Below, piece by piece: positions 1-64,000 of a stretch of DNA of 64,000 nt. The stretch comes from Thermoplasmata archaeon (GTDB taxonomy: Archaea; Thermoplasmatota; Thermoplasmata; Lutacidiplasmatales; UBA184). The position numbers and the translations under genes were made by a program. Numbering within the stretch: the first letter of the stretch is position 1; the number at the start of each line of letters is the position of its first letter. The notes under the pieces are model-generated. The model did not search any database and was not told the origin of the DNA. It saw nothing but the letters and a program-made list of their open reading frames with translations. Location: NCBI GenBank assembly GCA_052325545.1, contig JBKQUP010000037.1:48459-112458 (forward strand). The letters run 5' to 3'.

Positions 1-128
1 GCTTCGAGGATCTCGAGGGCGAGCATGGTCTTCCCCGTACCGGGGGGCCCCCGGATGAGCATCGCCTGGGGCGCCGGGCGATTCAGGAAGAGGCTCAGCT
101 CGGTCGGGAGATTGAGATTCGCCGCCAT
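1..128 (-). CDS. Partial CDS (N-terminus only, runs off the left edge): KaiC/RecA-like P-loop ATPase
   Basis: Reverse complement from ATG at 128 reads MAANLNLPTELSLFLNRPAPQAMLIRGPPGTGKTMLALEILE, with Walker A GPPGTGKT. TATA-like box about 45 nt upstream. Confidence 0.5.
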   Translation of the reverse strand, partial: MAANLNLPTELSLFLNRPAPQAMLIRGPPGTGKTMLALEILE

Positions 129-170
129 CGCAGGTCAGCTTGGCAGAGGCGTAAGTACGGTCCCGACGGG

Positions 171-180
171 TTTAAACCTA
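171..180 (-). promoter_or_regulatory. TATA-box-like element (TAGGTTTAAA on minus strand) upstream of the partial ATPase gene
   Basis: AT-rich TTTAAACCTA in a GC-rich background, 43-52 nt upstream of the ATG at 128. A near-identical TAGGTTTAAAA lies upstream of rplX at 43966-43976. Confidence 0.3.
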
Positions 181-441
181 TGTCAGGGCGGGGCGACGTA
201 CATGCTCGCCAAACCCGCAAGGAGCGACGCCTGTGCGCCGGGATGGCTAGGCCTCGAGCCCGGGCCGAGGATGACCCGGACGCCCGCGATCTGACCAGAC
301 CGGGGCCCTCCTTCGGTTCGTCATACGGGTCACACACAAAGATGAATACCTGATGATTTCTCGAAACCCTGTCGGTAGGGAGGGCTAGCCCCAGGACGCC
401 AGAACCTCCGGGGCGGGGGCCTCATTGCCGGAGCGGTTACC

Positions 442-1656
442 ATGGTGGCTTTCGACGCGACGGACACCCTCTTCATGCTCATCGCGACCGCGCTCGTAAT
501 GTTCATGACCCCCGGTCTCGCGTTCTTCTACGCGGGCCTGGTCGGACAGAAGAACTCCATTTCCATCATGATGCAGAGCTTCGCCGCCCTCGGGGTGACG
601 ACGCTCCTGTGGGTATCTGTCGGGTATTCCCTCTGCTTCAGCGGGGATTTCCACGGTGTGATCGGGAACCTCAACGAGGCGTTCCTTCTAAACGTCTCCT
701 CGACCACGGCGTCCCCGGTGAGCTCGGGCATACCGCTCTACGTCTTCTTCGCGTACGAGATGATGGTGGTGATCATCACCCCGCCCCTCATCACGGGGGC
801 GTTCACCAACCGGGTCAAGTTCGGGGCCTACATCGTATTCCTCGTCTGTTGGCAGCTGTTCATCTACTACCCGCTCGCGCACATGGTATGGGGTGGGGGG
901 CTCCTAGAGCAGTGGGGAGTGCTCGATTTCGGCGGAGGGATCGTGGTCCACGCCATCGCGGGAATGAGCGCGCTCGCGTGTGTGCTCTACCTCGGGAGCC
1001 GGTACGTCCGGGACAAGCCCCAGAACCTCCATCTCGCCGGGATCGGGATGGCGATCCTCTGGTTCGGCTGGTTCGGCTTTACGGCCGGGAACGCCTTCGC
1101 GGTGAACAGCGTCGCCGTCGTCGCGTTCATCAACACGGCCATCGCCGGGGGAATCGCCAGCTTCGTCTGGATGATGATGGACTGGACCTTGGAGGGCAAA
1201 CCGAAGTTCATCGGGTTCTTGACGGGGGGTCTGGCCGGCCTGGTGGTCATTACTCCGGCGGCGGGGTACGTTTCACCGGCCGCGGCGATGCTGCTCGGAC
1301 TGGCGGCCGGGATCATCTGCTACCTGGCGATCGCCTTCAAGAACCGGCGACATTGGGATGACGCATTGGACGTCTGGGGCGTGCACGGCGTGGGTGGGAT
1401 CCTCGGGATCGTGCTGCTCGGCGTGTTCGCCTCTCAGGCCGTCAACCCGGCGGGCGCCAACGGGCTGTTCTTCGGTGGGTATACGTTCTTCGGAAAGGAG
1501 GTCGCGGCCGTCGCCTTTGCCGCCGCGTTCGCGTTCACGGTGACCTACCTGATCCTCTTCGCGATCGACCGGCTCATGGACGTTCGCGTGCCGAAGGAAG
1601 TCGAGGTAACGGGGCTCGATTGGGAGCTCCACGGCGAAGACGTCCACGGTGAGTGA
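442..1656 (+). CDS. amt: Ammonium transporter (Amt family)
   Basis: 404 aa, multi-TM. N-terminal LIATALVMFMTPGLAFFYAGLV and internal GGIVVHAIAGMSAL, WFGWFGFTAGNA and DVWGVHGVGGILG are typical Amt/MEP motifs. Confidence 0.9.
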   Translation: MVAFDATDTLFMLIATALVMFMTPGLAFFYAGLVGQKNSISIMMQSFAALGVTTLLWVSVGYSLCFSGDFHGVIGNLNEAFLLNVSSTTASPVSSGIPLYVFFAYEMMVVIITPPLITGAFTNRVKFGAYIVFLVCWQLFIYYPLAHMVWGGGLLEQWGVLDFGGGIVVHAIAGMSALACVLYLGSRYVRDKPQNLHLAGIGMAILWFGWFGFTAGNAFAVNSVAVVAFINTAIAGGIASFVWMMMDWTLEGKPKFIGFLTGGLAGLVVITPAAGYVSPAAAMLLGLAAGIICYLAIAFKNRRHWDDALDVWGVHGVGGILGIVLLGVFASQAVNPAGANGLFFGGYTFFGKEVAAVAFAAAFAFTVTYLILFAIDRLMDVRVPKEVEVTGLDWELHGEDVHGE

Positions 1657-1814
1657 GACCCGCCCCGCCCGTTCCGGATGGACCACGTGACCTGAGCGGG
1701 GCATCGCCACGACCCCGACCTCGCGGGAAGAGCGGAGGGCGGTGGACGGACGTTACGCTAAGGTCAGGCAACGGCCACACGCCCGATCGGTGAGATCGAC
1801 CGGGTCGGGCGCAC

Positions 1815-3077
1815 CTACTCCGATGTCGGGTAGTACGCTTCCTCTCCGAAGTGGACCTCGTCCAGCCCGGCCTTCTCCTCCTCGGCGCTCGTTCGCAGAG
1901 GCGAGAAGTAGTTGATCACTCGCAGGATGACGTAGGTCCCGAAGAAGGCGAAGGAGGCGACCACGGCGACCGCGAACATCTGAAGCAGCGCGAAGTGGAC
2001 GTTCCCGTAGACCAGGCCGTTCTGGCCCGCGGCGTTGATCGCCACCGAGGCGAACAGCCCGGTCGCGATCGTTCCCCACATCCCTCCGACACCGTGGCAC
2101 GCGAACACGTCCAGCGAGTCGTCCAGCTTGGTCCGCGCTCTCCAGCTGGCCACGAAGTTGCAGCCAACGCCCGCCGCGACCCCGATCACCATCGAGAACG
2201 CGGGGCTGACGTAGCCCGCGGCGGGAGTTACCGCCGCAAGTCCGCAGACGAACCCAATGCACATCCCCACGGCGGAGGGTTTCCCCTTCCGGATCCAATC
2301 CAACAGCATCCAGCTCACCCCGCCGGCCGCTGCCGCGAGGTTCGTGGTGACCAGCGCGTTGACCGCGATGTCGTTCGCCGAAAGGGAACTACCCGCGTTG
2401 AACCCGAACCACCCGAACCACAGGATGGCGGTTCCGAGGATCACGTATGGAACGTTGTTCGGGCGGCTCTCCTTGCCGAAGTCCACGCCCCGTCCGATGA
2501 CGAGAGCGGCCGCGAGAGCACTCACTCCCGCGGTGGTGTGAACCACCATTCCCCCGGCGAAGTCCTCGACCCCCATGACGTGGAGCCAGCCGCCATCGCC
2601 CCAGACCCAGTGGGCCACCGGGAAGTAGATGAACGTCACCCAGGCGAGGATAAAGATCAGGAGCGGCTTGAGGCGGATCCGGCCGGCGAACGCGCCGATG
2701 ATCAGCGCGGGGGTGATCGCCGCGAACTTCAACTGGAACGCGAAGTACAGGAGCGCGGGAATGGTTGAGGAGTAGGCCGTGTTCGCGGAGGAGCCCACTC
2801 CGTTTAGGGCGAAGTACTGGAAGTTCCCGATGAACCCGCCCAGCGTGGAATCGCCGAAGGTGAGCGTGTATCCCCAGATGGCCCACGCGAGGCTCACCAC
2901 GCCGAAGATGGCCATGCACTGGACGATGGTCGAGACGAGGTTCTTCCGCCGGACGAGCCCGCCGTAGAAGAACCCCAGACCCGGGGTCATGATCATCACG
3001 AGCGCCGTGGCCGTGATGACCCAAGCAATGTCACCGGAGTTGCACAAGGCACCTGTCGCGGGGATGCAGACTACCAT
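1815..3077 (-). CDS. amt: Ammonium transporter (Amt family), second copy, convergent with the first
   Basis: 420 aa with TALVMIMTPGLGFFYGGLV, GGMVVHTTAGVSAL, WFGWFGFNAGS and DVFACHGVGGMWG. GGAGGAG Shine-Dalgarno-like sequence just upstream of the ATG. Confidence 0.9.
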   Translation of the reverse strand: MVVCIPATGALCNSGDIAWVITATALVMIMTPGLGFFYGGLVRRKNLVSTIVQCMAIFGVVSLAWAIWGYTLTFGDSTLGGFIGNFQYFALNGVGSSANTAYSSTIPALLYFAFQLKFAAITPALIIGAFAGRIRLKPLLIFILAWVTFIYFPVAHWVWGDGGWLHVMGVEDFAGGMVVHTTAGVSALAAALVIGRGVDFGKESRPNNVPYVILGTAILWFGWFGFNAGSSLSANDIAVNALVTTNLAAAAGGVSWMLLDWIRKGKPSAVGMCIGFVCGLAAVTPAAGYVSPAFSMVIGVAAGVGCNFVASWRARTKLDDSLDVFACHGVGGMWGTIATGLFASVAINAAGQNGLVYGNVHFALLQMFAVAVVASFAFFGTYVILRVINYFSPLRTSAEEEKAGLDEVHFGEEAYYPTSE

Positions 3078-3384
3078 AATCCACTCCTCCTCAGCAGGCG
3101 GGCCGAGGGCAGCCCGCGGGCTTTTCGGCTTTTACCGTGTCAGGTTAAGAAGGTTGCTCGAAAGGGCTCCGCGCCGGCCGCAACCTCGAGGGCCGCGCGG
3201 AGAAACTCCGCCCGGTACGGAGCACGCGACCACCCTACCGAAGTCGAAGGGACACCGATTTTCCGGGCAAGGTACGGGCCGAAGGCGGTGCGATCCGGGT
3301 CGATGAAGCTGGCGGTTCTCGGGTCGGACCGGACCCGGGCCGGCTCGCTTCGGCTGGCCCCGGAGTTCCCCCAGGGGAGAGCTG

Positions 3385-3987
3385 CTACCGGCTCCCCAGG
3401 ATCTTCTCGCAGAGAGTGCACAGGTGAAGCGGGACCTCGACCGAGGCCCTCGAGGCCCCCGGTTCTCGCTGCAGGGGTTCGCGATCGCCGGCGTGGCTGG
3501 CGTGCCACTTGATGGGAGCGCCGTCGACCGACCACTCGACCGGCAGCCGATGGGTCACCCGCTCGAGAGTAAGCGGGAGCTTCCCTCCCGTGGCGAACCC
3601 ACCCCGGATCTGGTTCAATCCATCCTCCAGTTTGGTGGTGATACGTCGTTCCTCGGCGAGCAGGTCCTCGATCAGCTCGCCCATCGACCGCGGGTCCTCG
3701 GCACGCTTCTCGCCCGTCTTGGCGATCTCCATGAGCTGGTCGATCCAGGGCATGAGCTTCTTGTACGCCGTCGGGTCGCCGAAGACCTGCCGGGCGTTGA
3801 TTCGGAAGTGCGGGTCGCCGCTTTCCTCGTCCTTGAGCCGTTGGAGAAAGTTGATCCTGCGACGCTGCTCGTCGATCTGGCTCCGTGCATTGCTGAAGTA
3901 CGAGAGATACACTTTGGTGCGGATCTCCTCGTTGAGGCGGTCGAGGTCCACTTGCGTCCGTCCGCAAATGTAGCACGAATCGTCCAT
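3385..3987 (-). CDS. Hypothetical protein with a split zinc ribbon (N-terminal CYIC, C-terminal CTLC) flanking a charged, helical-looking middle
   Basis: 200-aa ORF with non-Arg-biased composition. CxxC pairs at both termini. Same strand as, and 96 nt downstream of, the repeat protein. Confidence 0.5.
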   Translation of the reverse strand: MDDSCYICGRTQVDLDRLNEEIRTKVYLSYFSNARSQIDEQRRRINFLQRLKDEESGDPHFRINARQVFGDPTAYKKLMPWIDQLMEIAKTGEKRAEDPRSMGELIEDLLAEERRITTKLEDGLNQIRGGFATGGKLPLTLERVTHRLPVEWSVDGAPIKWHASHAGDREPLQREPGASRASVEVPLHLCTLCEKILGSR

Positions 3988-4083
3988 CGCCGCCTCTCGG
4001 GTCGCGCGGATTCCGCGGGGGGTATTAGCTCTTGAGTTTAGCGGCTCGCCGAGGCACAGCGGAACCTCGGGCTGGGGCGATGC

Positions 4084-5544
4084 CTAGCAGGCGGGGCAGC
4101 GACAGAAGCGGCCGTAATCGTACTGTCGGTCCTCGTGGGTGTGCCCGGCGCTCCAGCAGAGCTCGCAGCGTTGCTCGGTCGCGAAGCAGTCGTGCCACCG
4201 GATGCCATGCTCGTTGAGCAGGCGCCGGCGGCGCTTCAGGAACTCCTCGCCGGACCGCTCGGCGAGCACCCCCAGGAGGAGGTAGCCCGCGCAGAGCAAG
4301 GCGACCCAGGCCGTGACCGCCACCGAAAGCTCGGCGAGGCCTTGGGACGTAACGGCGGTAATACTGGCGAACTGCCACAATCCCACCCAGAAGAGGACGC
4401 TGACACCGAGCAGTCCCAAGGGCCGGTACCGGTCGTAGGTGGGGATGTCCAAGAGGGTCAGCACGGGAACGGTCGTCGCCGGAGCGGGAACGCTGCCACC
4501 TTCCGCGGTCCCCGGCGGGAGAGGGACGACCTTGGCCGCCGCCACCGCCAGGAAGTAGTCCAGCGCCGCGTCGCTGCCGATTGCCCGGATGACCCCGGAC
4601 ATGCGGAGAAGGCCCTCGGTCGTAAGCGCCGCGACCGCCTTCGTGCTCTCGATCACACGGAAGTACTCCTTGGCGGGGCCCCTGCCGATGGTTTCCGCGA
4701 AGAGGAGGACGTTCTCGTTCGTGAGCGCCGCGGCGGCCTTCGTCTCCCGGATCGCGCGGAAATAGTCCGCGGCGACGCGACTTCCCAGGGAGCTCGCCAG
4801 CGTAAGCACGTTCCCGTCCGTGAGTTCGGCGACGGCCTTCGTCTCCCGAAGGGCCAGGAAGTACTCCTTGGCGGCCTCGCCGCCGATGGATCGTGCGAAG
4901 GAGAGGACTCGTTCGCTCGTCAGCTCCGCGACCGCCTTCGTCTCCCAGAAGGCTCCGAAGTATTCCACCGCGGCATCGCTGCCGATGGACTCCGCGAAGG
5001 TGAGGATCGTCTCGTTGGTGAGCTCCGCCGCCGCCTTCGTTTCCCGGATCGCCAGGAAGTACTCCACGGTCGCCGGGCTGTCGATGGACCGGAAGAATTC
5101 CACCGCCTTGAGAACCCTCTCGTTCGTGAGTTCCGTGACGGCCTTCGTCCCCCAGATCGCCCAAAAATACCACTCGGCGGTGTGGGCGTCAACGGACCGG
5201 GCAAAGGCGAGGACCCGGTCGTCCGTGAGCTCCGCGACGGCGCGGGTCTCTTCGATGGCCCGGAAGTAATCCCGGGCGGCAGGGCCGCCGATGGACGCGG
5301 CGAACTCCGCGATCTCGGAGAGCCTCTTCGCCCGCCCGTCCACCGTCGGGAATCCCTGGCCAACCTGGGAGACAATGAGGCGCAGCTCCTCCGGGCCGCA
5401 GCCCGCCTTCGCGAGCGTGCGGAGGGCCTTCTCCTCGACGCGCGTAGGATGTTGCTCACGTCGTCCGTCCGCCAAGGGAACCTCTCCGGCCCTGATTGCC
5501 CCGAGAGGAACGATAAACATTCCGTGTGACGGGCGTTCGAGCAT
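4084..5544 (-). CDS. Membrane protein with eight tandem 33/36-aa helical-looking repeats, two predicted TM helices and a C-terminal Cys-rich zinc-finger tail
   Basis: Track ORF is 4084..5850. Its first ~100 codons overlap the divergent GtrA gene region, so I prefer the internal ATG at 5544 (alternatives 5661, 5520). Repeat consensus is ELTxExVLxFAxSIGxxAAxEYFxAIxETKAVA. Hydrophobic stretches LGLLGVSVLFWVGLW and VAVTAWVALLCAGYLLLGVL. Tail CELCWSAGHTHEDRQYDYGRFCRCPAC. Confidence 0.6.
   Translation of the reverse strand: MLERPSHGMFIVPLGAIRAGEVPLADGRREQHPTRVEEKALRTLAKAGCGPEELRLIVSQVGQGFPTVDGRAKRLSEIAEFAASIGGPAARDYFRAIEETRAVAELTDDRVLAFARSVDAHTAEWYFWAIWGTKAVTELTNERVLKAVEFFRSIDSPATVEYFLAIRETKAAAELTNETILTFAESIGSDAAVEYFGAFWETKAVAELTSERVLSFARSIGGEAAKEYFLALRETKAVAELTDGNVLTLASSLGSRVAADYFRAIRETKAAAALTNENVLLFAETIGRGPAKEYFRVIESTKAVAALTTEGLLRMSGVIRAIGSDAALDYFLAVAAAKVVPLPPGTAEGGSVPAPATTVPVLTLLDIPTYDRYRPLGLLGVSVLFWVGLWQFASITAVTSQGLAELSVAVTAWVALLCAGYLLLGVLAERSGEEFLKRRRRLLNEHGIRWHDCFATEQRCELCWSAGHTHEDRQYDYGRFCRCPAC
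4525..5331 (-). repeat. In-frame tandem coding repeat array (about 8 units of 99 or 108 nt) inside the CDS above
   Basis: Protein residues about 174-442 (track numbering) form units ending ETKAV/ETKAA/ETRAV. The periodicity is also visible in the opposite-strand and out-of-frame translations of the same DNA. Confidence 0.75.
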
Positions 5545-5707
5545 GTCGGTGGGAAACTCCTCGGCGCCCCGAACCCGGCCCGCGAACTGAGCGGTGGACG
5601 GGTCGGGACCCAATCGAGGGTACGCTCCCCCGCCGTGGGCGCGCAATCCCGCTCGGTCCATCCCCTCTATATCAGCCACGGAGGTGCGCCCGAGCGGTAT
5701 CGATCCA

Positions 5708-6217
5708 ATGACCGCCGCGGAGGTTCGTCCGAAGTCGGATGAAGTCCGGGTCCCGGTGAGCGGACTCGTGAGGTACGGCAAGTTCCTCCTGGTCGGGCTC
5801 ACGGGAGTGTTCGTGAACCTTGCGGCATTCGTCCTGACGGTGGATGCCATTTCCGGTACCCCTGTCTCGAACTTCTATTCGAGCGTCCTCCACTTCGCCT
5901 CCAAGACGGCGGCCAACCCGTTCCTCTACTTCGTTGGAAGCGCGGTGGCGTTCGGAGTCGCCACCCTGTGGAACTTCGTGCTGAACAGCGTGTGGACGTT
6001 CAGGACCGATGTGGGTCACAAGTACTCTCCTACGCGCCGGCTCGAGCTCTACTTCGGCGTCTCGCTGGGCTCGCTCACGGTCAACGAGATCGTGCTGTTC
6101 GCCACCGAGGCCACCCTGCCGCCGTTGATCGGACAGGGGTTCGGCATCATCGCGGGAAGCGCGGTCGGCTTCGTCGGTAACAACCGCTACACTTTCGCAG
6201 AAGTGAGCCGGCCCTGA
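5708..6217 (+). CDS. GtrA-family membrane protein
   Basis: The internal ATG at 5708 gives 169 aa: RYGKFLLVGLTGVFVNLAAFVL ... ATLWNFVLNSVWTF ... GFVGNNRYTF. The four-TM GtrA-like pattern includes the conserved W-x-F repeats. Confidence 0.7.
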   Translation: MTAAEVRPKSDEVRVPVSGLVRYGKFLLVGLTGVFVNLAAFVLTVDAISGTPVSNFYSSVLHFASKTAANPFLYFVGSAVAFGVATLWNFVLNSVWTFRTDVGHKYSPTRRLELYFGVSLGSLTVNEIVLFATEATLPPLIGQGFGIIAGSAVGFVGNNRYTFAEVSRP

Positions 6218-6245
6218 CTCGACCGCCTCCTTCTTCGGGGGCGTC

Positions 6246-6464
6246 ATGAAGCACTTCTACATGGACGCGCCCACCGACATGGGCTACCCCCTTCGCATCG
6301 ACCTCCTGCTCATCTACGATCGGGATCAGCTGGTACCCGCGGGAAAGGTCGACCCGGGTAAGCGTCGTGTTCGTCCTCGGCTCGAGCCTTTCTTGTTTCG
6401 ATTCAAGGACCCGAAGAAGAAGCCGGAGGCCCTGCTCGGATTGGTCAAGATCCCGTCGGCGTGA
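6246..6464 (+). CDS. Small hypothetical protein (72 aa)
   Basis: ATG start 28 nt after the GtrA stop. GC3-rich codon usage like neighbouring genes. No recognisable motif. Confidence 0.4.
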   Translation: MKHFYMDAPTDMGYPLRIDLLLIYDRDQLVPAGKVDPGKRRVRPRLEPFLFRFKDPKKKPEALLGLVKIPSA

Positions 6465-6476
6465 TCGATGTTTCGA

Positions 6477-6496
6477 GTTCAGAGGCTACTCTGAAC
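6477..6496. terminator. Perfect 8-bp hairpin (GTTCAGAG-GCTA-CTCTGAAC) between convergent genes
   Basis: Read directly: 6477-6484 pairs with 6489-6496. It lies 13 nt after the stop of 6246..6464. Function as a terminator is inferred. Confidence 0.3.
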
Positions 6497-6630
6497 ATGC
6501 ACCGGGTACCCTCACCTTCCGACTCGGGAGAGGGGAACCACGGTGGCCCCACTGAGACCGGACGCCCCCCCACCGGCCAGTGGGTCGCCCGGGCGGATCG
6601 GCGGGCCTCGTGATCCCTCGGGCGGGGACC

Positions 6631-8199
6631 TTAATCGATCACAGAGACGGTCGCGGCCGCCTCGTTGGAACAGTACGCGTCAAGGTTGCTCGGATCGTAG
6701 GCGAACCCATCCACGGGCCCTTTTCCAAGGATGAGGGTGGTGACGCGGGTATTGGTCGTGGAGATCACCGTCACGTTGGTCGTCTGGGGCGTCCCCGTGG
6801 TGTTCGAGTCGCCGGCCACGAGCATGTCCTTCGTGCCGGGGTCGTAGACGCCGACGAGCGGATACTGCTTGCTCGGGATCGGGGAGCCCACGAGAACGTT
6901 GGTGGTCCCATTGATGACGTAGGTAGCGTTCGATTGGCCACAGGGCATGTAGATGTCTTGGGTGGCCGGGTCGTAGCTCGAGACCAGCGCCTCCTTCCCT
7001 ACGGTCACCGTGGCGACGACGGCATTCGTCGAACTGATCACGGTGACGACGCCGTTGGGGAACTTCCCGGTGGTCGCGTTCGGTGACCCCGAGCTGACCA
7101 CGAACACCTTGTTACTCGTGGGGTCGAGGGTGGCGGAGATGGGCAGCTTCGCGACTTTCACCGTCGCTACGATCTTGTTGCTCGAGGAGAGGACGGAGAC
7201 GTTCCCCGTCTTGGTGACACCCTTGGTAAAGTACCCAGCATCGAGGGCGTACACATCCTTGTTCGCCGGGTTGTAGAGCAAGGAGCTCGGATAGTTCCCG
7301 GTGAGAGTGACGGTCGTCACCGCGTTCGTCGAGCTGTTCACGATGGACAGCGCGTTCACACTCGAATCGGCGACAACGAGGTCCAGGGTAGCGGGGTCGT
7401 AGAGGAGGGACGACGCACCGACCCCTACCTTGATCTTCGTGACCGCGTTGGTGGTCGGGTTGATCTTCGAGAGGTTGTAGAAGACGGAGGTGGGAGGCGC
7501 GAACTCGTAGGAGAGGGCGTAGACCGCGCCGTTCGTCGGGTCGTAGACCAAGTTGTAGATCTCGGTGGCGCTGATCGAGACGGTCGCGGCGATCGTGTTG
7601 TTGGACCGGATGACGGTCACGCTGTGCGACCCGAGGTTGAGCACATACATTCGCGCGTTGTGCGGGTCGTAGAGCAACGTCTCCGGTTTGGTCCCCACCG
7701 TGAGCGTCTTGACGACGAGATTCGTGGTGCCGTTGATTACGGAGACCTTGCCGGCGCCCGAATCCGCGACATAGATCTCCTTGTTGGTCGGGTCGTACGC
7801 CACTCCCACCGGCGCCTTGCCCACCGCGACGTTCTTGAGGACCGAGATGGCCGCGTCGGTGGCGAGCCCGCTCGGTGGGACGGTGGCCCGAGCATGGACC
7901 GGAGTGCCGGCGGCCATCGCCGACGCCGAGGAGAGAGTCAACAGAACGAAGATGACCGCGAACGCGATTCCCACAGCTCTCACAGAGTTCCCTAGCACGG
8001 ACCTTACCCGACCTCCTCGGGCGGTGGCGGACCCACTACATAGAACCTTCCTTCCGCTCCGCGGGTTTTCGCAACGCCGGCCGACCCGATCGCCTCGTCG
8101 CTCGAGCCGGGGACGACCGAACCGGTCATTTCTGACGTGAAACCGGGCCGTTTCCGCCCCGGAAGGGGGTTCTACCTCGGCGGAATGCGAGCTGCTCAA
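6631..8199 (-). CDS. Secreted or membrane-anchored YVTN-type beta-propeller repeat protein
   Basis: Repeated ~40-aa units such as P.GVAYDPTNKEIYVADSGAGKVSVINGTTN and P..LLYDP....MYV.N.GS..V.VI. N-terminal hydrophobic anchor AVGIAFAVIFVLLTLSSASA. The likely true start is the GTG at 7998, preceded by GGAGGT. The track start at 8199 adds 67 Arg-rich residues. Confidence 0.75.
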   Translation of the reverse strand: MSSSHSAEVEPPSGAETARFHVRNDRFGRPRLERRGDRVGRRCENPRSGRKVLCSGSATARGGRVRSVLGNSVRAVGIAFAVIFVLLTLSSASAMAAGTPVHARATVPPSGLATDAAISVLKNVAVGKAPVGVAYDPTNKEIYVADSGAGKVSVINGTTNLVVKTLTVGTKPETLLYDPHNARMYVLNLGSHSVTVIRSNNTIAATVSISATEIYNLVYDPTNGAVYALSYEFAPPTSVFYNLSKINPTTNAVTKIKVGVGASSLLYDPATLDLVVADSSVNALSIVNSSTNAVTTVTLTGNYPSSLLYNPANKDVYALDAGYFTKGVTKTGNVSVLSSSNKIVATVKVAKLPISATLDPTSNKVFVVSSGSPNATTGKFPNGVVTVISSTNAVVATVTVGKEALVSSYDPATQDIYMPCGQSNATYVINGTTNVLVGSPIPSKQYPLVGVYDPGTKDMLVAGDSNTTGTPQTTNVTVISTTNTRVTTLILGKGPVDGFAYDPSNLDAYCSNEAAATVSVID

Positions 8200-8398
8200 A
8201 ACTCGTTATCGTTGCACCGAAATGAGGGCCTTTTCATCGGATGCGCGCTTCTCTCCGTGTCGGCGGCCGTCATGGTGCTCGACCGGTGGCGAAGCGCTTC
8301 TCGAAGACGGTCACGACCCGCGGACTCCTCGAGAGCAATGGCAAGTGTGCACGGACGCATCTTCTTCTCCGGGCCGACCGAGCCGGATCGGGGTGGGT

Positions 8399-10363
8399 TC
8401 AGTGGGTGGGCTTGCGCAGTTCAGCCAGTTGGTCCAATAGCTCCTGGATCCGCGGATCGCTCCGGGCGGGTTGGTAGAACCGCGAGTACCTCAGTTCCAG
8501 GAGGGGCAGGGAATGTTCCCGGGAGGCCTCCTGCATGCACGCCACAAACGCATCCTGCTCGCCCAGGGCGAAATGAATGAACCCCGAGAAGAACGCGGGA
8601 AGCTCCCCGCTCCGGACCCGCGCGTCGAGACGCTCGAGGGAGCGGCGGGCCCCTTTCGTATCCCCCAGGCGGGCCGCGAGTATCCCCCGGAAGGTCTCCG
8701 TCCAGACGCTGTCGGGCCGCAATCGTTCCATCTCGAGGAGAATCTCTTGGACTTTGGCGTAGTTGCCGAGGCCGAGGTAGTATTCCGCGAGGTGGGAGTT
8801 GGTCCGGAACGGAATCAACGCCTTGGTCCGTTCCCAGTGGGCCAGCGCGTCGGTCTCTCTGCCCGCGTAGACGTACGCTCGTCCGAGGAAGGCGATGATG
8901 TTGACGTCGACCGGATTGATCTGCTGCGCCGCCTCGAGCAGCCGTACGGTCTCGTCGATCCGGCCGTCCCCGGCCGCGAGCTGCGCAAGCCACCGGTACG
9001 GGTCCGAGAGGCTGGGATTGAGCTCCATGGCACGGCGAGCCTCCCGTTCGGCGCCGGCGGGATCGTCTTCGCCGACCAAAAGGCCGGCGAGCACCGAATG
9101 TGCCTCCGCGAGGGCATCGTTCTGATCGAGCGCCTTCGCGAGCTCCGTGCGACACCGTTCAACCGATTCCTGAAGGGGGAGCGCGCCTTCGGCGCCGAGC
9201 CAGAGCGTGGCTTCGGCGACGCCGACGCGGGCACGCGCGAAGCCAGGGTCCCGGTCGACGGCCTTTTGAAACTGGGAGAGCGCTTCCCGGATCGTCGCTT
9301 CGGAGCCCTTCTCGCCGAACAGCTTCAGGCCGTGCAGGAAGTGAGTGTACGCGGTGATGTCCTGGGTGTCCTGCTGGACGTGAGCGACCGAGAGGGGTCG
9401 TGGGACCCCTCCTGCCGAAAGCCGCGCCGAGATGGCGCTGGTGATCTGTCCCGAGATGGCGTCCTGGATCGCGAAGATATCGTCGAGTTCCCGGTCGTAC
9501 CGGGAGGCCCAGAGATGCTCCTCGGAACGGGCATCGATGAGCTGAGCGGTGATCCGGATCCGGTTCCCCGCCTTTCGAACGCTGCATTCGACCACGGTCC
9601 CGACGTGGAGCGCACGACCGATCTCGAGCGCGGTCGCGTGGCTGTTCTTGTATGTCATGGCCGTCGTTCGGGCGACGACCCGGAGCCCGGAAACGCGCGC
9701 GAGCTTCTGGATCAGCTCCTCCGTCATTCCATCGGCAAAGTACTCGTCGGCGGGGTCAGGGCTGATGTTGACGAACGGGAGAACCGCGATCCGGCTCTTC
9801 TCTAGCGGAACCGGAACGCCAACGGTAGTGGCGGGCCCCTCGCCGGTCCAGGCCAAGTGGACCCGGTAGATGTCCATCGGGAACAGCACTCCCTTGAGCA
9901 CCTGCGGCTCCAGTTTTTCGAGCCGGTTCGAGATCTTGTTCCGAACTAGGCCGAACACCGGCTCGGAGATGCAGACACCTTCCGGGTCCGAAAGGGGTTC
10001 GATGCGGGAGGCGACATTGACAGAGTCCCCGAAGACATCGCCGGCCCGCTCTTCGACGTCCCCCAGGTGCACCCCGATACGCAGTCGGATGGGCGGCAGG
10101 TCCGGCCGCGAGTTGCGTTGGTGGAGATGTTCTTGGATGTCGAGCGCACATTCGACCGCCCTTAGGGCGCTGTCGAAGAGGACGAGGAATCCGTCGCCCG
10201 TAGACTTGATCTCGCGACCCTGGTGGGCGGAGAAGAGGGGCCGTACGATCGCCTCTTGCTCATCTCGGAGCCTCAGCGCCTCCGTCTCGTTGGCCTGAGC
10301 GGCGGCGGTGGAGCCGACCATGTCGGTGAACATGATCGCGGCGAGCCTTCGGACCGAAACCAC
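8399..10363 (-). CDS. Class III adenylate/guanylate cyclase domain protein with a TolB-N-like linker domain and C-terminal TPR repeats
   Basis: Cyclase motifs: AAIMFTDMVGST, STGDGFLVLF, RIGVHLGDV and GDSVNVASRIE. Then IAVLPFVNISPDPADEYFADGMTEELI. Then multiple 34-aa TPR-like units. GTG start. Confidence 0.8.
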   Translation of the reverse strand: MVSVRRLAAIMFTDMVGSTAAAQANETEALRLRDEQEAIVRPLFSAHQGREIKSTGDGFLVLFDSALRAVECALDIQEHLHQRNSRPDLPPIRLRIGVHLGDVEERAGDVFGDSVNVASRIEPLSDPEGVCISEPVFGLVRNKISNRLEKLEPQVLKGVLFPMDIYRVHLAWTGEGPATTVGVPVPLEKSRIAVLPFVNISPDPADEYFADGMTEELIQKLARVSGLRVVARTTAMTYKNSHATALEIGRALHVGTVVECSVRKAGNRIRITAQLIDARSEEHLWASRYDRELDDIFAIQDAISGQITSAISARLSAGGVPRPLSVAHVQQDTQDITAYTHFLHGLKLFGEKGSEATIREALSQFQKAVDRDPGFARARVGVAEATLWLGAEGALPLQESVERCRTELAKALDQNDALAEAHSVLAGLLVGEDDPAGAEREARRAMELNPSLSDPYRWLAQLAAGDGRIDETVRLLEAAQQINPVDVNIIAFLGRAYVYAGRETDALAHWERTKALIPFRTNSHLAEYYLGLGNYAKVQEILLEMERLRPDSVWTETFRGILAARLGDTKGARRSLERLDARVRSGELPAFFSGFIHFALGEQDAFVACMQEASREHSLPLLELRYSRFYQPARSDPRIQELLDQLAELRKPTH

Positions 10364-10435
10364 GGCGTGAAAACGGCTTCGGTTAGATTAAGTCGCCCCT
10401 GGTCCGGACGGACCATGAAGAGCCAGGCTTGCGGG

Positions 10436-11119
10436 TCAGCCTTCGAGCCGTCCGTACTGGAGGAGGCACCAGGCGAATCCGATCAGCCCCGCGGCGGCCA
10501 ACACCTCGGGAAACAACGGCGTCAACCGGCCCTCGACCAAGAACATGCTTCCGACACCCGCCGCGACCACACCGGCGAGGATCCCCGCCACGAGCGCCTG
10601 GGAGGCGCTTCGGGTGACGACTCCCGCCACGGAAGTGACCCCGCCAAGGAACATCAGCAGCCCGAGCACTCCGAGGGCCAGGTGCGCCGGTATCAGGATC
10701 GGGGCCGGGGCGGTGGGCGACGTGGAGACGAGGGTGGTGGCGAGCCAGTCGACCCCGAGGGCACCGACTCCGTAGACCATGAGAGTGCCTCCGACCACGA
10801 CCCCCAGCCGGCCGGCGAGGGCGCCGACCCGGGACTGCGGGAGCGTGAAGGTCAGGTAGTGGGTCCGCAGCGCGAGGTCCTCTCCGACGGCGAGCGCGGT
10901 CAGGTCGAGGACGACCAGCGACGCGAGGCCGGCGGTGATCAGGAGGCCGAGGACCTCGGCGGTGCCCGAGGATGGAACGCGGAGGTAGAGGTCCGCGATT
11001 CCGCTGCCGATCGGCCCGGCGATGACCGGGATCAGGAGTAGCCAGATCCGGCGGGACCGGCGGAGGCGAGTGACCTCCCACCGGGCGTTGTCGACCAGGG
11101 CCGCGACCTCTCCGCTCAC
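10436..11119 (-). CDS. ABC-2-type transporter permease
   Basis: 227 aa with about 6 hydrophobic segments. 4-nt start/stop overlap with the upstream ABC ATPase. Confidence 0.6.
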   Translation of the reverse strand: MSGEVAALVDNARWEVTRLRRSRRIWLLLIPVIAGPIGSGIADLYLRVPSSGTAEVLGLLITAGLASLVVLDLTALAVGEDLALRTHYLTFTLPQSRVGALAGRLGVVVGGTLMVYGVGALGVDWLATTLVSTSPTAPAPILIPAHLALGVLGLLMFLGGVTSVAGVVTRSASQALVAGILAGVVAAGVGSMFLVEGRLTPLFPEVLAAAGLIGFAWCLLQYGRLEG

Positions 11120-12063
11120 GTCGCGTCCTCCCGACCCACCCGCTCCAAGTATCGGCGCGCGAGGTCCGGCTCGGGCGGCGAGGCGCTCACGAGCGGCAGG
11201 CCCGCTCGGATCACGCGGGCCAGTAGCGCTGCCTGTTCTGCGTCCCCTCCCGAGAATCGTGCCGTCGCGAGACGGGGTCCTTCGACCGTGACTTCGAGCT
11301 CGGGCCCGGCCGCACGAGTCACGGATTCCGCGGCCACGTCCGACCCGAAGCTAAGTCGCAGGGCCCTTCGAGCGCCGCCGGTGCCCGGACCAAGCTCTAG
11401 GTTGACCGGCTCGTCTCCCACGAGGATTCCGCTCCGCAGGAACAGCACCCGGCCGCAGACTTCCTGCACGTCCTCGATCAAGTGAGTCGAGAGCAGGAGC
11501 GTTAGCCCGCTCCGGGAAAGGATGCGAAGCACGTCCCTCAGATCGTGTCGGGCGGCCGGGTCGAGACCGAGGGTCGGTTCGTCCAGGAGCAGGACCTCGG
11601 GGTCACCGACCAGGGCCGCGCCGAGGAGCATCCGCCGCGCGAGGCCGGTGGACAGCGACCCGAACGGACGACCGAGATGCTCGGCCACCTTCATCGCTTC
11701 CGCTCCGTGGCGGGCGGCGGCCCGGCGCTCTCGGGCGGGGACTCCCTTCACTCGGGCCACATACTCCAGGAGGTCGGCTCCCGTGATGTATGGCGGGACG
11801 CCCGGGGTTTCCACGAGCGCTCCAATTCGTCGGAGGGCCCGGGTCCGGTCCCGGTAGGGGTCAAGGCCTTTGACCCGCACCGAGCCCTGGGTGGGGCGGG
11901 AAAGCCCGGCCAGCAACTTGAGGGTGGTCGTCTTGCCGGCGCCGTTCGGTCCGAGGTACCCGACCGCTTCTCCACTCTGGAGCGAGAAGCGAACGTCCCG
12001 CAGGGCGTCGTGGTCCCCGTACCGCTTCCAGACCGCGTCGACCGTCAGGACATCCGAAGGCAC
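11116..12063 (-). CDS. ABC transporter ATP-binding protein
   Basis: Walker A GPNGAGKTT, signature LSTGLARR, Walker B LLLLDEPTLGLD. Confidence 0.9.
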   Translation of the reverse strand: MPSDVLTVDAVWKRYGDHDALRDVRFSLQSGEAVGYLGPNGAGKTTTLKLLAGLSRPTQGSVRVKGLDPYRDRTRALRRIGALVETPGVPPYITGADLLEYVARVKGVPARERRAAARHGAEAMKVAEHLGRPFGSLSTGLARRMLLGAALVGDPEVLLLDEPTLGLDPAARHDLRDVLRILSRSGLTLLLSTHLIEDVQEVCGRVLFLRSGILVGDEPVNLELGPGTGGARRALRLSFGSDVAAESVTRAAGPELEVTVEGPRLATARFSGGDAEQAALLARVIRAGLPLVSASPPEPDLARRYLERVGREDAT

Positions 12064-12123
12064 GCGGAGTTCGAGCGGGAGAGGGGAATATCATCCTCGC
12101 GGTCGATGCGCCAGTGATTACCC

Positions 12124-12156
12124 GAAAGGGACGCGAGCTCGCGCGCGCGTCCTTTC
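12124..12156 (-). terminator. Imperfect GC-rich hairpin downstream of ppdK
   Basis: GAAAGGGACGCG ... CGCGTCCTTTC pairs with one bulge, 23 nt beyond the ppdK stop. Terminator role is inferred only. Confidence 0.2.
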
Positions 12157-12178
12157 GAGGGTTCGGTCGAGTTCGGGG

Positions 12179-14827
12179 TCACACCGAAGAAGAGGCCCGC
12201 TCCCCTTTGAGCGCGGCCTGCGCCGCCGCCAGCCGGGCCACCGGTATCCGGAATCCCGAGCAGCTGACATAGTTCAGTCCGACGCGATGGAAGAAGTCGA
12301 TGCTTCTCGGGTCGCCCCCGTGCTCCCCACAGATGCCGACCTCGAGGTTCGGCTTGGTCTTCCTCCCTTCTTCCACGGCGAGGGCGACGAGTCTACCTAC
12401 GCCCTTCGTATCCAAGACCTCGAACGGGCTTTCGGGCAGGATCTTCTCCTCGAGGTACTTCGCCATGAACTTCGCCTCCATGTCGTCCCGACTGAAGGCG
12501 AACGTCGCCTGCGTCAGGTCGTTCGTCCCGAAGGAGAAGAAGTCGGCGTCCGCGGCGATCTCTCCCGCGGTCAGGGCGGCCCGAGGGGTCTCGATCATCG
12601 TGCCCACCTTGTACTCGAGGCTCTCGCCCAGCTCCGCGAGCGTCCTCTTCGCGGCGGTGTCGATCACCCCTTTCAACAGGATCAGCTCCTCCTTGCCACT
12701 CACCAGGGGGAGCATGATGCCGACCTGGATCGTCTCGCCTTCCTCCGCCCGCACCTGCACGGCGGCCCGGACGATGGCCTCCACCTGGACGTCGTAGATG
12801 ACCGGATACGTCACCGCAAGCCGGCAGCCGCGATGCCCGAGCATCGGATTGTGTTCGGTCAGCTGCCCGAGCTTCCCCAACATCCTCTCCCAACGATGGA
12901 TCTCCGGAGGCCACGCCCCGCGCTTCCAGAGGGCGTCGATCTCTTCCAGCACCTTCTCCCGTTCGGGGAGGAACTCGTGGAGCGGCAGGTCGAGCAGCCG
13001 CACGACGACCGGCAGTCCTTTCATCGCTCGGAAGATCCCGAGGAAATCGTTCAGCTGGAAGGGGACGAGTCTTCGGAGCGAGTTGCTCCTCTCCTCGTTG
13101 GTCTCGGAGAGGATCATCTCCTGCATGATCTTCAGCCGGTCCGGCGCGTTGAACATCCTCTCGGTCCGGCAGAGACCGATCCCTTCGGCGTGGAACTCCC
13201 GCGCCCGGGTCGCGGCCTCGGGGGTGTCCGCGTTGGCGTACACCCCCAGGGTCCGGATGTCGTCCGCCCACTCAAGGAGCTTTCCGAACTCGGGCGTGAT
13301 CTGCGGCTCGACCGTCGGCACCTCACCGAGCATCACGTTGCCGGTCGTGCCGTCGATGGTGATGAGGTCCCCCGTCTTCACGATCGTACCGCCCTCGATC
13401 TCAAAGAACCCATCCGCCGGATGCACTCGGAGGGTGCTGCAACCCACCACCGCGGGCTTCCCCATCCCTCTCGCGACGACCGCAGCATGCGACGTCATCC
13501 CTCCCCGGGCGGTCAATACGCCCTGGGCGGCGATGATGCCCCGTATGTCGTCGGGCGTCGTCTCGGGCCGGACGAGAATGATCTTCTCCCCCTTCGCTCC
13601 CCGCGCGGCCGCCTCCGAGGTGGCCAGGACCACGATCCCGGAGACGGCTCCGGGGGAGGCGTTCAACCCCTTCGCGACGGGCTTGACCTTGACGGAGGGG
13701 TCGATCGTTCGGTGGAGCAATCGGTCTAAGTCCGCCGGGTCCAGCCGTCCCACGGCTTCGGCCTTCGTGATCAGCCCTTCGTTCGCCATCTCGTAGGCGA
13801 TCCGGACGGCGGCCGTCGCGGTCCGCTTGCCGGTCCGGGTCTGGAGCATGAACAGCTTCCCGTGCTCCACGGTGAACTCGAAGTCCTGCATGTCCCGGAA
13901 GTGGCCCTCGAGCTTCGCCGCCACGCTCTCGAGCTGGGACCGGAGCGAGCTGTCGATCGAATCGATGGGGACCGGCGTCCTTGTCCCGGACACCACGTCC
14001 TCGCCCTGGGCATCCCCCAGATACTCCCCGAAGAGCCGCTTTCTTCCGGTCGAGGGGTCGCGGGTGAAGCCGACCCCAGAACCCGAGCTCTTTCCCATGT
14101 TCCCGAAGACCATCGTTTGAATGTTGACGGCGGTCCCGAGTTCGTCGGAGATCTTGTAGAAACGTCGGTACTCCTGGGCCCTCGGGTTCTCCCACGACCG
14201 GAAGACCGCGTTCACCGCCCCCTCGAGCTGCTGCCACGGGTCCTGGGGGAACGGGGTGCCGGTCTTTTCCAGGACCAGGTCCTTGAAGGCCCGTACGACC
14301 TCCGCCATCTCGTGGGCGGGTATCTCCGGATCTTGGCTGACCCCGAGCTTCTTCTTCCGCTGGTCGAGGAGAGCCTCGAACTCTTCGCCCGGAACGCCCA
14401 CCACGATCCGGCCGTACATCTGGATCAGACGACGGTACGCGTCCATCGCAAAGCGCCGGTCGTTCGTCAGGGCCGCCATCCTTTCGGCCACGCTATCGGT
14501 CAGGCCGAGATTCAGGATCGAGTCCAGCATTCCCGGCATGGAGAACGGACCTCCGGACCGAACCGACAGAAGAAGCGGCGCTTCGGCGCCGCCGAGCTTC
14601 TTGCCGGTCTTCGTCTCCAGCTCAGCCAGCTTCGACCGGATCTCGCTGAAGAGCCCGCGGGGAACCGTCCCGCTCCGGAGGTACTCCCGGCACGCATCGG
14701 TTGTTACGACCAGGCCCGGCGGGACCGGAAGGCCGATCGAGGTCATCTCCGCCAGCCCGAACCCTTTGCCGCCGAGCGCGAACTTGTCGAGCCCTTTGGC
14801 TTCCTCGAAGAGGTAAACGAACGCCAT
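12179..14827 (-). CDS. ppdK: Pyruvate, phosphate dikinase
   Basis: 882 aa. N-terminal LGGKGFGLAEMTSIGLPVPPG, phospho-His loop GGMTSHAAVVARGMGKP, C-terminal ICGEHGGDP. Confidence 0.95.
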   Translation of the reverse strand: MAFVYLFEEAKGLDKFALGGKGFGLAEMTSIGLPVPPGLVVTTDACREYLRSGTVPRGLFSEIRSKLAELETKTGKKLGGAEAPLLLSVRSGGPFSMPGMLDSILNLGLTDSVAERMAALTNDRRFAMDAYRRLIQMYGRIVVGVPGEEFEALLDQRKKKLGVSQDPEIPAHEMAEVVRAFKDLVLEKTGTPFPQDPWQQLEGAVNAVFRSWENPRAQEYRRFYKISDELGTAVNIQTMVFGNMGKSSGSGVGFTRDPSTGRKRLFGEYLGDAQGEDVVSGTRTPVPIDSIDSSLRSQLESVAAKLEGHFRDMQDFEFTVEHGKLFMLQTRTGKRTATAAVRIAYEMANEGLITKAEAVGRLDPADLDRLLHRTIDPSVKVKPVAKGLNASPGAVSGIVVLATSEAAARGAKGEKIILVRPETTPDDIRGIIAAQGVLTARGGMTSHAAVVARGMGKPAVVGCSTLRVHPADGFFEIEGGTIVKTGDLITIDGTTGNVMLGEVPTVEPQITPEFGKLLEWADDIRTLGVYANADTPEAATRAREFHAEGIGLCRTERMFNAPDRLKIMQEMILSETNEERSNSLRRLVPFQLNDFLGIFRAMKGLPVVVRLLDLPLHEFLPEREKVLEEIDALWKRGAWPPEIHRWERMLGKLGQLTEHNPMLGHRGCRLAVTYPVIYDVQVEAIVRAAVQVRAEEGETIQVGIMLPLVSGKEELILLKGVIDTAAKRTLAELGESLEYKVGTMIETPRAALTAGEIAADADFFSFGTNDLTQATFAFSRDDMEAKFMAKYLEEKILPESPFEVLDTKGVGRLVALAVEEGRKTKPNLEVGICGEHGGDPRSIDFFHRVGLNYVSCSGFRIPVARLAAAQAALKGERASSSV

Positions 14828-14988
14828 TGTGACTCAACGCTCCCCGAGTTGATAGGTATTCACGTTATTGGTTAGGCGGACGGGGCACTAAAGGCCGGGC
14901 CGCACCACCTGGCACCGCATCGGGGATCCCGGTCGGTCGGCGGACGGGCGCGATCCGCCAGCGGCAAACCATTTCCGATGCTCGCGGA

Positions 14989-15459
14989 ATGGGAGGGCGC
15001 GGTCAGCTGACCATGGACACTCCCTTCGCGGCGAAGGAGCGCGAAAGACGGGACCAGATGTGGGAGCAACTGGACACCCGGGCGAACCCGGACGATGCCC
15101 TGCCGCGGTTCTTGGCCGAGCTCCGAATATACCGAGGCCAGGACCGAACGTGGGCGGACCAATCGAACACCTCCGACGAGTTCTCTCCCCACGGCGTAAC
15201 GGTATCGATCATTCACACCGGCAAACGGTACAACGACGAGCTGCGTTCGGATGGATTGACGTACCAATTCCCAGCCACCAGCCGCCCCGGTCATGACGAG
15301 GCAGAGATTGCAGCGGCGAAGCGAGCGATGGAGCTCGATCTCCCCGTGTTCGTGATCACCCCGGGGATCACTCCAAAGGGCCGGCAGGTCCGCCGTGGGA
15401 ACATCACGAGGTGCGACGAGAGCGCGCGCTCCGTGGAGATCCGGTTCCAGTCTGCGTGA
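14989..15459 (+). CDS. Hypothetical protein. Pattern-level resemblance to SRA/YDG-type (PUA-fold) modified-base reader domains
   Basis: 156 aa. VSIIHTGKRYNDELRSDGLTYQFPATSRPG followed by AAKRAMELDLPVFVI resembles SIVxSGxYxDDxDxGdxlxYTGxGG ... NxALxxxxxxxxPVRVI. No nuclease motif seen. CDS call is moderate; the functional call is weak. Confidence 0.45.
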   Translation: MGGRGQLTMDTPFAAKERERRDQMWEQLDTRANPDDALPRFLAELRIYRGQDRTWADQSNTSDEFSPHGVTVSIIHTGKRYNDELRSDGLTYQFPATSRPGHDEAEIAAAKRAMELDLPVFVITPGITPKGRQVRRGNITRCDESARSVEIRFQSA

Positions 15460-15664
15460 TGTCGTCCGAGGCCTCGGGCACGGTGGGCGACCCGGCCCTC
15501 GCGTAGTGATTCGGAATCGTACTCGAGTCGGCGGGCAGCTCCCCCTCCCGAATGTCTAACATAAAAAGACAGGAACGCCAGCAATCTCGCGCCCGGTCTG
15601 TCTGTCCTCGGCGCCGGGGCGAGAGTTCCGCTCTCCGTCGGAATTCGCGAACCGACTTCGCCGG

Positions 15665-15674
15665 TTTTAAGTAA
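15665..15674 (+). promoter_or_regulatory. TATA-box-like element (TTTTAAGTAA) 24-33 nt upstream of the ATG at 15698
   Basis: Isolated AT-rich octamer in GC-rich DNA. The spacing is consistent with a leaderless or short-leader archaeal transcript. Confidence 0.35.
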
Positions 15675-15697
15675 CCCACGGGTCGTCCCGCCGCGCC

Positions 15698-16138
15698 ATG
15701 GGAGGAGAGACGCCGTCCGAACTCCTGGACAAATTGATCGCGGACCTGGGCGACTGGCGAGGCCAACGGATCGCGCGGATCCGTCAGCTCATGCACGAAG
15801 TCGACCCCGAGATGGTCCTGGAATGGAAGTGGATGGGGACTCCCGTCTGGTACCACGACGGGATGGTCGCGCTCGTCAATCCCCATACTGGGAAGGTGAA
15901 GCTGACCTTCTCCCACGGGGCCAAGCTGTCGGACCCGGCCAAAGTGTTCAACGCGGGCCTGGGGGGAAATGAATGGCGAGCGGTGGACATCTTCGAGAAC
16001 GACGTCCTGAACGAGAAGGCTCTGAAGGAGCTGGTTCGGGCCGCGGTGGCCTTCAATCAAGCCAAGATGGCCGAACGGGGAGGGGCGACGTCCAAGAAGG
16101 CGGCGAAACCCGCCCCGAGGAAACCCCGGCGGGGTTAA
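15698..16138 (+). CDS. DUF1801 (YdhG-like) domain protein
   Basis: LGDWRGQRIARIRQLMHEVDPEMVLEWKWMGTPVWYHDGMVALVNPHTGKVKLTFSHG is the typical DUF1801 pattern. Lys/Pro-rich tail. Confidence 0.65.
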   Translation: MGGETPSELLDKLIADLGDWRGQRIARIRQLMHEVDPEMVLEWKWMGTPVWYHDGMVALVNPHTGKVKLTFSHGAKLSDPAKVFNAGLGGNEWRAVDIFENDVLNEKALKELVRAAVAFNQAKMAERGGATSKKAAKPAPRKPRRG

Positions 16139-16278
16139 TTCGGGACATCCGCCCGCTCGGGAAGAGCCACCGCGCCCAGTCCACCCTCGGCGCACGAGGA
16201 GACGACCGTGCGTGAACCCGACGGCTACGCTTCGGCGGAGCGGTGCCGGACCAGAGTGTCATGGAAGTGGAATGCCCC

Positions 16279-16294
16279 CCGATGTTTGCCAAAA
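16279..16294 (+). repeat. Dispersed intergenic motif M1, copy A (CCGATGTTTGCCAAAA)
   Basis: Aligns with copies at 18396 and 20211. Flanks are also similar: GGAAGTGGAATGCCCCCC upstream and GGGGCAG downstream. Lies between convergent stop codons. Confidence 0.55.
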
Positions 16295-16434
16295 GGGGCA
16301 GAACGCCCCCGACAATTCAAACCCCTGGCTTTCCCGGCCTCGCGCGGCATTCGGACACCCAAATCCCTGCGGACCCCTGGGTCCGAAGCCGGGGCACGCG
16401 AGAGGAGCGCTGTTCAGAGGGCCGCGTTCGCGGG

Positions 16435-17244
16435 TCAGCCGCCGACCACGGAGTGGGGCGCCCCGCAGGACCGACAGAAGAGGAAGCCCGCGGCGTTCGC
16501 ATGGCCGCACCGGTCACAGAAGACGTCCGCTCCCGAGCCAAGGCTCGGCTCCGCTGTAGGATTTGGGGTAGGGGCCGCAGCGAAGGCGGACGGCAGGGCC
16601 GGCGTGGGTGCCGTAAAGAAGCCGGGTCCCGACGGGCCCCACGTGGTGCCCGGCGCTAAGGCCCGCCAACACACCACGGTCGGCCGGTCGCGGAGGACGC
16701 CGTTCACCGAGACGAGCAGCGCCCGGTCCGGGTAGAACGCGGCCACGCGCCGGTTGGCGACCGGCCGCAGTCCGAGGGCGAGGGAGAGGCGCTGGGGCGG
16801 GCCCATCACGAGGTCCGTCGTGCGACCCGTGGGGAGCTGCAGGAGCAGCGAGCCCACCTGGAGCTCGGTAAACCCCGGCGGTGCGTTCGCGGAGGGAACG
16901 AGGGTCCCCGATGGGTCGACCACCTGACCGGCCTCGAGAGCGAAACGGACGTCTCGGACCATTCCGGCTCCGGCGGCCGTGCATCCGGCCGATAGAATTC
17001 CCACGATGAGGATCTCCCAAGGGATCACGTTGGGGTCGTACGGGAAACCGACGAACCACGTCAAGGTCAGGACCACTGCGCCGAGGCCGAACAAGATCCC
17101 GACGACTCGGAGCACCCGAGCGCCCGGCGATCGGAAGCGTCGGAGGAGATACGCGAATTCCTCCGGGCTCAAGCTCCGGGTCGGAAGGCCGATGGACGTC
17201 GCGGTCGCAGCGCCGGCCCGCCCCGCGCGGCTGGACTTCTGCAT
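16435..17244 (-). CDS. Membrane protein with two TM helices and a C-terminal zinc ribbon
   Basis: VVGILFGLGAVVLTLTWFVG and WEILIVGILSAGCTAAGAG hydrophobic segments. C-terminal FCDRCGHANAAGFLFCRSCGAP. The ATG lies 1 nt after the stop of the upstream gene. Confidence 0.6.
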   Translation of the reverse strand: MQKSSRAGRAGAATATSIGLPTRSLSPEEFAYLLRRFRSPGARVLRVVGILFGLGAVVLTLTWFVGFPYDPNVIPWEILIVGILSAGCTAAGAGMVRDVRFALEAGQVVDPSGTLVPSANAPPGFTELQVGSLLLQLPTGRTTDLVMGPPQRLSLALGLRPVANRRVAAFYPDRALLVSVNGVLRDRPTVVCWRALAPGTTWGPSGPGFFTAPTPALPSAFAAAPTPNPTAEPSLGSGADVFCDRCGHANAAGFLFCRSCGAPHSVVGG

Positions 17245-17245
17245 C

Positions 17246-18292
17246 TTAGCCCCAGGACGGGAACGTCCCGTCCACCGGGTTCCACCAGGCCCACCGCCCC
17301 GTCTGGGGGTTGATTCGCGGCTGGCAGAAGACCCCCACGAAGTTCGTGGGCGGCGCCGGGTTCGTCAAGAACGGCCAGTTGGGAGGCGCCGGCGGCTTCC
17401 CGATGTGGTCCATCTGGAATCGCTGGAGCAGCTGACCCCATCCCTGGTACAGGGGGTTCGGTTGGTACGGAGTCGTCCGGTAGTCGAACGCCCACGGCGG
17501 CCACCCTCCGGGGGGCATTCCCGGAACTTGGGGAACCTCGAGGGTCGATTGAATCGCAATCCCTCCCGTTCCGGTAGGGGAGGTCGAGATGTTCCCGATG
17601 GTCACCGGGACCGGGATCGAGGGGGAGCCGGTAGAGGGGGAGCCAGCGGGGAGGCGGGGTCCCCGCATCGACGCGAGCCCGCCGACGAGCCCGCCGAGCC
17701 CCAGCAACCCGCCGAAGATGATGAGCAGACCATTGAACGAGAACAGGCTCGCCGTGGCCGACACAGTGATCGTACCCACCGTCTCGGTGCCGTCGGCCGT
17801 GTCGCTGATCACGATGGTGAAGCTTCCGGCGGAGTTGTAGGTGTGGGTAAACGGTCCGAACACGCACTGGCAGTTCCCCGAAACGATCGATTGACTCTGC
17901 ACCTGCGACCCGTCGCCCCAGTTTATCGTGCCGGTAATGGGAGGATTGGCGAAGATGCTCGTGAAGAACTCGAGCGATACCGTGGAGCCGACCGCGAGGG
18001 GAGTGTTCACTCCGCCGTACGGGGACATGCACGAGCTGCCGTCGGGGGCAGTGCACGCGGTGAAAGTGTACAGCTGGTCCCCTTGTGCGGGGACGATGCC
18101 GCTCTGGGCGGCATGAAGGGAATCTCCGAGATGCTGGGAAGGGGCATCGGGCCGAGCAGCGATCGCGCCGGCGGCTACACAAAGGCAGCACCCGAGAACG
18201 ATGCAGCAGACCCAAATCGTCGACCGGGAGCGAGCGATGGACCGGGACGACGCTCCGACCCTTTGGCCGGAACGCGACTGGCGAGCGTACAT
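17246..18292 (-). CDS. Type-I-like membrane protein: signal/anchor, PKD-like Ig domain, TM helix, and a Pro/Trp-rich cytoplasmic tail
   Basis: N-terminal IWVCCIVLGCCLCVAAGAIAA. GTINWGDGS ... HTYNSAGSFTIVISD matches the PKD WGDG/HxY pattern. TM LLIIFGGLLGLGGLVGGL. Tail rich in P, W, N and Q. Confidence 0.6.
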   Translation of the reverse strand: MYARQSRSGQRVGASSRSIARSRSTIWVCCIVLGCCLCVAAGAIAARPDAPSQHLGDSLHAAQSGIVPAQGDQLYTFTACTAPDGSSCMSPYGGVNTPLAVGSTVSLEFFTSIFANPPITGTINWGDGSQVQSQSIVSGNCQCVFGPFTHTYNSAGSFTIVISDTADGTETVGTITVSATASLFSFNGLLIIFGGLLGLGGLVGGLASMRGPRLPAGSPSTGSPSIPVPVTIGNISTSPTGTGGIAIQSTLEVPQVPGMPPGGWPPWAFDYRTTPYQPNPLYQGWGQLLQRFQMDHIGKPPAPPNWPFLTNPAPPTNFVGVFCQPRINPQTGRWAWWNPVDGTFPSWG

Positions 18293-18395
18293 CGTCTATA
18301 GTTACGGCGCTGTCGGGTAGAAATAACCCCCTCCGCATGACGGGTGGCGACCGAGGGGCCCTGAGACCACTGGGGTGGGTGAAAGCACCGGCCCA

Positions 18396-18411
18396 CCGAT
18401 GTTTAACAAAA
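18396..18411 (+). repeat. Dispersed intergenic motif M1, copy B (CCGATGTTTAACAAAA)
   Basis: Identical 16-mer to copy C. Followed by GGGGGCAG as in copy A and by GCACAAC as in copy C. Confidence 0.6.
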
Positions 18412-18727
18412 GGGGGCAGTGTGTCGCACAACCCACCCCGACGTGCCCTCTTTCCCCGACGTAAACGCCGTCAGGGGATCATGACTCCTGCCAGGAACGC
18501 CAGATAGACCCCTCCCGGCCCTCGGATCGCCCAAGCCTTCCACTCAGGCCGGGGAGGAGGCCAAGTCCGGCCAGGCGCCCGGAACTCGTGACAGGGCGGG
18601 CCTCCGAGCCAGGGCCTCCGGAGCCGCCCTCGGCCGCTCAGCAGCGGGCTAGCGGCCGACCAGGCGCTCCCCATCCGGCTTCCCCCACGGGCGCCGCGCG
18701 ATGCTGGCGCGTGAGCCGACGGCACCC

Positions 18728-18790
18728 CCGCCCTTCCCCGTCCTCTCCCGCCCCACCGCTCGGGGGTGCCCCGGGGTACTTGGGCAGGGC
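18728..18790 (+). repeat. Dispersed intergenic motif M2, copy 1 (core GCCCCACCGCTCGGGG, with the CCCTTCCCCGTCCTCTCCC flank)
   Basis: About 60 nt align with 19997-20070 in the same orientation. Lies about 120 nt upstream of the GTG at 18907. Confidence 0.55.
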
Positions 18791-18906
18791 CTCCGCGGAG
18801 TCATCACTCCCCCCGGGACCGTGTCGCCGTGGCAGGAGACCGCCGAACGAGGGATATACCCGCAACGCGGTTCCGATACGGTCAGCCGGGGGCCTTGGAG
18901 CCACTC

Positions 18907-19884
18907 GTGTCTGAGAGTGCACGCGCGTCGGTCTTCGCGATTGTCGTCTGCGCTGTGATGGTGCTTAGTACTGCTGCCGTCGTGGCACAAGGAGCGGGCG
19001 CGCCGCAGAAGGTTTCGACACTAACGCCCGCGTCTTCGGGACTCGCTTCGAGTCCCATTGGATTTGAAGCCGGCGTCGCAAAGGCGTGCTACGCCGAGGA
19101 CCCTTGCACATCCGCCGCCATTAACGTTACTGCCGACTCGGATGTGTTTCTTGCGTTTTCAGTGTCAGGCGGAGCCGGTTATCCCACCTCGGCTACCATC
19201 GGGGGCACCCCGGGCGTAGAAATCAGCTCGGGAACGAGTTTTGCGTTTCCGATGGGCATCTATGCATTCATGAATGTTGCCGCGGGAAGTCCCAGGTTTA
19301 CCGTCAGTGATGGTGAAGATTATTTTGCGTTTGTGGTCGCGGCTTTCTCGGGAGTAGGGGTTTCGCTCGCCGACTACGGAGACAACATGACCGCAGGTTG
19401 TCAGGACACGGTGTCCACGTCACAGTCATTCTCCATCACGCCTACGAATGCGACCACGATGATGTACGGCTTTGTGGCCAATGATCAGCCAGGCCCCGTC
19501 AACTACAGCGACAGTTTTGCGCCCGGGACGTCGATTGCCGCGATGTATTCTTGGACCGACGTACCGTATGACGTTGCCACGTCCCTTGTCGCTGGATACT
19601 ACGAAACGAGCAGCGCAACAGCTGCTGCAACCGCTTTTACCGCTACTACCTCCACAGCCTCGTCGTATTGTTACGAGGGTTTCGCGATGTCGCCGCTGAC
19701 GACGCCCGCGCCCACGCCCGCGCCCCCTACGCCCACGCCCACGCCCGCGCCCACGCCGATACCCACAAACTATACCGTTATTCCGAACTACACGCCCTTC
19801 TACATCGTCGTCGTAGTGCTGGCGGCCGTGTTCGCCGCGGTCGGGATCGTGTCCCTGATAGGACGGGAACGCAAACCCAAGTGA
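18907..19884 (+). CDS. Secreted protein with a Pro/Thr linker and a C-terminal TM anchor plus basic tail
   Basis: In-frame GTG at 18907 gives the signal-like VSESARASVFAIVVCAVMVLSTAAVVAQG. C-terminus TPAPTPAPPTPTPTPAPTPIP ... FYIVVVVLAAVFAAVGIVSLIGRERKPK. Visibly lower G+C than its surroundings. The track start at 18766 adds an implausible Arg-rich leader. Confidence 0.65.
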   Translation: MSESARASVFAIVVCAVMVLSTAAVVAQGAGAPQKVSTLTPASSGLASSPIGFEAGVAKACYAEDPCTSAAINVTADSDVFLAFSVSGGAGYPTSATIGGTPGVEISSGTSFAFPMGIYAFMNVAAGSPRFTVSDGEDYFAFVVAAFSGVGVSLADYGDNMTAGCQDTVSTSQSFSITPTNATTMMYGFVANDQPGPVNYSDSFAPGTSIAAMYSWTDVPYDVATSLVAGYYETSSATAAATAFTATTSTASSYCYEGFAMSPLTTPAPTPAPPTPTPTPAPTPIPTNYTVIPNYTPFYIVVVVLAAVFAAVGIVSLIGRERKPK

Positions 19885-19996
19885 TCACTGCGAGATGACT
19901 GCTGCCCTCCACGAACCGCCTGCCTCGAATGACAGTCTTCCTCGCCCAGGAACCTCGAAGGAGTGGTTAGACTCCGGCGCCTTAGGTTGCTCGCCC

Positions 19997-20070
19997 CCTC
20001 CCCTGCCCTTCTCCCCGTACTCGCCTGCCCCACCGCTCGGGGCCGCCCCCGGGGCGCTTCCCAGGGTACC
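19997..20070 (+). repeat. Dispersed intergenic motif M2, copy 2
   Basis: CCCTGCCCTTCTCCCCGTACTCGCCTGCCCCACCGCTCGGGGCCGCCCCCGGGG aligns with copy 1. Lies about 115 nt downstream of the stop at 19884. Confidence 0.55.
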
Positions 20071-20210
20071 TACAGGCCCGCCCGCGCCCGCTGACCCCCC
20101 GCCCAGCCCGGGGATCGCCCCCGCCACCCCCGCGCGGGGCAGGCAGGGAGTCGGGTTCGTGGCCGCGTATCCTTGAGGCAGCTGGCAGGGTTGGTGGGCG
20201 GGGATGCCCC

Positions 20211-20226
20211 CCGATGTTTAACAAAA
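20211..20226 (+). repeat. Dispersed intergenic motif M1, copy C (CCGATGTTTAACAAAA), in the promoter region of the RHH gene
   Basis: Identical to copy B. 42-57 nt upstream of the GTG at 20268. Confidence 0.6.
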
Positions 20227-20266
20227 TTGCACAACACATAAATATCTGTTAAATTTGTGTTAAACA
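20215..20266 (+). promoter_or_regulatory. Promoter/operator candidate: inverted repeat TGTTTAACA (20215-20223) / TGTTAAACA (20258-20266) plus half-site TGTTAAA (20247-20253), bracketing a TATA-like ATAAATAT (20238-20245)
   Basis: Read directly from the only strongly AT-rich 50-nt stretch in this region. The TATA-like box is centred about 27 nt before the GTG start, suggesting a leaderless transcript. Confidence 0.4.
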
Positions 20267-20267
20267 C

Positions 20268-20666
20268 GTGCGGAACGCCCGAGCCGACTCTCCCGCGACT
20301 CGATTCCTTGGAGTGCGCCTCACCTCCGAGGAGGAGTCGCTCCTCGACGAGTTCCAACGGACCCACGGGCTCTCGACCCGCTCCGATGCGGTACGAGCGC
20401 TCGTGCGGATCGCGAGCGAACCCCAACCGGGGTCGGTGGAGCTGCCACCGACCCTGCGGGGGGAGCTCGAGGAGATCGTCGAGAACGGATACGCCCGGGA
20501 CCTCGAGGGCGCGATCGCCCTCGTTGCCAGTCTCGGACTGACGGAGCTCGCTCGGACCCACTCGGAACGGCTTCCTGCGCTGCGCGACCACGCGCGGTCG
20601 GTGAAGGAACGACGAGAGGGACGGCGCCGGGCCGACCGCGAGGGGCGGGGGCTCCTCGGGCGCTAG
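20268..20666 (+). CDS. Tandem ribbon-helix-helix (CopG/Arc-like) DNA-binding protein
   Basis: First unit FLGVRLTSEEESLLDEFQRTHGLSTRSDAVRALVRIA. Second unit VELPPTLRGELEEIVENGYARDLEGAIALVASLGL. Both follow the beta-strand, helix, helix spacing of RHH domains. Basic C-terminal tail. Confidence 0.6.
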   Translation: MRNARADSPATRFLGVRLTSEEESLLDEFQRTHGLSTRSDAVRALVRIASEPQPGSVELPPTLRGELEEIVENGYARDLEGAIALVASLGLTELARTHSERLPALRDHARSVKERREGRRRADREGRGLLGR

Positions 20667-20833
20667 CCTCCGGAAACGGGGAAGGGTTGCAACATGGAGT
20701 CAATGGGAATCGCCTGGAGCGAACGGAGCGGGTTCATCTGTCGACTGTGCCGGCAGGATGCTAAGCATAATGAGGTGCTGCACGTGTCGTACTGTCCCGT
20801 ACACGGTCTGAGCTCTCCGTTGGACCAGCTTCC

Positions 20834-21409
20834 GTGGCGGCCGGAGGCGAGAGTATCGCGCGTCTCTACACCCGTTCGGGCGACCGCGGGACCACCGCTC
20901 TCGCCGGTGGCTCGCGCGTAGAGAAGGACTCTCCCCGCGTCCGCGCCTACGGTGCGTACGACGAGCTCGGGGGTCTCCTCGGGCTCGCCGAGGTCGAGCT
21001 GCCGTCGGGGCTCAAGGAGGTCCGCGCGGTCGTACGCCGCCTCCAGAGCGAGCTCTACGTAGCCCAGGCCGAACTCGCCAGCCCGCCGAGGGGTCCCGAG
21101 CCGAAGCACCGGATCGAGGCGCGCCACGTCGCCCGTCTCGAAGCCGATATCGAGCGGTTCAAGTCCTCGCACAGCCGCTTACGCTCGTTCGTGCTCTCGG
21201 GCGGTTCGCGTCCCGGGGCTCTATTGCACATCGCTCGGACGATCGCGCGACGCGCCGAGCGGGAGATCTGGGCGCTCCACCGCACCGAGTCGCTTTCCCC
21301 CGAGCTCCTGAAGTGGGCGAACCGGCTGAGCGGTCTCCTCTTCGCGCTCGCCCTCGCCACGAATCGCGCCCTCGGCGTGAAGGAGGTCCCACCGGACTAT
21401 TCGGTCTAG
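20834..21409 (+). CDS. ATP:cob(I)alamin adenosyltransferase, PduO type
   Basis: LYTRSGDRGTTALAGGSRVEKDSPRVRAYGAYDELGGLLG and the later LSGGS motifs are typical of PduO/MMAB-type enzymes. GTG start. Confidence 0.8.
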   Translation: MAAGGESIARLYTRSGDRGTTALAGGSRVEKDSPRVRAYGAYDELGGLLGLAEVELPSGLKEVRAVVRRLQSELYVAQAELASPPRGPEPKHRIEARHVARLEADIERFKSSHSRLRSFVLSGGSRPGALLHIARTIARRAEREIWALHRTESLSPELLKWANRLSGLLFALALATNRALGVKEVPPDYSV

Positions 21410-21431
21410 TCCGGGCGGGGAGGAGGTCGCG

Positions 21432-22628
21432 TTGGAGATCGGGATCGTCGGCAAACCGAACGTCGGCAAATCGACGTTCTTCAACGCTCTCACGTTGCTC
21501 GACGTGCCGATGGCGCCGTACCCGTTCACGACGATCACCCCCAACCGCGGGGTCGCGGCGATCCGCGCGCCCTGCCCACACACGGAGAAGGGTACCCCGT
21601 GCACTCCCGGGAACGCAAAATGCGTGGACGGGACCCGATGGGTCCCGGTGAGCCTCGTCGACGTGCCCGGTCTCGTGCCCGGCGCGCACGCGGGGAAGGG
21701 CCTGGGTCACAAGTTCCTCGACGACCTTCGGGCGGCGGACGGCTTCGTGCAGGTCGTCGACCTTTCGGGGGCCACGGACGAGGAAGGACGTCTCGCCGAG
21801 CACGGTAGCCACGACCCCGCCGAGGAGGTCCGCTGGCTCGAAGATGAGCTCGTGGCCTGGGTCTCGGAGATCCTCAACCGGGACTTCATCCGGCACGCGC
21901 GGGGCACCGAGCTCGACGGCAAGAAGGTCGAGGAGTTCCTGGCCGAACGCCTTACCGGTCTTTCGATCTCGCCGAACGCCATCGCCGCCGCGCTCCGGGG
22001 GTCGACCGTCGAACGTGCCCATCCCGCCCGGTGGACGGAAGAGGACCGTTCGCACCTCGCTCGACAATTGCTGGAAGCCTCCAAACCCCGGCTCGTCGCC
22101 GCGAACAAGTGCGACCGCGCCTCGAAGGAGGAGGCCGATAGCCTTGCCGGCCGCGTCGACCCGATCCCGTCCGTCGCCACCGCGGCCGATGCCGAGCTCA
22201 CGCTCCGCCGCGCGGCGCGCACGGGGCTCGTCGACTACCGCCCCGGCGACGCGGCCTTCCAGGTCCGAGACCCGGCGCGCCTATCGCCCCCGCAACAGAA
22301 GGCGCTCGAGGGGATCCGGTCAATCGTCACGACCTGGGGCTCGACCGGTGTTCAGCAGGCCCTTGAGCAGATGGTCTACTCCCGCCTCGGGATGATCGTC
22401 GTCTACCCGGTGGAGGACGAGACGCACTGGACCGACAGCCAAGGCCGGGTCCTGCCGGACGCGTTCCTGGTGCCGGCGAACACCCCGGCGAGGGCGGTCG
22501 CCTACCGGGTCCACACCGACCTTGGAGAGCATTTCATCCGCGCGATCGACGGGCGGACCCATCGTGCGATGGCGGCGGACCATCCCCTCGGACCGAACAC
22601 GGTGGTCCGGATCGTCGCGCGGAAGTGA
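21432..22628 (+). CDS. Obg/YchF-like GTPase with a C-terminal TGS domain
   Basis: G1 GKPNVGKSTFFNALT, G3 DVPGLV, NKCD, and a C-terminal TGS-like VVYPVED ... VVRIVARK. TTG start. Confidence 0.8.
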   Translation: MEIGIVGKPNVGKSTFFNALTLLDVPMAPYPFTTITPNRGVAAIRAPCPHTEKGTPCTPGNAKCVDGTRWVPVSLVDVPGLVPGAHAGKGLGHKFLDDLRAADGFVQVVDLSGATDEEGRLAEHGSHDPAEEVRWLEDELVAWVSEILNRDFIRHARGTELDGKKVEEFLAERLTGLSISPNAIAAALRGSTVERAHPARWTEEDRSHLARQLLEASKPRLVAANKCDRASKEEADSLAGRVDPIPSVATAADAELTLRRAARTGLVDYRPGDAAFQVRDPARLSPPQQKALEGIRSIVTTWGSTGVQQALEQMVYSRLGMIVVYPVEDETHWTDSQGRVLPDAFLVPANTPARAVAYRVHTDLGEHFIRAIDGRTHRAMAADHPLGPNTVVRIVARK

Positions 22629-22655
22629 ACGAACGGGACGCTCTGCGCCCGGAGC

Positions 22656-23627
22656 TCAGTTTCCCACGAGCGTTGCGCCCTCGGCGGTGGGCCGCACCAC
22701 GAACGGCAATGCGCCGGCCCGCGCGAACCGCCGGACGAGCTCCGTTTCCTTCCCGGGGATGGGAAGGGCGACCACGGAGCCGCCGGCGCCGGCCCCGGTG
22801 ATCTTGGACCCCTCGGACGCCGGAGCCGCGGCTTCGATGAGGGCCTCGAGCCGGGGATGGGAGACCCCGACCTCGCGGAGGAGCTCCTGGTTCCGACGCA
22901 AGAGCTCGGCCACTGTCGTGCGGTCGCCCCGGCCCACGGCCGTGATCCCCTCGTTCGCCACCCGGCGGAACTCCTCGAGTAGCTCGGGACCGCCCGGTGC
23001 GGAGAGGCGGGCCCCGACGGCGCGGACCGCGTCCGCGGTCGACCGCGGGACCCCGCTGTAGGCGATGACCCACACCCAACCGGGGTCGCTCACCCGGCGG
23101 ACCTCCCAGCGATGGTCGGGAGAGCGGACCGTCCAGAGTGGCTCGCCGGGGCCGCCGTTGACCGCCACGAACCCGCCGGCGACGACCGTGCTCGTGTCGC
23201 CCGGGCTCCCCACCCCCTGGGCGCCCCGCTCGATCTCGAAGCTCCGCTGCGCGAGCGCCGGCCGGTCGATCCCGCCCGTCGCGCTCGAGAGCGCTGCGGC
23301 GAGGCCTGCCACGAACGCCGCCGACGAGCCGAGACCGGCGGCCTTGGGGATGCGGGAGATCGCCCGCACCTCGAGGGGGGACCCACCCTTCCAGGCGAGC
23401 TCGATCGCGGACCGAAAGTAGGCGTTCCGCTGCGGGGCCTCCGCGTCGGCGTTGAGACGGGTGGTCTCCCCGGCCGTCACGAAGACCTGGGTCATGAGGT
23501 CGATCGCGAAGACGAGCTCGGGCGCGCCGTGCACCACCGCGTGCTCTCCGAAGACGATGCACTTTCCCGGCGCGCGGGCGGAGAGCGGGAGACCCCGGGC
23601 CGGGATGGCGGGGAGTTCGTCGCTCAC
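22656..23627 (-). CDS. mvk: Mevalonate kinase (GHMP kinase family)
   Basis: GKCIVFGEHAVVHGAPELVFAI, the GHMP motif GLGSSAAFVAGLAAAL, and a C-terminal KITGAGAGGS. Confidence 0.8.
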   Translation of the reverse strand: MSDELPAIPARGLPLSARAPGKCIVFGEHAVVHGAPELVFAIDLMTQVFVTAGETTRLNADAEAPQRNAYFRSAIELAWKGGSPLEVRAISRIPKAAGLGSSAAFVAGLAAALSSATGGIDRPALAQRSFEIERGAQGVGSPGDTSTVVAGGFVAVNGGPGEPLWTVRSPDHRWEVRRVSDPGWVWVIAYSGVPRSTADAVRAVGARLSAPGGPELLEEFRRVANEGITAVGRGDRTTVAELLRRNQELLREVGVSHPRLEALIEAAAPASEGSKITGAGAGGSVVALPIPGKETELVRRFARAGALPFVVRPTAEGATLVGN

Positions 23628-24199
23628 GGGCGGCGTCGACCTCCGACGACGCGTTTCCCCCGGGCGGAGGGAACGATCCGTTGAGGCGCCTCGCCCGCGC
23701 GGGCGGGGCGGGGGAGACCGAGGAGGCGCTCGAGGGTGACCGCGACCGCCGCCACCTCGCTGTGAGGCTGATGGCCGACGGCCACGTTGTACTTCGCTCG
23801 TCGATAGAGCTCGGGCGGGACCTTCGCGCCGCCGACGACCAGGAGGATGCGGCGGGAACGCGCGAGCCGCGGGAGGGTCTTCTCGAGGGGTAGGCCGTAC
23901 ATTGTGAGGTGGACCACGGTCCCGGAGAAGGAGCGGACCAGGCTCTTCCAGTCATCGACCGGGACGACCGCGAAATCCCCGCCCCAGCGGTGGGTCACCG
24001 CGGCGATGCGCTCGGCGAGAGCATCGTCCCGGGGGTGCAGGTACATCCGTTGGGCCCCGAACGCCCGGGCCGCGAGCGCCACGTGCGTGGTGAGGCGCGG
24101 GTCGCGCCCGGGTCGGTGCCCGACCCGGAGGACCGAGACCTCGGGCCGAGGCCTACGTGCCGAGGGGCTCTGCGACGAACCGCTCGATCCGGTGGCCAC
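23624..24199 (-). CDS. trm56: tRNA (cytidine56-2'-O)-methyltransferase aTrm56 (SPOUT)
   Basis: VLRVGHRPGRDPRLTTHVALAARAFGA matches the aTrm56 N-terminal signature. 4-nt overlap with mvk. GTG start overlaps the upstream gene by 47 nt. Confidence 0.75.
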   Translation of the reverse strand: MATGSSGSSQSPSARRPRPEVSVLRVGHRPGRDPRLTTHVALAARAFGAQRMYLHPRDDALAERIAAVTHRWGGDFAVVPVDDWKSLVRSFSGTVVHLTMYGLPLEKTLPRLARSRRILLVVGGAKVPPELYRRAKYNVAVGHQPHSEVAAVAVTLERLLGLPRPARAGEAPQRIVPSARGKRVVGGRRRP

Positions 24200-24680
24200 G
24201 GTACTCCAGTTTCTCCGAGCGCTTGACGAGCGCCTTGAGCCGCGTCGGGCTCATCCCGAGCTCCTCGGCGACGTCCGAGAAGAACCGTCCCTCGGTCCCG
24301 ACCGCGTCGTAGATCTTCTGCTCGAGCTTCGAGTACTCGCGCAGCGGCATCATCGCGATCGCGAGCACCTCGGAGATCTCGGCGAGGGGGGAGGTCGTGC
24401 TGATGTTGATCGTCGAGTAGTAGAAGTGGTAGCTCTTGTCGGGCTGGTGCCGCCCCTCGCGCGCGACCCAGCGCGTGTCGATGAGCCGCAGCTTCTCGAA
24501 GAACGCGAGCGCCTTCACCCCGTCCGCGCCGAACTCCCGCTCGACGTCGTCCAGGGTGAGCCAGTTCTCCCCGAGCCGCTGGACGAGCTTCAGCTTCACG
24601 GGCGAATCGACCGCCCGGAGGATCGGGACGAGGTCGCTCACGTCGTTGACGACCTTGATTCGATGCATCGTTGCCGACAT
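24153..24680 (-). CDS. Winged-helix (ArsR-like) DNA-binding protein
   Basis: The internal ATG at 24680 sits immediately after the Nop10 stop and gives 175 aa. VKLKLVQRLGENWLTLDDVEREFG and FFSDVAEELGMSPTRLKALVKRSEKL look like two HTH units. Functional call is weak. Confidence 0.5.
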   Translation of the reverse strand: MSATMHRIKVVNDVSDLVPILRAVDSPVKLKLVQRLGENWLTLDDVEREFGADGVKALAFFEKLRLIDTRWVAREGRHQPDKSYHFYYSTINISTTSPLAEISEVLAIAMMPLREYSKLEQKIYDAVGTEGRFFSDVAEELGMSPTRLKALVKRSEKLEYRGHRIERFVAEPLGT

Positions 24681-24682
24681 GG

Positions 24683-24868
24683 TCACCGAGCCGGTTCCGG
24701 GGGACCCCGGAGCGTATCCAGCAGCATTCGGCGGTACTTCCCGTAGCGGTCCCCCGGATTGAACCGGGCCGGGTGGGGCGTCCGCGTCGGAAGCGAGCAT
24801 TTCGGACAGCTCTCGCGGAAGGAGTAGCGGTCGCACGCGCGGCAGACGCGGAGAATGTTCCCGGTCAT
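24683..24868 (-). CDS. nop10: H/ACA RNP protein Nop10
   Basis: 61 aa: MTGNILRVCRACDRYSFRESCPKCSLPTRTPHPARFNPGDRYGKYRR. Hidden at the C-terminal end of spurious track ORF 24683..25357. ATGA overlap with the aIF2alpha stop. Confidence 0.85.
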   Translation of the reverse strand: MTGNILRVCRACDRYSFRESCPKCSLPTRTPHPARFNPGDRYGKYRRMLLDTLRGPPEPAR

Positions 24869-25641
24869 GCGCGCTCGAACGTCCCCTGTCCGCCGGCGGT
24901 CTTGATCGACTTGAGGGTAGCCTCGGTCGCCTTCTTCAGGGTCTCCTCGGCGATCTTGTACTGGGTCGCTTGCACCCGGATCCGGTAGCGCGGCGCTCCG
25001 ACGTACTGGATGTCGACCGCCTCGGGGTCGACCTTCTCCGCCGCGAGGAGCGCGGCCCGGACGTGCTCCAGGCCTTCGGGGGTGGGGTCGCTGACCTCGA
25101 GCGTCCCCAGGATCGTGACGTGGGGTGGGACGATGTTGTCCCGGGCCACCTTCAGGAAGGCCGCCGACCAGGGCGCCTTCTCGTTCTCCTTCTGGAACCG
25201 TTTCGGGTCGGCGGAGGCGACCTCGAACGCCTGGAAGAGCGAGCCGTACTTCTCGATGAGGACGGGTCCGAACTGGTCGGCCGCCTCGACGGCCGTGACC
25301 TTCAGCGGCTGGGCGACCTGCTCCAAGAGCCGCATCGCCCGCTGCTCGTTCTTCCACGCCTGGACCTTTTCCCGGCGCTGGTGGTCATTGATCCGCTTGA
25401 GCGAAAGGTCGATCTGCGACTTGGCGGGGTCGACCCGCAGAACGCGCGCGACGATCTTCTGGCCCTCGCGGATGTGGTCGCGGATGTACTTGACCCACCC
25501 CGTGGCCACTTCGGAGAGATGGATGAACGCCTCTCGCTTCCCGTACTCGTCCAGGGTGACGAAGGCGCCGAAGTTTCGGATCGAGGTCACCGTACCGACG
25601 ACGAGTTCGCCTTCTTCCGGGAGCTCGGGGCGCAGAGGCAT
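24865..25641 (-). CDS. eif2a: Translation initiation factor aIF2 alpha subunit
   Basis: S1 domain GELVVGTVTSIRNFGAFVTLDEYGKREAFIHLSEV. 258 aa. Sits in the conserved L44e-S27e-aIF2a-Nop10 context. Confidence 0.9.
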   Translation of the reverse strand: MPLRPELPEEGELVVGTVTSIRNFGAFVTLDEYGKREAFIHLSEVATGWVKYIRDHIREGQKIVARVLRVDPAKSQIDLSLKRINDHQRREKVQAWKNEQRAMRLLEQVAQPLKVTAVEAADQFGPVLIEKYGSLFQAFEVASADPKRFQKENEKAPWSAAFLKVARDNIVPPHVTILGTLEVSDPTPEGLEHVRAALLAAEKVDPEAVDIQYVGAPRYRIRVQATQYKIAEETLKKATEATLKSIKTAGGQGTFERA

Positions 25642-25660
25642 CCGAAGTCCGCGTCCCCGG

Positions 25661-25837
25661 CTAGGTCGTCACCGGGCGGACGAGCTCGCCCCGGAGCTTG
25701 GCCTGGCCGCCCGTCGGCGTCGCGAGGGTCGCGCCGCAGACGGAACAGTTCACGACGGTGGCGGGTCGGCTGAACATCGTCTGCTCGGTCGAGCAGTCGG
25801 GGCACTTCACGACCCAGAACGGAGAAGGTCCTCGCAT
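25661..25837 (-). CDS. rps27e: 30S ribosomal protein S27e
   Basis: Hand translation from ATG 25837 gives MRGPSPFWVVKCPDCS..., and the remainder reads as the second half of a zinc ribbon. 58 aa, in-frame TAG at 25661-25663. Absent from the ORF track (below the length cutoff). Confidence 0.8.
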   Translation of the reverse strand: MRGPSPFWVVKCPDCSTEQTMFSRPATVVNCSVCGATLATPTGGQAKLRGELVRPVTT

Positions 25838-25847
25838 GCGCTTTCCC

Positions 25848-26132
25848 CTAGTGATGCTCCACGAGCTCGAGCTGGCTCGCCCGCCAGCTCGCGGGTTGGA
25901 CGGTGTACTTGCACTTCTTGCATCGGAATCTCAGGTTGACCCGCCGCACCGCCTTCGCCCGGCCTTCGGGCTTCGGACGGGGAAAGCCGCCGTACCCTCG
26001 GGTGGCACGCCGGAACCGGCGCTGCCCCCACTTGAGCTCCGAGGCGGGCCTCTTCTTGACTTTCTCGACCTCGTGGTCCGTGTGCGTCTTGCACTTCGGG
26101 CAATAGGTCGAGACGGTCTTCGGGTAGTGCAT
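25848..26132 (-). CDS. rpl44e: 50S ribosomal protein L44e (eL42)
   Basis: MHYPKTVSTYCPKCKTHTDHEVEKVKKRPASELKWGQRRF ... CKKCK, 94 aa. It is the C-terminal end of spurious track ORF 25848..27209. Confidence 0.85.
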   Translation of the reverse strand: MHYPKTVSTYCPKCKTHTDHEVEKVKKRPASELKWGQRRFRRATRGYGGFPRPKPEGRAKAVRRVNLRFRCKKCKYTVQPASWRASQLELVEHH

Positions 26133-26154
26133 CGGCGGCCCGCGAGACCCGCTC

Positions 26155-26162
26155 CCTATAAA
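26155..26162 (-). promoter_or_regulatory. TATA box (minus strand CTTTATAG) for the rpl44e operon
   Basis: GGCTTTATAGGG lies 24-31 nt upstream of the rpl44e ATG, suggesting a leaderless-type promoter. Confidence 0.4.
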
Positions 26163-26366
26163 GCCATTGGGGCGACCTTCGAGGTGACCCGACCTGCGGA
26201 CCCGGTATGGGACGCTTCCGTGTCCCGAACCGGTGGGTCCGGGGCGGTCTCGGCCGCGTTCGTCACCCGCCACCGCCCGGAGGGCGTCCGCCGAGAGAGC
26301 GCGAGCCGAACGCTTAAGTAGGGAAGCCTTTTCGCGCGACCGCGTTTCAGCGTTTCGGAGGAGACG

Positions 26367-27014
26367 ATGCCCGACCGTTCTGCATTGGATGTGGTCACCG
26401 AGGCCCTCTCGAAGGCCACCGAGCGGAAGGAGCGCAAGTTCTCCGAGACGGTCGAGCTCTCCGTGAACCTCAAGGACCTCGACCTCACGGTCCCGAAGAA
26501 CCGGCTCGAGGATGACGTGCCACTGCCCAAGGGCCGCGGTCGGGCCGTGAAGATCGCTGTGTTCGGCTCGCCCGAACTGTGCCAGAAGATGCGGGGCGTC
26601 GCCGACCTGGTCGTCCCGGCGAACGAGCTCGACGAGTTCGCCAAGGACAAGAAGAACATCAAGAAGGTCGTCAGCGACATCGACTTCTTCCTCGCGGAGG
26701 CGACGCTCATGCCGACGATCGGTAAGCGCCTCGGTGTCGTGCTGGGCCCGCGCGGGAAGATGCCGCGTCCCGTGCCGCCGGGAAGCGACCCCACGAACCT
26801 CGTGAACGCGCTCAAGCGCTCGATCCGGATCCGCTCCAAGGGGAACCGCACGTTCCACGCGCCGGTCGGCACCCGGGCGATGAAGCCCGAGGAGATCGCG
26901 CAGAACGTCGACGCGGTCCTCGCGCGGATCATGGGAAAGCTCGAGCGCGGCCGGACGAACATCGAATCCGTGTACGTGAAGACCACGATGGGGCCGGCTG
27001 TCCGGCTCTGGTAG
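26367..27014 (+). CDS. rpl1: 50S ribosomal protein L1 (uL1)
   Basis: 215 aa: KFSETVELSVNLKDLDL ... GKMPRPVPPG. GGAGGAG just upstream of the ATG. Confidence 0.9.
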   Translation: MPDRSALDVVTEALSKATERKERKFSETVELSVNLKDLDLTVPKNRLEDDVPLPKGRGRAVKIAVFGSPELCQKMRGVADLVVPANELDEFAKDKKNIKKVVSDIDFFLAEATLMPTIGKRLGVVLGPRGKMPRPVPPGSDPTNLVNALKRSIRIRSKGNRTFHAPVGTRAMKPEEIAQNVDAVLARIMGKLERGRTNIESVYVKTTMGPAVRLW

Positions 27015-27024
27015 GAGAGTCAAG

Positions 27025-27885
27025 ATGCCGGGTCGTGGATCCATTCCGCCCGAGAAAATCGCCCGCGTCGACGCGCTCGCCTCGTCGATCGTTTCGAAAC
27101 CGATCGTCGCCGTCGTCGGGATCCGCGGCGTGCCCGCGTCTGCTCTCCAGTCGATGCGCCGCGAGCTGCGGAACCGGAACCACCCGATCATGGTGGCCAC
27201 GAACAGCACGATCCGCCATGCGCTTGAGAAGGCGATGGCGGAGCGCCCCGCCTTCCAACCGCTCTTGGCTCAGGTCACCGACCCTACCGCGATCCTCTCC
27301 GCCGAGGGGAACCCGTTCTCGCTCTACCAAGAGTTCCTGCGGACCCGGTCGCCCACCCCTGCGCGCGGCGGCGAGGTCGCTCCGGCCGACATCCTCGTGC
27401 CCGCCGGGACCACTAGCTTCAAGCCGGGCCCGATCGTCGGAGAGCTCCAGCACGCGGGATTCCCCGCCGCCATCGAGAAGGGGAAGGTCATCCTGAAGAA
27501 GGACACCACGATCGTCCGGGCCGGTGGCACGATCTCCCGCGAGGTCGCGGGCCTTCTGACGCGCCTCGAGATCTTCCCGCTCGAGGTGGGCCTCACGCTG
27601 CGCGCCGTCGTCGACGGTTCCACGTTCTATCCGCCCGAGGTCCTTTCGGTCGACCTCGATGCCCGCCGGGCCGACCTGGCCCGAGCGGCGGCGCATGCGA
27701 TCGGGCTCGCGGTCGAGATCGGGTATCCGACCCCCCAGAGCATGCCGCGCCTCCTCGCCCGCGCCCACCGCCGGGCGCTCGGGGTCGCTCTCGCGACCGG
27801 CTACATCACGAAGGAAACGATCGAACCGCTCTTCGCGAAAGCGATGCGCGAGGCCGCGGCGGTCGGCCGCTTGATGGGTCACTGA
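27025..27885 (+). CDS. rplP0: 50S ribosomal protein P0 (uL10)
   Basis: 286 aa: [24 protein letters not shown]. Position between L1 and P1. Confidence 0.9.
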
Positions 27886-27916
27886 GGGTTCCCCCAGAGT
27901 CCACGGAGTGAGAACA

Positions 27917-28231
27917 ATGGAGTACGTGTATGGTGCGTTGCTGCTCAATGCAGCCGGAAAGTCGATCGACGAGAAGGCCCTCACCGGGGTCCTGAGCGCG
28001 GCGGGGGTCTCCCCCGACACCGCCCGGGTGAAGGCGCTCCTCGCCTCTCTCGAAGGCGTCAACCTCGGCGAGGTCCTCGCGAAGGCCGAGACGTTCGCGG
28101 CCCCCGCGGCGGCGCCCGCCCCGGCCGACAAGAAGGAAGGCAAGGGCGAGAAGAAGGAAGAGGAGAAGAAAGAGGAAAAGGGCGTCTCCGAGGAAGAGGC
28201 GGCCGAGGGTCTCTCCGCCCTCTTCGGCTGA
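27917..28231 (+). CDS. rpl12: 50S ribosomal stalk protein P1 (aL12)
   Basis: [22 protein letters not shown] ... [23 protein letters not shown], with the typical acidic tail. ATG at 27917 preferred over the track GTG at 27908. Confidence 0.9.
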
Positions 28232-28316
28232 AGCCGGAGCTCGCGAAAGCGCACCCCTTAAGACCCGCGGTCGAGTGGGTACGACCGGAGGTCCTCCTCC
28301 GGCGTTCGGTCGTGCC

Positions 28317-29723
28317 ATGCCTCCTCGAGAGTTCTGCGGTGTAGTGGGGGTCTCGCTCCAGGGAACGGGCGCGGCTCCGTTCCTCTTCCGAGGCCTCCGT
28401 GCCCTCCAGCATCGGGGCCAGGAATCGGCGGGCATCGCGACCTCGAGCCACGGCACGATGCACCACCAGAAGGGGATGGGCCTCGTCCACGAGATCTTCA
28501 CGCAGGAGCTCCTCGACTCGCTCCGGGGCTCGAGCGGGATCGGGCACGTCCGCTATCCGACGACCGGAGCGACCGACCTCGAGAACGCCCAGCCGATCAT
28601 CGTCAAGATCCGCGACGAGGACGGGGCGATCGCGCACAACGGCGACATCGTGAACTTCGAGCGCGTGCGCCGCCGCCTCCAGGCCCAGGGAGTGGACCTC
28701 CTCGGGAACGCGGACACCGAGATGATGGCCCAGTCGATCGCGCTCGAGTTCGGGCACACCCGCGACCTCGAGGCCGCGATCCGACGCGCCTGCACGACCC
28801 TGATCGGCGGCTACGCGGTGGTCTTCCTCGTCGGGAACCGCGTGTACGCGTTCCGGGACCCCCTCGGGATCCGACCCCTGGTCTTCGGAACGGTCGAGGG
28901 CGGGGTGGCGGTCGCCAGCGAATCGGTCGCCCTCGAGATGATGGGGGGAAGAGCGATCCGCGACGTCGAGCCCGGGGAGGTGCTCGTCCTCGAGCGGGGC
29001 CAGCTCGCCCATTCCTCGCACATCCCGAACAGCGGAGAGACCGCGCACTGCATGTTCGAGTGGGTCTACTTCTCCCGACCGGATTCGGTCGTCGACAAGC
29101 AACCCGCCTACGATGTCCGCTACCGGATCGGGCTCCGCCTCGCGAAGGAAGCGCCCGCCGAGGCCGACCTGATCGTACCGGTGCCGGATTCGGCACGCCC
29201 CCAGGCCTTGGGGTACGCCGCGGGCACGGGGATACCGTACGCCGAGGCGCTGATCAAGAGCCGCTTCGTCGAGCGAACGTTCATCCTCCCCGACCAGAAA
29301 CGCCGCGAGATGGAGGTCCAGGTGAAGCTGCACCCGGTGCCGGGCCTCCTCAAGGGGAAGCGGATCGTCCTCTTGGACGACTCCATCGTGCGCGGCACGA
29401 CGCTCCGCGCGATCCTGCAGATGGTCCGGTCGGCCGGCGCCGCGCGCGTGGACGTCCGCGTGGGCTGCCCTCCGATCCGGGCGCCGTGCTACTTCGGGAT
29501 CGATATGAAGGACCGGCGCCAGCTCGTGGCCCACGACCGCACCGAGGACGAGGTGGCCCGACTCGTCGGCGCCGACAGCATCCACTACCTATCCATCCCC
29601 GGCCTGGTCGAGTCGATCGGGCTGCGGTCCGACGAGCTCTGCCTCGGTTGCCTCACCGGCCGGTACCCGGTCGAGGTGCCCGAGGAACGCCACCGATTCC
29701 AGAAGTCGCTCGCGGAGTTCTAG
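28317..29723 (+). CDS. purF: Amidophosphoribosyltransferase
   Basis: Catalytic Cys context FCGVVGV, QHRGQESAGIA, PRT motif VLLDDSIVRGTT, PPIRAPCYFGIDM. ATG at 28317 preferred (track start 28275). Confidence 0.9.
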   Translation: MPPREFCGVVGVSLQGTGAAPFLFRGLRALQHRGQESAGIATSSHGTMHHQKGMGLVHEIFTQELLDSLRGSSGIGHVRYPTTGATDLENAQPIIVKIRDEDGAIAHNGDIVNFERVRRRLQAQGVDLLGNADTEMMAQSIALEFGHTRDLEAAIRRACTTLIGGYAVVFLVGNRVYAFRDPLGIRPLVFGTVEGGVAVASESVALEMMGGRAIRDVEPGEVLVLERGQLAHSSHIPNSGETAHCMFEWVYFSRPDSVVDKQPAYDVRYRIGLRLAKEAPAEADLIVPVPDSARPQALGYAAGTGIPYAEALIKSRFVERTFILPDQKRREMEVQVKLHPVPGLLKGKRIVLLDDSIVRGTTLRAILQMVRSAGAARVDVRVGCPPIRAPCYFGIDMKDRRQLVAHDRTEDEVARLVGADSIHYLSIPGLVESIGLRSDELCLGCLTGRYPVEVPEERHRFQKSLAEF

Positions 29724-29726
29724 CGC

Positions 29727-30650
29727 GTGCGGCCGACGGTCGTCGTCGGCAACGGGCCCCTCCTCTTCGTGACCGGGCCGGAGAACGTCCGGGCGGCCGG
29801 GCCGTTCCCCCTCGATAGCGACCCCCGGCGCGCGGCTGCCCGGTTCGAGACCCTCGGCCCATCGGACATCCCCGCCCGACTCCTGGCCACTCTCGAGTCC
29901 GTCCCCGAGGACTCCCATCTCATGGCTTCCCCTCCTCGGCTCGCCCGCGCGATCGCCGACGTGGCGCGCCGCCCGGTCGAGAGCCCGACGCTCGAGGAGC
30001 TGAGACGGGCCCGCACGACGATTCCCCCAACGGAATCCGAGCTCGAGCGCACGTTCTTCCTGGCCCTAGGGCACCTACGGCTCGAGCGGGCGCTCCGCGC
30101 CCCGGAGGAGGTACTGATCACCCTGGCCCGGGAGGAAGAGCGGGTCGAGCGCTCCGTGGGGCGGGAAGCTCGGGCCGCCGAGTCGTTCATCCCCGTACCG
30201 GATTCCCCCCTCGACCGCCACCTCGTCGCGTGGGGACGGGCTCGGGGCGCGCTCGGTGACCTCGAGGAAGCGCTGCGCGAGACCCTCGAGAGCGAGGCCC
30301 ATCGTCTGGTCCCGAACCTCTCCGCGGTCGTCGGACCCCGGACCGCCGCGCGCCTCGTCGCGCTCGCGGGAGGGGTGGGGGCGCTTGCCCGAATGCCCTC
30401 CGCGCGGATCCAGTTGCTCGGGAGCCGACGCCGCCCTTCGCCCGAGCGCGGCCCCCGCTTCGGGATCCTCTATCGGGCGGACCGACTGGCCGACGTTCCG
30501 ATCGGCCGGCGCGGAGCGTATGCCCGGAGCCTCGCCGCGCTCGCGGCGATCGCGGTGCGTGCCGATGCGAGCACCCATCGCGACATCAGCGCCGGGCTCG
30601 TCGCACGTCGCGACCGCCGGGTCGAAGCGCTCCGGAGGAGACGGCGATGA
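29727..30650 (+). CDS. nop5: C/D box RNP protein Nop5 (Nop56/58 family)
   Basis: Nop domain NLSAVVGPRTAARLVALAGGVGALARMPSARIQLLG ... YARSLAALAAIAVRAD. 307 aa, which seems short for the family. GTG start. ATGA overlap with fibrillarin. Confidence 0.8.
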   Translation: MRPTVVVGNGPLLFVTGPENVRAAGPFPLDSDPRRAAARFETLGPSDIPARLLATLESVPEDSHLMASPPRLARAIADVARRPVESPTLEELRRARTTIPPTESELERTFFLALGHLRLERALRAPEEVLITLAREEERVERSVGREARAAESFIPVPDSPLDRHLVAWGRARGALGDLEEALRETLESEAHRLVPNLSAVVGPRTAARLVALAGGVGALARMPSARIQLLGSRRRPSPERGPRFGILYRADRLADVPIGRRGAYARSLAALAAIAVRADASTHRDISAGLVARRDRRVEALRRRRR

Positions 30651-31420
30651 GACCGGGCCGCAGCTTCCTCCCGTACGAGGGCTCCCCGCGGCTCCTCGAG
30701 GTTGACCGCGCCGAGCGCCGGGAGCTCTGGACCGAGGCGGTCGGCGACCCACCTCCGGTGTATGGGGAACGGTGGACCGACGTCGAGGGCCGTCCCTACC
30801 GGCTCTTCGAGCCCGGCCGCTCCAAACTGGCCGCGGCCGTGGTGCGCGGATGGACCGGGGACCTTCCCGCCCCGGGGGAGCGGTGGCTCTATCTCGGCGC
30901 GGCGACCGGCACGACCTCGTCCCACGTCGCGGACCTCGTCGGGCCGGAGGGCCGGGTCTACGCGGTGGAACGGAGCGTCCGACCGTTCGCGCGACTGCTC
31001 TCGCTATCGGAACGTTGGCCGAACCTTCGCCCGATCTTGGGGGACGCCCGGGACCCGTTGGCCTATTCCAACCTCGTCCCCCCGGTGGATGGGGTCTACG
31101 CCGACATCGCTCAGGCGGACCAGCTCGACATCGTCCTCCGGAACGCAGAGCTCCTCCTGACGGGAGACGGCGCCCGGCTGCTCATCGCGCTCAAGACCGC
31201 GAGCATGGGGCGGCACCGGTCCGCCACGGGCCACCGCGAATCGGCCGAGCGAACCCTCGCCGACACGACCTCCCTCTTCGAGTCGGTCCCGCTCGAACCG
31301 TTCCACAAGGGGCACTTCATGGTCGGGGGGCGCTGGGGACGCTCCTCGCGCCTCCCCGTCCGGGAGACCGCCCGTTCTACGATGCCGCGCGAGCGCCGCC
31401 CCGGGCGACGAGCACGGTAA
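30647..31420 (+). CDS. flpA: Fibrillarin-like rRNA/tRNA 2'-O-methyltransferase
   Basis: YRLFEPGRSKLAAAV, SAM motif LYLGAATGTTSSHVADLV, and ILGDAR ... VYADIAQ. Confidence 0.85.
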   Translation: MRPGRSFLPYEGSPRLLEVDRAERRELWTEAVGDPPPVYGERWTDVEGRPYRLFEPGRSKLAAAVVRGWTGDLPAPGERWLYLGAATGTTSSHVADLVGPEGRVYAVERSVRPFARLLSLSERWPNLRPILGDARDPLAYSNLVPPVDGVYADIAQADQLDIVLRNAELLLTGDGARLLIALKTASMGRHRSATGHRESAERTLADTTSLFESVPLEPFHKGHFMVGGRWGRSSRLPVRETARSTMPRERRPGRRAR

Positions 31421-32498
31421 CGATGTCCTCGTCGGACAGGATGTGGTCCCGGCCGACGGTCTGGCCCGGGAAGCGCGCGCTCTTTCCCCAGATCTGCGCC
31501 GCCTTGAACGTTCGGCTCAGGTCCCCGGGGAGCTTTCGGAGAAGCTCGGTGACCGACTCTCCCTGGCGGAGGATCACGGGTTCCTCCCGGTCGGGGGGTA
31601 ACCCGGGTGGTTTGACGTAGATCCGGATGAACTTGAGGGTCGTTCCGATCCGGTCCACGAGGGTGTCGAGCCCCGTTCCGGCGCGGGCCGAGATGAAGAT
31701 CGCGTCGTAGGGTGCGAGCGACGCCGCGAGCTGGGTCCGCTCCTTCGCGTTCATCAGGTCGGCCTTGTTCACGACCATGATCGCCAGCACGTAGACCCGG
31801 TTCCCGGCCAGAACATCGATCAGCTGGTCGGCCGTGGCGTCCTCCCGGAACACGATCGACCCGTTATGGAGGCCGAACTCCCGGGCAATCTGCGCGGCTC
31901 CTCCTCCGGCGAGATGGGTCAGGCGCACGGTGCTCGAGACCGTTAGCCCGCCCCGGTCCGAACGCTGGAGGACGATCCGGGGGACACGCTGGTTGATCCG
32001 GACCCCCGCGCCCTCGATCTCGGCCGTCAGAGCGCGAAGGTTCGGGTGCTCCGGGTCGATGAGGAACAGCACGAGGTCGGTGGAACGGACGACCGACAGG
32101 ACCTCGCGGCCCCGCCCGCGTCCCCTCGAGGCGCCGGGGATGAGACCGGGCATGTCGAGGATCTGGATCGAGGCTCCGCCCCAGCGGAGCATTCCCGGGA
32201 TGATCGAGACCGTCGTGAAGTCGTACGCGGCCGCCTCGCTGTTGGCGGCAGTAAGGCGGTTCAGCAACGTCGACTTTCCCGTGGAGGGGTAGCCGACCAG
32301 GCCGACCGTGGCGTTGCCGCTCTTCCGTATCGAGTAGCCAACGCCCCCGCCCTTTCCCTTAGCCCGGGTCTCGCGCTCCAGCCGGAGGACCGCGAGCTTC
32401 GCCTTGAGCCGCCCGATGTGCAGCTGCGTCGCCTTGTTGTACGAGGTGTTGCGGATCTCGTCCTCGACCGCGACGATCTGTTCTTCCAGGGCGGACAT
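31377..32498 (-). CDS. DRG-family GTPase with TGS domain
   Basis: G1 GYPSTGKSTLLNRLT, G3 DMPGLI, NKADL, and a C-terminal TGS-like IRIYVKPPG ... DIVTVL. Confidence 0.8.
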   Translation of the reverse strand: MSALEEQIVAVEDEIRNTSYNKATQLHIGRLKAKLAVLRLERETRAKGKGGGVGYSIRKSGNATVGLVGYPSTGKSTLLNRLTAANSEAAAYDFTTVSIIPGMLRWGGASIQILDMPGLIPGASRGRGRGREVLSVVRSTDLVLFLIDPEHPNLRALTAEIEGAGVRINQRVPRIVLQRSDRGGLTVSSTVRLTHLAGGGAAQIAREFGLHNGSIVFREDATADQLIDVLAGNRVYVLAIMVVNKADLMNAKERTQLAASLAPYDAIFISARAGTGLDTLVDRIGTTLKFIRIYVKPPGLPPDREEPVILRQGESVTELLRKLPGDLSRTFKAAQIWGKSARFPGQTVGRDHILSDEDIVTVLVARGGARAAS

Positions 32499-32620
32499 GT
32501 CGATCGGGGCGAGCTCCGCCTCTTGGGGGCGTAGAAGATACTTGAGAGTGACGCGATGGTCCTTGGTTCACGTTCCGTGCCCATTGACAGCTCCAAGGCC
32601 TCTGCTCGGTTCCGGGAGGC

Positions 32621-34978
32621 GTGTCCCGGACGCGGCCCAGACCCCCCGAGACCGAGGAGCTCTCGGAGTGGCAAATGGTGCCTCATCCTCCGCGAGAGCG
32701 TCGCTCGGAGGAGGTTGTCGCCTTTCGTGAGCGTCTGGTCGCGTCCTTGCGGGTCGGGCACGGACTGGGGGCCTCGTTCGCCGTGCGCCTCGTTTCCGGT
32801 CCGGTCCCACGGCTGACGCTAGCTTGCTCGGAGCCGGCGAGCGCTCGCTGGGCGAGCCGAATCTTGTTCTCGGCCTATGGGCGTACCTTGTGGGTCCGTC
32901 GGCCCCGGTCTCCTCCCGACCCGGTCATCGACCCGCGCTGGGGCCGGCGGGTCCGCGAATGGCCGGAGCCCCTCCGCGACCCCGTGGACGGGCCCTCCGC
33001 CATCGACAGCCTGGCCCTCGCCATGAGCGGGGTCGTCCCCGGCGTTTCGGTCCGTTGGGGGTTCCACCCCTGCCCGGCGACCTGGAGCCGTCCTCGTGTC
33101 CTCGTCGGGGCGGAGAGAATCCCGCCGCCCGCCGAGGGAAGGCGACCCGGGGACCGAACGCCCCGAGCCCGTCACCCCGAGGCCCCGATTACGACGCGAC
33201 CGTTCCCCCTCTTCTGGAGGGCGAGCGTGTCCGTTGCGCTCCTCGGCCGGGAGGCGGGTGAACTCGTCTCGGTCGAACGGGTCCGGCCGGCGATCGAGGT
33301 CGCCTTACGGTCGGGGCGGGCGAACGGGATCCGTTTCCCCCGAGATCGCCTCCGCCTCCCCTGGCTCTCTCGGTGGCTCCTCCTGTCCGAGGACGAGCTC
33401 GCCTGCGTCCTACCGAGCCTCGATGGCGGAGGAGCCACCCTCGAAGGCCGGGAGGTCGAAGGCCTGCCCATCCTGCCGCTCGGCCGGTCGACGACCGGTC
33501 GAGTGGTCGGCCCGCCGGTGGAGACCGACCAAGGGCGCCACCTCGCGGTCCTCGGGGAAACCGGTATGGGAAAGAGCTCTACCCTCGTCGCGGTCGCTCG
33601 GAAGGCGTCGACGCTCGGCGGCGTGGTCCTGTTCGACCCTATCGGGGAAACCGCCCGGTCGTTCCTCTCCGGCCTTTCGACCGACGAGCGCTCCCGGCTG
33701 GTCTCGGTCTCTCCCCACGGACCGGCGAGCGGGATCAACGCGCTCGAGGGGATCGGCGGAAGCGAGACCGACCCGGTCCTCTCCGACCGGAGGCTCAACG
33801 ACATCGTTCACGCGCTGCGTCGGGTCCGCTCGGGCCGGTATGCGGACTCGAGCTACTGGGGCCCTCGGCTCGAGGAAATGCTGACCCGGGCCGTCCGCGC
33901 GGCCGCGTCGTTTCCGTCCGGCACCCTCGCCGACGCCCACACCCTCCTCGCGACCGGGGGGAGAACGCGCCAGGTCGTTCCTCCCGAAGCCCAGCAAGAG
34001 GTTCGTGAGCTAGCGGACCGGGTCCGCGAACGCCCGGAGGACGCCGAAGGGGCCCGCCGCCTCCTCTACGAGGTGGTCCGGAGCCCGGTCCTTCACCGGA
34101 TGCTCTGCGAACGGAACCCGGTGCTCCACGCGAGGGAGCTCGTGGAGACCGGCCGGATCGCGGTCATCTCCGGCGATGCGTCGGCGGTCGGGGAATCGGT
34201 CGCCCGCTACCTCTTGGCCGTGTACCTGGCCCTGGTTTGGTCCGAGCTGCTCGCGCGGACGTCCAACCCGAAGACGTTCGTCGTGCTCGACGAGTCGCAG
34301 TGGTTCTCGCACGAGAGCCTCGCCGAGATGCTCCGTCTCGCCCGGCGAAGGAACGTTCACGTCGTCCTGGCGACCCAGACCGTGGGTTCCCTACCCGAAG
34401 CCGTCGCCGACGCCGTGTGGACGAACGTCTCGGACTTCATCGCGTTCCGTGGCTCGCCCGAGGAAGCGCGGGAGCTCTCCCGGGCGACGCGCGGGCTCTC
34501 GGTCGAGGAGCTCCTCGCGCTCCCGCGAGGTCAGGCGGCCGTACTCCTGGGCAAGGGGAACTCCGTCGACTGGGTGCGCACCGCCGGCCGCCCGACCGGG
34601 CCCGACCCGTATTCTCGGGATGAGGAAGAGGCCCCGCTGGACCCGGCTCCCAGGACCGGAAGGACTGGACCCCCGGCAGAGAGCTCGACCGCGACCGTCC
34701 AGCAGGTCCTTTCGTGGATCCTGGGACGAGCCCAGGCCCTTCCCGCAGGAGAACCGCTCCGGATAGAGCTCTCCGAGCTCCGTAGGTTGGTCGACCCGGA
34801 TGGGCGGGCCATCCGGGAAGCCGGCGCGAGGCTCGGCCGTGCGGGTGCGTTGGTCTCCGGCGTCCGTTCGGCCGGGGGCTCAGTCTGGGTCCTTGACCCT
34901 GCGAAGATTCCTGCCGTGACGGAGGAGACGCCCCCCTCCCCCTCCTCGGAGGGTTCTCACGGTCCACAACCCTCTTAG
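32621..34978 (+). CDS. HerA/FtsK-superfamily (DUF87-like) P-loop ATPase with an unassigned ~300-aa N-terminal region and a ~110-aa C-terminal extension
   Basis: Walker A LGETGMGKSST, then VLFDPIGE, a long helical-looking insert, Walker B FVVLDESQWF, then RRRNVHVVLATQTVGSLP. The start could instead be the ATG at 32675. Confidence 0.7.
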   Translation: MSRTRPRPPETEELSEWQMVPHPPRERRSEEVVAFRERLVASLRVGHGLGASFAVRLVSGPVPRLTLACSEPASARWASRILFSAYGRTLWVRRPRSPPDPVIDPRWGRRVREWPEPLRDPVDGPSAIDSLALAMSGVVPGVSVRWGFHPCPATWSRPRVLVGAERIPPPAEGRRPGDRTPRARHPEAPITTRPFPLFWRASVSVALLGREAGELVSVERVRPAIEVALRSGRANGIRFPRDRLRLPWLSRWLLLSEDELACVLPSLDGGGATLEGREVEGLPILPLGRSTTGRVVGPPVETDQGRHLAVLGETGMGKSSTLVAVARKASTLGGVVLFDPIGETARSFLSGLSTDERSRLVSVSPHGPASGINALEGIGGSETDPVLSDRRLNDIVHALRRVRSGRYADSSYWGPRLEEMLTRAVRAAASFPSGTLADAHTLLATGGRTRQVVPPEAQQEVRELADRVRERPEDAEGARRLLYEVVRSPVLHRMLCERNPVLHARELVETGRIAVISGDASAVGESVARYLLAVYLALVWSELLARTSNPKTFVVLDESQWFSHESLAEMLRLARRRNVHVVLATQTVGSLPEAVADAVWTNVSDFIAFRGSPEEARELSRATRGLSVEELLALPRGQAAVLLGKGNSVDWVRTAGRPTGPDPYSRDEEEAPLDPAPRTGRTGPPAESSTATVQQVLSWILGRAQALPAGEPLRIELSELRRLVDPDGRAIREAGARLGRAGALVSGVRSAGGSVWVLDPAKIPAVTEETPPSPSSEGSHGPQPS

Positions 34979-34980
34979 GG

Positions 34981-35817
34981 ATGGAACGGCTCGTTCTACC
35001 GATGGAACTTCCTCCCGCTCCGCCGCCGGCGCCTCCGACGGCGACCCCGGCCGCGGACGGGCTGCTGCCACCGGCGGTGGTCCTGGAACGGTGCGAGTCC
35101 GGCATCGAGGGGCTCGACAGCATCCTGGAAGGGGGGATCCCGCGCGGGAACATGGTCCTCGTGGCCGGGAGCGTCGGCACGGGGAAGACGACCCTCTGCC
35201 TCGAGTTCCTGGTCCGCGGGGCGGAACGGGGAGAGCGGTCGCTCTTCCTGTCGGTCACCGAAGCCTCCCGGAAGCTGATGCAGAACCTCTCCACCTTCGA
35301 GTTCTTCCATAAGGACCTCGTGGAGAAGGGCTCGCTCGTCTTCGTCGACCTCCCGAAGGCCTACGACCGCCTGGGACTGGGTCGGGAGGAGCTCACCAGC
35401 GAGGAGATCGGGATCGTGCTCCGAACGATCCGGGACCTCGTCCAGTCGCTGGGCATCCGTCGTCTCGTCCTGGATAGTCTGACGTCGGTGTGCTACCGGA
35501 TCCGTCGGGAAGAGCAGATCCGGGACTTCATGCTCCGCCTCGGACAGGAGCTCAACGAAGCGGGCTGCACCTCGCTCCTCGTCTCGGAGATCGGCCCGAC
35601 CCCGGGCCGCTACTCGCTCCACGGCGTGGAGGAGGCGATCGTGGATGGGGTCATCCTGCTCTCGAACTCCCATCGGATGGGCGACATCCTCCGGGTCCTC
35701 CAGGTCATCAAGATGCGCGGGACCTCGCACTCCCACGCCCAGTTCGTCATCCAGCTCACCCCGATCGGGATGCTGATGGCCCCGCACTTAAAGGGCGGGC
35801 GGGAAGGAGGCGCCTAG
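34981..35817 (+). CDS. KaiC/RadA-like single-domain ATPase (motifs intact)
   Basis: IEGLDSILEGGIPRGNMVLVAGSVGTGKTTLCLEF, catalytic-Glu context LFLSVTEAS, Walker B RRLVLDSLTS. Starts 2 nt after the upstream stop. Confidence 0.8.
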   Translation: MERLVLPMELPPAPPPAPPTATPAADGLLPPAVVLERCESGIEGLDSILEGGIPRGNMVLVAGSVGTGKTTLCLEFLVRGAERGERSLFLSVTEASRKLMQNLSTFEFFHKDLVEKGSLVFVDLPKAYDRLGLGREELTSEEIGIVLRTIRDLVQSLGIRRLVLDSLTSVCYRIRREEQIRDFMLRLGQELNEAGCTSLLVSEIGPTPGRYSLHGVEEAIVDGVILLSNSHRMGDILRVLQVIKMRGTSHSHAQFVIQLTPIGMLMAPHLKGGREGGA

Positions 35818-35820
35818 ACC

Positions 35821-36408
35821 GTGGCCCCAGAGGTCGACCTCGGGGAGCGGCTCCGGGGATTGCCAAGCGGCAGCGCGGTGGCCCTGAAGCTCGACCCACG
35901 CGAGTACGCCGACCACTACTTCGCGGTCCTCAACGCGACCCTTAGGGACGTCGGGAGCGAGACGGACGCCCACACGATCTACCTCACCGTCACGAACCCG
36001 GCCGCGTTCGTCTGGACGCTCGCCCAGGCGCTGGACGTCCCGCCGGACCGGATCTCGTTCGTCGATGCGATAAGTCACATCATGATGAACTACGCCAACC
36101 CGCTCCCGAACGCCACCTACGTGGAGAGCCCCCGGGCGCTCGAGGAGATCATGCTCCGGATCGAGTACCTGCTCCGGAAGTTCCCTCATCCCCGAGAGAT
36201 CGTCGTAATCGACAGCGTGAACTCCCTCGCGATCCACAATCAGCCCGAGCTCCTGTCCGAGTTCTTCCACATCCTGTTGAACAATCTGAAGTCCCGCCAG
36301 GTGCTCACGCTCGTGCTCGAGACCTCCGAGGAGGAGACCACGGGGATCGAGCAGATGCTGAACCTCGTGGTCGACGAGACGATCGACGTCGGACGGGTGG
36401 GGCACTAG
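35821..36408 (+). CDS. KaiC/RecA-like paralog lacking a Walker A motif (predicted inactive)
   Basis: Retains the fold-like spacing and Walker-B-like IVVIDSVNSL. The P-loop position reads LKLDPREYADHYF and the Glu position reads TVTNPA. GTG start 3 nt after the upstream stop. Confidence 0.5.
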   Translation: MAPEVDLGERLRGLPSGSAVALKLDPREYADHYFAVLNATLRDVGSETDAHTIYLTVTNPAAFVWTLAQALDVPPDRISFVDAISHIMMNYANPLPNATYVESPRALEEIMLRIEYLLRKFPHPREIVVIDSVNSLAIHNQPELLSEFFHILLNNLKSRQVLTLVLETSEEETTGIEQMLNLVVDETIDVGRVGH

Positions 36409-36410
36409 TC

Positions 36411-37175
36411 ATGGCCGACCCGGACCGGATCTTCGGGATCCCCGAGATCGACCAACCGACGTGGACGGCCCTGCCCCCGGGCTGGCTCTCCATCCTATCG
36501 GGGACCTCGGGCTCCGGGGCCCCGCTTCTGGCGAAGCAGTTCGCCCACGCGGGGGCGGGGCCGGTTCCCGTCCTCTTCTACACGACCTACGAGCGCACGG
36601 AGGACGTCAAGAAGGCGTTCGACGACTTCGGGTGGGACCCGGGCGAGATCCGGATCGTCAACCTGGCCGACGAGTACTTCGAGCGCGTGCTCGTCCGGGG
36701 GCTCGAGATCGCGAAGGCGCGCGAGGGCGGGATCACGCTGGGCGAGCTCGTCGATGTCCGGCCGCAGGACCGGGCCCTGACCCCCTTCAGCCTCACGAAT
36801 CGGATGCTCTCCGACCTGGCGAACATCGATTCCCCCTTCCGGCTGGTCGTCGATTCGGTCGATTTCTTCCTCGAGGTGATGGAGCCCCACGAGCTGACGA
36901 CGGTCGCCCGGCAGATCCGCCACCGGTGCCAGACGATCGGGGGCCATGCTCTCCTCACGGCCCACTCGATCGCCCACGAGCGCGCGGTCTACGGGCTCCT
37001 CCAGGACCTCGCGGACCTCGTCTTCGACCTGTCGGCCGAGCCGCGCGGTGACCACTTCGAGCACACGCTCTCCGTCCAGAAGGTGGCGAACCGACCCGAC
37101 CTCACGCACATCTGGAACGCGGAGCTCGGCGAGACCGGCTGGCACGTCAACGAGCGCGCGGCCGCGCCACGATAG
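36411..37175 (+). CDS. KaiC/RecA-like paralog with a degenerate Walker A (GTSGSGAP, no Lys-Ser/Thr)
   Basis: IFGIPEIDQ...LPPGWLSILSGTSGSGAPLLAKQF mimics the KaiC N-terminus. Walker-B-like RLVVDSVDFF. ATG 2 nt after the upstream stop. Confidence 0.55.
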   Translation: MADPDRIFGIPEIDQPTWTALPPGWLSILSGTSGSGAPLLAKQFAHAGAGPVPVLFYTTYERTEDVKKAFDDFGWDPGEIRIVNLADEYFERVLVRGLEIAKAREGGITLGELVDVRPQDRALTPFSLTNRMLSDLANIDSPFRLVVDSVDFFLEVMEPHELTTVARQIRHRCQTIGGHALLTAHSIAHERAVYGLLQDLADLVFDLSAEPRGDHFEHTLSVQKVANRPDLTHIWNAELGETGWHVNERAAAPR

Positions 37176-37243
37176 CGGCCTACCGAGCGGTAAGCTAACC
37201 TTTATCGCCCTACCCCGGCTCCTTTGGGGGAGGTCGAAAACCC

Positions 37244-38029
37244 GTGGAGGACGTCGTCATCCGTACGCTCGAAAAGGTGCAGCTTCGCGACCCGATCCTC
37301 ATCGAGGGCCTTCCCGGGGTCGGGAACGTCGGGAAGCTGGCCGCGGACTACCTCCGCGAGCAGCTCCCCGCGAAGCCGCTCGCCACGATCTACTCGAAGT
37401 TCTTCCCGCCGCAGGTCTACGTCAGCGAGGAGGGGATCATCCGCCTCGTCTCGAACGACCTCCACTACTGGCAGGGCCCGCCGACCGCGACCCGGGACAT
37501 CCTCGTGCTCGGCGGGGACTACCAAGGGATCTCTCCCGAGGGCCAGTACGAGATCACCCAGCGGGTCCTCGACTACTGCCACGGCCTCGGCGTCCGCGAG
37601 GTCTTCACGCTCGCCGGGTTCGCCCAGGGCCGGGTCGTGGACGACCCGCGTGTCCTCGGCGCCGCCAGCAACGCCGAGCACGTCGAGGCGATGAAGAAGT
37701 TCGGCGTCGTCTTCTCGCGGAACGACCCCGGGGGCGGGCTCATCGGGGCGAGCGGGCTCTTCCTCGGCCTGGGGCGTCTCTTCGGCATGGAGGGGGTATG
37801 CCTCATGGGCGAGACGAGCGGGTACTTCGTCGACCCCCGCAGCGCGGAGGCGGTCCTCAAGGTCCTCGCCAAGATCCTGAACGTCACGATCGACTTCACT
37901 GCGCTCGAAGCCAAGGCGCACGAGATCGACCGGATCGCGCAGAAGATCCACGAAGCCGAGGCCCGGTCGGTCGAAGGGCCGCCGTCGGCCGGACCGGCGC
38001 CCCGGGACGACCTCGGGTACATCGGCTAA
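37244..38029 (+). CDS. PAC2-family (proteasome assembly chaperone-like) protein
   Basis: PILIEGLPGVGNVGKLAADYL ... FPPQV ... LTLAGF matches the archaeal PAC2 pattern. GTG start with GGGGAGG upstream. Confidence 0.7.
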   Translation: MEDVVIRTLEKVQLRDPILIEGLPGVGNVGKLAADYLREQLPAKPLATIYSKFFPPQVYVSEEGIIRLVSNDLHYWQGPPTATRDILVLGGDYQGISPEGQYEITQRVLDYCHGLGVREVFTLAGFAQGRVVDDPRVLGAASNAEHVEAMKKFGVVFSRNDPGGGLIGASGLFLGLGRLFGMEGVCLMGETSGYFVDPRSAEAVLKVLAKILNVTIDFTALEAKAHEIDRIAQKIHEAEARSVEGPPSAGPAPRDDLGYIG

Positions 38030-38044
38030 GCAAGTCCCCGGTCG

Positions 38045-39193
38045 ATGTCCGAACCGGCCGAGCGAACGCCGTCGGCGGAGGACGCTTCCCGTCGCGAGCG
38101 GGTCCGGGACCTCCTACGGCGGGCCGCGGACCCGGACGGGTTCGTCCCGTTCGACCGGTTCATGGAGGTCGCCCTCTACGGCGAGGGAGTGGGGTTCTAC
38201 ACCCGCGAATCTTCGCCGTTCGGGCCGGAAGGAGATTACTACACGGCGGCCCATACGAGCCCGCTCTTCGGGCGCGCGATCGCGCAGCGCGTGCGGTCGG
38301 TCGTCTCGGCGACCCCTCCCGGCGCTCCGTTCCGCGTGCTCGAGCTCGGGCCGGGGGACGGGACCCTCGGGGAGAGCGTGCTCCGCGGCCTCGCCGGGGA
38401 ACCCGCGGTGCGGGACCGGGTGGAGTACGTGCTCGTCGACCGTTCCCCCACGCTCTCCGTGAGGGCGTACGAACGGGTCTCGGCGGCGGGGCAATCGGTG
38501 GGGATCCCGGTGAAGGCGGCCGGGGGCGTCGGTGCGGACGGGCCGTTCACCGGGGTGGTGCTGGCGAACGAGGTGCTGGACGCGCAGCCGGCCCGTCGCC
38601 TTCTCTGGGACGGCGAGTGCTGGGAGGACATTGGGGTCCGGCTCACGGACGACGGCTTTGTACCGGCCACCGCTCCTCGCGACCGGCCCGTGCCGGCCCC
38701 CGAGCTCCCTCGGGCCCCCGCGTTCGGCACCGTGGCCGAGGTCTCTCCCATGGCCGAGGCGCTCGTCCGAGAGGTCGCGGACCACCTCGTCGCCGGTCTC
38801 TTCCTCGTGCTCGACTACGGAATGGAGGAGTCCGAGCTCGTCGTCGCCCACCCCTCGGGGACCCTCGCGGCCGTGCGACGTCACCGCTACGTCAGCGACC
38901 CGTTCGAGGAGCCGGGGACGTGTGACCTGTCGGTCTTCGTCAACTTCACCCGCGTGCGCGCCGTCGCTGCCTCGGCCGGCCTGCGGGAACTGTCGTTCCG
39001 ACGCCAAGCGGAGGCGCTGGGCGAGTGGGGATTCCCGCGGTTGCTCGAGGAGGCGATCCGCTCCGCGCCCTCGACCGAGGCCGAGGTCCGCATCCGCCTG
39101 GCGGCGAAGAACCTCCTCTTCGGGTTCGAACGGTTCCACGCGCTCGAGCTGGCCCCGCCGGAACGCGCCGGCCGCTCCCCGGCCGCTACGTGA
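38045..39193 (+). CDS. MidA/NDUFAF7-like (DUF185) SAM-dependent methyltransferase
   Basis: FDRFMEVALYGEGVGFYT, LELGPGDGTL, VVLANEVLDAQP and SVFVNFT follow the DUF185 pattern. Confidence 0.65.
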   Translation: MSEPAERTPSAEDASRRERVRDLLRRAADPDGFVPFDRFMEVALYGEGVGFYTRESSPFGPEGDYYTAAHTSPLFGRAIAQRVRSVVSATPPGAPFRVLELGPGDGTLGESVLRGLAGEPAVRDRVEYVLVDRSPTLSVRAYERVSAAGQSVGIPVKAAGGVGADGPFTGVVLANEVLDAQPARRLLWDGECWEDIGVRLTDDGFVPATAPRDRPVPAPELPRAPAFGTVAEVSPMAEALVREVADHLVAGLFLVLDYGMEESELVVAHPSGTLAAVRRHRYVSDPFEEPGTCDLSVFVNFTRVRAVAASAGLRELSFRRQAEALGEWGFPRLLEEAIRSAPSTEAEVRIRLAAKNLLFGFERFHALELAPPERAGRSPAAT

Positions 39194-39857
39194 CCGGCCG
39201 GTTCGGCGAGCTTTCGAGGATCTCCACGACCTTCGCCTCGACGAGCAGCCGGGCGGTCTCGGGAGGCAGGGTGAGAACGTCGTCGGTCTTCAGGTTCACC
39301 GTTTCGGAACCGACCTCGACCGGTCGCGAGTCCTTGAGCACCCGTACGTAGACGACCGGGGGACGCATCCGAAGGGCGGACGTCGCGACGGCGCTGCGAA
39401 CGGGAAGAGCCGGGGCGGGAGGTGCCGCCGGGCCCTCGGCCGGGCGGGCGGCCGAAGGCGGGGCGAGGCCGGGCGTGGGTTCGATGTAGGCGGCCTCCGA
39501 GCGGCGATGTTCGAGGAGGACGGAGAGGACCTGGTCGAACATCCCGCGTTCCTCGGGAAGGGTGTTCACGAGGTCCCGGCTTCCACCGATGCTCGCCTGG
39601 AACGCCGCGTTGAGGACCTTCTGGGCCCGACCTTCGACGATGTCCCGAGCGACCTGGATCGCGCGCTGATAGGTCTGCCGAGAGATGTCCCCCTTCCGGC
39701 CGGAGGGGTTCTCCCGGAGCTCGGATTCGTACGACCGGCGGAGGTCGACGAGGTAGGCCGAGGTCGCGGCGTAGAACTCGGGGGGGAGCTTCGCGAGGCC
39801 GCGAACGGCGAGCTCGTTGCGACGCCATTCGAGCAGTTGGGTGAAGTGGTCGGGCAT
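39186..39857 (-). CDS. GINS subunit (Gins51-like)
   Basis: N-terminal LLEWRRNELAVRGLAKLPPEFY ... RAQKVLNAA (A-domain pattern). C-terminal VYVRVLKDSRPVEVG ... DDVLTLPPETARLLVEAKVVEIL (B-domain pattern). Confidence 0.6.
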   Translation of the reverse strand: MPDHFTQLLEWRRNELAVRGLAKLPPEFYAATSAYLVDLRRSYESELRENPSGRKGDISRQTYQRAIQVARDIVEGRAQKVLNAAFQASIGGSRDLVNTLPEERGMFDQVLSVLLEHRRSEAAYIEPTPGLAPPSAARPAEGPAAPPAPALPVRSAVATSALRMRPPVVYVRVLKDSRPVEVGSETVNLKTDDVLTLPPETARLLVEAKVVEILESSPNRPVT

Positions 39858-39959
39858 CGACTCTCGCGGGACGGGCGGACACCCGAAGGACTATACGAGA
39901 TGTGCGGTCTCGCTCGGATCTCCGCCCGCTGCTCGGTCGGTGGGGAGGGGCGCGGTTCG

Positions 39960-40430
39960 ATGGGCGTGGTTCGGGACCCGGCCGCGCTGTTCGACGAGTT
40001 CTGGGACCTTTGGGTCCGGATCCAGAGCGACAGCCGGGTTCCCGGCACGGTGGTGGTCGTGGAGGGGGAGCGCGACCGGCGGGCGCTACGCCGGCTCGGC
40101 CTCAACGGACCGATCGTACTGGTCCATCGGGGGCGGACGATCTCCGAGACGGCCCAGCATCTGGCCGCGACCGCGCGCCACGTGATCATCCTCACCGATT
40201 GGGACACCGAGGGCGGACATCTCGCACAGCGGCTCAAGGAGTTCCTCGGGGTCGGCCGTTCCGGGCCGGACCTCGAGCACCGGCGGCGGCTCGCTCGGGT
40301 CCTTCGGGGCGAGCTCGCCCACGTCGAGGGGCTCTACGGATGGGCCCATCGGACGGCCGAAAAGGGCCATCGGTCCCTGGGCCAGCTGCTCGAGCTCGCC
40401 GAGGCGGACGCCGAGCGTCCTACGGGATGA
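39960..40430 (+). CDS. Small Toprim-domain protein
   Basis: VVVVEGERDRRALRRLG ... VIILTDWDTEGGHL carries the Toprim E and DxD motifs. It is the C-terminal part of spurious track ORF 38532..40430. ATG at 39960 with a GGGGAGGGG-like sequence upstream (alternative 39900). Confidence 0.6.
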   Translation: MGVVRDPAALFDEFWDLWVRIQSDSRVPGTVVVVEGERDRRALRRLGLNGPIVLVHRGRTISETAQHLAATARHVIILTDWDTEGGHLAQRLKEFLGVGRSGPDLEHRRRLARVLRGELAHVEGLYGWAHRTAEKGHRSLGQLLELAEADAERPTG

Positions 40431-41034
40431 CCTTCGACTGGGTCCGTCGGATCGGGCGACGGTTGCGGGACCGCGAGGGGCGGAACCGCTCCGCGCCCTT
40501 CCCCTTCCAGCGGAGGCCGCGGCCTTCGGTCCCGGCGCTCGTGAGGCCGCGATAGACCCGGCCCTTGTGGACAGGGTTCGCGATCCAGGCGATCTTGGGG
40601 TCCGCGAGGATCTCGGGATGGGACGGGTCCACCAAGATGACCTCGAAGAACTTCTGCTTCCCGTCCTCGCCCACCCAGTAGGAGTTGAGGACCTCGAGAT
40701 TGGGGTAATGCTTCTGCGCCCGCTCCTCGGCGATTCGACGCAGGCTCTTCGCGAGCGTCATCCGGAGGATCCCCTTGTGCTTCGGGCGCCGACCGGCGAT
40801 GATCGCGCGCTTGCGTTGCCCGCCCCGGCGGACCCGGACGCGGACGAGCACGTACCCTCCCTTCGCCCGGAACCCAACGGCCCGGGCCCGGTCGAGGCGC
40901 GTCGGATGCTCGATGCGGGTGACCGTGCCCTCCCGCCTCCAGTGGAGGAGACGCTCGTGCCGGAGCGCGGCTCCCTCCTCCCCGAGGGTCTGCTGGAACG
41001 ACTGGGCCATGTGCCGGTAGGCAGAGCTCGCCAT
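40420..41034 (-). CDS. rpl15e: 50S ribosomal protein L15e (eL15)
   Basis: AYRHMAQSF ... GYVLVRVRVRRGG ... NSYWVGEDGKQKFFEVILVDP. ATG at 41034 preferred. Confidence 0.9.
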   Translation of the reverse strand: MASSAYRHMAQSFQQTLGEEGAALRHERLLHWRREGTVTRIEHPTRLDRARAVGFRAKGGYVLVRVRVRRGGQRKRAIIAGRRPKHKGILRMTLAKSLRRIAEERAQKHYPNLEVLNSYWVGEDGKQKFFEVILVDPSHPEILADPKIAWIANPVHKGRVYRGLTSAGTEGRGLRWKGKGAERFRPSRSRNRRPIRRTQSKVIP

Positions 41035-41092
41035 GGGACGCGGCGCGGGGGACCCGGGCCTCAATTATAAAGCTGCCGCCGTGGAAAGGTGC

Positions 41093-41509
41093 TCAGGCGC
41101 CGCCGTTCTTCGCTACGGTCACCCAGGGGAGACGGGACTCCGCCGGCCGGAGCACTTTCGCGGTGGCGTGGCTCTCGGTCGCGATCGCCCGTTCGAGGTG
41201 GGTCACGATCTCCCGCACGAGTCGGTCCATCCGCGGTCGCTCTTCGGCGGGGACCTCGGTGGGCCGCTCCCACACGAGGGCGGCCCCGCCGCTCGTGGGG
41301 TAGAACCGGAACTCGAGAGCGGAGGCCGCCGGGGGGACCGCGGGGTTCATCTTTTCGAGACGGCCCTTGACCCGGCTCTCGCTGGGCTCGGAGGTCTCCG
41401 ACCGCTCGACCGTATAGCCGATGGTGCCGAGGAAATCGGCGAGGTACGTCGCGAACCGCTCGCGACCGATCCCGCGGACCCTCAGCCAGTCGCCGTTACC
41501 TTCTCCCAT
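41093..41509 (-). CDS. Hypothetical protein (138 aa)
   Basis: ORF between the SPOUT methyltransferase and L15e, overlapping the upstream stop by 14 nt. No motif recognised. Confidence 0.4.
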   Translation of the reverse strand: MGEGNGDWLRVRGIGRERFATYLADFLGTIGYTVERSETSEPSESRVKGRLEKMNPAVPPAASALEFRFYPTSGGAALVWERPTEVPAEERPRMDRLVREIVTHLERAIATESHATAKVLRPAESRLPWVTVAKNGGA

Positions 41510-42239
41510 GCCCCTTGCGGTCCAACGCGCGCCCGTAGCTCTTGAAGAGCCCGAGCATCATCCGCAGCTCCGCCTCGGACGGCGTCGCGCGACCGAGTAC
41601 GCGACGGAACAGGAGGATTAAACCCCGTCGTTTGTGCGCCGGGTAGCCCGTACGCGCCAGCAACTCGCCGAGCCGCTCGAGGAACAGCTCCTTCTCGGGC
41701 CCGTTCAGCTCGATCACCTCGGGGGCCGGAGTCGTCTCGGGGTCGCTCGGTCCGCGCGCCCGGTGGACCGCGTACAGGACGATCGCCGCCGCGTGGGAGA
41801 GATTGAGCGTCGGAAAATCCCGACGCGCGGGAATGTGGACGATAAGGTCGCAGCGCAGTAGCTCCTCTCGGGAGAGGCCGTTGTCCTCGGGCCCGAAGAC
41901 GATCGCCACGTGCCCTTCCAGGGTTCGGACCATCTCCCCGAGGCGCTCGGGACTGACGGAGCGGCGCAGGTAGGCGTTCGAGCGACCGGTGGAAAGGTCG
42001 GTCGTGCCGATCACGAAGTCCGCGTCCCCGACGCCCTCATCGAACGTCTTTACTCGGGCCGCGGTACGCAGGAGAGGAAGGCCCGCCATCGCCCGTCGGC
42101 GCGCGACCGTACCGACCTTGGCCCGGGAGGCGACCAGCACCAAGCGGTCGGCGCCGAAGTTCCGCGCGAGGCGCGCGACCGCGCCCACATTGCCATCCTC
42201 CTTCGGTCGCACGAGGACGACGTCGATCTGCCGCGTCAA
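41496..42239 (-). CDS. SPOUT (TrmH/TrmJ-like) RNA 2'-O-methyltransferase
   Basis: VVLVRPKEDGNVGAVARLARNFG, AIVFGPEDNGLS and LNLSHAAAIVLY are the three SpoU motifs. Confidence 0.75.
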   Translation of the reverse strand: MTRQIDVVLVRPKEDGNVGAVARLARNFGADRLVLVASRAKVGTVARRRAMAGLPLLRTAARVKTFDEGVGDADFVIGTTDLSTGRSNAYLRRSVSPERLGEMVRTLEGHVAIVFGPEDNGLSREELLRCDLIVHIPARRDFPTLNLSHAAAIVLYAVHRARGPSDPETTPAPEVIELNGPEKELFLERLGELLARTGYPAHKRRGLILLFRRVLGRATPSEAELRMMLGLFKSYGRALDRKGHGRR

Positions 42240-43300
42240 CTGGCCGCTCCGTCGGTGAACAGGCGGCGCAGCATCCAGTCGGGGTCGAACGGCACGAGGT
42301 CCGCGTACCCCTGACCCGTCCCGACGAAGAGGATCGGCTTCTTCGTCACGTAGGTCGCGCTCAGCGCCGCGCCCCCCTTCGCATCGGCATCGAGCTTCGT
42401 GAGAACCAACCCGTCGATCCCGACGGCGATGTCGAACAGCTTCGCCTGTTCGATGACGTCGTTCCCGCTGAGGGCGTCCCCCACGAAGAGGGTGAGCGAC
42501 GGAGCGACCACCCGACGGATCTTCTTCGCTTCCTCGATCAGGTTCTCGTTGGTGTGCTGGCGTCCCGCGGTGTCCACGAGCACGACATCCACTCCCCTCG
42601 CCCGTGCGTGCTCAACCGCGTCGTACGCGACCGCGGCAGGGTCACTGCCTTCCTGTTGGCGGACCACCCGGACCCCGATCCGCTCGCCGTGGACGAGCAA
42701 CTGTTCGATCGCTCCGGCGCGGAACGTGTCGCCGGCGGCGATCACGCTCGAAAGCCCTTGACTGCGGAGCCACCCCGCGAGCTTCGCGACGGTGGTGGTC
42801 TTGCCGGTCCCGTTCACTCCGACGAACATGATCACGTACGGCTTCGGCGTGCGCTCCCGGACCGCCTTCGCGAGGTCGATGGGGGGCCGAGCGAGGATCG
42901 CCCGGCAGGACCTTTCGAGGCAGGCGCGGATCGCATCCTCCGCGTCGACCCCGAAGCGCAACTTCTTCCCGGCGAGCTCCTTGCGAAGGTCCCGTCGCAG
43001 CCGCTCGATGACGGGGACCGCGACGTCCGACTCGAGGAGGACGATCTCGAGGTCGTCGAGCACATCGTCGATCGTTCCTTCTTTCAGGCGACGACCGAGG
43101 AATCCGTCCGTGAATATCGTCGACTCGTTCCCTCCGGGGGAGGGAGCGGGGCCGACCGAGGGGGGCGTCGGCGCGGGGGCCGAAGGAACCGCCGTTGCGG
43201 GGGTACCGGAACCGGGCGCCGCGGTCGCGCGAGGGGGTTCGGGAGGCGGAGGGGACGCTTCTTCGGAGCGTCTCAGCCGTGCCTTAATCGCTGCCCACAT
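42236..43300 (-). CDS. ftsY: Signal recognition particle receptor FtsY
   Basis: FVGVNGTGKTTTVAKLA, DTAGRQH, LTKLDADAKGG. Sits in the conserved LX-PfdA-FtsY context. Confidence 0.9.
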   Translation of the reverse strand: MWAAIKARLRRSEEASPPPPEPPRATAAPGSGTPATAVPSAPAPTPPSVGPAPSPGGNESTIFTDGFLGRRLKEGTIDDVLDDLEIVLLESDVAVPVIERLRRDLRKELAGKKLRFGVDAEDAIRACLERSCRAILARPPIDLAKAVRERTPKPYVIMFVGVNGTGKTTTVAKLAGWLRSQGLSSVIAAGDTFRAGAIEQLLVHGERIGVRVVRQQEGSDPAAVAYDAVEHARARGVDVVLVDTAGRQHTNENLIEEAKKIRRVVAPSLTLFVGDALSGNDVIEQAKLFDIAVGIDGLVLTKLDADAKGGAALSATYVTKKPILFVGTGQGYADLVPFDPDWMLRRLFTDGAAS

Positions 43301-43742
43301 CGGTCGGCGCGCCGCTCTCCCGAGCGATCGAGTCGAGTCGGCTGGAGAGAGACTGGATCCGTTCGTCGAGGGAGGTCATCTGCCCTTCGAGCTCCCGGAG
43401 CGCCTGTTCGATGCGGACGGTCCGTTCCGCGAGGAGCTCAACGACCTTCGGCCGCTCCATCTCGGCGACGACCCCGGAACCCACCCCGACGAGCACCGGT
43501 GCGGTTTGGTCCACTGACCCCCGCACGAACGTTTCGCCCCCGAGGGGCAAGAGGAACTCGGCGGTGGGGGGCGCGCGGTCGACCCCTTCGAGGCCCTCGC
43601 GGGCGCGGACGTGGTCCTGACGGGAAGCGCTCAGGATCTCATGCTGCTGGAGGAGGGAGCTGAGCTGGTTTCGGTACGCATCGAGGCGCAGGAGGTCCTC
43701 TTGGACCTGCTGCTCGGTCACCCGGGGGGGGCTCGCGCTCAT
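43284..43742 (-). CDS. pfdA: Prefoldin alpha subunit
   Basis: Coiled-coil ends flanking LLPLGGETFVRGSV ... VLVGVGSGVVAEM. 152 aa. Confidence 0.75.
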   Translation of the reverse strand: MSASPPRVTEQQVQEDLLRLDAYRNQLSSLLQQHEILSASRQDHVRAREGLEGVDRAPPTAEFLLPLGGETFVRGSVDQTAPVLVGVGSGVVAEMERPKVVELLAERTVRIEQALRELEGQMTSLDERIQSLSSRLDSIARESGAPTDVGSD

Positions 43743-43927
43743 GCCGCCGCGACCTCAGCGACCGAGTTGATCCGAATGTAGGAGCGCTTCACGTGATGGC
43801 AGCCTCCGATCTCCGAGAGCGTCCACTCCCGCGCCACATCAGCGGAGAGGGCCTCATGGGTCTTCGTGAACGACTGCCAGTAGCCGCGGCGGGCGTAGAA
43901 CGACCCCTGGACCTTGAACTCGGGCAT
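43739..43927 (-). CDS. rplX: 50S ribosomal protein LX (L18Ae/eL20)
   Basis: MPEFKVQGSFYARRGYWQSFTKTHEALSADVAREWTLSEIGGCHHVKR. 62 aa, ATGA overlap with pfdA. Confidence 0.75.
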   Translation of the reverse strand: MPEFKVQGSFYARRGYWQSFTKTHEALSADVAREWTLSEIGGCHHVKRSYIRINSVAEVAAA

Positions 43928-43965
43928 TGAATGCTCCGGTACGCGGCGGCGCCACCCGGGAGGGC

Positions 43966-43976
43966 CTTTTAAACCT
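43966..43976 (-). promoter_or_regulatory. TATA-box-like element (TAGGTTTAAAA on minus strand) for the rplX-pfdA-ftsY operon
   Basis: 39-49 nt upstream of the rplX ATG. Shares TAGGTTTAAA with the element at 171-180. Confidence 0.35.
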
Positions 43977-44234
43977 AGCCAGCGGCCGGCTCGGTCCGCG
44001 GCTCGAGCGCTCCGCTGGAGACGCCGAGCGGCTACCTCTTTCCTTCTTCGGCCGGGCGATTGGCCTCGAACTTCGCGCGTTCCCGATGCCAGCGCAGCTG
44101 GCGCTCGAGTAGTCCGCGGTTCGATGGGTCGACCGATGCGGAGGCCGCCCGGGGAGCCGCGGGAGAGCGGGTCGGAGGGTCGGGGACGGGAGCGGCGGGG
44201 GGTGAGGGAGGCTCGACCTCCAACTGGCGCTGGG

Positions 44235-45134
44235 TCACGAGACGAGAGCTACCACGCCCTTCCAACGGTCGTTCACCTCCTCGTCGCTCAACCCCACGGT
44301 AGGGGAGAATAAGACCCGGTTCCCCCACTGGGACCAGAATCGCGAGTACTCCTCGACCACGATCGGAAGCACGACGCCGTCCGCATGGACGTCTTCGGCG
44401 AGCGTCGCCAGTACCGGAGCCCACGCCTCCGCTCCCACCGGGGCCGCCGCGACGCGGACGGTAGGGTCGAACCGGGCGAGGGTCTCGCGGACGAACGGCT
44501 CTCCGTCGGGGAGGACGACCAGGGCGACCCGACAGCCCCGTTTCATCATGAGGAACGCACCGAGGGCCCCGCGCGAGCCGTCCACGAGCGCGACCAGCCG
44601 GCCCGCGACCCCGAGCGGGAGCCCGCCGGGACCCGGCGAACGGTCGAAGGAGAGGTACGTCCGCGGTCCCCGCACCTCGACGAACAGCTCCACGTCCGGC
44701 CGTTCGAGGTCCACCGTGAGGCCGCGGTCGGGGAACCGCTCCAGGACCGCGGCGCCGAGGTCCCCAGCGAGCTGCTGGCTCGTGAAGGGGTGCTGACCCG
44801 TGCGCCGCGCCCGGACCGCGAAGCTCACGCCCGGGCGCAGCCGTGCGTCGGCGAGCTCGAGCAAGCGCGTGCTGATGGCGGCGGGGTCGCTCGGGACCTC
44901 ATCGACCCGGCTGACGGAAGTGACCCCGAAGACTCGACGAACGAGGTTCGCCCCGCGTTCGGCGTCGTCCGTCTCCACATAGAAGTGTCCGCGGTCGGAC
45001 CGAATGCGTCCGGGGATGCCCTCGCGGACGAACTGGTCCAGGATGTTGCGACGCAGCGTGCTCTCGAACTCGCGGCGCACGGGAGGGGACTTGAGTGCGA
45101 GCTCCCCGTACCGGACCAGGAGCAGCGCGACCAT
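44235..45134 (-). CDS. ThiI-like THUMP-domain protein with a degenerate PP-loop
   Basis: ATG at 45134 gives MVALLLVRYGELALKSPPVRREFE (ThiI N-terminus) and a THUMP-like FAVRARR. At the SGGxDS position it reads LVDGSRGALGA. The track start at 45419 adds 95 Arg/Pro-rich residues overlapping the argS promoter side. Confidence 0.6.
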   Translation of the reverse strand: MVALLLVRYGELALKSPPVRREFESTLRRNILDQFVREGIPGRIRSDRGHFYVETDDAERGANLVRRVFGVTSVSRVDEVPSDPAAISTRLLELADARLRPGVSFAVRARRTGQHPFTSQQLAGDLGAAVLERFPDRGLTVDLERPDVELFVEVRGPRTYLSFDRSPGPGGLPLGVAGRLVALVDGSRGALGAFLMMKRGCRVALVVLPDGEPFVRETLARFDPTVRVAAAPVGAEAWAPVLATLAEDVHADGVVLPIVVEEYSRFWSQWGNRVLFSPTVGLSDEEVNDRWKGVVALVS

Positions 45135-45187
45135 CGCGAAGGTTAAGACGAGGGGACCGCTAAAGCGCTTCTCGAGCGGGTGGGTCA

Positions 45188-46984
45188 GTGTCGTCGTCCG
45201 AATCCCTCCCGTCATCTTCCGTGGACCCGTGGACCCCGTTCCTCGAGGCCATCCTGGACGGGATGGTCTCGGCGGCGGCGGCCTGCGGGGTCGCCCTCTC
45301 GAGGGAAGCGATCGCCCCGCAGCTAATTCTGGACGAGGGGGTCGAGGGCGAGGTCGCATTCCCCTGTCATCGGTCCGCTCAGGCGGCGAAGCGTCCGCCG
45401 AACGAGCTCGCGTCCGCATTGGCCGTGGCGTTCCCCGCTTCCCCGCTTCTCCGGTCGGTCTCCGCGAAGGGGGCGTACGTCAACTTCCGGGTCGACCCCG
45501 ACTCGCTCGCGCGAGCGACCCTCGACCTCGTCCTTTCCCGGGGCAACCGCTACGGCCACGCCGAGCCCGCAGGACCCCCCGTGGTCGTCGAGCACACCAG
45601 CGCGAACCCGACCGGCCCGTTCCACATCGGGCGCGTGCGCAACGGGATCATCGGGGACACTCTGGCCCGCATCCTCCGGGCGTCCGGGACCCCGGTGACC
45701 ACCCAGTACTACGTGGACGACATGGGCCGACAGGCCGCGATGGTCACGTGGATCTGGTCGAAGCCTCGGGAGAGCTGGCCCGAGCCGATCCGAAAGGCCG
45801 TCGACGGGGAGGAGGAATCGAACGAGAAGCCCGACCGACACTGGGGCCGGCCGTATCCGGCGGTCAGTGCCTACCTCAAGGAACATGAGGACGCCCGCGA
45901 TGAGGTGGGCCGGCTCGTCCAGCAGATCGAATCCGGCGAGGTCCCCGCCGAGCACCGGAAGCTCGCCGAGGCGATCCTCAAGGGGATGCTCGAATCGCTC
46001 TCCCGGCTCAATATCAGCTTCGACGAGTTCGTGTGGGAGTCCGAGCTCGTCCGGGACGGCTCGGTCAATCGGGTCTTCGAACGCCTACGGACGTGTCCGC
46101 ACGCGATCGAGGAGCCGAACGGGGCCTGGGCCATCGACGCGAGCTCCCACGGTCTGCCGAAGGAGTCGACCCATCTCGTCTTCCAACGCGGCGACGGCAC
46201 GAGCCTCTACATCGCGCGGGACGTGGCCTACCATCTCGCGAAGTTCGCGCGGTTCGCCCGCGTCATCGACGTCCTCGGCCAGGACCACCAGCTCCACGCG
46301 CGATGCCTGAACGCGTTGCTCGAGGAGATCGGGGAGACCCGGCGGCCGGAGTTCGTGATCTACCAGGACATCACCGTTCCCGAAGGGGGCCGGATGTCGA
46401 CCCGGGGAGGCTCCGCGGTCTGGCTCGACCAACTGCTCGCCGAAGCGGTCGACCGGGCCCGGGCGGAGGTCCTCGCCCGCCGGGAGGACCTCGCCGACTC
46501 CGACGTCGAGCGGATCGCCGAGGCGGTCGCGACCGGGGCGGTCCGTTACCACATCGTCCGGGCGGCTCCCGACAAGCCGGTCGTCTTCCGATGGGAGGAC
46601 GCGCTCTCGTTCGAGGGGCGGAGCGGCCCGTTCCTTCAGTACTCGTACGCCCGCGCCTCCGGCCTGCTCCGCAAGGGAGAGGCGCTTTCGCCCCCGTATC
46701 CGTTCGACACCCGCCGATTGACCCATCCCGACGAGGCGGCGCTCCTCCGGATCCTCTCCCGCTTCCCGCGCACCGTCGCCTACGCCGCCCGGACCGGCCA
46801 CGTCCATGCCGTCGCCGGGTACGCGCACGAGCTCGCCGACCAGTTCAATCGCTTCTACCACGCGGTCCCGGTCCTGCGCTCGGCCGAGGAGCGCGCGAGC
46901 CGGATCGCCCTGGTCGCGGCGATGCGGCAGACGCTCGGCAACGCGCTCGACCTTCTGGGCATAGCCCCTCTCGACGCGATGTGA
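45188..46984 (+). CDS. argS: Arginine--tRNA ligase
   Basis: HTSANPTGPFHIGRVRNGIIGD (HIGH region), MSTRGG (KMSKS-like), C-terminal anticodon-binding pattern. GTG start (alternative GTG at 45221). Confidence 0.9.
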   Translation: MSSSESLPSSSVDPWTPFLEAILDGMVSAAAACGVALSREAIAPQLILDEGVEGEVAFPCHRSAQAAKRPPNELASALAVAFPASPLLRSVSAKGAYVNFRVDPDSLARATLDLVLSRGNRYGHAEPAGPPVVVEHTSANPTGPFHIGRVRNGIIGDTLARILRASGTPVTTQYYVDDMGRQAAMVTWIWSKPRESWPEPIRKAVDGEEESNEKPDRHWGRPYPAVSAYLKEHEDARDEVGRLVQQIESGEVPAEHRKLAEAILKGMLESLSRLNISFDEFVWESELVRDGSVNRVFERLRTCPHAIEEPNGAWAIDASSHGLPKESTHLVFQRGDGTSLYIARDVAYHLAKFARFARVIDVLGQDHQLHARCLNALLEEIGETRRPEFVIYQDITVPEGGRMSTRGGSAVWLDQLLAEAVDRARAEVLARREDLADSDVERIAEAVATGAVRYHIVRAAPDKPVVFRWEDALSFEGRSGPFLQYSYARASGLLRKGEALSPPYPFDTRRLTHPDEAALLRILSRFPRTVAYAARTGHVHAVAGYAHELADQFNRFYHAVPVLRSAEERASRIALVAAMRQTLGNALDLLGIAPLDAM

Positions 46985-47114
46985 TCCGCGGCGGTCGCTC
47001 CCCGCAACGCCGGGGCGCGTCGCTCGACTCGTGGGAGGGGGGGCGGGTCCGCGGCAAGTCGGGTCTGGATACGCTCTTTAGGGGAGCGCCCTTCCCTCCG
47101 TCGAGGGTGGATGT

Positions 47115-47552
47115 ATGGGAGTCTATGCGGACTTCAAGAAGTTCCTGATATCGGGGAGCCTGGTGGCGATGGCCGTCGCCTTCGTGGTCGGTTTGGCCAT
47201 CGTCGCGTTGATCACCGCCTTGGTCAACGACATCATCGACCCGCTGATCGGCGCGGCGGGGCACGTCAATTTCGCGTCGATCGGCATCGTGACGATCAAC
47301 GGAAGCCCGGTCCTCGGCGGCGCGTTCCTGGGCGCGCTCGTCACCTTTGCCATCCTGATGGTGGTCGTGTTCTTCCTGATCGCCTACCCGTACCAGATCT
47401 CCCAGGACCGGAAGGCGGCCAAGGCGGGTGCCACGACCCGGGCATGCCCTGCGTGCTGCAACCAGATCCCTATCGCGGCGACGCGGTGCGGGTTCTGCAC
47501 CTCGACGGTCACCCCGGTGCCACCGACTCCCGCGCCGGTGGCCAAGAGCTAG
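47115..47552 (+). CDS. mscL: Large-conductance mechanosensitive channel MscL with a C-terminal zinc-ribbon extension
   Basis: DFKKFLISGSLVAMAVAFVVGLAIVALITALVNDIIDPLIG and a second TM helix match MscL. The C-terminus carries CPACCNQIPIAATRCGFC. Confidence 0.8.
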   Translation: MGVYADFKKFLISGSLVAMAVAFVVGLAIVALITALVNDIIDPLIGAAGHVNFASIGIVTINGSPVLGGAFLGALVTFAILMVVVFFLIAYPYQISQDRKAAKAGATTRACPACCNQIPIAATRCGFCTSTVTPVPPTPAPVAKS

Positions 47553-48241
47553 CGCGACCCCACCGGATCGGCCCGACCGGCCTCGGCAAACCCCTTCTGC
47601 CGAAGGCGGCACGCGTCACATTTCCCGCACGGAGCTCGCCCGCCCGCGTAGCAGCTCCAGGTCAGGCGCCAGGGAACACCCAGTCGCTCGCCGAGCCGGA
47701 CGATCTGCGCCTTCGAAAGGCGGAGGAGGGGTGTCTCGACCCGAACGTGCTCTCCCTTCTCGACCCCCGACTTCGTCGCGAGCCGCGCGAGGCGCTCGAA
47801 CGCGCGAAAGTACTTCGGTCGGCAATCCGGGTATCCGGAATAGTCGACCGCGTTCGCGCCGAGATAGACCGTCCCCAGACGGTGGCTCTCGGCGTACCCG
47901 AGAGCGATCGAAAGCAGGATCGTGTTCCGAGCGGGGACGTAGGTCGACGGGATGCGAGGAGTCGGCCGGCGACGGTTCGGGATCGGCCGCCGCGGGTCGG
48001 TGAGCGCGGAAGAGAGAAGTGGAGCGAGCGGAAGACGCAGAACGGTGTGCCGAGCGACCCGGTAGTGCCGGGCCAGCGCTCGAGCGGAAACCGCCTCGCG
48101 TGAGTGTCGCTGGCCGTAGAGCACCGTGAGGGCGTGTACCGGAGGGTGGTGCCGGACCGCGAGGGCGAGACAGGTCGCCGAGTCCATCCCCCCCGAGAGG
48201 AGGACGACACTGCCGGTCGGTCGCCTCGCCGTCCGCGTCAC
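47549..48241 (-). CDS. queC: 7-cyano-7-deazaguanine synthase QueC
   Basis: PP-loop VVLLSGGMDSAT, YVPARNTILLS, zinc cluster SCY...CGKCDACRLR. Confidence 0.85.
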   Translation of the reverse strand: MTRTARRPTGSVVLLSGGMDSATCLALAVRHHPPVHALTVLYGQRHSREAVSARALARHYRVARHTVLRLPLAPLLSSALTDPRRPIPNRRRPTPRIPSTYVPARNTILLSIALGYAESHRLGTVYLGANAVDYSGYPDCRPKYFRAFERLARLATKSGVEKGEHVRVETPLLRLSKAQIVRLGERLGVPWRLTWSCYAGGRAPCGKCDACRLRQKGFAEAGRADPVGSR

Positions 48242-49074
48242 AGGCCCGCCCCGGTGAGGATCAGAACCGCGGCCGAGATGGCCACGGCGCTGAGCATGCC
48301 GAGGAAGTTGATGGAGCCCTTCGAGAGGGTACCGCGGTTCTCGAGCAGCTCGCCGAGGATTGAGTCGACCTGGCAGGCGAGGAAGCCGACCGCCGTCACG
48401 AGGATCACGAAGAGGACCATGTTGGGCAGCGGCGTTCCGAAGACCCAGAAGAGGCCGAGGCCGACGAGCGCGGTGGTCACCGAAGCGGCCAGCGCGGCGA
48501 GCTGACCGTTGCGCGACACGCCACCGTTCGTGCCGGGAGGGACCGACTTTCCCGAGAGGATGCTCTGCGCATGGCCCGCAAGGACGCCGACCTCGCTCGC
48601 GAAAGTGTCCGCGGCGCCGAACGCGATGGCGCTCGCGAACAGGAGCGCGGTCGTGGCCGAATGGAAAAGGGGTGGCGAGACGCCGCCCGCGACCGCGAGG
48701 CCGGTCGGGATGATGATGTGGGCCACCACGTTCGACACGCCCCTCTCGCCGGCGTGCCCTTCCTGGACATGCTGGCGCTGCTTCTCCGCGAACCGGTATC
48801 GGGTGGCGAGGGCGCTCGCGGCCACGAACAGGGCGAGGAGCGCGAGGAAAGGGAAGCCAACGAAGACGACGATCACGACCCCGAACACGGCCGCGACAGC
48901 GCCCGCGCCCGGCGTCAGCGCCCGGCCGAGGACCGCTCCGAGCGCGAGGAGGAGCGTGACGACGACCCCGATGACGGCGTCCGTCCCGAGCAGCAACTTG
49001 GGGTCTCCCGCGGGCGGCAGTGGGTATTCGGTATAACCCCTTCGAGGAAAGGGCCGGACCGACGCCGGAGTCAA
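48238..49074 (-). CDS. DUF92/TIGR00297-like integral membrane protein
   Basis: About 7 hydrophobic segments. GERGVSNVVAHIIIP and GAADTFASEVG resemble the DUF92 conserved patches. 4-nt overlaps with both neighbours. Confidence 0.55.
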   Translation of the reverse strand: MTPASVRPFPRRGYTEYPLPPAGDPKLLLGTDAVIGVVVTLLLALGAVLGRALTPGAGAVAAVFGVVIVVFVGFPFLALLALFVAASALATRYRFAEKQRQHVQEGHAGERGVSNVVAHIIIPTGLAVAGGVSPPLFHSATTALLFASAIAFGAADTFASEVGVLAGHAQSILSGKSVPPGTNGGVSRNGQLAALAASVTTALVGLGLFWVFGTPLPNMVLFVILVTAVGFLACQVDSILGELLENRGTLSKGSINFLGMLSAVAISAAVLILTGAGL

Positions 49075-49631
49075 CCTCGGGCCAGGATCCGCAGGACCGC
49101 GTTGGAGAACGATCCGGTGATCATGTCAACCGCCCCGCTGTCCCGCAGCAGGCGATAGGTGGGTTCCCCCTCGTGGCCGGGCGTGGCTACGACCGCGGTC
49201 AGCAGCCCGAGGTCTCTTCCCGCTTCGACGTCCAGGTCTCGGTCGCCGACGATGGCGCTCGTGGCCATGTCGATGTTCCATTCGTCGCGGGCTTGACGGA
49301 ACAGAAGGGTGCCGGGCTTGCGGCACTCGCAATGGGTTTCGGGGGCGTGGGGGCAGTAGTAGAAGGCGTCCACGCGGGCTCGGTGGGGACGAAGGAGCTC
49401 GTTCAATCGCTCGTGGATCCGCTCGACCTCCGCGCGGCTGTAGAAACCCCGTTCGACCCCCGACTGGTTGGTCACGCAGATGACGAGGAACCCGTGGTCG
49501 TGAGCGAGCGAAAGAGCGTTCCCAACCCCCCGGAAAAGCTCGAGCCGTTCCGCCTCTCGCATATAGTGGAGGTCGGGGTTGAGCGTCCCGTCGCGGTCGA
49601 CGAACAGTGCCCGACGGACGGGGTGGGCCAT
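49071..49631 (-). CDS. HAD-IIIA phosphatase, GmhB / histidinol-phosphatase-like
   Basis: ALFVDRDGTLN (DxDGT), VTNQSG, zinc motif YYCPHAPETHCECRKPG, VGDRDLDVEAG. It is the C-terminal part of track ORF 49071..50153 (alternative ATG at 49658). Confidence 0.75.
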   Translation of the reverse strand: MAHPVRRALFVDRDGTLNPDLHYMREAERLELFRGVGNALSLAHDHGFLVICVTNQSGVERGFYSRAEVERIHERLNELLRPHRARVDAFYYCPHAPETHCECRKPGTLLFRQARDEWNIDMATSAIVGDRDLDVEAGRDLGLLTAVVATPGHEGEPTYRLLRDSGAVDMITGSFSNAVLRILARG

Positions 49632-49709
49632 CGAAGCGTCCGGTCCGGTCCCCGCCATCGGTCCGCCGAGTACCGGGACAGGATAAGGGTTCATGCTCGA
49701 GCGCCGTTC

Positions 49710-50483
49710 GCCGGCGCGATGGAACCCGCCGTCCCGGACCTGGGCAGCCTCCGAGAGAAGCTGAGCTCGGCACTCAAGGATGCGCTCCGTCCGGCCCAGG
49801 CCGCTCCGGGACCGCTCGGCATCCTGTTCTCGGGGGGCGTGGACTCCGCGTTGCTCGCCTGGGAGCTTCGAAACAAGCCCCACGTCGTGCTGTGCACCCT
49901 CGGACGAGAGGGGAGCCCGGACCTTCTCGCCGGGCGAGCCGGGGCGGATGCGTTGGGACTGCCCTGGGAAGGCCTTCGTGTCGGGGAGGGCGAGGTGAGG
50001 GCCGCCGAGGCTCGGTGCGGGGAGGAGCTCGCCGGGGTCCCGCCGGTCTCGCGGATGGTGCTCCTCTCGCTCGCGATCGCGATCGGCCAGGCCTCGCCGC
50101 CTCGACTCGTCTGCGGTCAGGGCGTTGACGAGCTCTTCCTGGGATACGCTCACTACCGAGGCCTAGGGGGTGCGGAGGCGGAGGCGCGCTCGCGCGAGGA
50201 CCTCCTTCGACTACATGCGACCGACTGGCCAAGAACGCAACGGATCGCGGAGAGGTCCGCTAAGGAGGTCCTTGCTCCCTATCTATCGCCCGCCTTCGAG
50301 GAGAGCGCCCGTCTCGTGCCGGTCGATCTTCGGCTGCCGGGGGACCTCCCGAAGAGGTTCTTCCGGGACTGGGCCATCGAGCGCGGTCTGCCGCCGGAGC
50401 TGGCCGCCCGCCCGAAGAAGGCGGTCCAGTACGGGAGCGGAGTGGATGCGCTCGTCCGGGCGCTGCGACGGGCCGAACGCTAG
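49710..50483 (+). CDS. Stand-alone asparagine-synthase-C-terminal-like PP-loop ATP pyrophosphatase
   Basis: ATG at 49710 gives 257 aa with the PP-loop ILFSGGVDSALLA and GQGVDELFLGY. The upstream part of track ORF 49020..50483 is antisense to the HAD gene, so it is not real. No glutaminase domain. Confidence 0.6.
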   Translation, partial: AGAMEPAVPDLGSLREKLSSALKDALRPAQAAPGPLGILFSGGVDSALLAWELRNKPHVVLCTLGREGSPDLLAGRAGADALGLPWEGLRVGEGEVRAAEARCGEELAGVPPVSRMVLLSLAIAIGQASPPRLVCGQGVDELFLGYAHYRGLGGAEAEARSREDLLRLHATDWPRTQRIAERSAKEVLAPYLSPAFEESARLVPVDLRLPGDLPKRFFRDWAIERGLPPELAARPKKAVQYGSGVDALVRALRRAER

Positions 50484-51433
50484 GCCTCGACTCGGGTCCC
50501 GGCCTCGCCGCGGAGCGCCCGCGCGAGCGACGGGATGTCGGTGATGACGAACCGTCGCCCGCCGCCGTCCAGGAATTCGAGGCCCGCGGCGACCTTGGGT
50601 CCCATCGACCCCTCTCCGAATTCGCCGCGTTTGAGGTAGTCGGCCAGCTCCCGGCGCGTCACCTGGGAGAGCCATCGTTCGCCTCGCTTGCCGAACGACA
50701 CGGCGGCGCCGGGGACATCCGTCACGATCGCGAGGGTGTGGATCCCGAGCTCGCGTGCCACCAGGGCGGCCGCGAGGTCCTTGTCGATCACGGCCTCCAC
50801 GCCTTCGTAGGTTCCGTCGGGCCTTCGGACGACGGGGATCCCCCCGCCCCCGGCCACGATCGGGATCCAGCTCGACCCCGCGCTCGACTCGAGAAGCGAG
50901 CGGACCGCCGTTCCCTCGATCCAGCGCACGGGCCGGGGAGACGGAACGATCCGCCGCCAACCGCCGCGCGCGCCGTCGTACTCCATCGCCCAGCCGTACT
51001 GCTTCCGAAGGACCCGGGCCTCGTCCTCCGGGTAGTACCGGCCGACCGGCTTGGACGGATGGCTGAAGGCCGGGTCGTCGGCCGAGACCTCGGTCCGGCT
51101 GATGACCGTCAGCACCGACCGGTCCACCTTCCGCCGGCGCAGCGCGGGGGTGAGCTCGGTCTGGATGAGGTAGCCGATCTGTCCCTGGGTCTCCGCTCCC
51201 AGGACGTCCATCGGTCGGGGCGGGATCTCCCGGGCGGCGAGCTCGTTCTGGCGGAGGAGAGCGCCTACCTGAGGGCCGTTCCCATGCGAGAGGACGAGCG
51301 CGTCCCCACCCGCGGCGATCTCGGCGAGGACCCCGACCGCCGAGCGCATCTGTCCGCGGGCCTCGTCCCAGGAGCCTCGCCCGCCGGCCCGGTGGAGGGC
51401 GTTGCCTCCAAGGGCGACCAGGATCCCGGCCAT
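50480..51433 (-). CDS. arcC: Carbamate kinase
   Basis: ILVALGGNAL, VLSHGNGPQVG, GGGGIPVV. 317 aa. Confidence 0.85.
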   Translation of the reverse strand: MAGILVALGGNALHRAGGRGSWDEARGQMRSAVGVLAEIAAGGDALVLSHGNGPQVGALLRQNELAAREIPPRPMDVLGAETQGQIGYLIQTELTPALRRRKVDRSVLTVISRTEVSADDPAFSHPSKPVGRYYPEDEARVLRKQYGWAMEYDGARGGWRRIVPSPRPVRWIEGTAVRSLLESSAGSSWIPIVAGGGGIPVVRRPDGTYEGVEAVIDKDLAAALVARELGIHTLAIVTDVPGAAVSFGKRGERWLSQVTRRELADYLKRGEFGEGSMGPKVAAGLEFLDGGGRRFVITDIPSLARALRGEAGTRVEA

Positions 51434-51483
51434 CGGTCCTCGGACCGGGCATTCCGGTCTGGGATGAATAGTTCGACGGTGGA

Positions 51484-52920
51484 ATGGGCTCCACGGGGGT
51501 CCGAGGCGCGCGGCCGGAATATGGCTATATACCCAGCGGCGGGTCTCGGAGCGTGACGGACGAGGCGGGGTCCCTCTTCTGCCCTCTCGAGTTCCGGTAC
51601 GGTCGCGACTCCGTTCGCGCCCTCTTCTCTCGGAATGCTCGGCTGAACCGGGCGTTGCGGGTAGAAGCCGCTCTCGCGCTCTCCGAGGCGGAGCTGGGCA
51701 TGGTCCCGGCCGACGCCGCGGCCGCGATCGACCAAGCCGCCAACCTTTCCCAGGTTTCGCTCGAGCGGGTCGATACCCTCGAGCGCACGCTCCGCCACGA
51801 CGTCATGGCCATCACCCGGGCCCTCGCCGAGGCGGCGGGACCGGCCGGTCGATGGGTCCACTTCGGGGCGACCAGCGCCGACATCACCGACACGGCCCTC
51901 GCCCTCGAGCTCAAGGAGAGCGCGACGATCCTCCGCGGTGACCTCACAGAACTCGCGCAAACGTTGGTCAAGCTCGCCCGTACGCACCGGGCCACTCCCG
52001 AGGTGGGCCGCACCCACGGGCAGCACGGAGTGCCGATCAGCTTCGGCTACAAGGTGGCGGTCGCCGCGGCCGAGGTAAGCCGACACCGCGACCGACTCGA
52101 CGAGCTTCTTCCCCGCTTGGCCGTGGGCAAGATGGCGGGCGCGGTCGGCACCGGCGCCGGTTTCGGATCCCATGCGGCCGACCTCGAAGCCTCGGTCATG
52201 CGTCGCCTCGGGCTCACCGCGGACGAAGCCCCCACGCAGATCGTGGGCCGCGACCGGATCGCCGAGTTCACGAACCTTCTCGCGTTGATCGCCTCGACCG
52301 CGGAGCGCCTTGCGACCGAGGTGCGGAACCTTCAGCGGACCGAGATCGCCGAGGTCGCGGAACCGTTCGACGAGGCCCACCAGGTCGGCAGCTCGACCAT
52401 GGCCCAGAAGCGGAACCCGATGGTCTCGGAGAACGTCACGAGCCTGGCCCGGCTCGTACGGGCCTTCGCCCTGCCGCCCCTCGAGAACATGGTCCAGTGG
52501 CACGAACGCGACCTCGCCAACTCGGCGAACGAGCGGATCGTGCTGCCGCACGCCATCCTCCTCACCGACGACCTTCTCACGAAGCTCACCGAGGTCTTCC
52601 GGGGCCTCCGCGTCGACGCGGAGCGAATGGCCGCCGAGCTCGCCCGTTCCGGAGGCGGCGCGATGACCGAGAACCTGATGCTCGCGCTCACCTCGAAGGG
52701 GCTCGCCCGGTCCACGGCCCACGAGCTTCTGCGGACCCTGACCAGCGAAGGAGCGAAGGGGCCCCCGCTCGTCGAGCGCGTCAAGGCGCATCCGGCGGTC
52801 CGAGCCCACCTTTCCCCGTCGGAGATCGACAGCCTCCTCGACCCGTCGACCTACGTCCTCGCGGCGGCGGCCAAGACCGACCGCATCCTGGCGGAGCTCG
52901 ACCGGCGCCTCGCGCGATGA
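51484..52920 (+). CDS. purB: Adenylosuccinate lyase
   Basis: CPLEFRYG, HFGATSADITDTA, signature GSSTMAQKRNP. The true start may be the GTG at 51553. Confidence 0.9.
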   Translation: MGSTGVRGARPEYGYIPSGGSRSVTDEAGSLFCPLEFRYGRDSVRALFSRNARLNRALRVEAALALSEAELGMVPADAAAAIDQAANLSQVSLERVDTLERTLRHDVMAITRALAEAAGPAGRWVHFGATSADITDTALALELKESATILRGDLTELAQTLVKLARTHRATPEVGRTHGQHGVPISFGYKVAVAAAEVSRHRDRLDELLPRLAVGKMAGAVGTGAGFGSHAADLEASVMRRLGLTADEAPTQIVGRDRIAEFTNLLALIASTAERLATEVRNLQRTEIAEVAEPFDEAHQVGSSTMAQKRNPMVSENVTSLARLVRAFALPPLENMVQWHERDLANSANERIVLPHAILLTDDLLTKLTEVFRGLRVDAERMAAELARSGGGAMTENLMLALTSKGLARSTAHELLRTLTSEGAKGPPLVERVKAHPAVRAHLSPSEIDSLLDPSTYVLAAAAKTDRILAELDRRLAR

Positions 52921-53186
52921 CGGACCCCCCCGTCGCGTGGACCGCATCGGTCCGGGTGCGCGCGGAGGATCCCACGGTCATGGATTGGCTCGAGCAAGCC
53001 CTTCGTCCGGAGGCGTCGCGAGAGGTCCCGCGCGCCCATGCCGAGTTGCGTCGCGGGACGGGGGGCTCGCTCGAGCTCACCATCTCCGCTCGCGATTCCG
53101 GAGCGATGCGGGCCGCCCTCAACACCTACCTCGGATGGATCCACCTCTCCCTCGCCACGGCCCGAGCCGCCGACCGGCCGAGGTGA
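52917..53186 (+). CDS. pcc1: KEOPS complex subunit Pcc1
   Basis: 89 aa: ASVRVRAEDPTVMDWLEQALRPE ... LELTISARDSGAMRAALNTYLGWIHL fits the Pcc1/CTAG pattern. ATGA overlap with the purB stop. Hidden inside track ORF 52497..53186. Confidence 0.6.
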   Translation: MTDPPVAWTASVRVRAEDPTVMDWLEQALRPEASREVPRAHAELRRGTGGSLELTISARDSGAMRAALNTYLGWIHLSLATARAADRPR

Positions 53187-53245
53187 GGCGCGCGCGAGGG
53201 ACCGGCTCCCGAAGCGCTTATGAGAGACGGCCGGTCACCCCGCCC

Positions 53246-53641
53246 GTGGCCCTACCCGCGAAGCTCCAGAACGATATTCGACAGTTCCAGCGCCTACAGG
53301 CGGAGCTGGGGTCCGTCCAGCAGCAGCGCCTCCAGATCGACCTGAAGCTCCGCGAGGTGTCGCACACGCTCGAGGAGCTCAAGACCCTCCCCGAGGACGC
53401 TGTCGTGTACCGGCCGATCGGCGGCCTGCTCGTCCGCGCGAAGAACCGCAAGGAGGTCGAGGACCTCCTGACCGAGGACAAGGAGACGACGGAGGTTCGC
53501 TTGAAGGCGGTCGAGCGCCAAGAGAACCACCTCAAAGAGCGGTACACCACGATGCAGCAGGACCTCTCGCAGGCGCTGCAGGCCGCGGGCGCCGTGCCCC
53601 AGCAAGGGTCGAGCTCCTCTTCCGACTCGCCCGAGAGCTAA
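53246..53641 (+). CDS. pfdB: Prefoldin beta subunit
   Basis: In-frame GTG at 53246 gives (M)ALPAKLQNDIRQFQRLQAELGSVQQQ ... VYRPIGGLLVRA ... coiled coil. Hidden inside track ORF 52937..53641. Confidence 0.7.
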   Translation: MALPAKLQNDIRQFQRLQAELGSVQQQRLQIDLKLREVSHTLEELKTLPEDAVVYRPIGGLLVRAKNRKEVEDLLTEDKETTEVRLKAVERQENHLKERYTTMQQDLSQALQAAGAVPQQGSSSSSDSPES

Positions 53642-53667
53642 CGAACGGACGCGCCGCTCGGCGTGTG

Positions 53668-54729
53668 TCAGGCCTTTCGGCGGACCAGCCGCTCCGCGAC
53701 TTCCTTCAATAGCGGCTTGCCCCGGGTCGGGATCGTCCGGCTTCGGTCGACGCACCGCAGCGAGGCTCGGGTGAGCTCGTCGATCCGCTTCTCGGAGTAG
53801 TCGAGGCTGCCGGTGTCACGGATCACGTTCCTCGCCCGCTCCACGTCCTCGGGCGTCGCCTGGGAGTTCCCGAGAACGCGGGAGAGCCGGGACCGGTCGG
53901 CCTCGGAGCCGCTGGCCCACGCCTTCACGACGAGCAGGGTCCTCTTGCCCTCGACGAGGTCGTTCGAGCTCTTCCCCGACGCCTCGGCGTCGAACCCGGC
54001 GCCGAGGACGTCGTCCCGCAACTGGAACGCGATCCCGATGTTCGTCCCGAACGTCTCGATGTCCCGCAGGCGAGGGAGGGAGCTTCCGCCGAGAAGGGCC
54101 CCGATCTTCAGCGGGGAGACCACGGTGTAGATCGCGGACTTGAACCGGTGGACCGCGAGGACATCCTCCTCCCGGACGGAGCCCGGGTCGAGGACGCCGC
54201 TGCGGATGTCCAGGAGCTGACCGAACGCCGTGCACCGGGTCATTCGCACGTACTCGGCCAACGCCGCCAGGCGAGCGGCCGGGGGGGCGCGTGTCGATAG
54301 GATCGCCTCGACCGTGAACGGCTCCTCCAGGTCGCCGAGGGTGATGCCGATGCCGACCCCGTAGTCCTCGCTCGACCCCTCGCGGCGCTCGCGCCCGTGC
54401 GCCGCCGCCATCGCCCGGTGGACGGTGGGTCCCCCCCTCCGTTCCTCCGCGTGGTCGATGATGTCGTCGTGGATCAGCATCCAGCTCTGGAAATGTTCGA
54501 GCGCGGCCGCCGCCGGCAGGGCGGGACGGGGGTTCCGTCCGGTGGCCAGGTAGTACCCCGCGAGCACCAGAATAGCTCGGAACCGCTTGCCTCCCCGGAG
54601 CGTGAACTCCTCGTTCACCTCGAGATACGGCCGGAGCTCGCGAGGCGACCGAGCGATCGTTCGGCGGTACGACGACGTCAGCTCGCGTTCGAGAGGAGGT
54701 AGGAATCGATAGAGAGTGGCGAGGTCCAC
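53668..54729 (-). CDS. idsA: Polyprenyl (geranylgeranyl) diphosphate synthase
   Basis: First DDxxD in MLIHDDIIDHAEERRG. Second in FQLRDDVLG. GKSSNDLVEGKRT. Confidence 0.85.
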   Translation of the reverse strand: MDLATLYRFLPPLERELTSSYRRTIARSPRELRPYLEVNEEFTLRGGKRFRAILVLAGYYLATGRNPRPALPAAAALEHFQSWMLIHDDIIDHAEERRGGPTVHRAMAAAHGRERREGSSEDYGVGIGITLGDLEEPFTVEAILSTRAPPAARLAALAEYVRMTRCTAFGQLLDIRSGVLDPGSVREEDVLAVHRFKSAIYTVVSPLKIGALLGGSSLPRLRDIETFGTNIGIAFQLRDDVLGAGFDAEASGKSSNDLVEGKRTLLVVKAWASGSEADRSRLSRVLGNSQATPEDVERARNVIRDTGSLDYSEKRIDELTRASLRCVDRSRTIPTRGKPLLKEVAERLVRRKA

Positions 54730-54784
54730 GGCAGGTGCGTCTGGACGTCCATCCTATTTAACGGACCGGGCATTCGCGGACGTG

Positions 54785-55927
54785 ATGGCGTCAACTCCGT
54801 TCGTGACTCTCGCGAGCGCGCTCGTGGAAGCGATGGGCCAGCGGCTCGACGCGGCGAAGCCGACCCCCGAGGGTCTCGCGCTCCGGACGAGCGACGGATT
54901 CCTCTACTCGTTCCTCGAGGACCCTAACACCGTGTCGCTCGAGACCATTCGCCAGCTGCTCGGGGGCGAAGGGAACGTTCTCGTGCGGCTGGTCGTACTC
55001 ACCCCCGGGCATCTCCCCCTCGCGTTCTCCCAGGAGATCACGAACCACGGAGGGACGCTGGTCGAAGGAGCCCGCTTCGCCGAGCTTGCCCGACAGCTCG
55101 GATTGGAGACGTACCTCGGCCAAGAGCCCCGACCCCCGCCGAAGGAGGCCCGACGGCTCCTGCCGAGCGCCCAGCAGCTGGACGGGATCATGCACCGCGC
55201 CCGGACCTGGCTCGACTGGGGCGTACCCGCCCTCTCCCTCCGATTCTATCGGCAGGCCACGGAGCTGAAGCCGGGGTTCCTGCCCGCCCGGGTCGGGGTC
55301 GGCCGGTCCCTGCTGGGACTCGGGCTGATCGATGACGCCGACCGAGCGTTCAATGAGGTCCTCGCGATCCGGCCGGAGGACGTCGAGGCCCGGCTCGGAA
55401 AGGGAGCGGTCCTCGGGGCGCGCGCCCGACCGAAGGAGGAGGTCGCGGCCTACCGGAAGCTGCTCGCGGAGGACGACTCGCGGACTGAGGTGCATGCCCA
55501 TCTCCTCGCCGCGCTCATCGAACTCGGCGACTGGGCGAGAGCGAAGACCGAGATCGAGGCGCTCCTTGCCAAGACCCCCGAAGAGCCCCAACTGCGGTTC
55601 CTCCACTCGGAGGCGCTCGCGCGGACGGGCGACAAGACGAAGGGTCAGGAAGAACGGCTGGAAGCGCGACGGCTCGGCCTCACGTACGAGCGAGAAGCGG
55701 CCCTCTGCAAGCATCTCGGCCTACCGGTCCCCGAGCCTCCCACTCCCCCGGAGGCGGCCGTGCCGCCCTCGGCGCCTCCCGCTCCCAAGAGGCTTTCCAC
55801 CCTGAAGAAGGTGCCCCGCCGGCAGAAGAAGGCCTCGTCCCCGGCCAAGACGACTCCCGCTCGCGCTCCCGCCCCCACCCCGAGTCCGGGCGCCCGCGGT
55901 TCCGACGTCCCCCGCAAACGTAAGTAG
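54785..55927 (+). CDS. TPR-repeat protein with an unassigned N-terminal domain and a Lys/Pro-rich tail
   Basis: ATG at 54785 preferred. 34-aa TPR-like units from about ALSLRFYRQATELKP onward. The N-terminal 110 aa only vaguely resemble a restriction-endonuclease-like fold. Confidence 0.55.
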   Translation: MASTPFVTLASALVEAMGQRLDAAKPTPEGLALRTSDGFLYSFLEDPNTVSLETIRQLLGGEGNVLVRLVVLTPGHLPLAFSQEITNHGGTLVEGARFAELARQLGLETYLGQEPRPPPKEARRLLPSAQQLDGIMHRARTWLDWGVPALSLRFYRQATELKPGFLPARVGVGRSLLGLGLIDDADRAFNEVLAIRPEDVEARLGKGAVLGARARPKEEVAAYRKLLAEDDSRTEVHAHLLAALIELGDWARAKTEIEALLAKTPEEPQLRFLHSEALARTGDKTKGQEERLEARRLGLTYEREAALCKHLGLPVPEPPTPPEAAVPPSAPPAPKRLSTLKKVPRRQKKASSPAKTTPARAPAPTPSPGARGSDVPRKRK

Positions 55928-55961
55928 GCCGACGCCGACTCGGAACCCCGCCGGAGGCTGG

Positions 55962-56867
55962 ATGCGGGTCATCTCGGTGTTGCCAAGCGCAACGGAGATC
56001 GTTGATGCGCTCGGCCACGGCTCGGAACTGGTGGGCCGAAGCTCCGAGTGCGACTTCCCCTCGGAGGTCCGGAACCTCCCCGTCGTCATGCGCCCGCGAA
56101 CTTGGGATGCGGACCGCCCTTCGAGAGAGATCGATGAGCGCGTGCGGCGTGCCCGTACCCGAAGAGAGAGCCTCTACGAACTCGACGTCGACCTTCTCCG
56201 GGAGCTGAAGCCCGACCTCCTGCTGACCCAGAACCTCTGCGGCGTCTGCTCCGTCACGGAGGAGGAGGTAGCCGCCGCGTGCGTCCGGGCCGGGGTCCGG
56301 CCTCGTGTCGTCTCGCTCGCGCCGACCAATCTCCCGCAGGTCTGGGACTCCGTCGAGACCGTCGGCGGGGCACTCGGAGACGCCGATCGCGGGGGGGAGC
56401 TCGCACGTTCGTTGCGGAGCCGCACCCGACCCGGCCCCTCCACGGGACGGACCGTGGCGGTCGTCGAATGGCTCGACCCGCCGATCCTCGCGGGCCTTTG
56501 GACCCCCGACCTCGTTTCCGCCGCGGGAGGGGCGCCCGTGGGTCCGGCTTCCTCCGAGCCGGGGGCCCGAACGACCTGGCCCGAGCTGGCCTCGGCACCC
56601 CCGGACCTCCTGGTGGTGAGCCCGTGCAGCTTTTCGGTCGCGCGGTCGAAGCATGAGCTAGAGAACGACCCGGCCCTCCTCGCGGCGGTCCGCTCGGTGC
56701 GATCTCCCTTGGGGGTCTTCGTCGCGGATGAAGCGTACTTCAGCCGTCCGGGCCCGCGTCTCGCCGCGGGCGCCGAGCTGATCCGAACGCTGCTCGAGGG
56801 CGGGAAGCCGCAGGGACCGATGCCGGTCGAATCGCTTCCGCCCGGGCCTTCCGAGATGAGCCCATGA
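55962..56867 (+). CDS. Class III (BtuF/FhuD-like) substrate-binding-protein fold, without a signal peptide
   Basis: MRVISVLPSATEIVDALGHGSELVGRSSECDFP ... KPDLLLTQ follows the Peripla_BP_2 pattern. The N-terminus has no hydrophobic leader or lipobox. Confidence 0.55.
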   Translation: MRVISVLPSATEIVDALGHGSELVGRSSECDFPSEVRNLPVVMRPRTWDADRPSREIDERVRRARTRRESLYELDVDLLRELKPDLLLTQNLCGVCSVTEEEVAAACVRAGVRPRVVSLAPTNLPQVWDSVETVGGALGDADRGGELARSLRSRTRPGPSTGRTVAVVEWLDPPILAGLWTPDLVSAAGGAPVGPASSEPGARTTWPELASAPPDLLVVSPCSFSVARSKHELENDPALLAAVRSVRSPLGVFVADEAYFSRPGPRLAAGAELIRTLLEGGKPQGPMPVESLPPGPSEMSP

Positions 56868-57577
56868 CCCGCGGGCCGTACTACTACCCCGTCTGGACGC
56901 CGGCCGCTCCCCCGCCGACCACCCATCCCACCTCCCGGACCGAACTGGTCCACGTCACGGTCGCGTTCCTGGTGCTGACGGCGGACCTCATGATCATCCT
57001 CAGCGGTCGAGGCCTCCTAGAGGGCGGGACCCTCTCCGGCCTCGTTGCCCCGATACCGCTCTTCTACGTTCTGCTCGCCGTGGCGGCGGCCCTGACCGGC
57101 TTCATCGCCCACGAGATGGCCCACAAACTGGTCGCCCGCCGGCTCGGGTTCTGGGCCGAGTTCCGGATGTGGCCGACCGGCCTGTTCCTCTCGATCATCA
57201 GCTCGGCCGGCGGCTTCCTGTTCGCCGCGCCGGGGGCGACGATGGTGGACGGCATGGACCCGAGGGACCGCCGAGGCTGGGGACAGACGGGGGTCGCGGG
57301 CCCGGTGTCGAACCTCCTCTTCGCCGCCGGCTTCTATGCGGCTTCCCTCGTTACGTTCGACCTCGGTTCGGACGTGTCGGGCGCGTTATTGTTCCTCGCG
57401 ATGATCAACACCCTGTTCGCGACGTTCAACCTCCTGCCGATCGGTCTACTGGACGGAGCCAAGGTCTTTCGATGGGGCGTGGGCCGCTGGGCCGTCTCGT
57501 TCGCTGTGGCCGCGGCCTTCCTCGCCGTGAGCTACACCGCCCTCTATTCCTATGGAACGCCATTCCTAGCGTGGTGA
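56864..57577 (+). CDS. M50 (site-2 protease family) membrane metalloprotease
   Basis: HEMAHKLVARRLG (HExxH) and FNLLPIGLLDG (NxxPxxxLDG). Multi-TM. ATGA overlap with the upstream gene. Confidence 0.75.
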   Translation: MTRGPYYYPVWTPAAPPPTTHPTSRTELVHVTVAFLVLTADLMIILSGRGLLEGGTLSGLVAPIPLFYVLLAVAAALTGFIAHEMAHKLVARRLGFWAEFRMWPTGLFLSIISSAGGFLFAAPGATMVDGMDPRDRRGWGQTGVAGPVSNLLFAAGFYAASLVTFDLGSDVSGALLFLAMINTLFATFNLLPIGLLDGAKVFRWGVGRWAVSFAVAAAFLAVSYTALYSYGTPFLAW

Positions 57578-57587
57578 TCGAACTCCC

Positions 57588-58529
57588 ATGACGGCTCCTC
57601 GCGTCCGAGAACTGGGTCGGGGGCGCCTCCTGCTCGACCTCGATTTCCGGGACACCGAGGGGCTCGTGGCCGCGTACCTGCTGCCGGAGACCGAGGGCTG
57701 GACCCTCGTGGAGACCGGTCCGTCGACCTGCCGGGAGGCACTGCTCGCGGGGGTCGCGCAGGCCGGGGTCTCCCCCGAGGAGGTCCGCCACGTCTTCGTG
57801 ACTCACGTCCATCTGGACCATGCCGGGGGAATGGGAGCGGTCGTTGACGCGTTCCCGAAAGCGACCTTCTATGCGCACGAGCTCGGGGTCCCGCACATGG
57901 TCGACCCGGCGCGTCTCGTCGCGAGCGCCCGTCGCGCCTGGGGGACCGCGGCCTCCGACCGGTTGTGGGGAACGATCGCCCCGGTGCCGGCGCAGCGGAT
58001 CGTGGCGCTGCGCGGGGGGGAGCGCTTCCCAATCGACCACGGCGAGCTCGAGGTCCTCGCGACGCCCGGGCATGCCCGCCACCACCTTGCGTTCTTCGAC
58101 ACCGCTCTCCGCGGCGTCTTCACGGGGGACGGAGCGGGGGTCCGGCTCGAGCACTCGTCGCACCTGCGGCCGGCGGTCCCGCCACCCGACCTCGACCTGG
58201 AACAGCTGTTCGCGAGCCTGGACGTGATGCGCCGGACCGACCCGAAGGTCGTCCTGTTCAGCCACTTCGGCCCCAGTCCCGATGGCGCGGCCGACCTCAC
58301 TCGCTACCGCACGATTGTGGAACAGTGGCGGGACGTCGCGCTTTCGGCCGCCCGGGAGAAAGCGGACCCCGAGCACGTCGCCGGGCGTCTGAAGGCGTAT
58401 GACATGAACGCGCCGGCCGGCGCCGCGCCGACCGAGGGGGAGTCGATCATCTCGAGCTACGCCCTCGCCGCCCAGGGGTTCCTCCGGTACTTCGAAACAC
58501 GAGGGCTCCTAGGACGGGACCCGAAGTGA
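57588..58529 (+). CDS. Metallo-beta-lactamase-fold hydrolase
   Basis: VFVTHVHLDHAGG (HxHxDH) and later TPGHARHH. Confidence 0.75.
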   Translation: MTAPRVRELGRGRLLLDLDFRDTEGLVAAYLLPETEGWTLVETGPSTCREALLAGVAQAGVSPEEVRHVFVTHVHLDHAGGMGAVVDAFPKATFYAHELGVPHMVDPARLVASARRAWGTAASDRLWGTIAPVPAQRIVALRGGERFPIDHGELEVLATPGHARHHLAFFDTALRGVFTGDGAGVRLEHSSHLRPAVPPPDLDLEQLFASLDVMRRTDPKVVLFSHFGPSPDGAADLTRYRTIVEQWRDVALSAAREKADPEHVAGRLKAYDMNAPAGAAPTEGESIISSYALAAQGFLRYFETRGLLGRDPK

Positions 58530-59749
58530 CCGACCTCGACCCCGCGGAACGGCGCGCGGCGGCCAGTGTACTGGTCCTGGCCCGTATCGTGTACGCGTTC
58601 AGCTGGTACAATATCGGTGCGGTGCTTCCGCTCGTCGGGAAGGGGCTCGACGCCAACACTGAACAGCTCGGGATCATCCTCGGCGCGTTCCTAGTGGGAG
58701 CCGGGATCTTCCAGGTCCCGGCGGGGTTCTGGGCGATGCGCCGGGGGTTTCGGAGCACCTCGATCTTCGCGCTGGCGCTCATGGGAACGTTCTGCCTTGC
58801 TTCGGCGTTCTCGCCCGACTGGCTGATACTGGCCCTCCTCCGCTTCGGCGCCGGGGCCGGGGCGGCCTTCTTCTTTGCCCCGGCGCTCGGGCTCGTCTCA
58901 TCGTACTATCCGGTGGGGTCCCGGGGACCGGTGATCGGGATCTACAACTCGGGGTTCGCCATCGGTTCAGCCATCGGTCTCCTTGGCGGCGCCCTCATCG
59001 GAGCGTTCGCGGGATGGCAGTGGGCCCTCGCGGTCGGAGGGTTGGGGCTCCTCGTCCTCTGCGCCGGCGCGGCCATCTCGCTGCCTCCGCTCCACATGAC
59101 TGGCCTCCCCGCGAACTGGAAGGCCGCCTGGAAGGCCGGCAAACCGATCCTCAGCTCCCGCAACCTGTGGGCCCTGGCGCTCGGACTGTGTGGTGCGTGG
59201 GCGGCGTTCTACATCGCGGCCCAGTACTTCGTGCAGTACGCCAAATCGGTCCATCCCGGCTGGCCCATCGCACTCGCCGCGGGCCTGCCGACCGCGATGA
59301 TCCTGACGGAAGTGCTCGGAGGGCCGATCGGTGGCTGGTTCGCGGAGCGGCGGGCCGATATGCGCAGGATCCTCGTCCTGTGGGGGATCGCGTCCGGGGC
59401 AGGACTGCTGCTCATCCCGTTCCTTCCGCTCGACGCCCTGTGGCCGTTGTTCATCTTCCTTGGGTTCGCGGACGGCGTCCTGTTCGCGGTCCTCTACCTG
59501 GTCCCGACCTACCTGCCCGAAGGTCGCGGGGAGAACACGGCGCTCGCGATCGGCTTCGTGAACGCGATCCAACTCTTCTCCGGGAGCCTGTTCGCCATCA
59601 TCTTCGGCGTGCTCGTCGGAGTGGTCGGCTACGAGACCAGCTGGGTGTTCGCCGCCGCCCTTACGGTGGGGTTCCTTCCGCTACTGTACTTCTTGAAGGT
59701 CCCGAGGTCCGGCTCGGCGGACCCGGCTGGGGAACCCGCGCTTCCCTGA
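58526..59749 (+). CDS. MFS transporter
   Basis: 407 aa with about 12 hydrophobic segments and a MRRGFRST loop between TM2 and TM3. 4-nt overlap with the MBL gene. Confidence 0.7.
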   Translation: MTDLDPAERRAAASVLVLARIVYAFSWYNIGAVLPLVGKGLDANTEQLGIILGAFLVGAGIFQVPAGFWAMRRGFRSTSIFALALMGTFCLASAFSPDWLILALLRFGAGAGAAFFFAPALGLVSSYYPVGSRGPVIGIYNSGFAIGSAIGLLGGALIGAFAGWQWALAVGGLGLLVLCAGAAISLPPLHMTGLPANWKAAWKAGKPILSSRNLWALALGLCGAWAAFYIAAQYFVQYAKSVHPGWPIALAAGLPTAMILTEVLGGPIGGWFAERRADMRRILVLWGIASGAGLLLIPFLPLDALWPLFIFLGFADGVLFAVLYLVPTYLPEGRGENTALAIGFVNAIQLFSGSLFAIIFGVLVGVVGYETSWVFAAALTVGFLPLLYFLKVPRSGSADPAGEPALP

Positions 59750-61171
59750 CCGCGGGCCGTCGTCCTCCACGAGAGTCACTAGGTTGGTCGGGCGCCCGGC
59801 GACGGGATAGCCGGCGGTGAGGACCATCGGCCCGGTCGACGAAAGCCCGGCGACCTCGAAGAGCTCGAGCGAACGCTGGCGCAGCGATTGAAGGTCGCTC
59901 TGGGCGGCCGCGGGGTACGACCGCACCGCCCGAACGAGGGAAAGATGCCTTCGCACCGACTCCGAGCTCGAGAGAGCGAGGACCGGGCAGGTGGGCCGCA
60001 GGGCCGCGATGAGCCGGGCGGTGCGGCCCGAGTGCGTGGGCGTGACGATCGCTCGGGCGTGGACGTTCTCGGCAAGGTTCACCGCGGCGCGCGCGACCGA
60101 AAGCTCGGCCCCGCCAGGTTCGCGGGAGCGGACCATCGCCCGCCCCGGTAGTGGGTCGAACGCGACCTCGGTGGCGCGGGCGATCCGGTCGAGCCACCGG
60201 ACGGCCTCGAAGGGGTACTGGCCGACGGCGCTCTCCTCGCTCAGCATGACGGCGTCGGCGCCGTCCAAGACCGCATTCGCGACGTCCGTCGCCTCGGCCC
60301 TCGTCGGACGGGGGGAGGTGAGCATGCTGAGGAGCATCTGGGTGGCCACGATCGAGAACCGACCGGCGGCGTTGGCTTTCCGGACGAGCATCTTCTGCTC
60401 GAGCGCCAACCGCGCGAGCGGCACCTCGATCCCGAGGTCTCCGCGAGCCACCATGATCCCGTCCGCGGAGCGGAGGATGCCGTCGATCGAGCCGAGGGCT
60501 TCGGCCCGCTCGATCTTGGCAATGATGCCGACCGTCCGACCTCCGGGACGCGCGTCGAGCCATCGCCGGGCCGTGAGCACGTCCTCTTCGTCCCGCACGA
60601 AGGAGAGCGCGAGATAATCGAACCCCTCCTCGAGGGCGAGGGCCGTGTCCGCCCGGTCCTTGGGCCCGAATGCGGCGGTCCGGAGACGGGCCCGGGGCAG
60701 GGAGATCCCTTCGTGCGAGCGGACTACTCCCCCGTTGACCACGCGGGTTTCGATCGTTCCCGGGCCTGTGCCCTCGACCGAGAGCTCCACGTCTCCGTCC
60801 CCGAGGAACACGGGGTCGCCCCGGCGGGCCGCGCGCTCGAACGAGGGGATCTCCACGTACGTCCGGTGCTCGTCCCCCGGAGCGGGGTCCCGGTCGAGGG
60901 TCCACCGTCCGCCTCGGGACAACCGAACGGTGCCTCCGGCGAGCTCCCCGACCCGGAGTTTCGGTCCTTGGACGTCCACCACCACGGCCGCTTCGCGTCG
61001 CGCACGACGACATACCTGGTGCAGCCGCCGCAGGGTGGCGCGGTGCTCCCCGCTCGTCCCGTGGGAGACATTGATCCGGAACGCGTCGGCCCCCGATTCC
61101 AGCAGCTTGAGCAATCGGTCGGCGCGGTCCGTCGCAGGGCCAATGGTGGCCAGGATCTTGGTACGGCGCAT
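59681..61171 (-). CDS. pyk: Pyruvate kinase
   Basis: MRRTKILATIGPAT, IIAKIERAEAL, MVARGDLGIEVP, PTRAEATDVANAVLDGADAVMLSEESA. ATG at 61171 preferred over 61192. Confidence 0.9.
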   Translation of the reverse strand: MRRTKILATIGPATDRADRLLKLLESGADAFRINVSHGTSGEHRATLRRLHQVCRRARREAAVVVDVQGPKLRVGELAGGTVRLSRGGRWTLDRDPAPGDEHRTYVEIPSFERAARRGDPVFLGDGDVELSVEGTGPGTIETRVVNGGVVRSHEGISLPRARLRTAAFGPKDRADTALALEEGFDYLALSFVRDEEDVLTARRWLDARPGGRTVGIIAKIERAEALGSIDGILRSADGIMVARGDLGIEVPLARLALEQKMLVRKANAAGRFSIVATQMLLSMLTSPRPTRAEATDVANAVLDGADAVMLSEESAVGQYPFEAVRWLDRIARATEVAFDPLPGRAMVRSREPGGAELSVARAAVNLAENVHARAIVTPTHSGRTARLIAALRPTCPVLALSSSESVRRHLSLVRAVRSYPAAAQSDLQSLRQRSLELFEVAGLSSTGPMVLTAGYPVAGRPTNLVTLVEDDGPRSGKRGFPSRVRRAGPRDLQEVQ

Positions 61172-61262
61172 CGAACCCCCATTGGGAGGCACCGTAAAAC
61201 CGTCCGGGGCCGACCGGCAATGCGCCGCTCATTCTTTTGTAGAGGACCCCGGATGTCCGAGC

Positions 61263-61335
61263 AGCCCCGTGGTGTAGTGGCCAAGCATGCTGGCCTTTGG
61301 AGCCGGCGACAGCGGTTCGAATCCGCTCGGGGCTA
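61263..61335 (+). tRNA. tRNA-Gln (anticodon UUG)
   Basis: Hand-folded cloverleaf. Acceptor AGCCCCG/CGGGGCT, anticodon stem CTGGC/GCCGG with loop CTTTGGA, T-arm AGCGG-TTCGAAT-CCGCT, discriminator A, no encoded CCA. A T-rich TTCTTTTGTAGA lies about 20-30 nt upstream. Confidence 0.85.
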
Positions 61336-61428
61336 CAAATCTCTCCGGTTTGTCCTCATCGGCCAAGTCTTGACGTACCGCGTGACGGTAGCGGGAAGAT
61401 TCCGTCCCAGACGCTCCCGTGTCAGCCT

Positions 61429-63834
61429 TCAGGGCTTGCGTGATCGCTTGAGGATTACAACGCCTAACGCTGAGCCCATCCCAGCAAAGGCCACAAACAG
61501 GACTGCGAGAGGCACAAACGAAGCCTGTGAACTCGGGTTCCCCGGGGCGGAAGGAGCCGAGCCGAACCAACTGAGGCTACCCGAACCGTAGTTCGCCCCG
61601 AAGATATCGCCGGCCGAGGGGTTCCAGGCGAGCCCCAAGACCCAGTCTCCCATCGAGAACGAGACGACCGGAGGGCCCGATGAACTTACGTTGAAGAATG
61701 ATAGCTTGTAGGTCGAGCCGTTTCCCAGGGCGACCGCCACCCAGGGAGTACCCGCCAACGGGAGGATGTTCACACCGACCCCCCCGGTCTCGCTCCCGGG
61801 GACGGAGTACTCAGTCGACTCAGCGGAAGTGGAGAGGTTCCCAACGATTCCCTCGTTGGTCCCGTTGGACGGGTTCACTCGCCACAGCGTCTCATTGGCG
61901 GAATCGCCGGAAAGCCATCCGGTGGCATACAGCGTCCCCGTAGACACGTCATACTCGAGATCGTTCGTGATGTAGGCCTCCATGGGAGTTGGGGTCACCG
62001 ACGTGTTCAGGCTCACGGGGTCTATACTCCAGAACCCGACGCGGTAGGACCCTTGGCTATCGGCAGAAAAGCCGTATGCGTCCCCCACAATCACACGGCC
62101 AATTCCGGAATCCCAGATTGTGCTCGTAGGAAGGATGGTGGAATAGTTGTTGAACATGTTCTTCGGCAAGGCAAGGTTCACGATACCCTCCACAGCGAAC
62201 GTTGTGTCGTTGATCGCCGTCAGGGTCGCTGCCGTTGAGTAGGTGGGAGAAACGTTGCCCGAGCTCCCGGCGACGAAGATCTCGCCTATCGTCGGCGCAA
62301 CCGCGATACTGACCGGGTGAGCGGCGAGGGCCACAGTAGCGACAACTCGCTGCGTGACCTCGTTCACAACTGACAGATTGCTCGAGAGAGCATTGGCCAC
62401 CCACATGTTCGAGTGAACGCTATCGTATCCCATCGCGTCCGGAACGAACCCGACTCCCACCGAGCCGACCACCTCGGCCAGGCTCGTGTTGATGATGCTC
62501 ACGGAGTTGGCGTTCGGCACTCCCGCAACCCAGAGTTCCTCGCTCGGAGGAACGTACGTCGGAGCCAACGGCATCGCTGCGAACTGCCTGGAAAGAACAC
62601 GCGTTGCCAGGGTGGCATCGTAGGCATTGAGCTGGTCCGAGAACGGGTTAACGCCATAGACAAGTCCAGTCGACCCGTCTGCTGCGAGCGCAACCGTCGC
62701 CCCACCGTCGAATGAAAGAACGGTATTGGTCTGAATGCGATACGATGTGGCATCGACCTGGGTCAATCCCCCCTCGCCGTTTCCGATTACGATAGTGTCC
62801 GTCTGCGGAACGTAGGTCAAGGGAGTGGTGGTCCACGGCCACTCCATCCAGCCGAGAGGGAGCGGCACGACTGCCACTGTTTGGGCGGTAATCGCTGATT
62901 CCACGTACAACGATGCGCCCGAGCTGTTGTCACACAGGACGAAGACGGTGTTGTTTCGAGAATCGAAAGCGAGAGCGGTTGGGAACGGGTTACTTGCCGC
63001 GGGGCCACAGACGAACGATTGACCCACAAAAGACCCGTGTGCGGCCAGAACCGAGAACTCCACGGGTTGCGGGCCGACAAGTGGTCCCCCCCAACCCGGG
63101 ACGAATGTGACGAAGACCGCCCCGGTGTTGGGGTCTACCGCGACATCATTCGATGTCGGATTCGCGCCTGTTGTGACACCGGGCAGCCATTCATCCTCCG
63201 TCAAGTTCGAGGCGTAGTAGGTCAGGATTCCCTGTTCCTGGGTTCCGACCTGAGTTAGGTAAAGAAGGTTGGAAACCGGGTCGAATGCGATGGGTGAGGC
63301 AGAATAGACATCCACCCCGTGCCTGGCGAGGACGGACCCGTTCGATAGCGCGACTTCGGCAATGCCCGCGCCATTTCCTACGAACGCAACCCCACCTGCG
63401 GAGTCGACTGCAATGGTGCCGATCCCTATCTGTGTCTGCCACAGGAGCGAACCATCGGATGCGCCAACTGCCACAAGCGCGTTTGGCGATCCCACAAGGA
63501 GTTCGCCCAGACCCGGGACTGCTGCAACCATGTCGGGACCAATCAGGTCGAAGGGCTGCCGATTCCCGGGGACAAGAGTGTCGTTGGTAAAGGAGAGAGT
63601 GGACTGAGGGACGGTCGAAGGGTCGAACCCGTTCTGCCAAGCGGCATCCGTCACTACGTGGTTGGATCGGGGGGTGATGGCCGCCGTTGAGTGGACGCTC
63701 TGAGCGTGATCAGCGGGTCCCTCCATAGATGGACGGACCGCGACCACGGTTCCCGAAAGAAGAATCGACGCGACCGTAATCCACACAGCGGTCACCGCGG
63801 CAGCACGGGTCCGCCGAGGCTCCCTGAGGAGCAT
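61429..63834 (-). CDS. Large (801 aa) cell-surface protein: N-terminal signal/anchor, beta-propeller-like repeats, many N-x-S/T sequons, C-terminal TM anchor with basic tail
   Basis: N-terminal AAVTAVWITVASILLSGTVVA. Repeated V...D......V.N motifs reminiscent of YVTN/NHL-type blades. C-terminal FVPLAVLFVAFAGMGSALGVVILKRSRKP. Markedly lower G+C than the window average. Confidence 0.7.
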   Translation of the reverse strand: MLLREPRRTRAAAVTAVWITVASILLSGTVVAVRPSMEGPADHAQSVHSTAAITPRSNHVVTDAAWQNGFDPSTVPQSTLSFTNDTLVPGNRQPFDLIGPDMVAAVPGLGELLVGSPNALVAVGASDGSLLWQTQIGIGTIAVDSAGGVAFVGNGAGIAEVALSNGSVLARHGVDVYSASPIAFDPVSNLLYLTQVGTQEQGILTYYASNLTEDEWLPGVTTGANPTSNDVAVDPNTGAVFVTFVPGWGGPLVGPQPVEFSVLAAHGSFVGQSFVCGPAASNPFPTALAFDSRNNTVFVLCDNSSGASLYVESAITAQTVAVVPLPLGWMEWPWTTTPLTYVPQTDTIVIGNGEGGLTQVDATSYRIQTNTVLSFDGGATVALAADGSTGLVYGVNPFSDQLNAYDATLATRVLSRQFAAMPLAPTYVPPSEELWVAGVPNANSVSIINTSLAEVVGSVGVGFVPDAMGYDSVHSNMWVANALSSNLSVVNEVTQRVVATVALAAHPVSIAVAPTIGEIFVAGSSGNVSPTYSTAATLTAINDTTFAVEGIVNLALPKNMFNNYSTILPTSTIWDSGIGRVIVGDAYGFSADSQGSYRVGFWSIDPVSLNTSVTPTPMEAYITNDLEYDVSTGTLYATGWLSGDSANETLWRVNPSNGTNEGIVGNLSTSAESTEYSVPGSETGGVGVNILPLAGTPWVAVALGNGSTYKLSFFNVSSSGPPVVSFSMGDWVLGLAWNPSAGDIFGANYGSGSLSWFGSAPSAPGNPSSQASFVPLAVLFVAFAGMGSALGVVILKRSRKP

Positions 63835-64000
63835 CCGATGCCTCCCGAGATTCCTAAAGGCCGCATGCCGGGCTTATAGTTGGAGGGCGACGAATGAATC
63901 GGGTGTTCTCATACCTCACCGGTGAAGAATCAAGCGTCGACCGGTTGGCGTCCTTCGGGGGTCCTTGTGGTTCGAGTCTCCCTCAGAGAATGTAACCCTT

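Follow-up and report, generated by a model that had tools for sequence, protein, structure and literature searches.

VirB4 proteins are the motors of bacterial DNA-transfer machines, and the translocase analog HerA comes from the HerA-NurA-Mre11-Rad50 operon. The RadA/Rad51 paralogs (archaeal RadC-type proteins, Rad55-Rad57, BCDX2) form heteromers with ATPase-deficient members, and the KaiC-like RadC proteins of archaea have a role in repair. The KaiC-family ATPases also adjoin the FtsK-HerA-superfamily secretion ATPases of the archaeal type IV pili, for which they have been proposed as regulators (PMC4858521). The concept of an inactivated KaiC, or “iKaiC”, is already in print (PMC5847659, citing Makarova 2017).

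The locus described here lies within a window of 64 kb, that is, the whole stretch of DNA that was analyzed. It consists of four open reading frames on the plus strand, located as first reported (with gene 2 then read from 34981):

32621..34978, + strand: gene 1, an ORF of 785 aa encoding a VirB4-like ATPase
35002..35817 (probable; the ORF is 34981-35817, 278 aa), + strand: gene 2, a KaiC-family ATPase
35821..36408, + strand: gene 3, an ORF of 195 aa encoding an inactivated KaiC-like protein (iKaiC)
36411..37175, + strand: gene 4, an ORF of 254 aa encoding a KaiC-like protein with a variable P-loop that lacks the Lys

The third-position GC of the four ORFs (0.83-0.94) is typical for real genes, in a genome of 69% GC, and the motifs listed in the preliminary description are all present: GETGMGKSS, DPIGE, VVLDESQ, and VVLATQ in gene 1, GSVGTGKTT and LVLDS in gene 2, and the Lys-less LDPREYAD and GTSGSGAP in genes 3 and 4, respectively. 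The P-loop gene noted at the left edge of the window was also found; it is a minus-strand gene that starts around position 128 and continues past the edge.

The full-length AF2 model of gene 1 (pLDDT 78.7) has as its best match the full-length TrwK/VirB4 chain 8rtd_O (E 5.7e-14, TMq 0.48, 823 columns), from the R388 type IV secretion system. The following features are distinguished in this gene:

32621..33475, + strand: N-terminal domain (aa 1-285), with a VirB4 N-terminal-domain-like alpha/beta fold
33554..33577, + strand: Walker A motif GETGMGKS (aa 312-319), from the ortholog alignment (n=28)
34277..34297, + strand: Walker B motif VVLDESQ (aa 553-559), with D557 and E558 invariant in the orthologs
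34697..34894, + strand: C-terminal domain (aa 693-758), with a winged-helix-like topology

The N-terminal ~300 aa had been described as showing no recognizable motif, and Pfam has no match to this domain. When the domain is modeled separately (AF2, pLDDT 81.2, pTM 0.77), however, all five of the Foldseek PDB matches with E <= 0.001 are TrwK/VirB4 chains (8rtb_A, 8rtd_O/T, and 7o43_B/A; E 2.6e-4 to 9.8e-4, TMq 0.40-0.47), while the top match outside VirB4 reaches only E 0.048. Given this, the domain is neither unassigned nor an effector domain. Two of its residues, W77 and W91, never vary, and conservation reaches 90% or more at R76, R80, and other positions (alignments A1, A5, and A6). In the Walker A motif, G312 and T314-G315-M316-G317-K318-S319 are invariant across the 28 orthologs, with E313 conserved in 90% or more. 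A separate folded domain is indeed present, as had been suspected, in the last ~110 aa of the protein; in the AF2 model it follows a disordered linker (aa 657-688, pLDDT below 50) and has an H-E-H-H-E-E secondary structure (pLDDT 84-91), with R732, G735, L738, and W756 invariant across the orthologs. Pfam found nothing in this domain, which is assigned as a putative wHTH from the topology of the model alone.

The description of gene 1 as a HerA-type protein stands at the level of the superfamily, given the Pfam matches to DUF87/HerA-central and AAA_22 and the presence of HerA structures (4d2i, 9x1m, and 7wrx) among the fold matches, but membership of HerA itself fails. The NCBIfam HerA models score gene 1 at ~24 bits, versus cut-offs of 800 or more, the protein has no NurA partner, and its N-terminal domain is VirB4-like, in contrast with the HAS-barrel of HerA. 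The closest relatives of the ATPase core are the VirD4-like coupling proteins, the DndH C-domain, Mad8, and HerA, that is, DNA-transfer or DNA-translocating ATPases. The strongest sequence-profile (HMM) match is to the PADLOC mad8 model (4.8e-21 over aa 286-642), several PADLOC HerA defence models match weakly, the DndH C-domain and TdpA rank among the top fold matches, and aa ~300-670 are 23-29% identical to plasmid T4SS coupling proteins (tblastn). The possibility that the module might map to a conjugation/T4SS coupling-protein cluster, raised in the preliminary description, thus holds for the ATPase, which falls in the VirB4/VirD4 conjugation family. It does not hold for the cluster, which is not a conjugation cluster. 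Gene 1 has no hydrophobic segment of the membrane-helix type. It encodes a soluble ATPase whose catalytic motifs are intact and whose N-terminal and motor domains both resemble VirB4. Its orthologs are 39-82% identical to the window protein, and no relatives were found in viral contigs, so that, with only distant relatives in plasmids, a recent mobile origin is not visible.

As first read, gene 2 encodes an intact KaiC-like ATPase with a single domain. It has a match of 1.5e-53 to Pfam KaiC (PF06745), PDB profile matches to KaiC (8zn5, 4.9e-66), PH0186, PH0284, and SSO2452, and an invariant Walker A V58-G-T-G-K-T-T64, E68, D158-S159, and K237-M-R239-G in 25 orthologs. Genes 3 and 4 were likewise correctly recognized as KaiC derivatives rather than members of unrelated families. 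Gene 3 matches PF06745 at 9e-07 (28.9 bits, cut-off 26.6, aa 77-189) and DUF7504 at 1.2e-4, being related to DUF7504/DUF7090, and its P-loop is wholly absent, even in distant relatives. This is the best conserved of the four genes, with a median identity to the window of 84% (49% in gene 1), and has 554 relatives in a library of 50%-identity cluster representatives. Gene 4 matches PF06745 over its full length (3.2e-11) and PH0186 in the PDB profiles (2.8e-9), and its P-loop, GxSGSGAP, takes variant forms, without the Lys in every ortholog examined; the corresponding members of the distant trios have GPPGAG(L/T).

Genes 2-4 are shown to be an ancient, tightly coupled unit in several Thermoplasmatota lineages. 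The gaps are of 2-4 nt between genes 2 and 3 and 1-2 nt between genes 3 and 4 in about 65 loci, which upholds the proposed translational coupling for these three genes, and the order KaiC, iKaiC, KaiC-like, with overlapping genes, is retained in two distant MAGs (L086 and L094). Pairs or trios of KaiC and Lys-less KaiC occur without gene 1 in the Methanomassiliicoccales and other archaeal MAGs, where the housekeeping context is not kept and the neighbors are pilins, peptidases, and transporters, including Pilin_N genes in L086, L088, and L090. The trio is, then, older than its association with gene 1, and a set of active and pseudo-KaiC proteins, which is not peculiar to this module, also fits the iKaiC concept.

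The trio might also be taken as the counterpart of the RadA/Rad51 paralogs in a module of DNA repair or recombination, with gene 1 as the associated DNA translocase. The matches of gene 2 to SSO2452, RadA, RadB, and RAD51 paralog entries (all much weaker than its match to KaiC), the HerA structures matched by gene 1, the name “KaiC/GvpD/RAD55 family” given by JGI to the gene 3 family, and the repair role of the archaeal RadC proteins all point in this direction. Gene 2 is, however, much nearer to KaiC (4.9e-66) than to RadA (4.3e-5), the window contains no NurA, Mre11, Rad50, or any nuclease, the distant units lie beside pilin genes rather than repair genes, and the N-terminal domain of gene 1 is not a HAS-barrel, which makes this reading improbable.

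The four-gene cluster is part of the core genome of about 140 uncultured Thermoplasmata species from soil and peat, and the hosts with gene 1 directly upstream of the trio form one order-level clade, probably the Lutacidiplasmatales. The gene order, whose conservation had been left to a survey, is maintained on the same strand in 63 of the 65 related loci that extend far enough downstream. The genes lie in a housekeeping neighborhood of ~15 kb (L1-L10-P1-purF-Nop56/58-fibrillarin-DRG ... PAC2-methyltransferase), with a SpoU methylase also among the neighbors and a TATA-like CCTTTATC downstream of gene 4, ahead of PAC2. As this whole neighborhood is as syntenic as the cluster itself, the conserved adjacency of gene 1 and the trio is weak evidence here.

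The locus is thus fixed among core housekeeping genes, and not in the defence or mobile island that had been envisaged. An anti-virus defence system, combining a HerA/Mad8/DndH-type translocase with KaiC-like sensors, would agree with the mad8 and HerA defence matches of gene 1 and with the DndH and TdpA folds, but is barely credible. The MADS partners (the kinase Mad6, the DptG-like Mad7, and the methylase) are all absent, the PADLOC models match neither gene 3 nor gene 4, and no effector domain was found at the locus, as the preliminary description had observed. The flanking genes, which in 63 of 65 loci are those of ribosome biogenesis and of a proteasome chaperone, do not mark a variable island, and this universal, syntenic, and vertically inherited pattern refutes the reading.

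The nearby Nop56/58, fibrillarin, DRG, and SpoU methylase genes would, in turn, fit an Elp456-like heterohexamer, in which three different RecA/KaiC-fold subunits, mostly ATPase-dead, assemble as a 2:2:2 ring for the binding of RNA or tRNA. Weak Pfam matches (PAXNEB/Elp4 in gene 2, 0.0067, and Elong_Iki1/Elp5 in gene 3, 0.017) recur in the distant P0244 and P0256, and in the KaiC partners in L090 and L093. Every one of these matches is under the Pfam cut-off and far weaker than the KaiC matches, however, the window has no Elp3 gene, and the units in other orders do not share this housekeeping context, which makes this reading very unlikely.

The interval between genes 1 and 2 differs from the first account. 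The orthologs do not share the ATG at 34981 and begin gene 2 at the equivalent of 35002, the probable start, leaving a gap of typically 23 nt, rather than the 2 nt reported, so that tight coupling does not extend to genes 1 and 2. This interval contains:

34965..35001, + strand: promoter-like element conserved in the orthologs, spanning the gene 1 stop codon
34972-34979, + strand: TATA-like box CTCTTAGG of this element, before gene 2
34986-34995, + strand: block ACGGCTCGTT of this element, before gene 2

Across 57 unique loci, the consensus of the element (CACAACCCTCTTAGGGnCGGARCGGCTCGTT) shows 80-99% conservation, against an identity of only about 45-50% among the gene 1 proteins. The box varies among loci as CTCATAGG, ATAAAAGG, and CTAAAAGG, the gene 2 ATG sits 15-16 nt downstream of ACGGCTCGTT, and the element occurs once in the window. 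In two species (L004 and L006), insertions of 1.5-2.9 kb part genes 1 and 2, and the element stays upstream of gene 2. Given this strong conservation, genes 2-4 are probably driven by a promoter of their own. Gene 1 is also found without an adjacent trio in one lineage (L070), and probably in L063. The single operon and stoichiometric four-protein complex proposed at first are thus not established.

These observations are the basis of the main rival explanation, in which the genes are neighbors only, with genes 2-4 a self-contained KaiC/iKaiC signaling unit. Gene 1 would be a VirB4-like ATPase specific to this clade, with no relation to the trio, that came to lie beside it in a highly stable part of the core genome, and it may be what is left of a mobile element after domestication. 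The element retained ahead of gene 2 when gene 1 is displaced, the occurrence of each part without the other, the insertions, and the uninformative adjacency all favor this explanation, as do the rates of evolution, given that gene 1 evolves ~4x faster (mean distance 0.91, versus 0.22-0.24 in genes 2 and 3). The residual rate covariation peaks within the trio (0.58 for genes 3 and 4, 0.39 for genes 2 and 4). For gene 1 it is -0.02 with gene 2, and the 0.37-0.43 obtained with genes 3 and 4 does not stand out against the value for fibrillarin (0.36), an unrelated gene. This explanation is nevertheless somewhat less likely than the one preferred below, considering the shared strand and the spacing, which is fixed at 23 nt in most of the ~140 species and would permit read-through, the precedents in which a KaiC-like protein is paired with an FtsK-HerA-superfamily motor (PMC4858521), and the distance of gene 1 from its plasmid relatives and its absence from viral contigs.

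The explanation tentatively preferred here is that a heteromeric KaiC/iKaiC switch regulates a VirB4-like, probably DNA-handling, motor. The three KaiC-like proteins would assemble into a RecA-type ring of mixed subunits, with ATP hydrolysis or autophosphorylation confined to those of gene 2. Acting as a nucleotide- or phosphorylation-dependent switch, this ring would, in the probable Lutacidiplasmatales clade, bind to the hexameric motor or gate it in some other way, much as the KaiC-like ArlH acts on the archaellum motor ArlI, or VirB11 on VirB4. The predicted promoter of genes 2-4 would allow the switch to be made independently of the motor, which probably works on DNA, with the winged-helix-like tail as the part that would hold it. 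The spacing, strand, and order retained as the identity of gene 1 drops to 40%, the Pilin_N genes beside the distant units, and the DNA-translocating relatives of the gene 1 core are consistent with the switch, while the equal synteny of the region, the separate occurrence of gene 1 and trio, the insertions, the promoter-like element, and the rate and covariation of gene 1 count against it, as does the lack of a membrane partner, pilin, or T4SS component in the window. The literature search found no paper on this pairing, in agreement with the preliminary description. The component families are known, and it is the combination of a VirB4-like ATPase with a KaiC/pseudo-KaiC trio that is undescribed; under the preferred explanation, the motor would have a role in the transfer or uptake of DNA, or in a process linked to filaments, rather than in defence.

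The four genes of the module lie exactly at the coordinates proposed for them in the preliminary description, all on the plus strand, and all of the motifs quoted there were found in the predicted proteins. Their third-position GC of 0.83–0.94, in a sequence of ~69% GC, is the signature of real genes.

32621–34978, plus strand: gene 1, predicted VirB4-like ATPase of 785 aa
34981–35817, plus strand: gene 2, intact single-domain KaiC
35821–36408, plus strand: gene 3, predicted KaiC-derived protein lacking the Walker A lysine
36411–37175, plus strand: gene 4, predicted KaiC-derived protein lacking the Walker A lysine

Gene 2 is, as had been proposed, a canonical single-domain KaiC-like ATPase. 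It falls within the KaiC family PF06745 at 1.5e-53 (182 bits, against a cut-off of 26.6), with aa 39–264 aligned to positions 2–224 of the 231 of the profile, and its closest solved relatives are KaiC (8zn5, 4.9e-66), PH0186, PH0284, and SSO2452. The catalytic motifs (V58-G-T-G-K-T-T64, E68, D158, and K237-M-R239-G) are invariant in 25 orthologs, and are also kept in the distant relatives. The protein does not correspond to that of the KaiABC oscillator, being single-domain and 271–278 aa in length, and no KaiB-like or KaiA-like gene was found in the operon or in the window.

The description of genes 3 and 4 as KaiC-like proteins without the P-loop lysine was also borne out, given that both exceed the PF06745 cut-off of 26.6 bits (9e-07 and 28.9 bits for gene 3; 3.2e-11 and 43.5 bits for gene 4) and that the lysine was never seen in their orthologs. 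The match of gene 3 is confined to its C-terminal two thirds, and a conserved LDPREYADHY stands in place of its P-loop segment; in the distant relatives, the P-loop is deleted. No PDB sequence relative of gene 3 was found, and profile–profile comparisons with genes 2 and 4 returned weak E-values, because the alignments are shallow; the hhalign comparison with gene 2 (E 0.14) is, yet, in register on the hhhhDS motif. Gene 4 resembles KaiC from end to end and matches PH0186 at 2.8e-9, while its P-loop, GxSGSGAP, is variable among the orthologs and never contains the lysine. Judged from their sequences, genes 3 and 4 are inactivated KaiC (iKaiC) proteins, combining homology to the KaiC fold with the loss of the Walker A lysine.

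A search of 1.84 billion cluster representatives recovered 554 relatives of gene 3, of which 83 are below 1e-10. Most of these are stand-alone proteins of ~190 aa, and some are the C-terminal domains of large TPR/SNAP-repeat proteins, in the Altiarchaeota, for example; the domain is C-terminal in P0286 (923 aa) and P0316 (1776 aa, Altiarchaeota), two of these homologous proteins. The relatives carry DUF7504, DUF7090, DUF835, and weak KaiC signatures, and some are labelled FlaH by JGI. In PMC5847659, DUF835 is listed as an “inactivated KaiC (iKaiC)” domain, so that genes 3 and 4 fit a published concept. Genes 2 and 4 match the ArlH/FlaH models weakly, at 21–35 bits against a cut-off of 215.

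Gene 1 was modelled with AF2 on 28 orthologs (pLDDT 78.7). The model comprises an alpha/beta N-terminal domain (aa ~15–265), a RecA-like motor with an all-helical insertion (aa ~385–510), a disordered linker (aa 657–688), and a small folded tail domain with the topology H-E-H-H-E-E (aa 693–758), in agreement with the separate C-terminal domain noted previously. This tail is winged-helix-like, by its predicted topology only. The best PDB fold match of the full-length model is TrwK/VirB4 of the R388 type IV secretion system (T4SS), 8rtd_O (E 5.7e-14, TMq 0.48 over 823 aligned columns, for the AF2 model), followed by the DndH C-domain, HerA, TrwB, TdpA, and the VirB4 C-domain. The N-terminal 285 aa, modelled separately with the full-length homologues (pLDDT 81, pTM 0.77), match only five TrwK/VirB4 chains (8rtb_A, 8rtd, 7o43) at E <= 0.001, with E-values of 2.6e-4 to 9.8e-4 and TMq of 0.40–0.47; the best match outside VirB4 is at E 0.048, and HerA chains are absent from the best 50 fold matches listed. 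The N-terminal domain, which had been left without a recognised motif and as a possible effector, is thus, by its modelled fold, similar to the N-terminal domain of VirB4, and not an effector. The two-domain fold of VirB4, in which an alpha/beta N-terminal domain is joined to a RecA-like motor with an all-alpha insertion, is present in gene 1 on the evidence of AF2 models rather than of solved structures. Both Walker motifs, A and B, are intact, being invariant or nearly so in the 28 orthologs. Gene 1 differs from TrwK in its additional C-terminal winged-helix-like domain.

At the sequence level, gene 1 scores 9.7 bits on the VirB4 model TIGR00929, against a cut-off of 643, and has no match to the Pfam VirB4 family (CagE_TrbE_VirB); its Pfam matches are to DUF87/HerA-central (DUF87 28 bits) and AAA_22, with TrwB_AAD_bind (16.7 bits, cut-off 20.5) and TraG-D_C (17.3 bits, cut-off 22) below threshold. 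The earlier assignment to HerA was not upheld, as the equivalog models score 12–24 bits against cut-offs of 800–970 (NF040937 23.6 vs 800; NF040819 12.6 vs 970; NF042943 21.9 vs 800), the N-terminal domain is VirB4-like in the model, and there is no NurA gene nearby. The best PDB sequence match, HerA 4d2i (8.1e-06), covers the P-loop region only, and the CedD model matches weakly (0.0035). The motor is most similar in sequence to the VirD4/TraG/TrwB proteins and to Mad8: its closest sequences are plasmid proteins annotated as “T4SS DNA-binding domain” and “TraM recognition” (23–29% identity), tblastn against annotated plasmid coupling proteins gave E 2e-16 to 6e-6 among the 15 matches listed, and the PADLOC mad8 profile matches at 4.8e-21. 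TrwB and the DndH C-domain also recur among the fold matches. Gene 1 differs from the VirD4/TraG/TrwB coupling proteins in the absence of a relaxase partner and of an N-terminal transmembrane anchor, the N-terminal domain being a predicted soluble alpha/beta fold; no membrane segment was found in the protein, in which the highest 19-residue Kyte–Doolittle mean (1.59) falls inside the ATPase core. Given that gene 1 fails the cut-offs of both the HerA models (~20 bits) and the VirB4 TIGRFAM, it is placed in a new clade-specific family of the VirB4/VirD4 branch of the FtsK–HerA superfamily.

The identical protein in the public (NCBI) annotation, P0001, is of 664 aa (85% coverage). The ~120 N-terminal residues left out of it (window 32621–32983, ~121 codons) are conserved across the 28 orthologs, and the AF2 models fold them with confidence; the deposited start probably lies too far downstream. 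An origin of gene 1 from a conjugative plasmid or a virus was also considered, and found no support: the plasmid matches are distant (23–29%), the haloarchaeal plasmid homologues of the motor have no KaiC neighbours, no relative was found in IMG/VR, and the BFVD fold matches are large VirB4-like phage proteins only.

More than 300 homologues of gene 1 were recovered, of ~785 aa, and all those bearing an organism name are labelled Thermoplasmata archaeon. When each GTDB species was scanned through one genome, relatives turned up in 140 stretches; 79 of the 80 loci kept are titled as Thermoplasmata or Thermoplasmatales MAGs, UBA184 included, largely from soil and peat surveys, judging from the isolate names. 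UBA184 is part of the Lutacidiplasmatales (TMEG), uncultured soil archaea of ~69% GC (PMC9287336). The DNA of the window is probably from this order. The order of the four genes is conserved among these genomes: of the 65 loci that extend 2.6 kb or more past gene 1, 63 have it, each with a PAC2 gene behind gene 4. On the upstream side, 61 of 62 loci have a DRG GTPase gene in divergent orientation, and the wider neighbourhood is equally fixed, with L1, L10, P1, purF, Nop56/58, and fibrillarin upstream and Methyltransf_28 after PAC2. Orthologs of gene 1 share a median of 49% identity with the copy in the window, those of gene 2 78%, of gene 3 84%, of gene 4 68%, and of DRG 79%, so that conservation among the four is highest in the “dead” gene 3 and lowest, by a wide margin, in gene 1; the trio formed by genes 2–4 is as conserved as the adjoining DRG GTPase and PAC2 genes.

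The remaining genes of the window are housekeeping genes (FtsY, prefoldin, ArgRS, QueC, PPDK, pyruvate kinase, and others), and these surroundings place the locus in the core genome rather than in an island of defence or mobile genes. Gene 1 differs in this from the VirB4 of a T4SS, being a core chromosomal gene that is not carried on a mobile element, and no VirB2/3/6/8-like or other T4SS or conjugative-pilus gene was found in the 64-kb window or within 8 kb on either side of the related loci. A defence system would agree with the mad8 and HerA profiles, which are the only ones to match. According to the authors of MADS, Mad8 is a HerA-like translocase whose partner is a DptG-like protein, and their MacSyFinder model makes Mad6 (a kinase) and Mad7 (DptG-like) mandatory; none of the other MADS models matches genes 2–4 and neither of these genes lies nearby, and gene 1 also lacks the DndFG and DptFG partners of the DndH/DptH translocases. 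Together with the fixed housekeeping context, this led to the rejection of the defence-island reading, and a defence role is considered extremely improbable.

Other features of the window, outside this neighbourhood, are as follows.

1–128, minus strand: partial P-loop gene, starting near 128 and running off the left edge (MAANLNLPTELSLFLNRPAPQAMLIRGPPGTGKTMLALEILE)
442–1656, plus strand, and 1815–3077, minus strand: two convergent ammonium-transporter (Amt) genes, side by side
8399–10363, minus strand: 654-aa protein with an adenylate/guanylate cyclase catalytic domain and TPR repeats
3385–3987, 4084–5850, and 10436–11119, minus strand, and 14989–15459, plus strand: high-GC3 ORFs without a Pfam match
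17246–18292, 39186–39857, and 41093–41509, minus strand: further high-GC3 ORFs without a Pfam match
61263–61335, plus strand: tRNA gene, the sole Rfam match in the window

The P-loop gene at the left edge had been proposed as a further KaiC-like gene; its start near 128, on the minus strand, was confirmed, but its 42 residues do not settle a KaiC identity. A Walker A ~25 residues from the start fits a KaiC-like protein, and GPPGTGKT is also the AAA+ consensus. The cyclase–TPR signalling architecture is seldom discussed in archaea, the ORF at 10436–11119 encodes a polytopic membrane protein beside an ABC ATPase, and the GC content falls to 0.60 in the last 2 kb.

The transcription of the module appears to be less simple than a single operon. 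The gaps between genes 2 and 3 (2–4 nt) and between genes 3 and 4 (1–2 nt) are short in nearly all loci of the clade. The 2-nt gap reported between genes 1 and 2 had to be revised, as it rests on an ATG at 34981 that is absent from the orthologs; in these, the two genes are typically 23 nt apart, equivalent to a start of gene 2 at 35002. The junction contains a conserved nucleotide element, and a second TATA-like sequence follows the trio.

34965–35001: conserved element over the gene 1 stop codon, with a TATA-like box (CTCTTAGG) and a second block (ACGGCTCGTT)
37196–37210: TATA-like CCTTTATC, ~35–40 nt 5' of the PAC2 start (37244), marking the 3' boundary of the gene 2–4 transcription unit

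The consensus of the junction element, CACAACCCTCTTAGGGnCGGARCGGCTCGTT, is 80–99% conserved per position in 57 unique loci, though the gene 1 proteins are just ~45–50% identical, and it takes in the final codons of gene 1 together with the spacer of 23 nt. Its first block, with the variants CTCATAGG, ATAAAAGG, and CTAAAAGG, behaves like an archaeal TATA box in its sequence, and lies ~23–30 nt 5' of the ATG of gene 2, a spacing that would make the transcript leaderless or nearly so. The second block lies 15–16 nt 5' of the same ATG. Its conservation is unusual for a location between a TATA box and a start, and greater than an ordinary promoter spacer would show; elsewhere in the window it recurs no more than chance would predict, and it may represent an operator or form a small hairpin (GGAACG-GCT-CGTTCT). 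In L004 and L006, two close relatives in which an insertion of 1.5–2.9 kb sets gene 1 apart from gene 2, the element is retained ahead of gene 2. This retention, together with the conservation of the TATA-like element, indicates that genes 2–4 very probably have their own promoter. The inserted DNA of L004 includes a 550-aa ORF without a Pfam match (10900–12552, minus strand), and in L006 the extra DNA lies at ~10100–11500 and gene 1 looks frameshifted, possibly through a long-read assembly error. The frequent “QPS” at the C-terminus of gene 1 was considered as a docking tail for the trio and rejected; since many orthologs that have the trio lack it, it is read as a by-product (CAA CCC TCT TAG) of the stop-overlapping element CAACCCTCTTAG.

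The four-protein stoichiometric machine of HerA and KaiC subunits envisaged in the preliminary description is, given this, only partly supported, as the gene order is conserved but the trio has a promoter-like element of its own. The main rival to a functional link is mere proximity, with gene 1 and the trio simply lying side by side in a region of great stability. This is rather unlikely, and agrees with the promoter-like element, the insertions of L004 and L006, and the four-fold difference in evolutionary rates. In one sub-lineage, represented by the related locus L070 (7809–11613; also by L063), gene 1 (41% identity) lies directly before PAC2, with no trio at the locus and only a low-complexity ORF in the 0.5-kb interval. 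The rate covariation of gene 1 with genes 3–4 (0.37–0.43) is, furthermore, not above that with fibrillarin (0.36), while that between genes 3 and 4 (0.58) is the highest among the genes tested.

The trio is also found elsewhere without gene 1. Distant relatives of gene 3 (36–40% identity) were examined in context in five loci, of which L086 and L094 have a trio of overlapping KaiC, iKaiC, and KaiC-like genes, and L088, L090, and L093 have a KaiC–iKaiC pair, with no relative of gene 1 nearby in any of the five. The gene 3 relative of L090 is labelled Methanomassiliicoccales, and L088 has the same gene order. In the distant trios, the lysine is also missing from the gene 4 homologue (GPPGAGL/T), and from the gene 3 homologue the entire P-loop is gone, so the inactivation is ancient. 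The trio is, then, older than its link to gene 1. An arrangement similar to the junction element, CTTTAG...GAACGG, precedes the KaiC gene in L088. Genes of archaeal type IV pilins (Pilin_N), one or two in number, follow the KaiC and iKaiC units within ~0.1–1.5 kb in three of these loci, from Methanomassiliicoccales and an unclassified lower-GC MAG.

L086, 6725–7873: Pilin_N after the KaiC and iKaiC unit
L088, 8725–9213: Pilin_N after the KaiC and iKaiC unit
L090, 10022–10531: Pilin_N after the KaiC and iKaiC unit

These genes hint that the ancestral KaiC and iKaiC unit was tied to a surface filament. In L086, a 1435-aa TPR protein is encoded divergently beside the trio (1–4305, minus strand), which suggests a recurrent association of TPR with iKaiC.

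The reading tentatively preferred here, at less than even confidence, is that a hetero-ring of KaiC and iKaiC proteins regulates the adjacent VirB4-like, probably DNA-handling, motor. The three KaiC-like proteins would assemble into a heteromeric RecA-type ring, in which gene 2 alone would turn over ATP; such a ring is proposed because of the tight translational coupling, the order fixed over a large distance, and the covariation of genes 3 and 4. In the clade of the window, the ring would control the adjoining motor, which would probably act on DNA, given its nearest relatives and its winged-helix-like tail. Regulation of this kind would have precedents in ArlH–ArlI and in the association of KaiC-family ATPases with FtsK–HerA-superfamily secretion ATPases and pilus loci in archaea (PMC4858521), and the pilin neighbours of the distant units would fit it. 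The more specific proposal of a domesticated, membrane-free VirB4-type core motor gated by a KaiC/iKaiC/iKaiC hetero-ring in a soil archaeal order is doubtful.

ArlH (FlaH)–ArlI is similar in pairing a KaiC-like protein with a hexameric motor of the FtsK–HerA superfamily, and differs in having one KaiC-like subunit, where the module has three distinct ones, and a motor of the ArlI/VirB11 type rather than the VirB4 type; no ArlI/VirB11-type ATPase with an ArlJ/TadC platform and no pilin or class-III signal-peptide gene was found in the window, and no membrane partner of gene 1 in the 64 kb. A DNA repair module, as in HerA–NurA, would share the ATPase superfamily, but the N-terminal domain of gene 1 is VirB4-like in the model, where HerA has a HAS-barrel, and no NurA, Mre11, or Rad50 gene is found in its neighbourhood; this alternative is improbable. 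The heteromers of Elp4–Elp5–Elp6 and of the Rad51 paralogs offer an analogy, in that different RecA/KaiC-fold paralogs, most of them catalytically dead, are encoded or assembled together. The matches to them are weak and below the curated cut-offs (PAXNEB 16 bits vs 28; Iki1 15.1 vs 22.5), with no Elp3 or recombination partners, and an Elp456-like RNA-binding ring is very improbable. The closest published frame is that of the archaeal KaiC/iKaiC signalling hubs of Makarova, Galperin & Koonin 2017, which, as cited in PMC5847659, would also encode an active single-domain KaiC with KaiC-derived proteins that have lost the ATPase motifs; the module would differ from these in its fixed-order trio and in the link to a VirB4-like ATPase.

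Each part of the module is of a known kind, namely KaiC, iKaiC, and the ATPases of the VirB4/VirD4 branch. The earlier statement that no described system pairs such a motor with a KaiC trio stands for the linkage itself, which was not found in the literature searched, but the iKaiC concept had already been published. The fixed KaiC–iKaiC–KaiC-like trio as a unit was not found in that literature either, though it may have been listed in the 2017 KaiC survey, and nor was a soluble ATPase of VirB4 architecture with a winged-helix-like tail, in the core genome and without T4SS genes nearby.

Archaeal KaiC-like ATPases are numerous and have been proposed as signalling hubs, and for nearly all of them neither a partner nor an output is known. 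With one live KaiC paralog and two dead ones in a fixed trio beside a recognisable motor, the module represents a concrete and testable pairing, although the organisms that carry it are uncultured. The VirB4 architecture of a soluble core protein also bears on the reuse of conjugation-type motors in archaea, as in the VirB4/HerA-like ATPases of the DNA import systems Ced and Ted. If the more specific proposal of a domesticated, gated motor is true, the module would be the first case of a KaiC-type ATP/phosphorylation switch acting on a DNA translocase of the T4SS family, in the regulation of DNA exchange, DNA uptake, or chromosome handling, for example.
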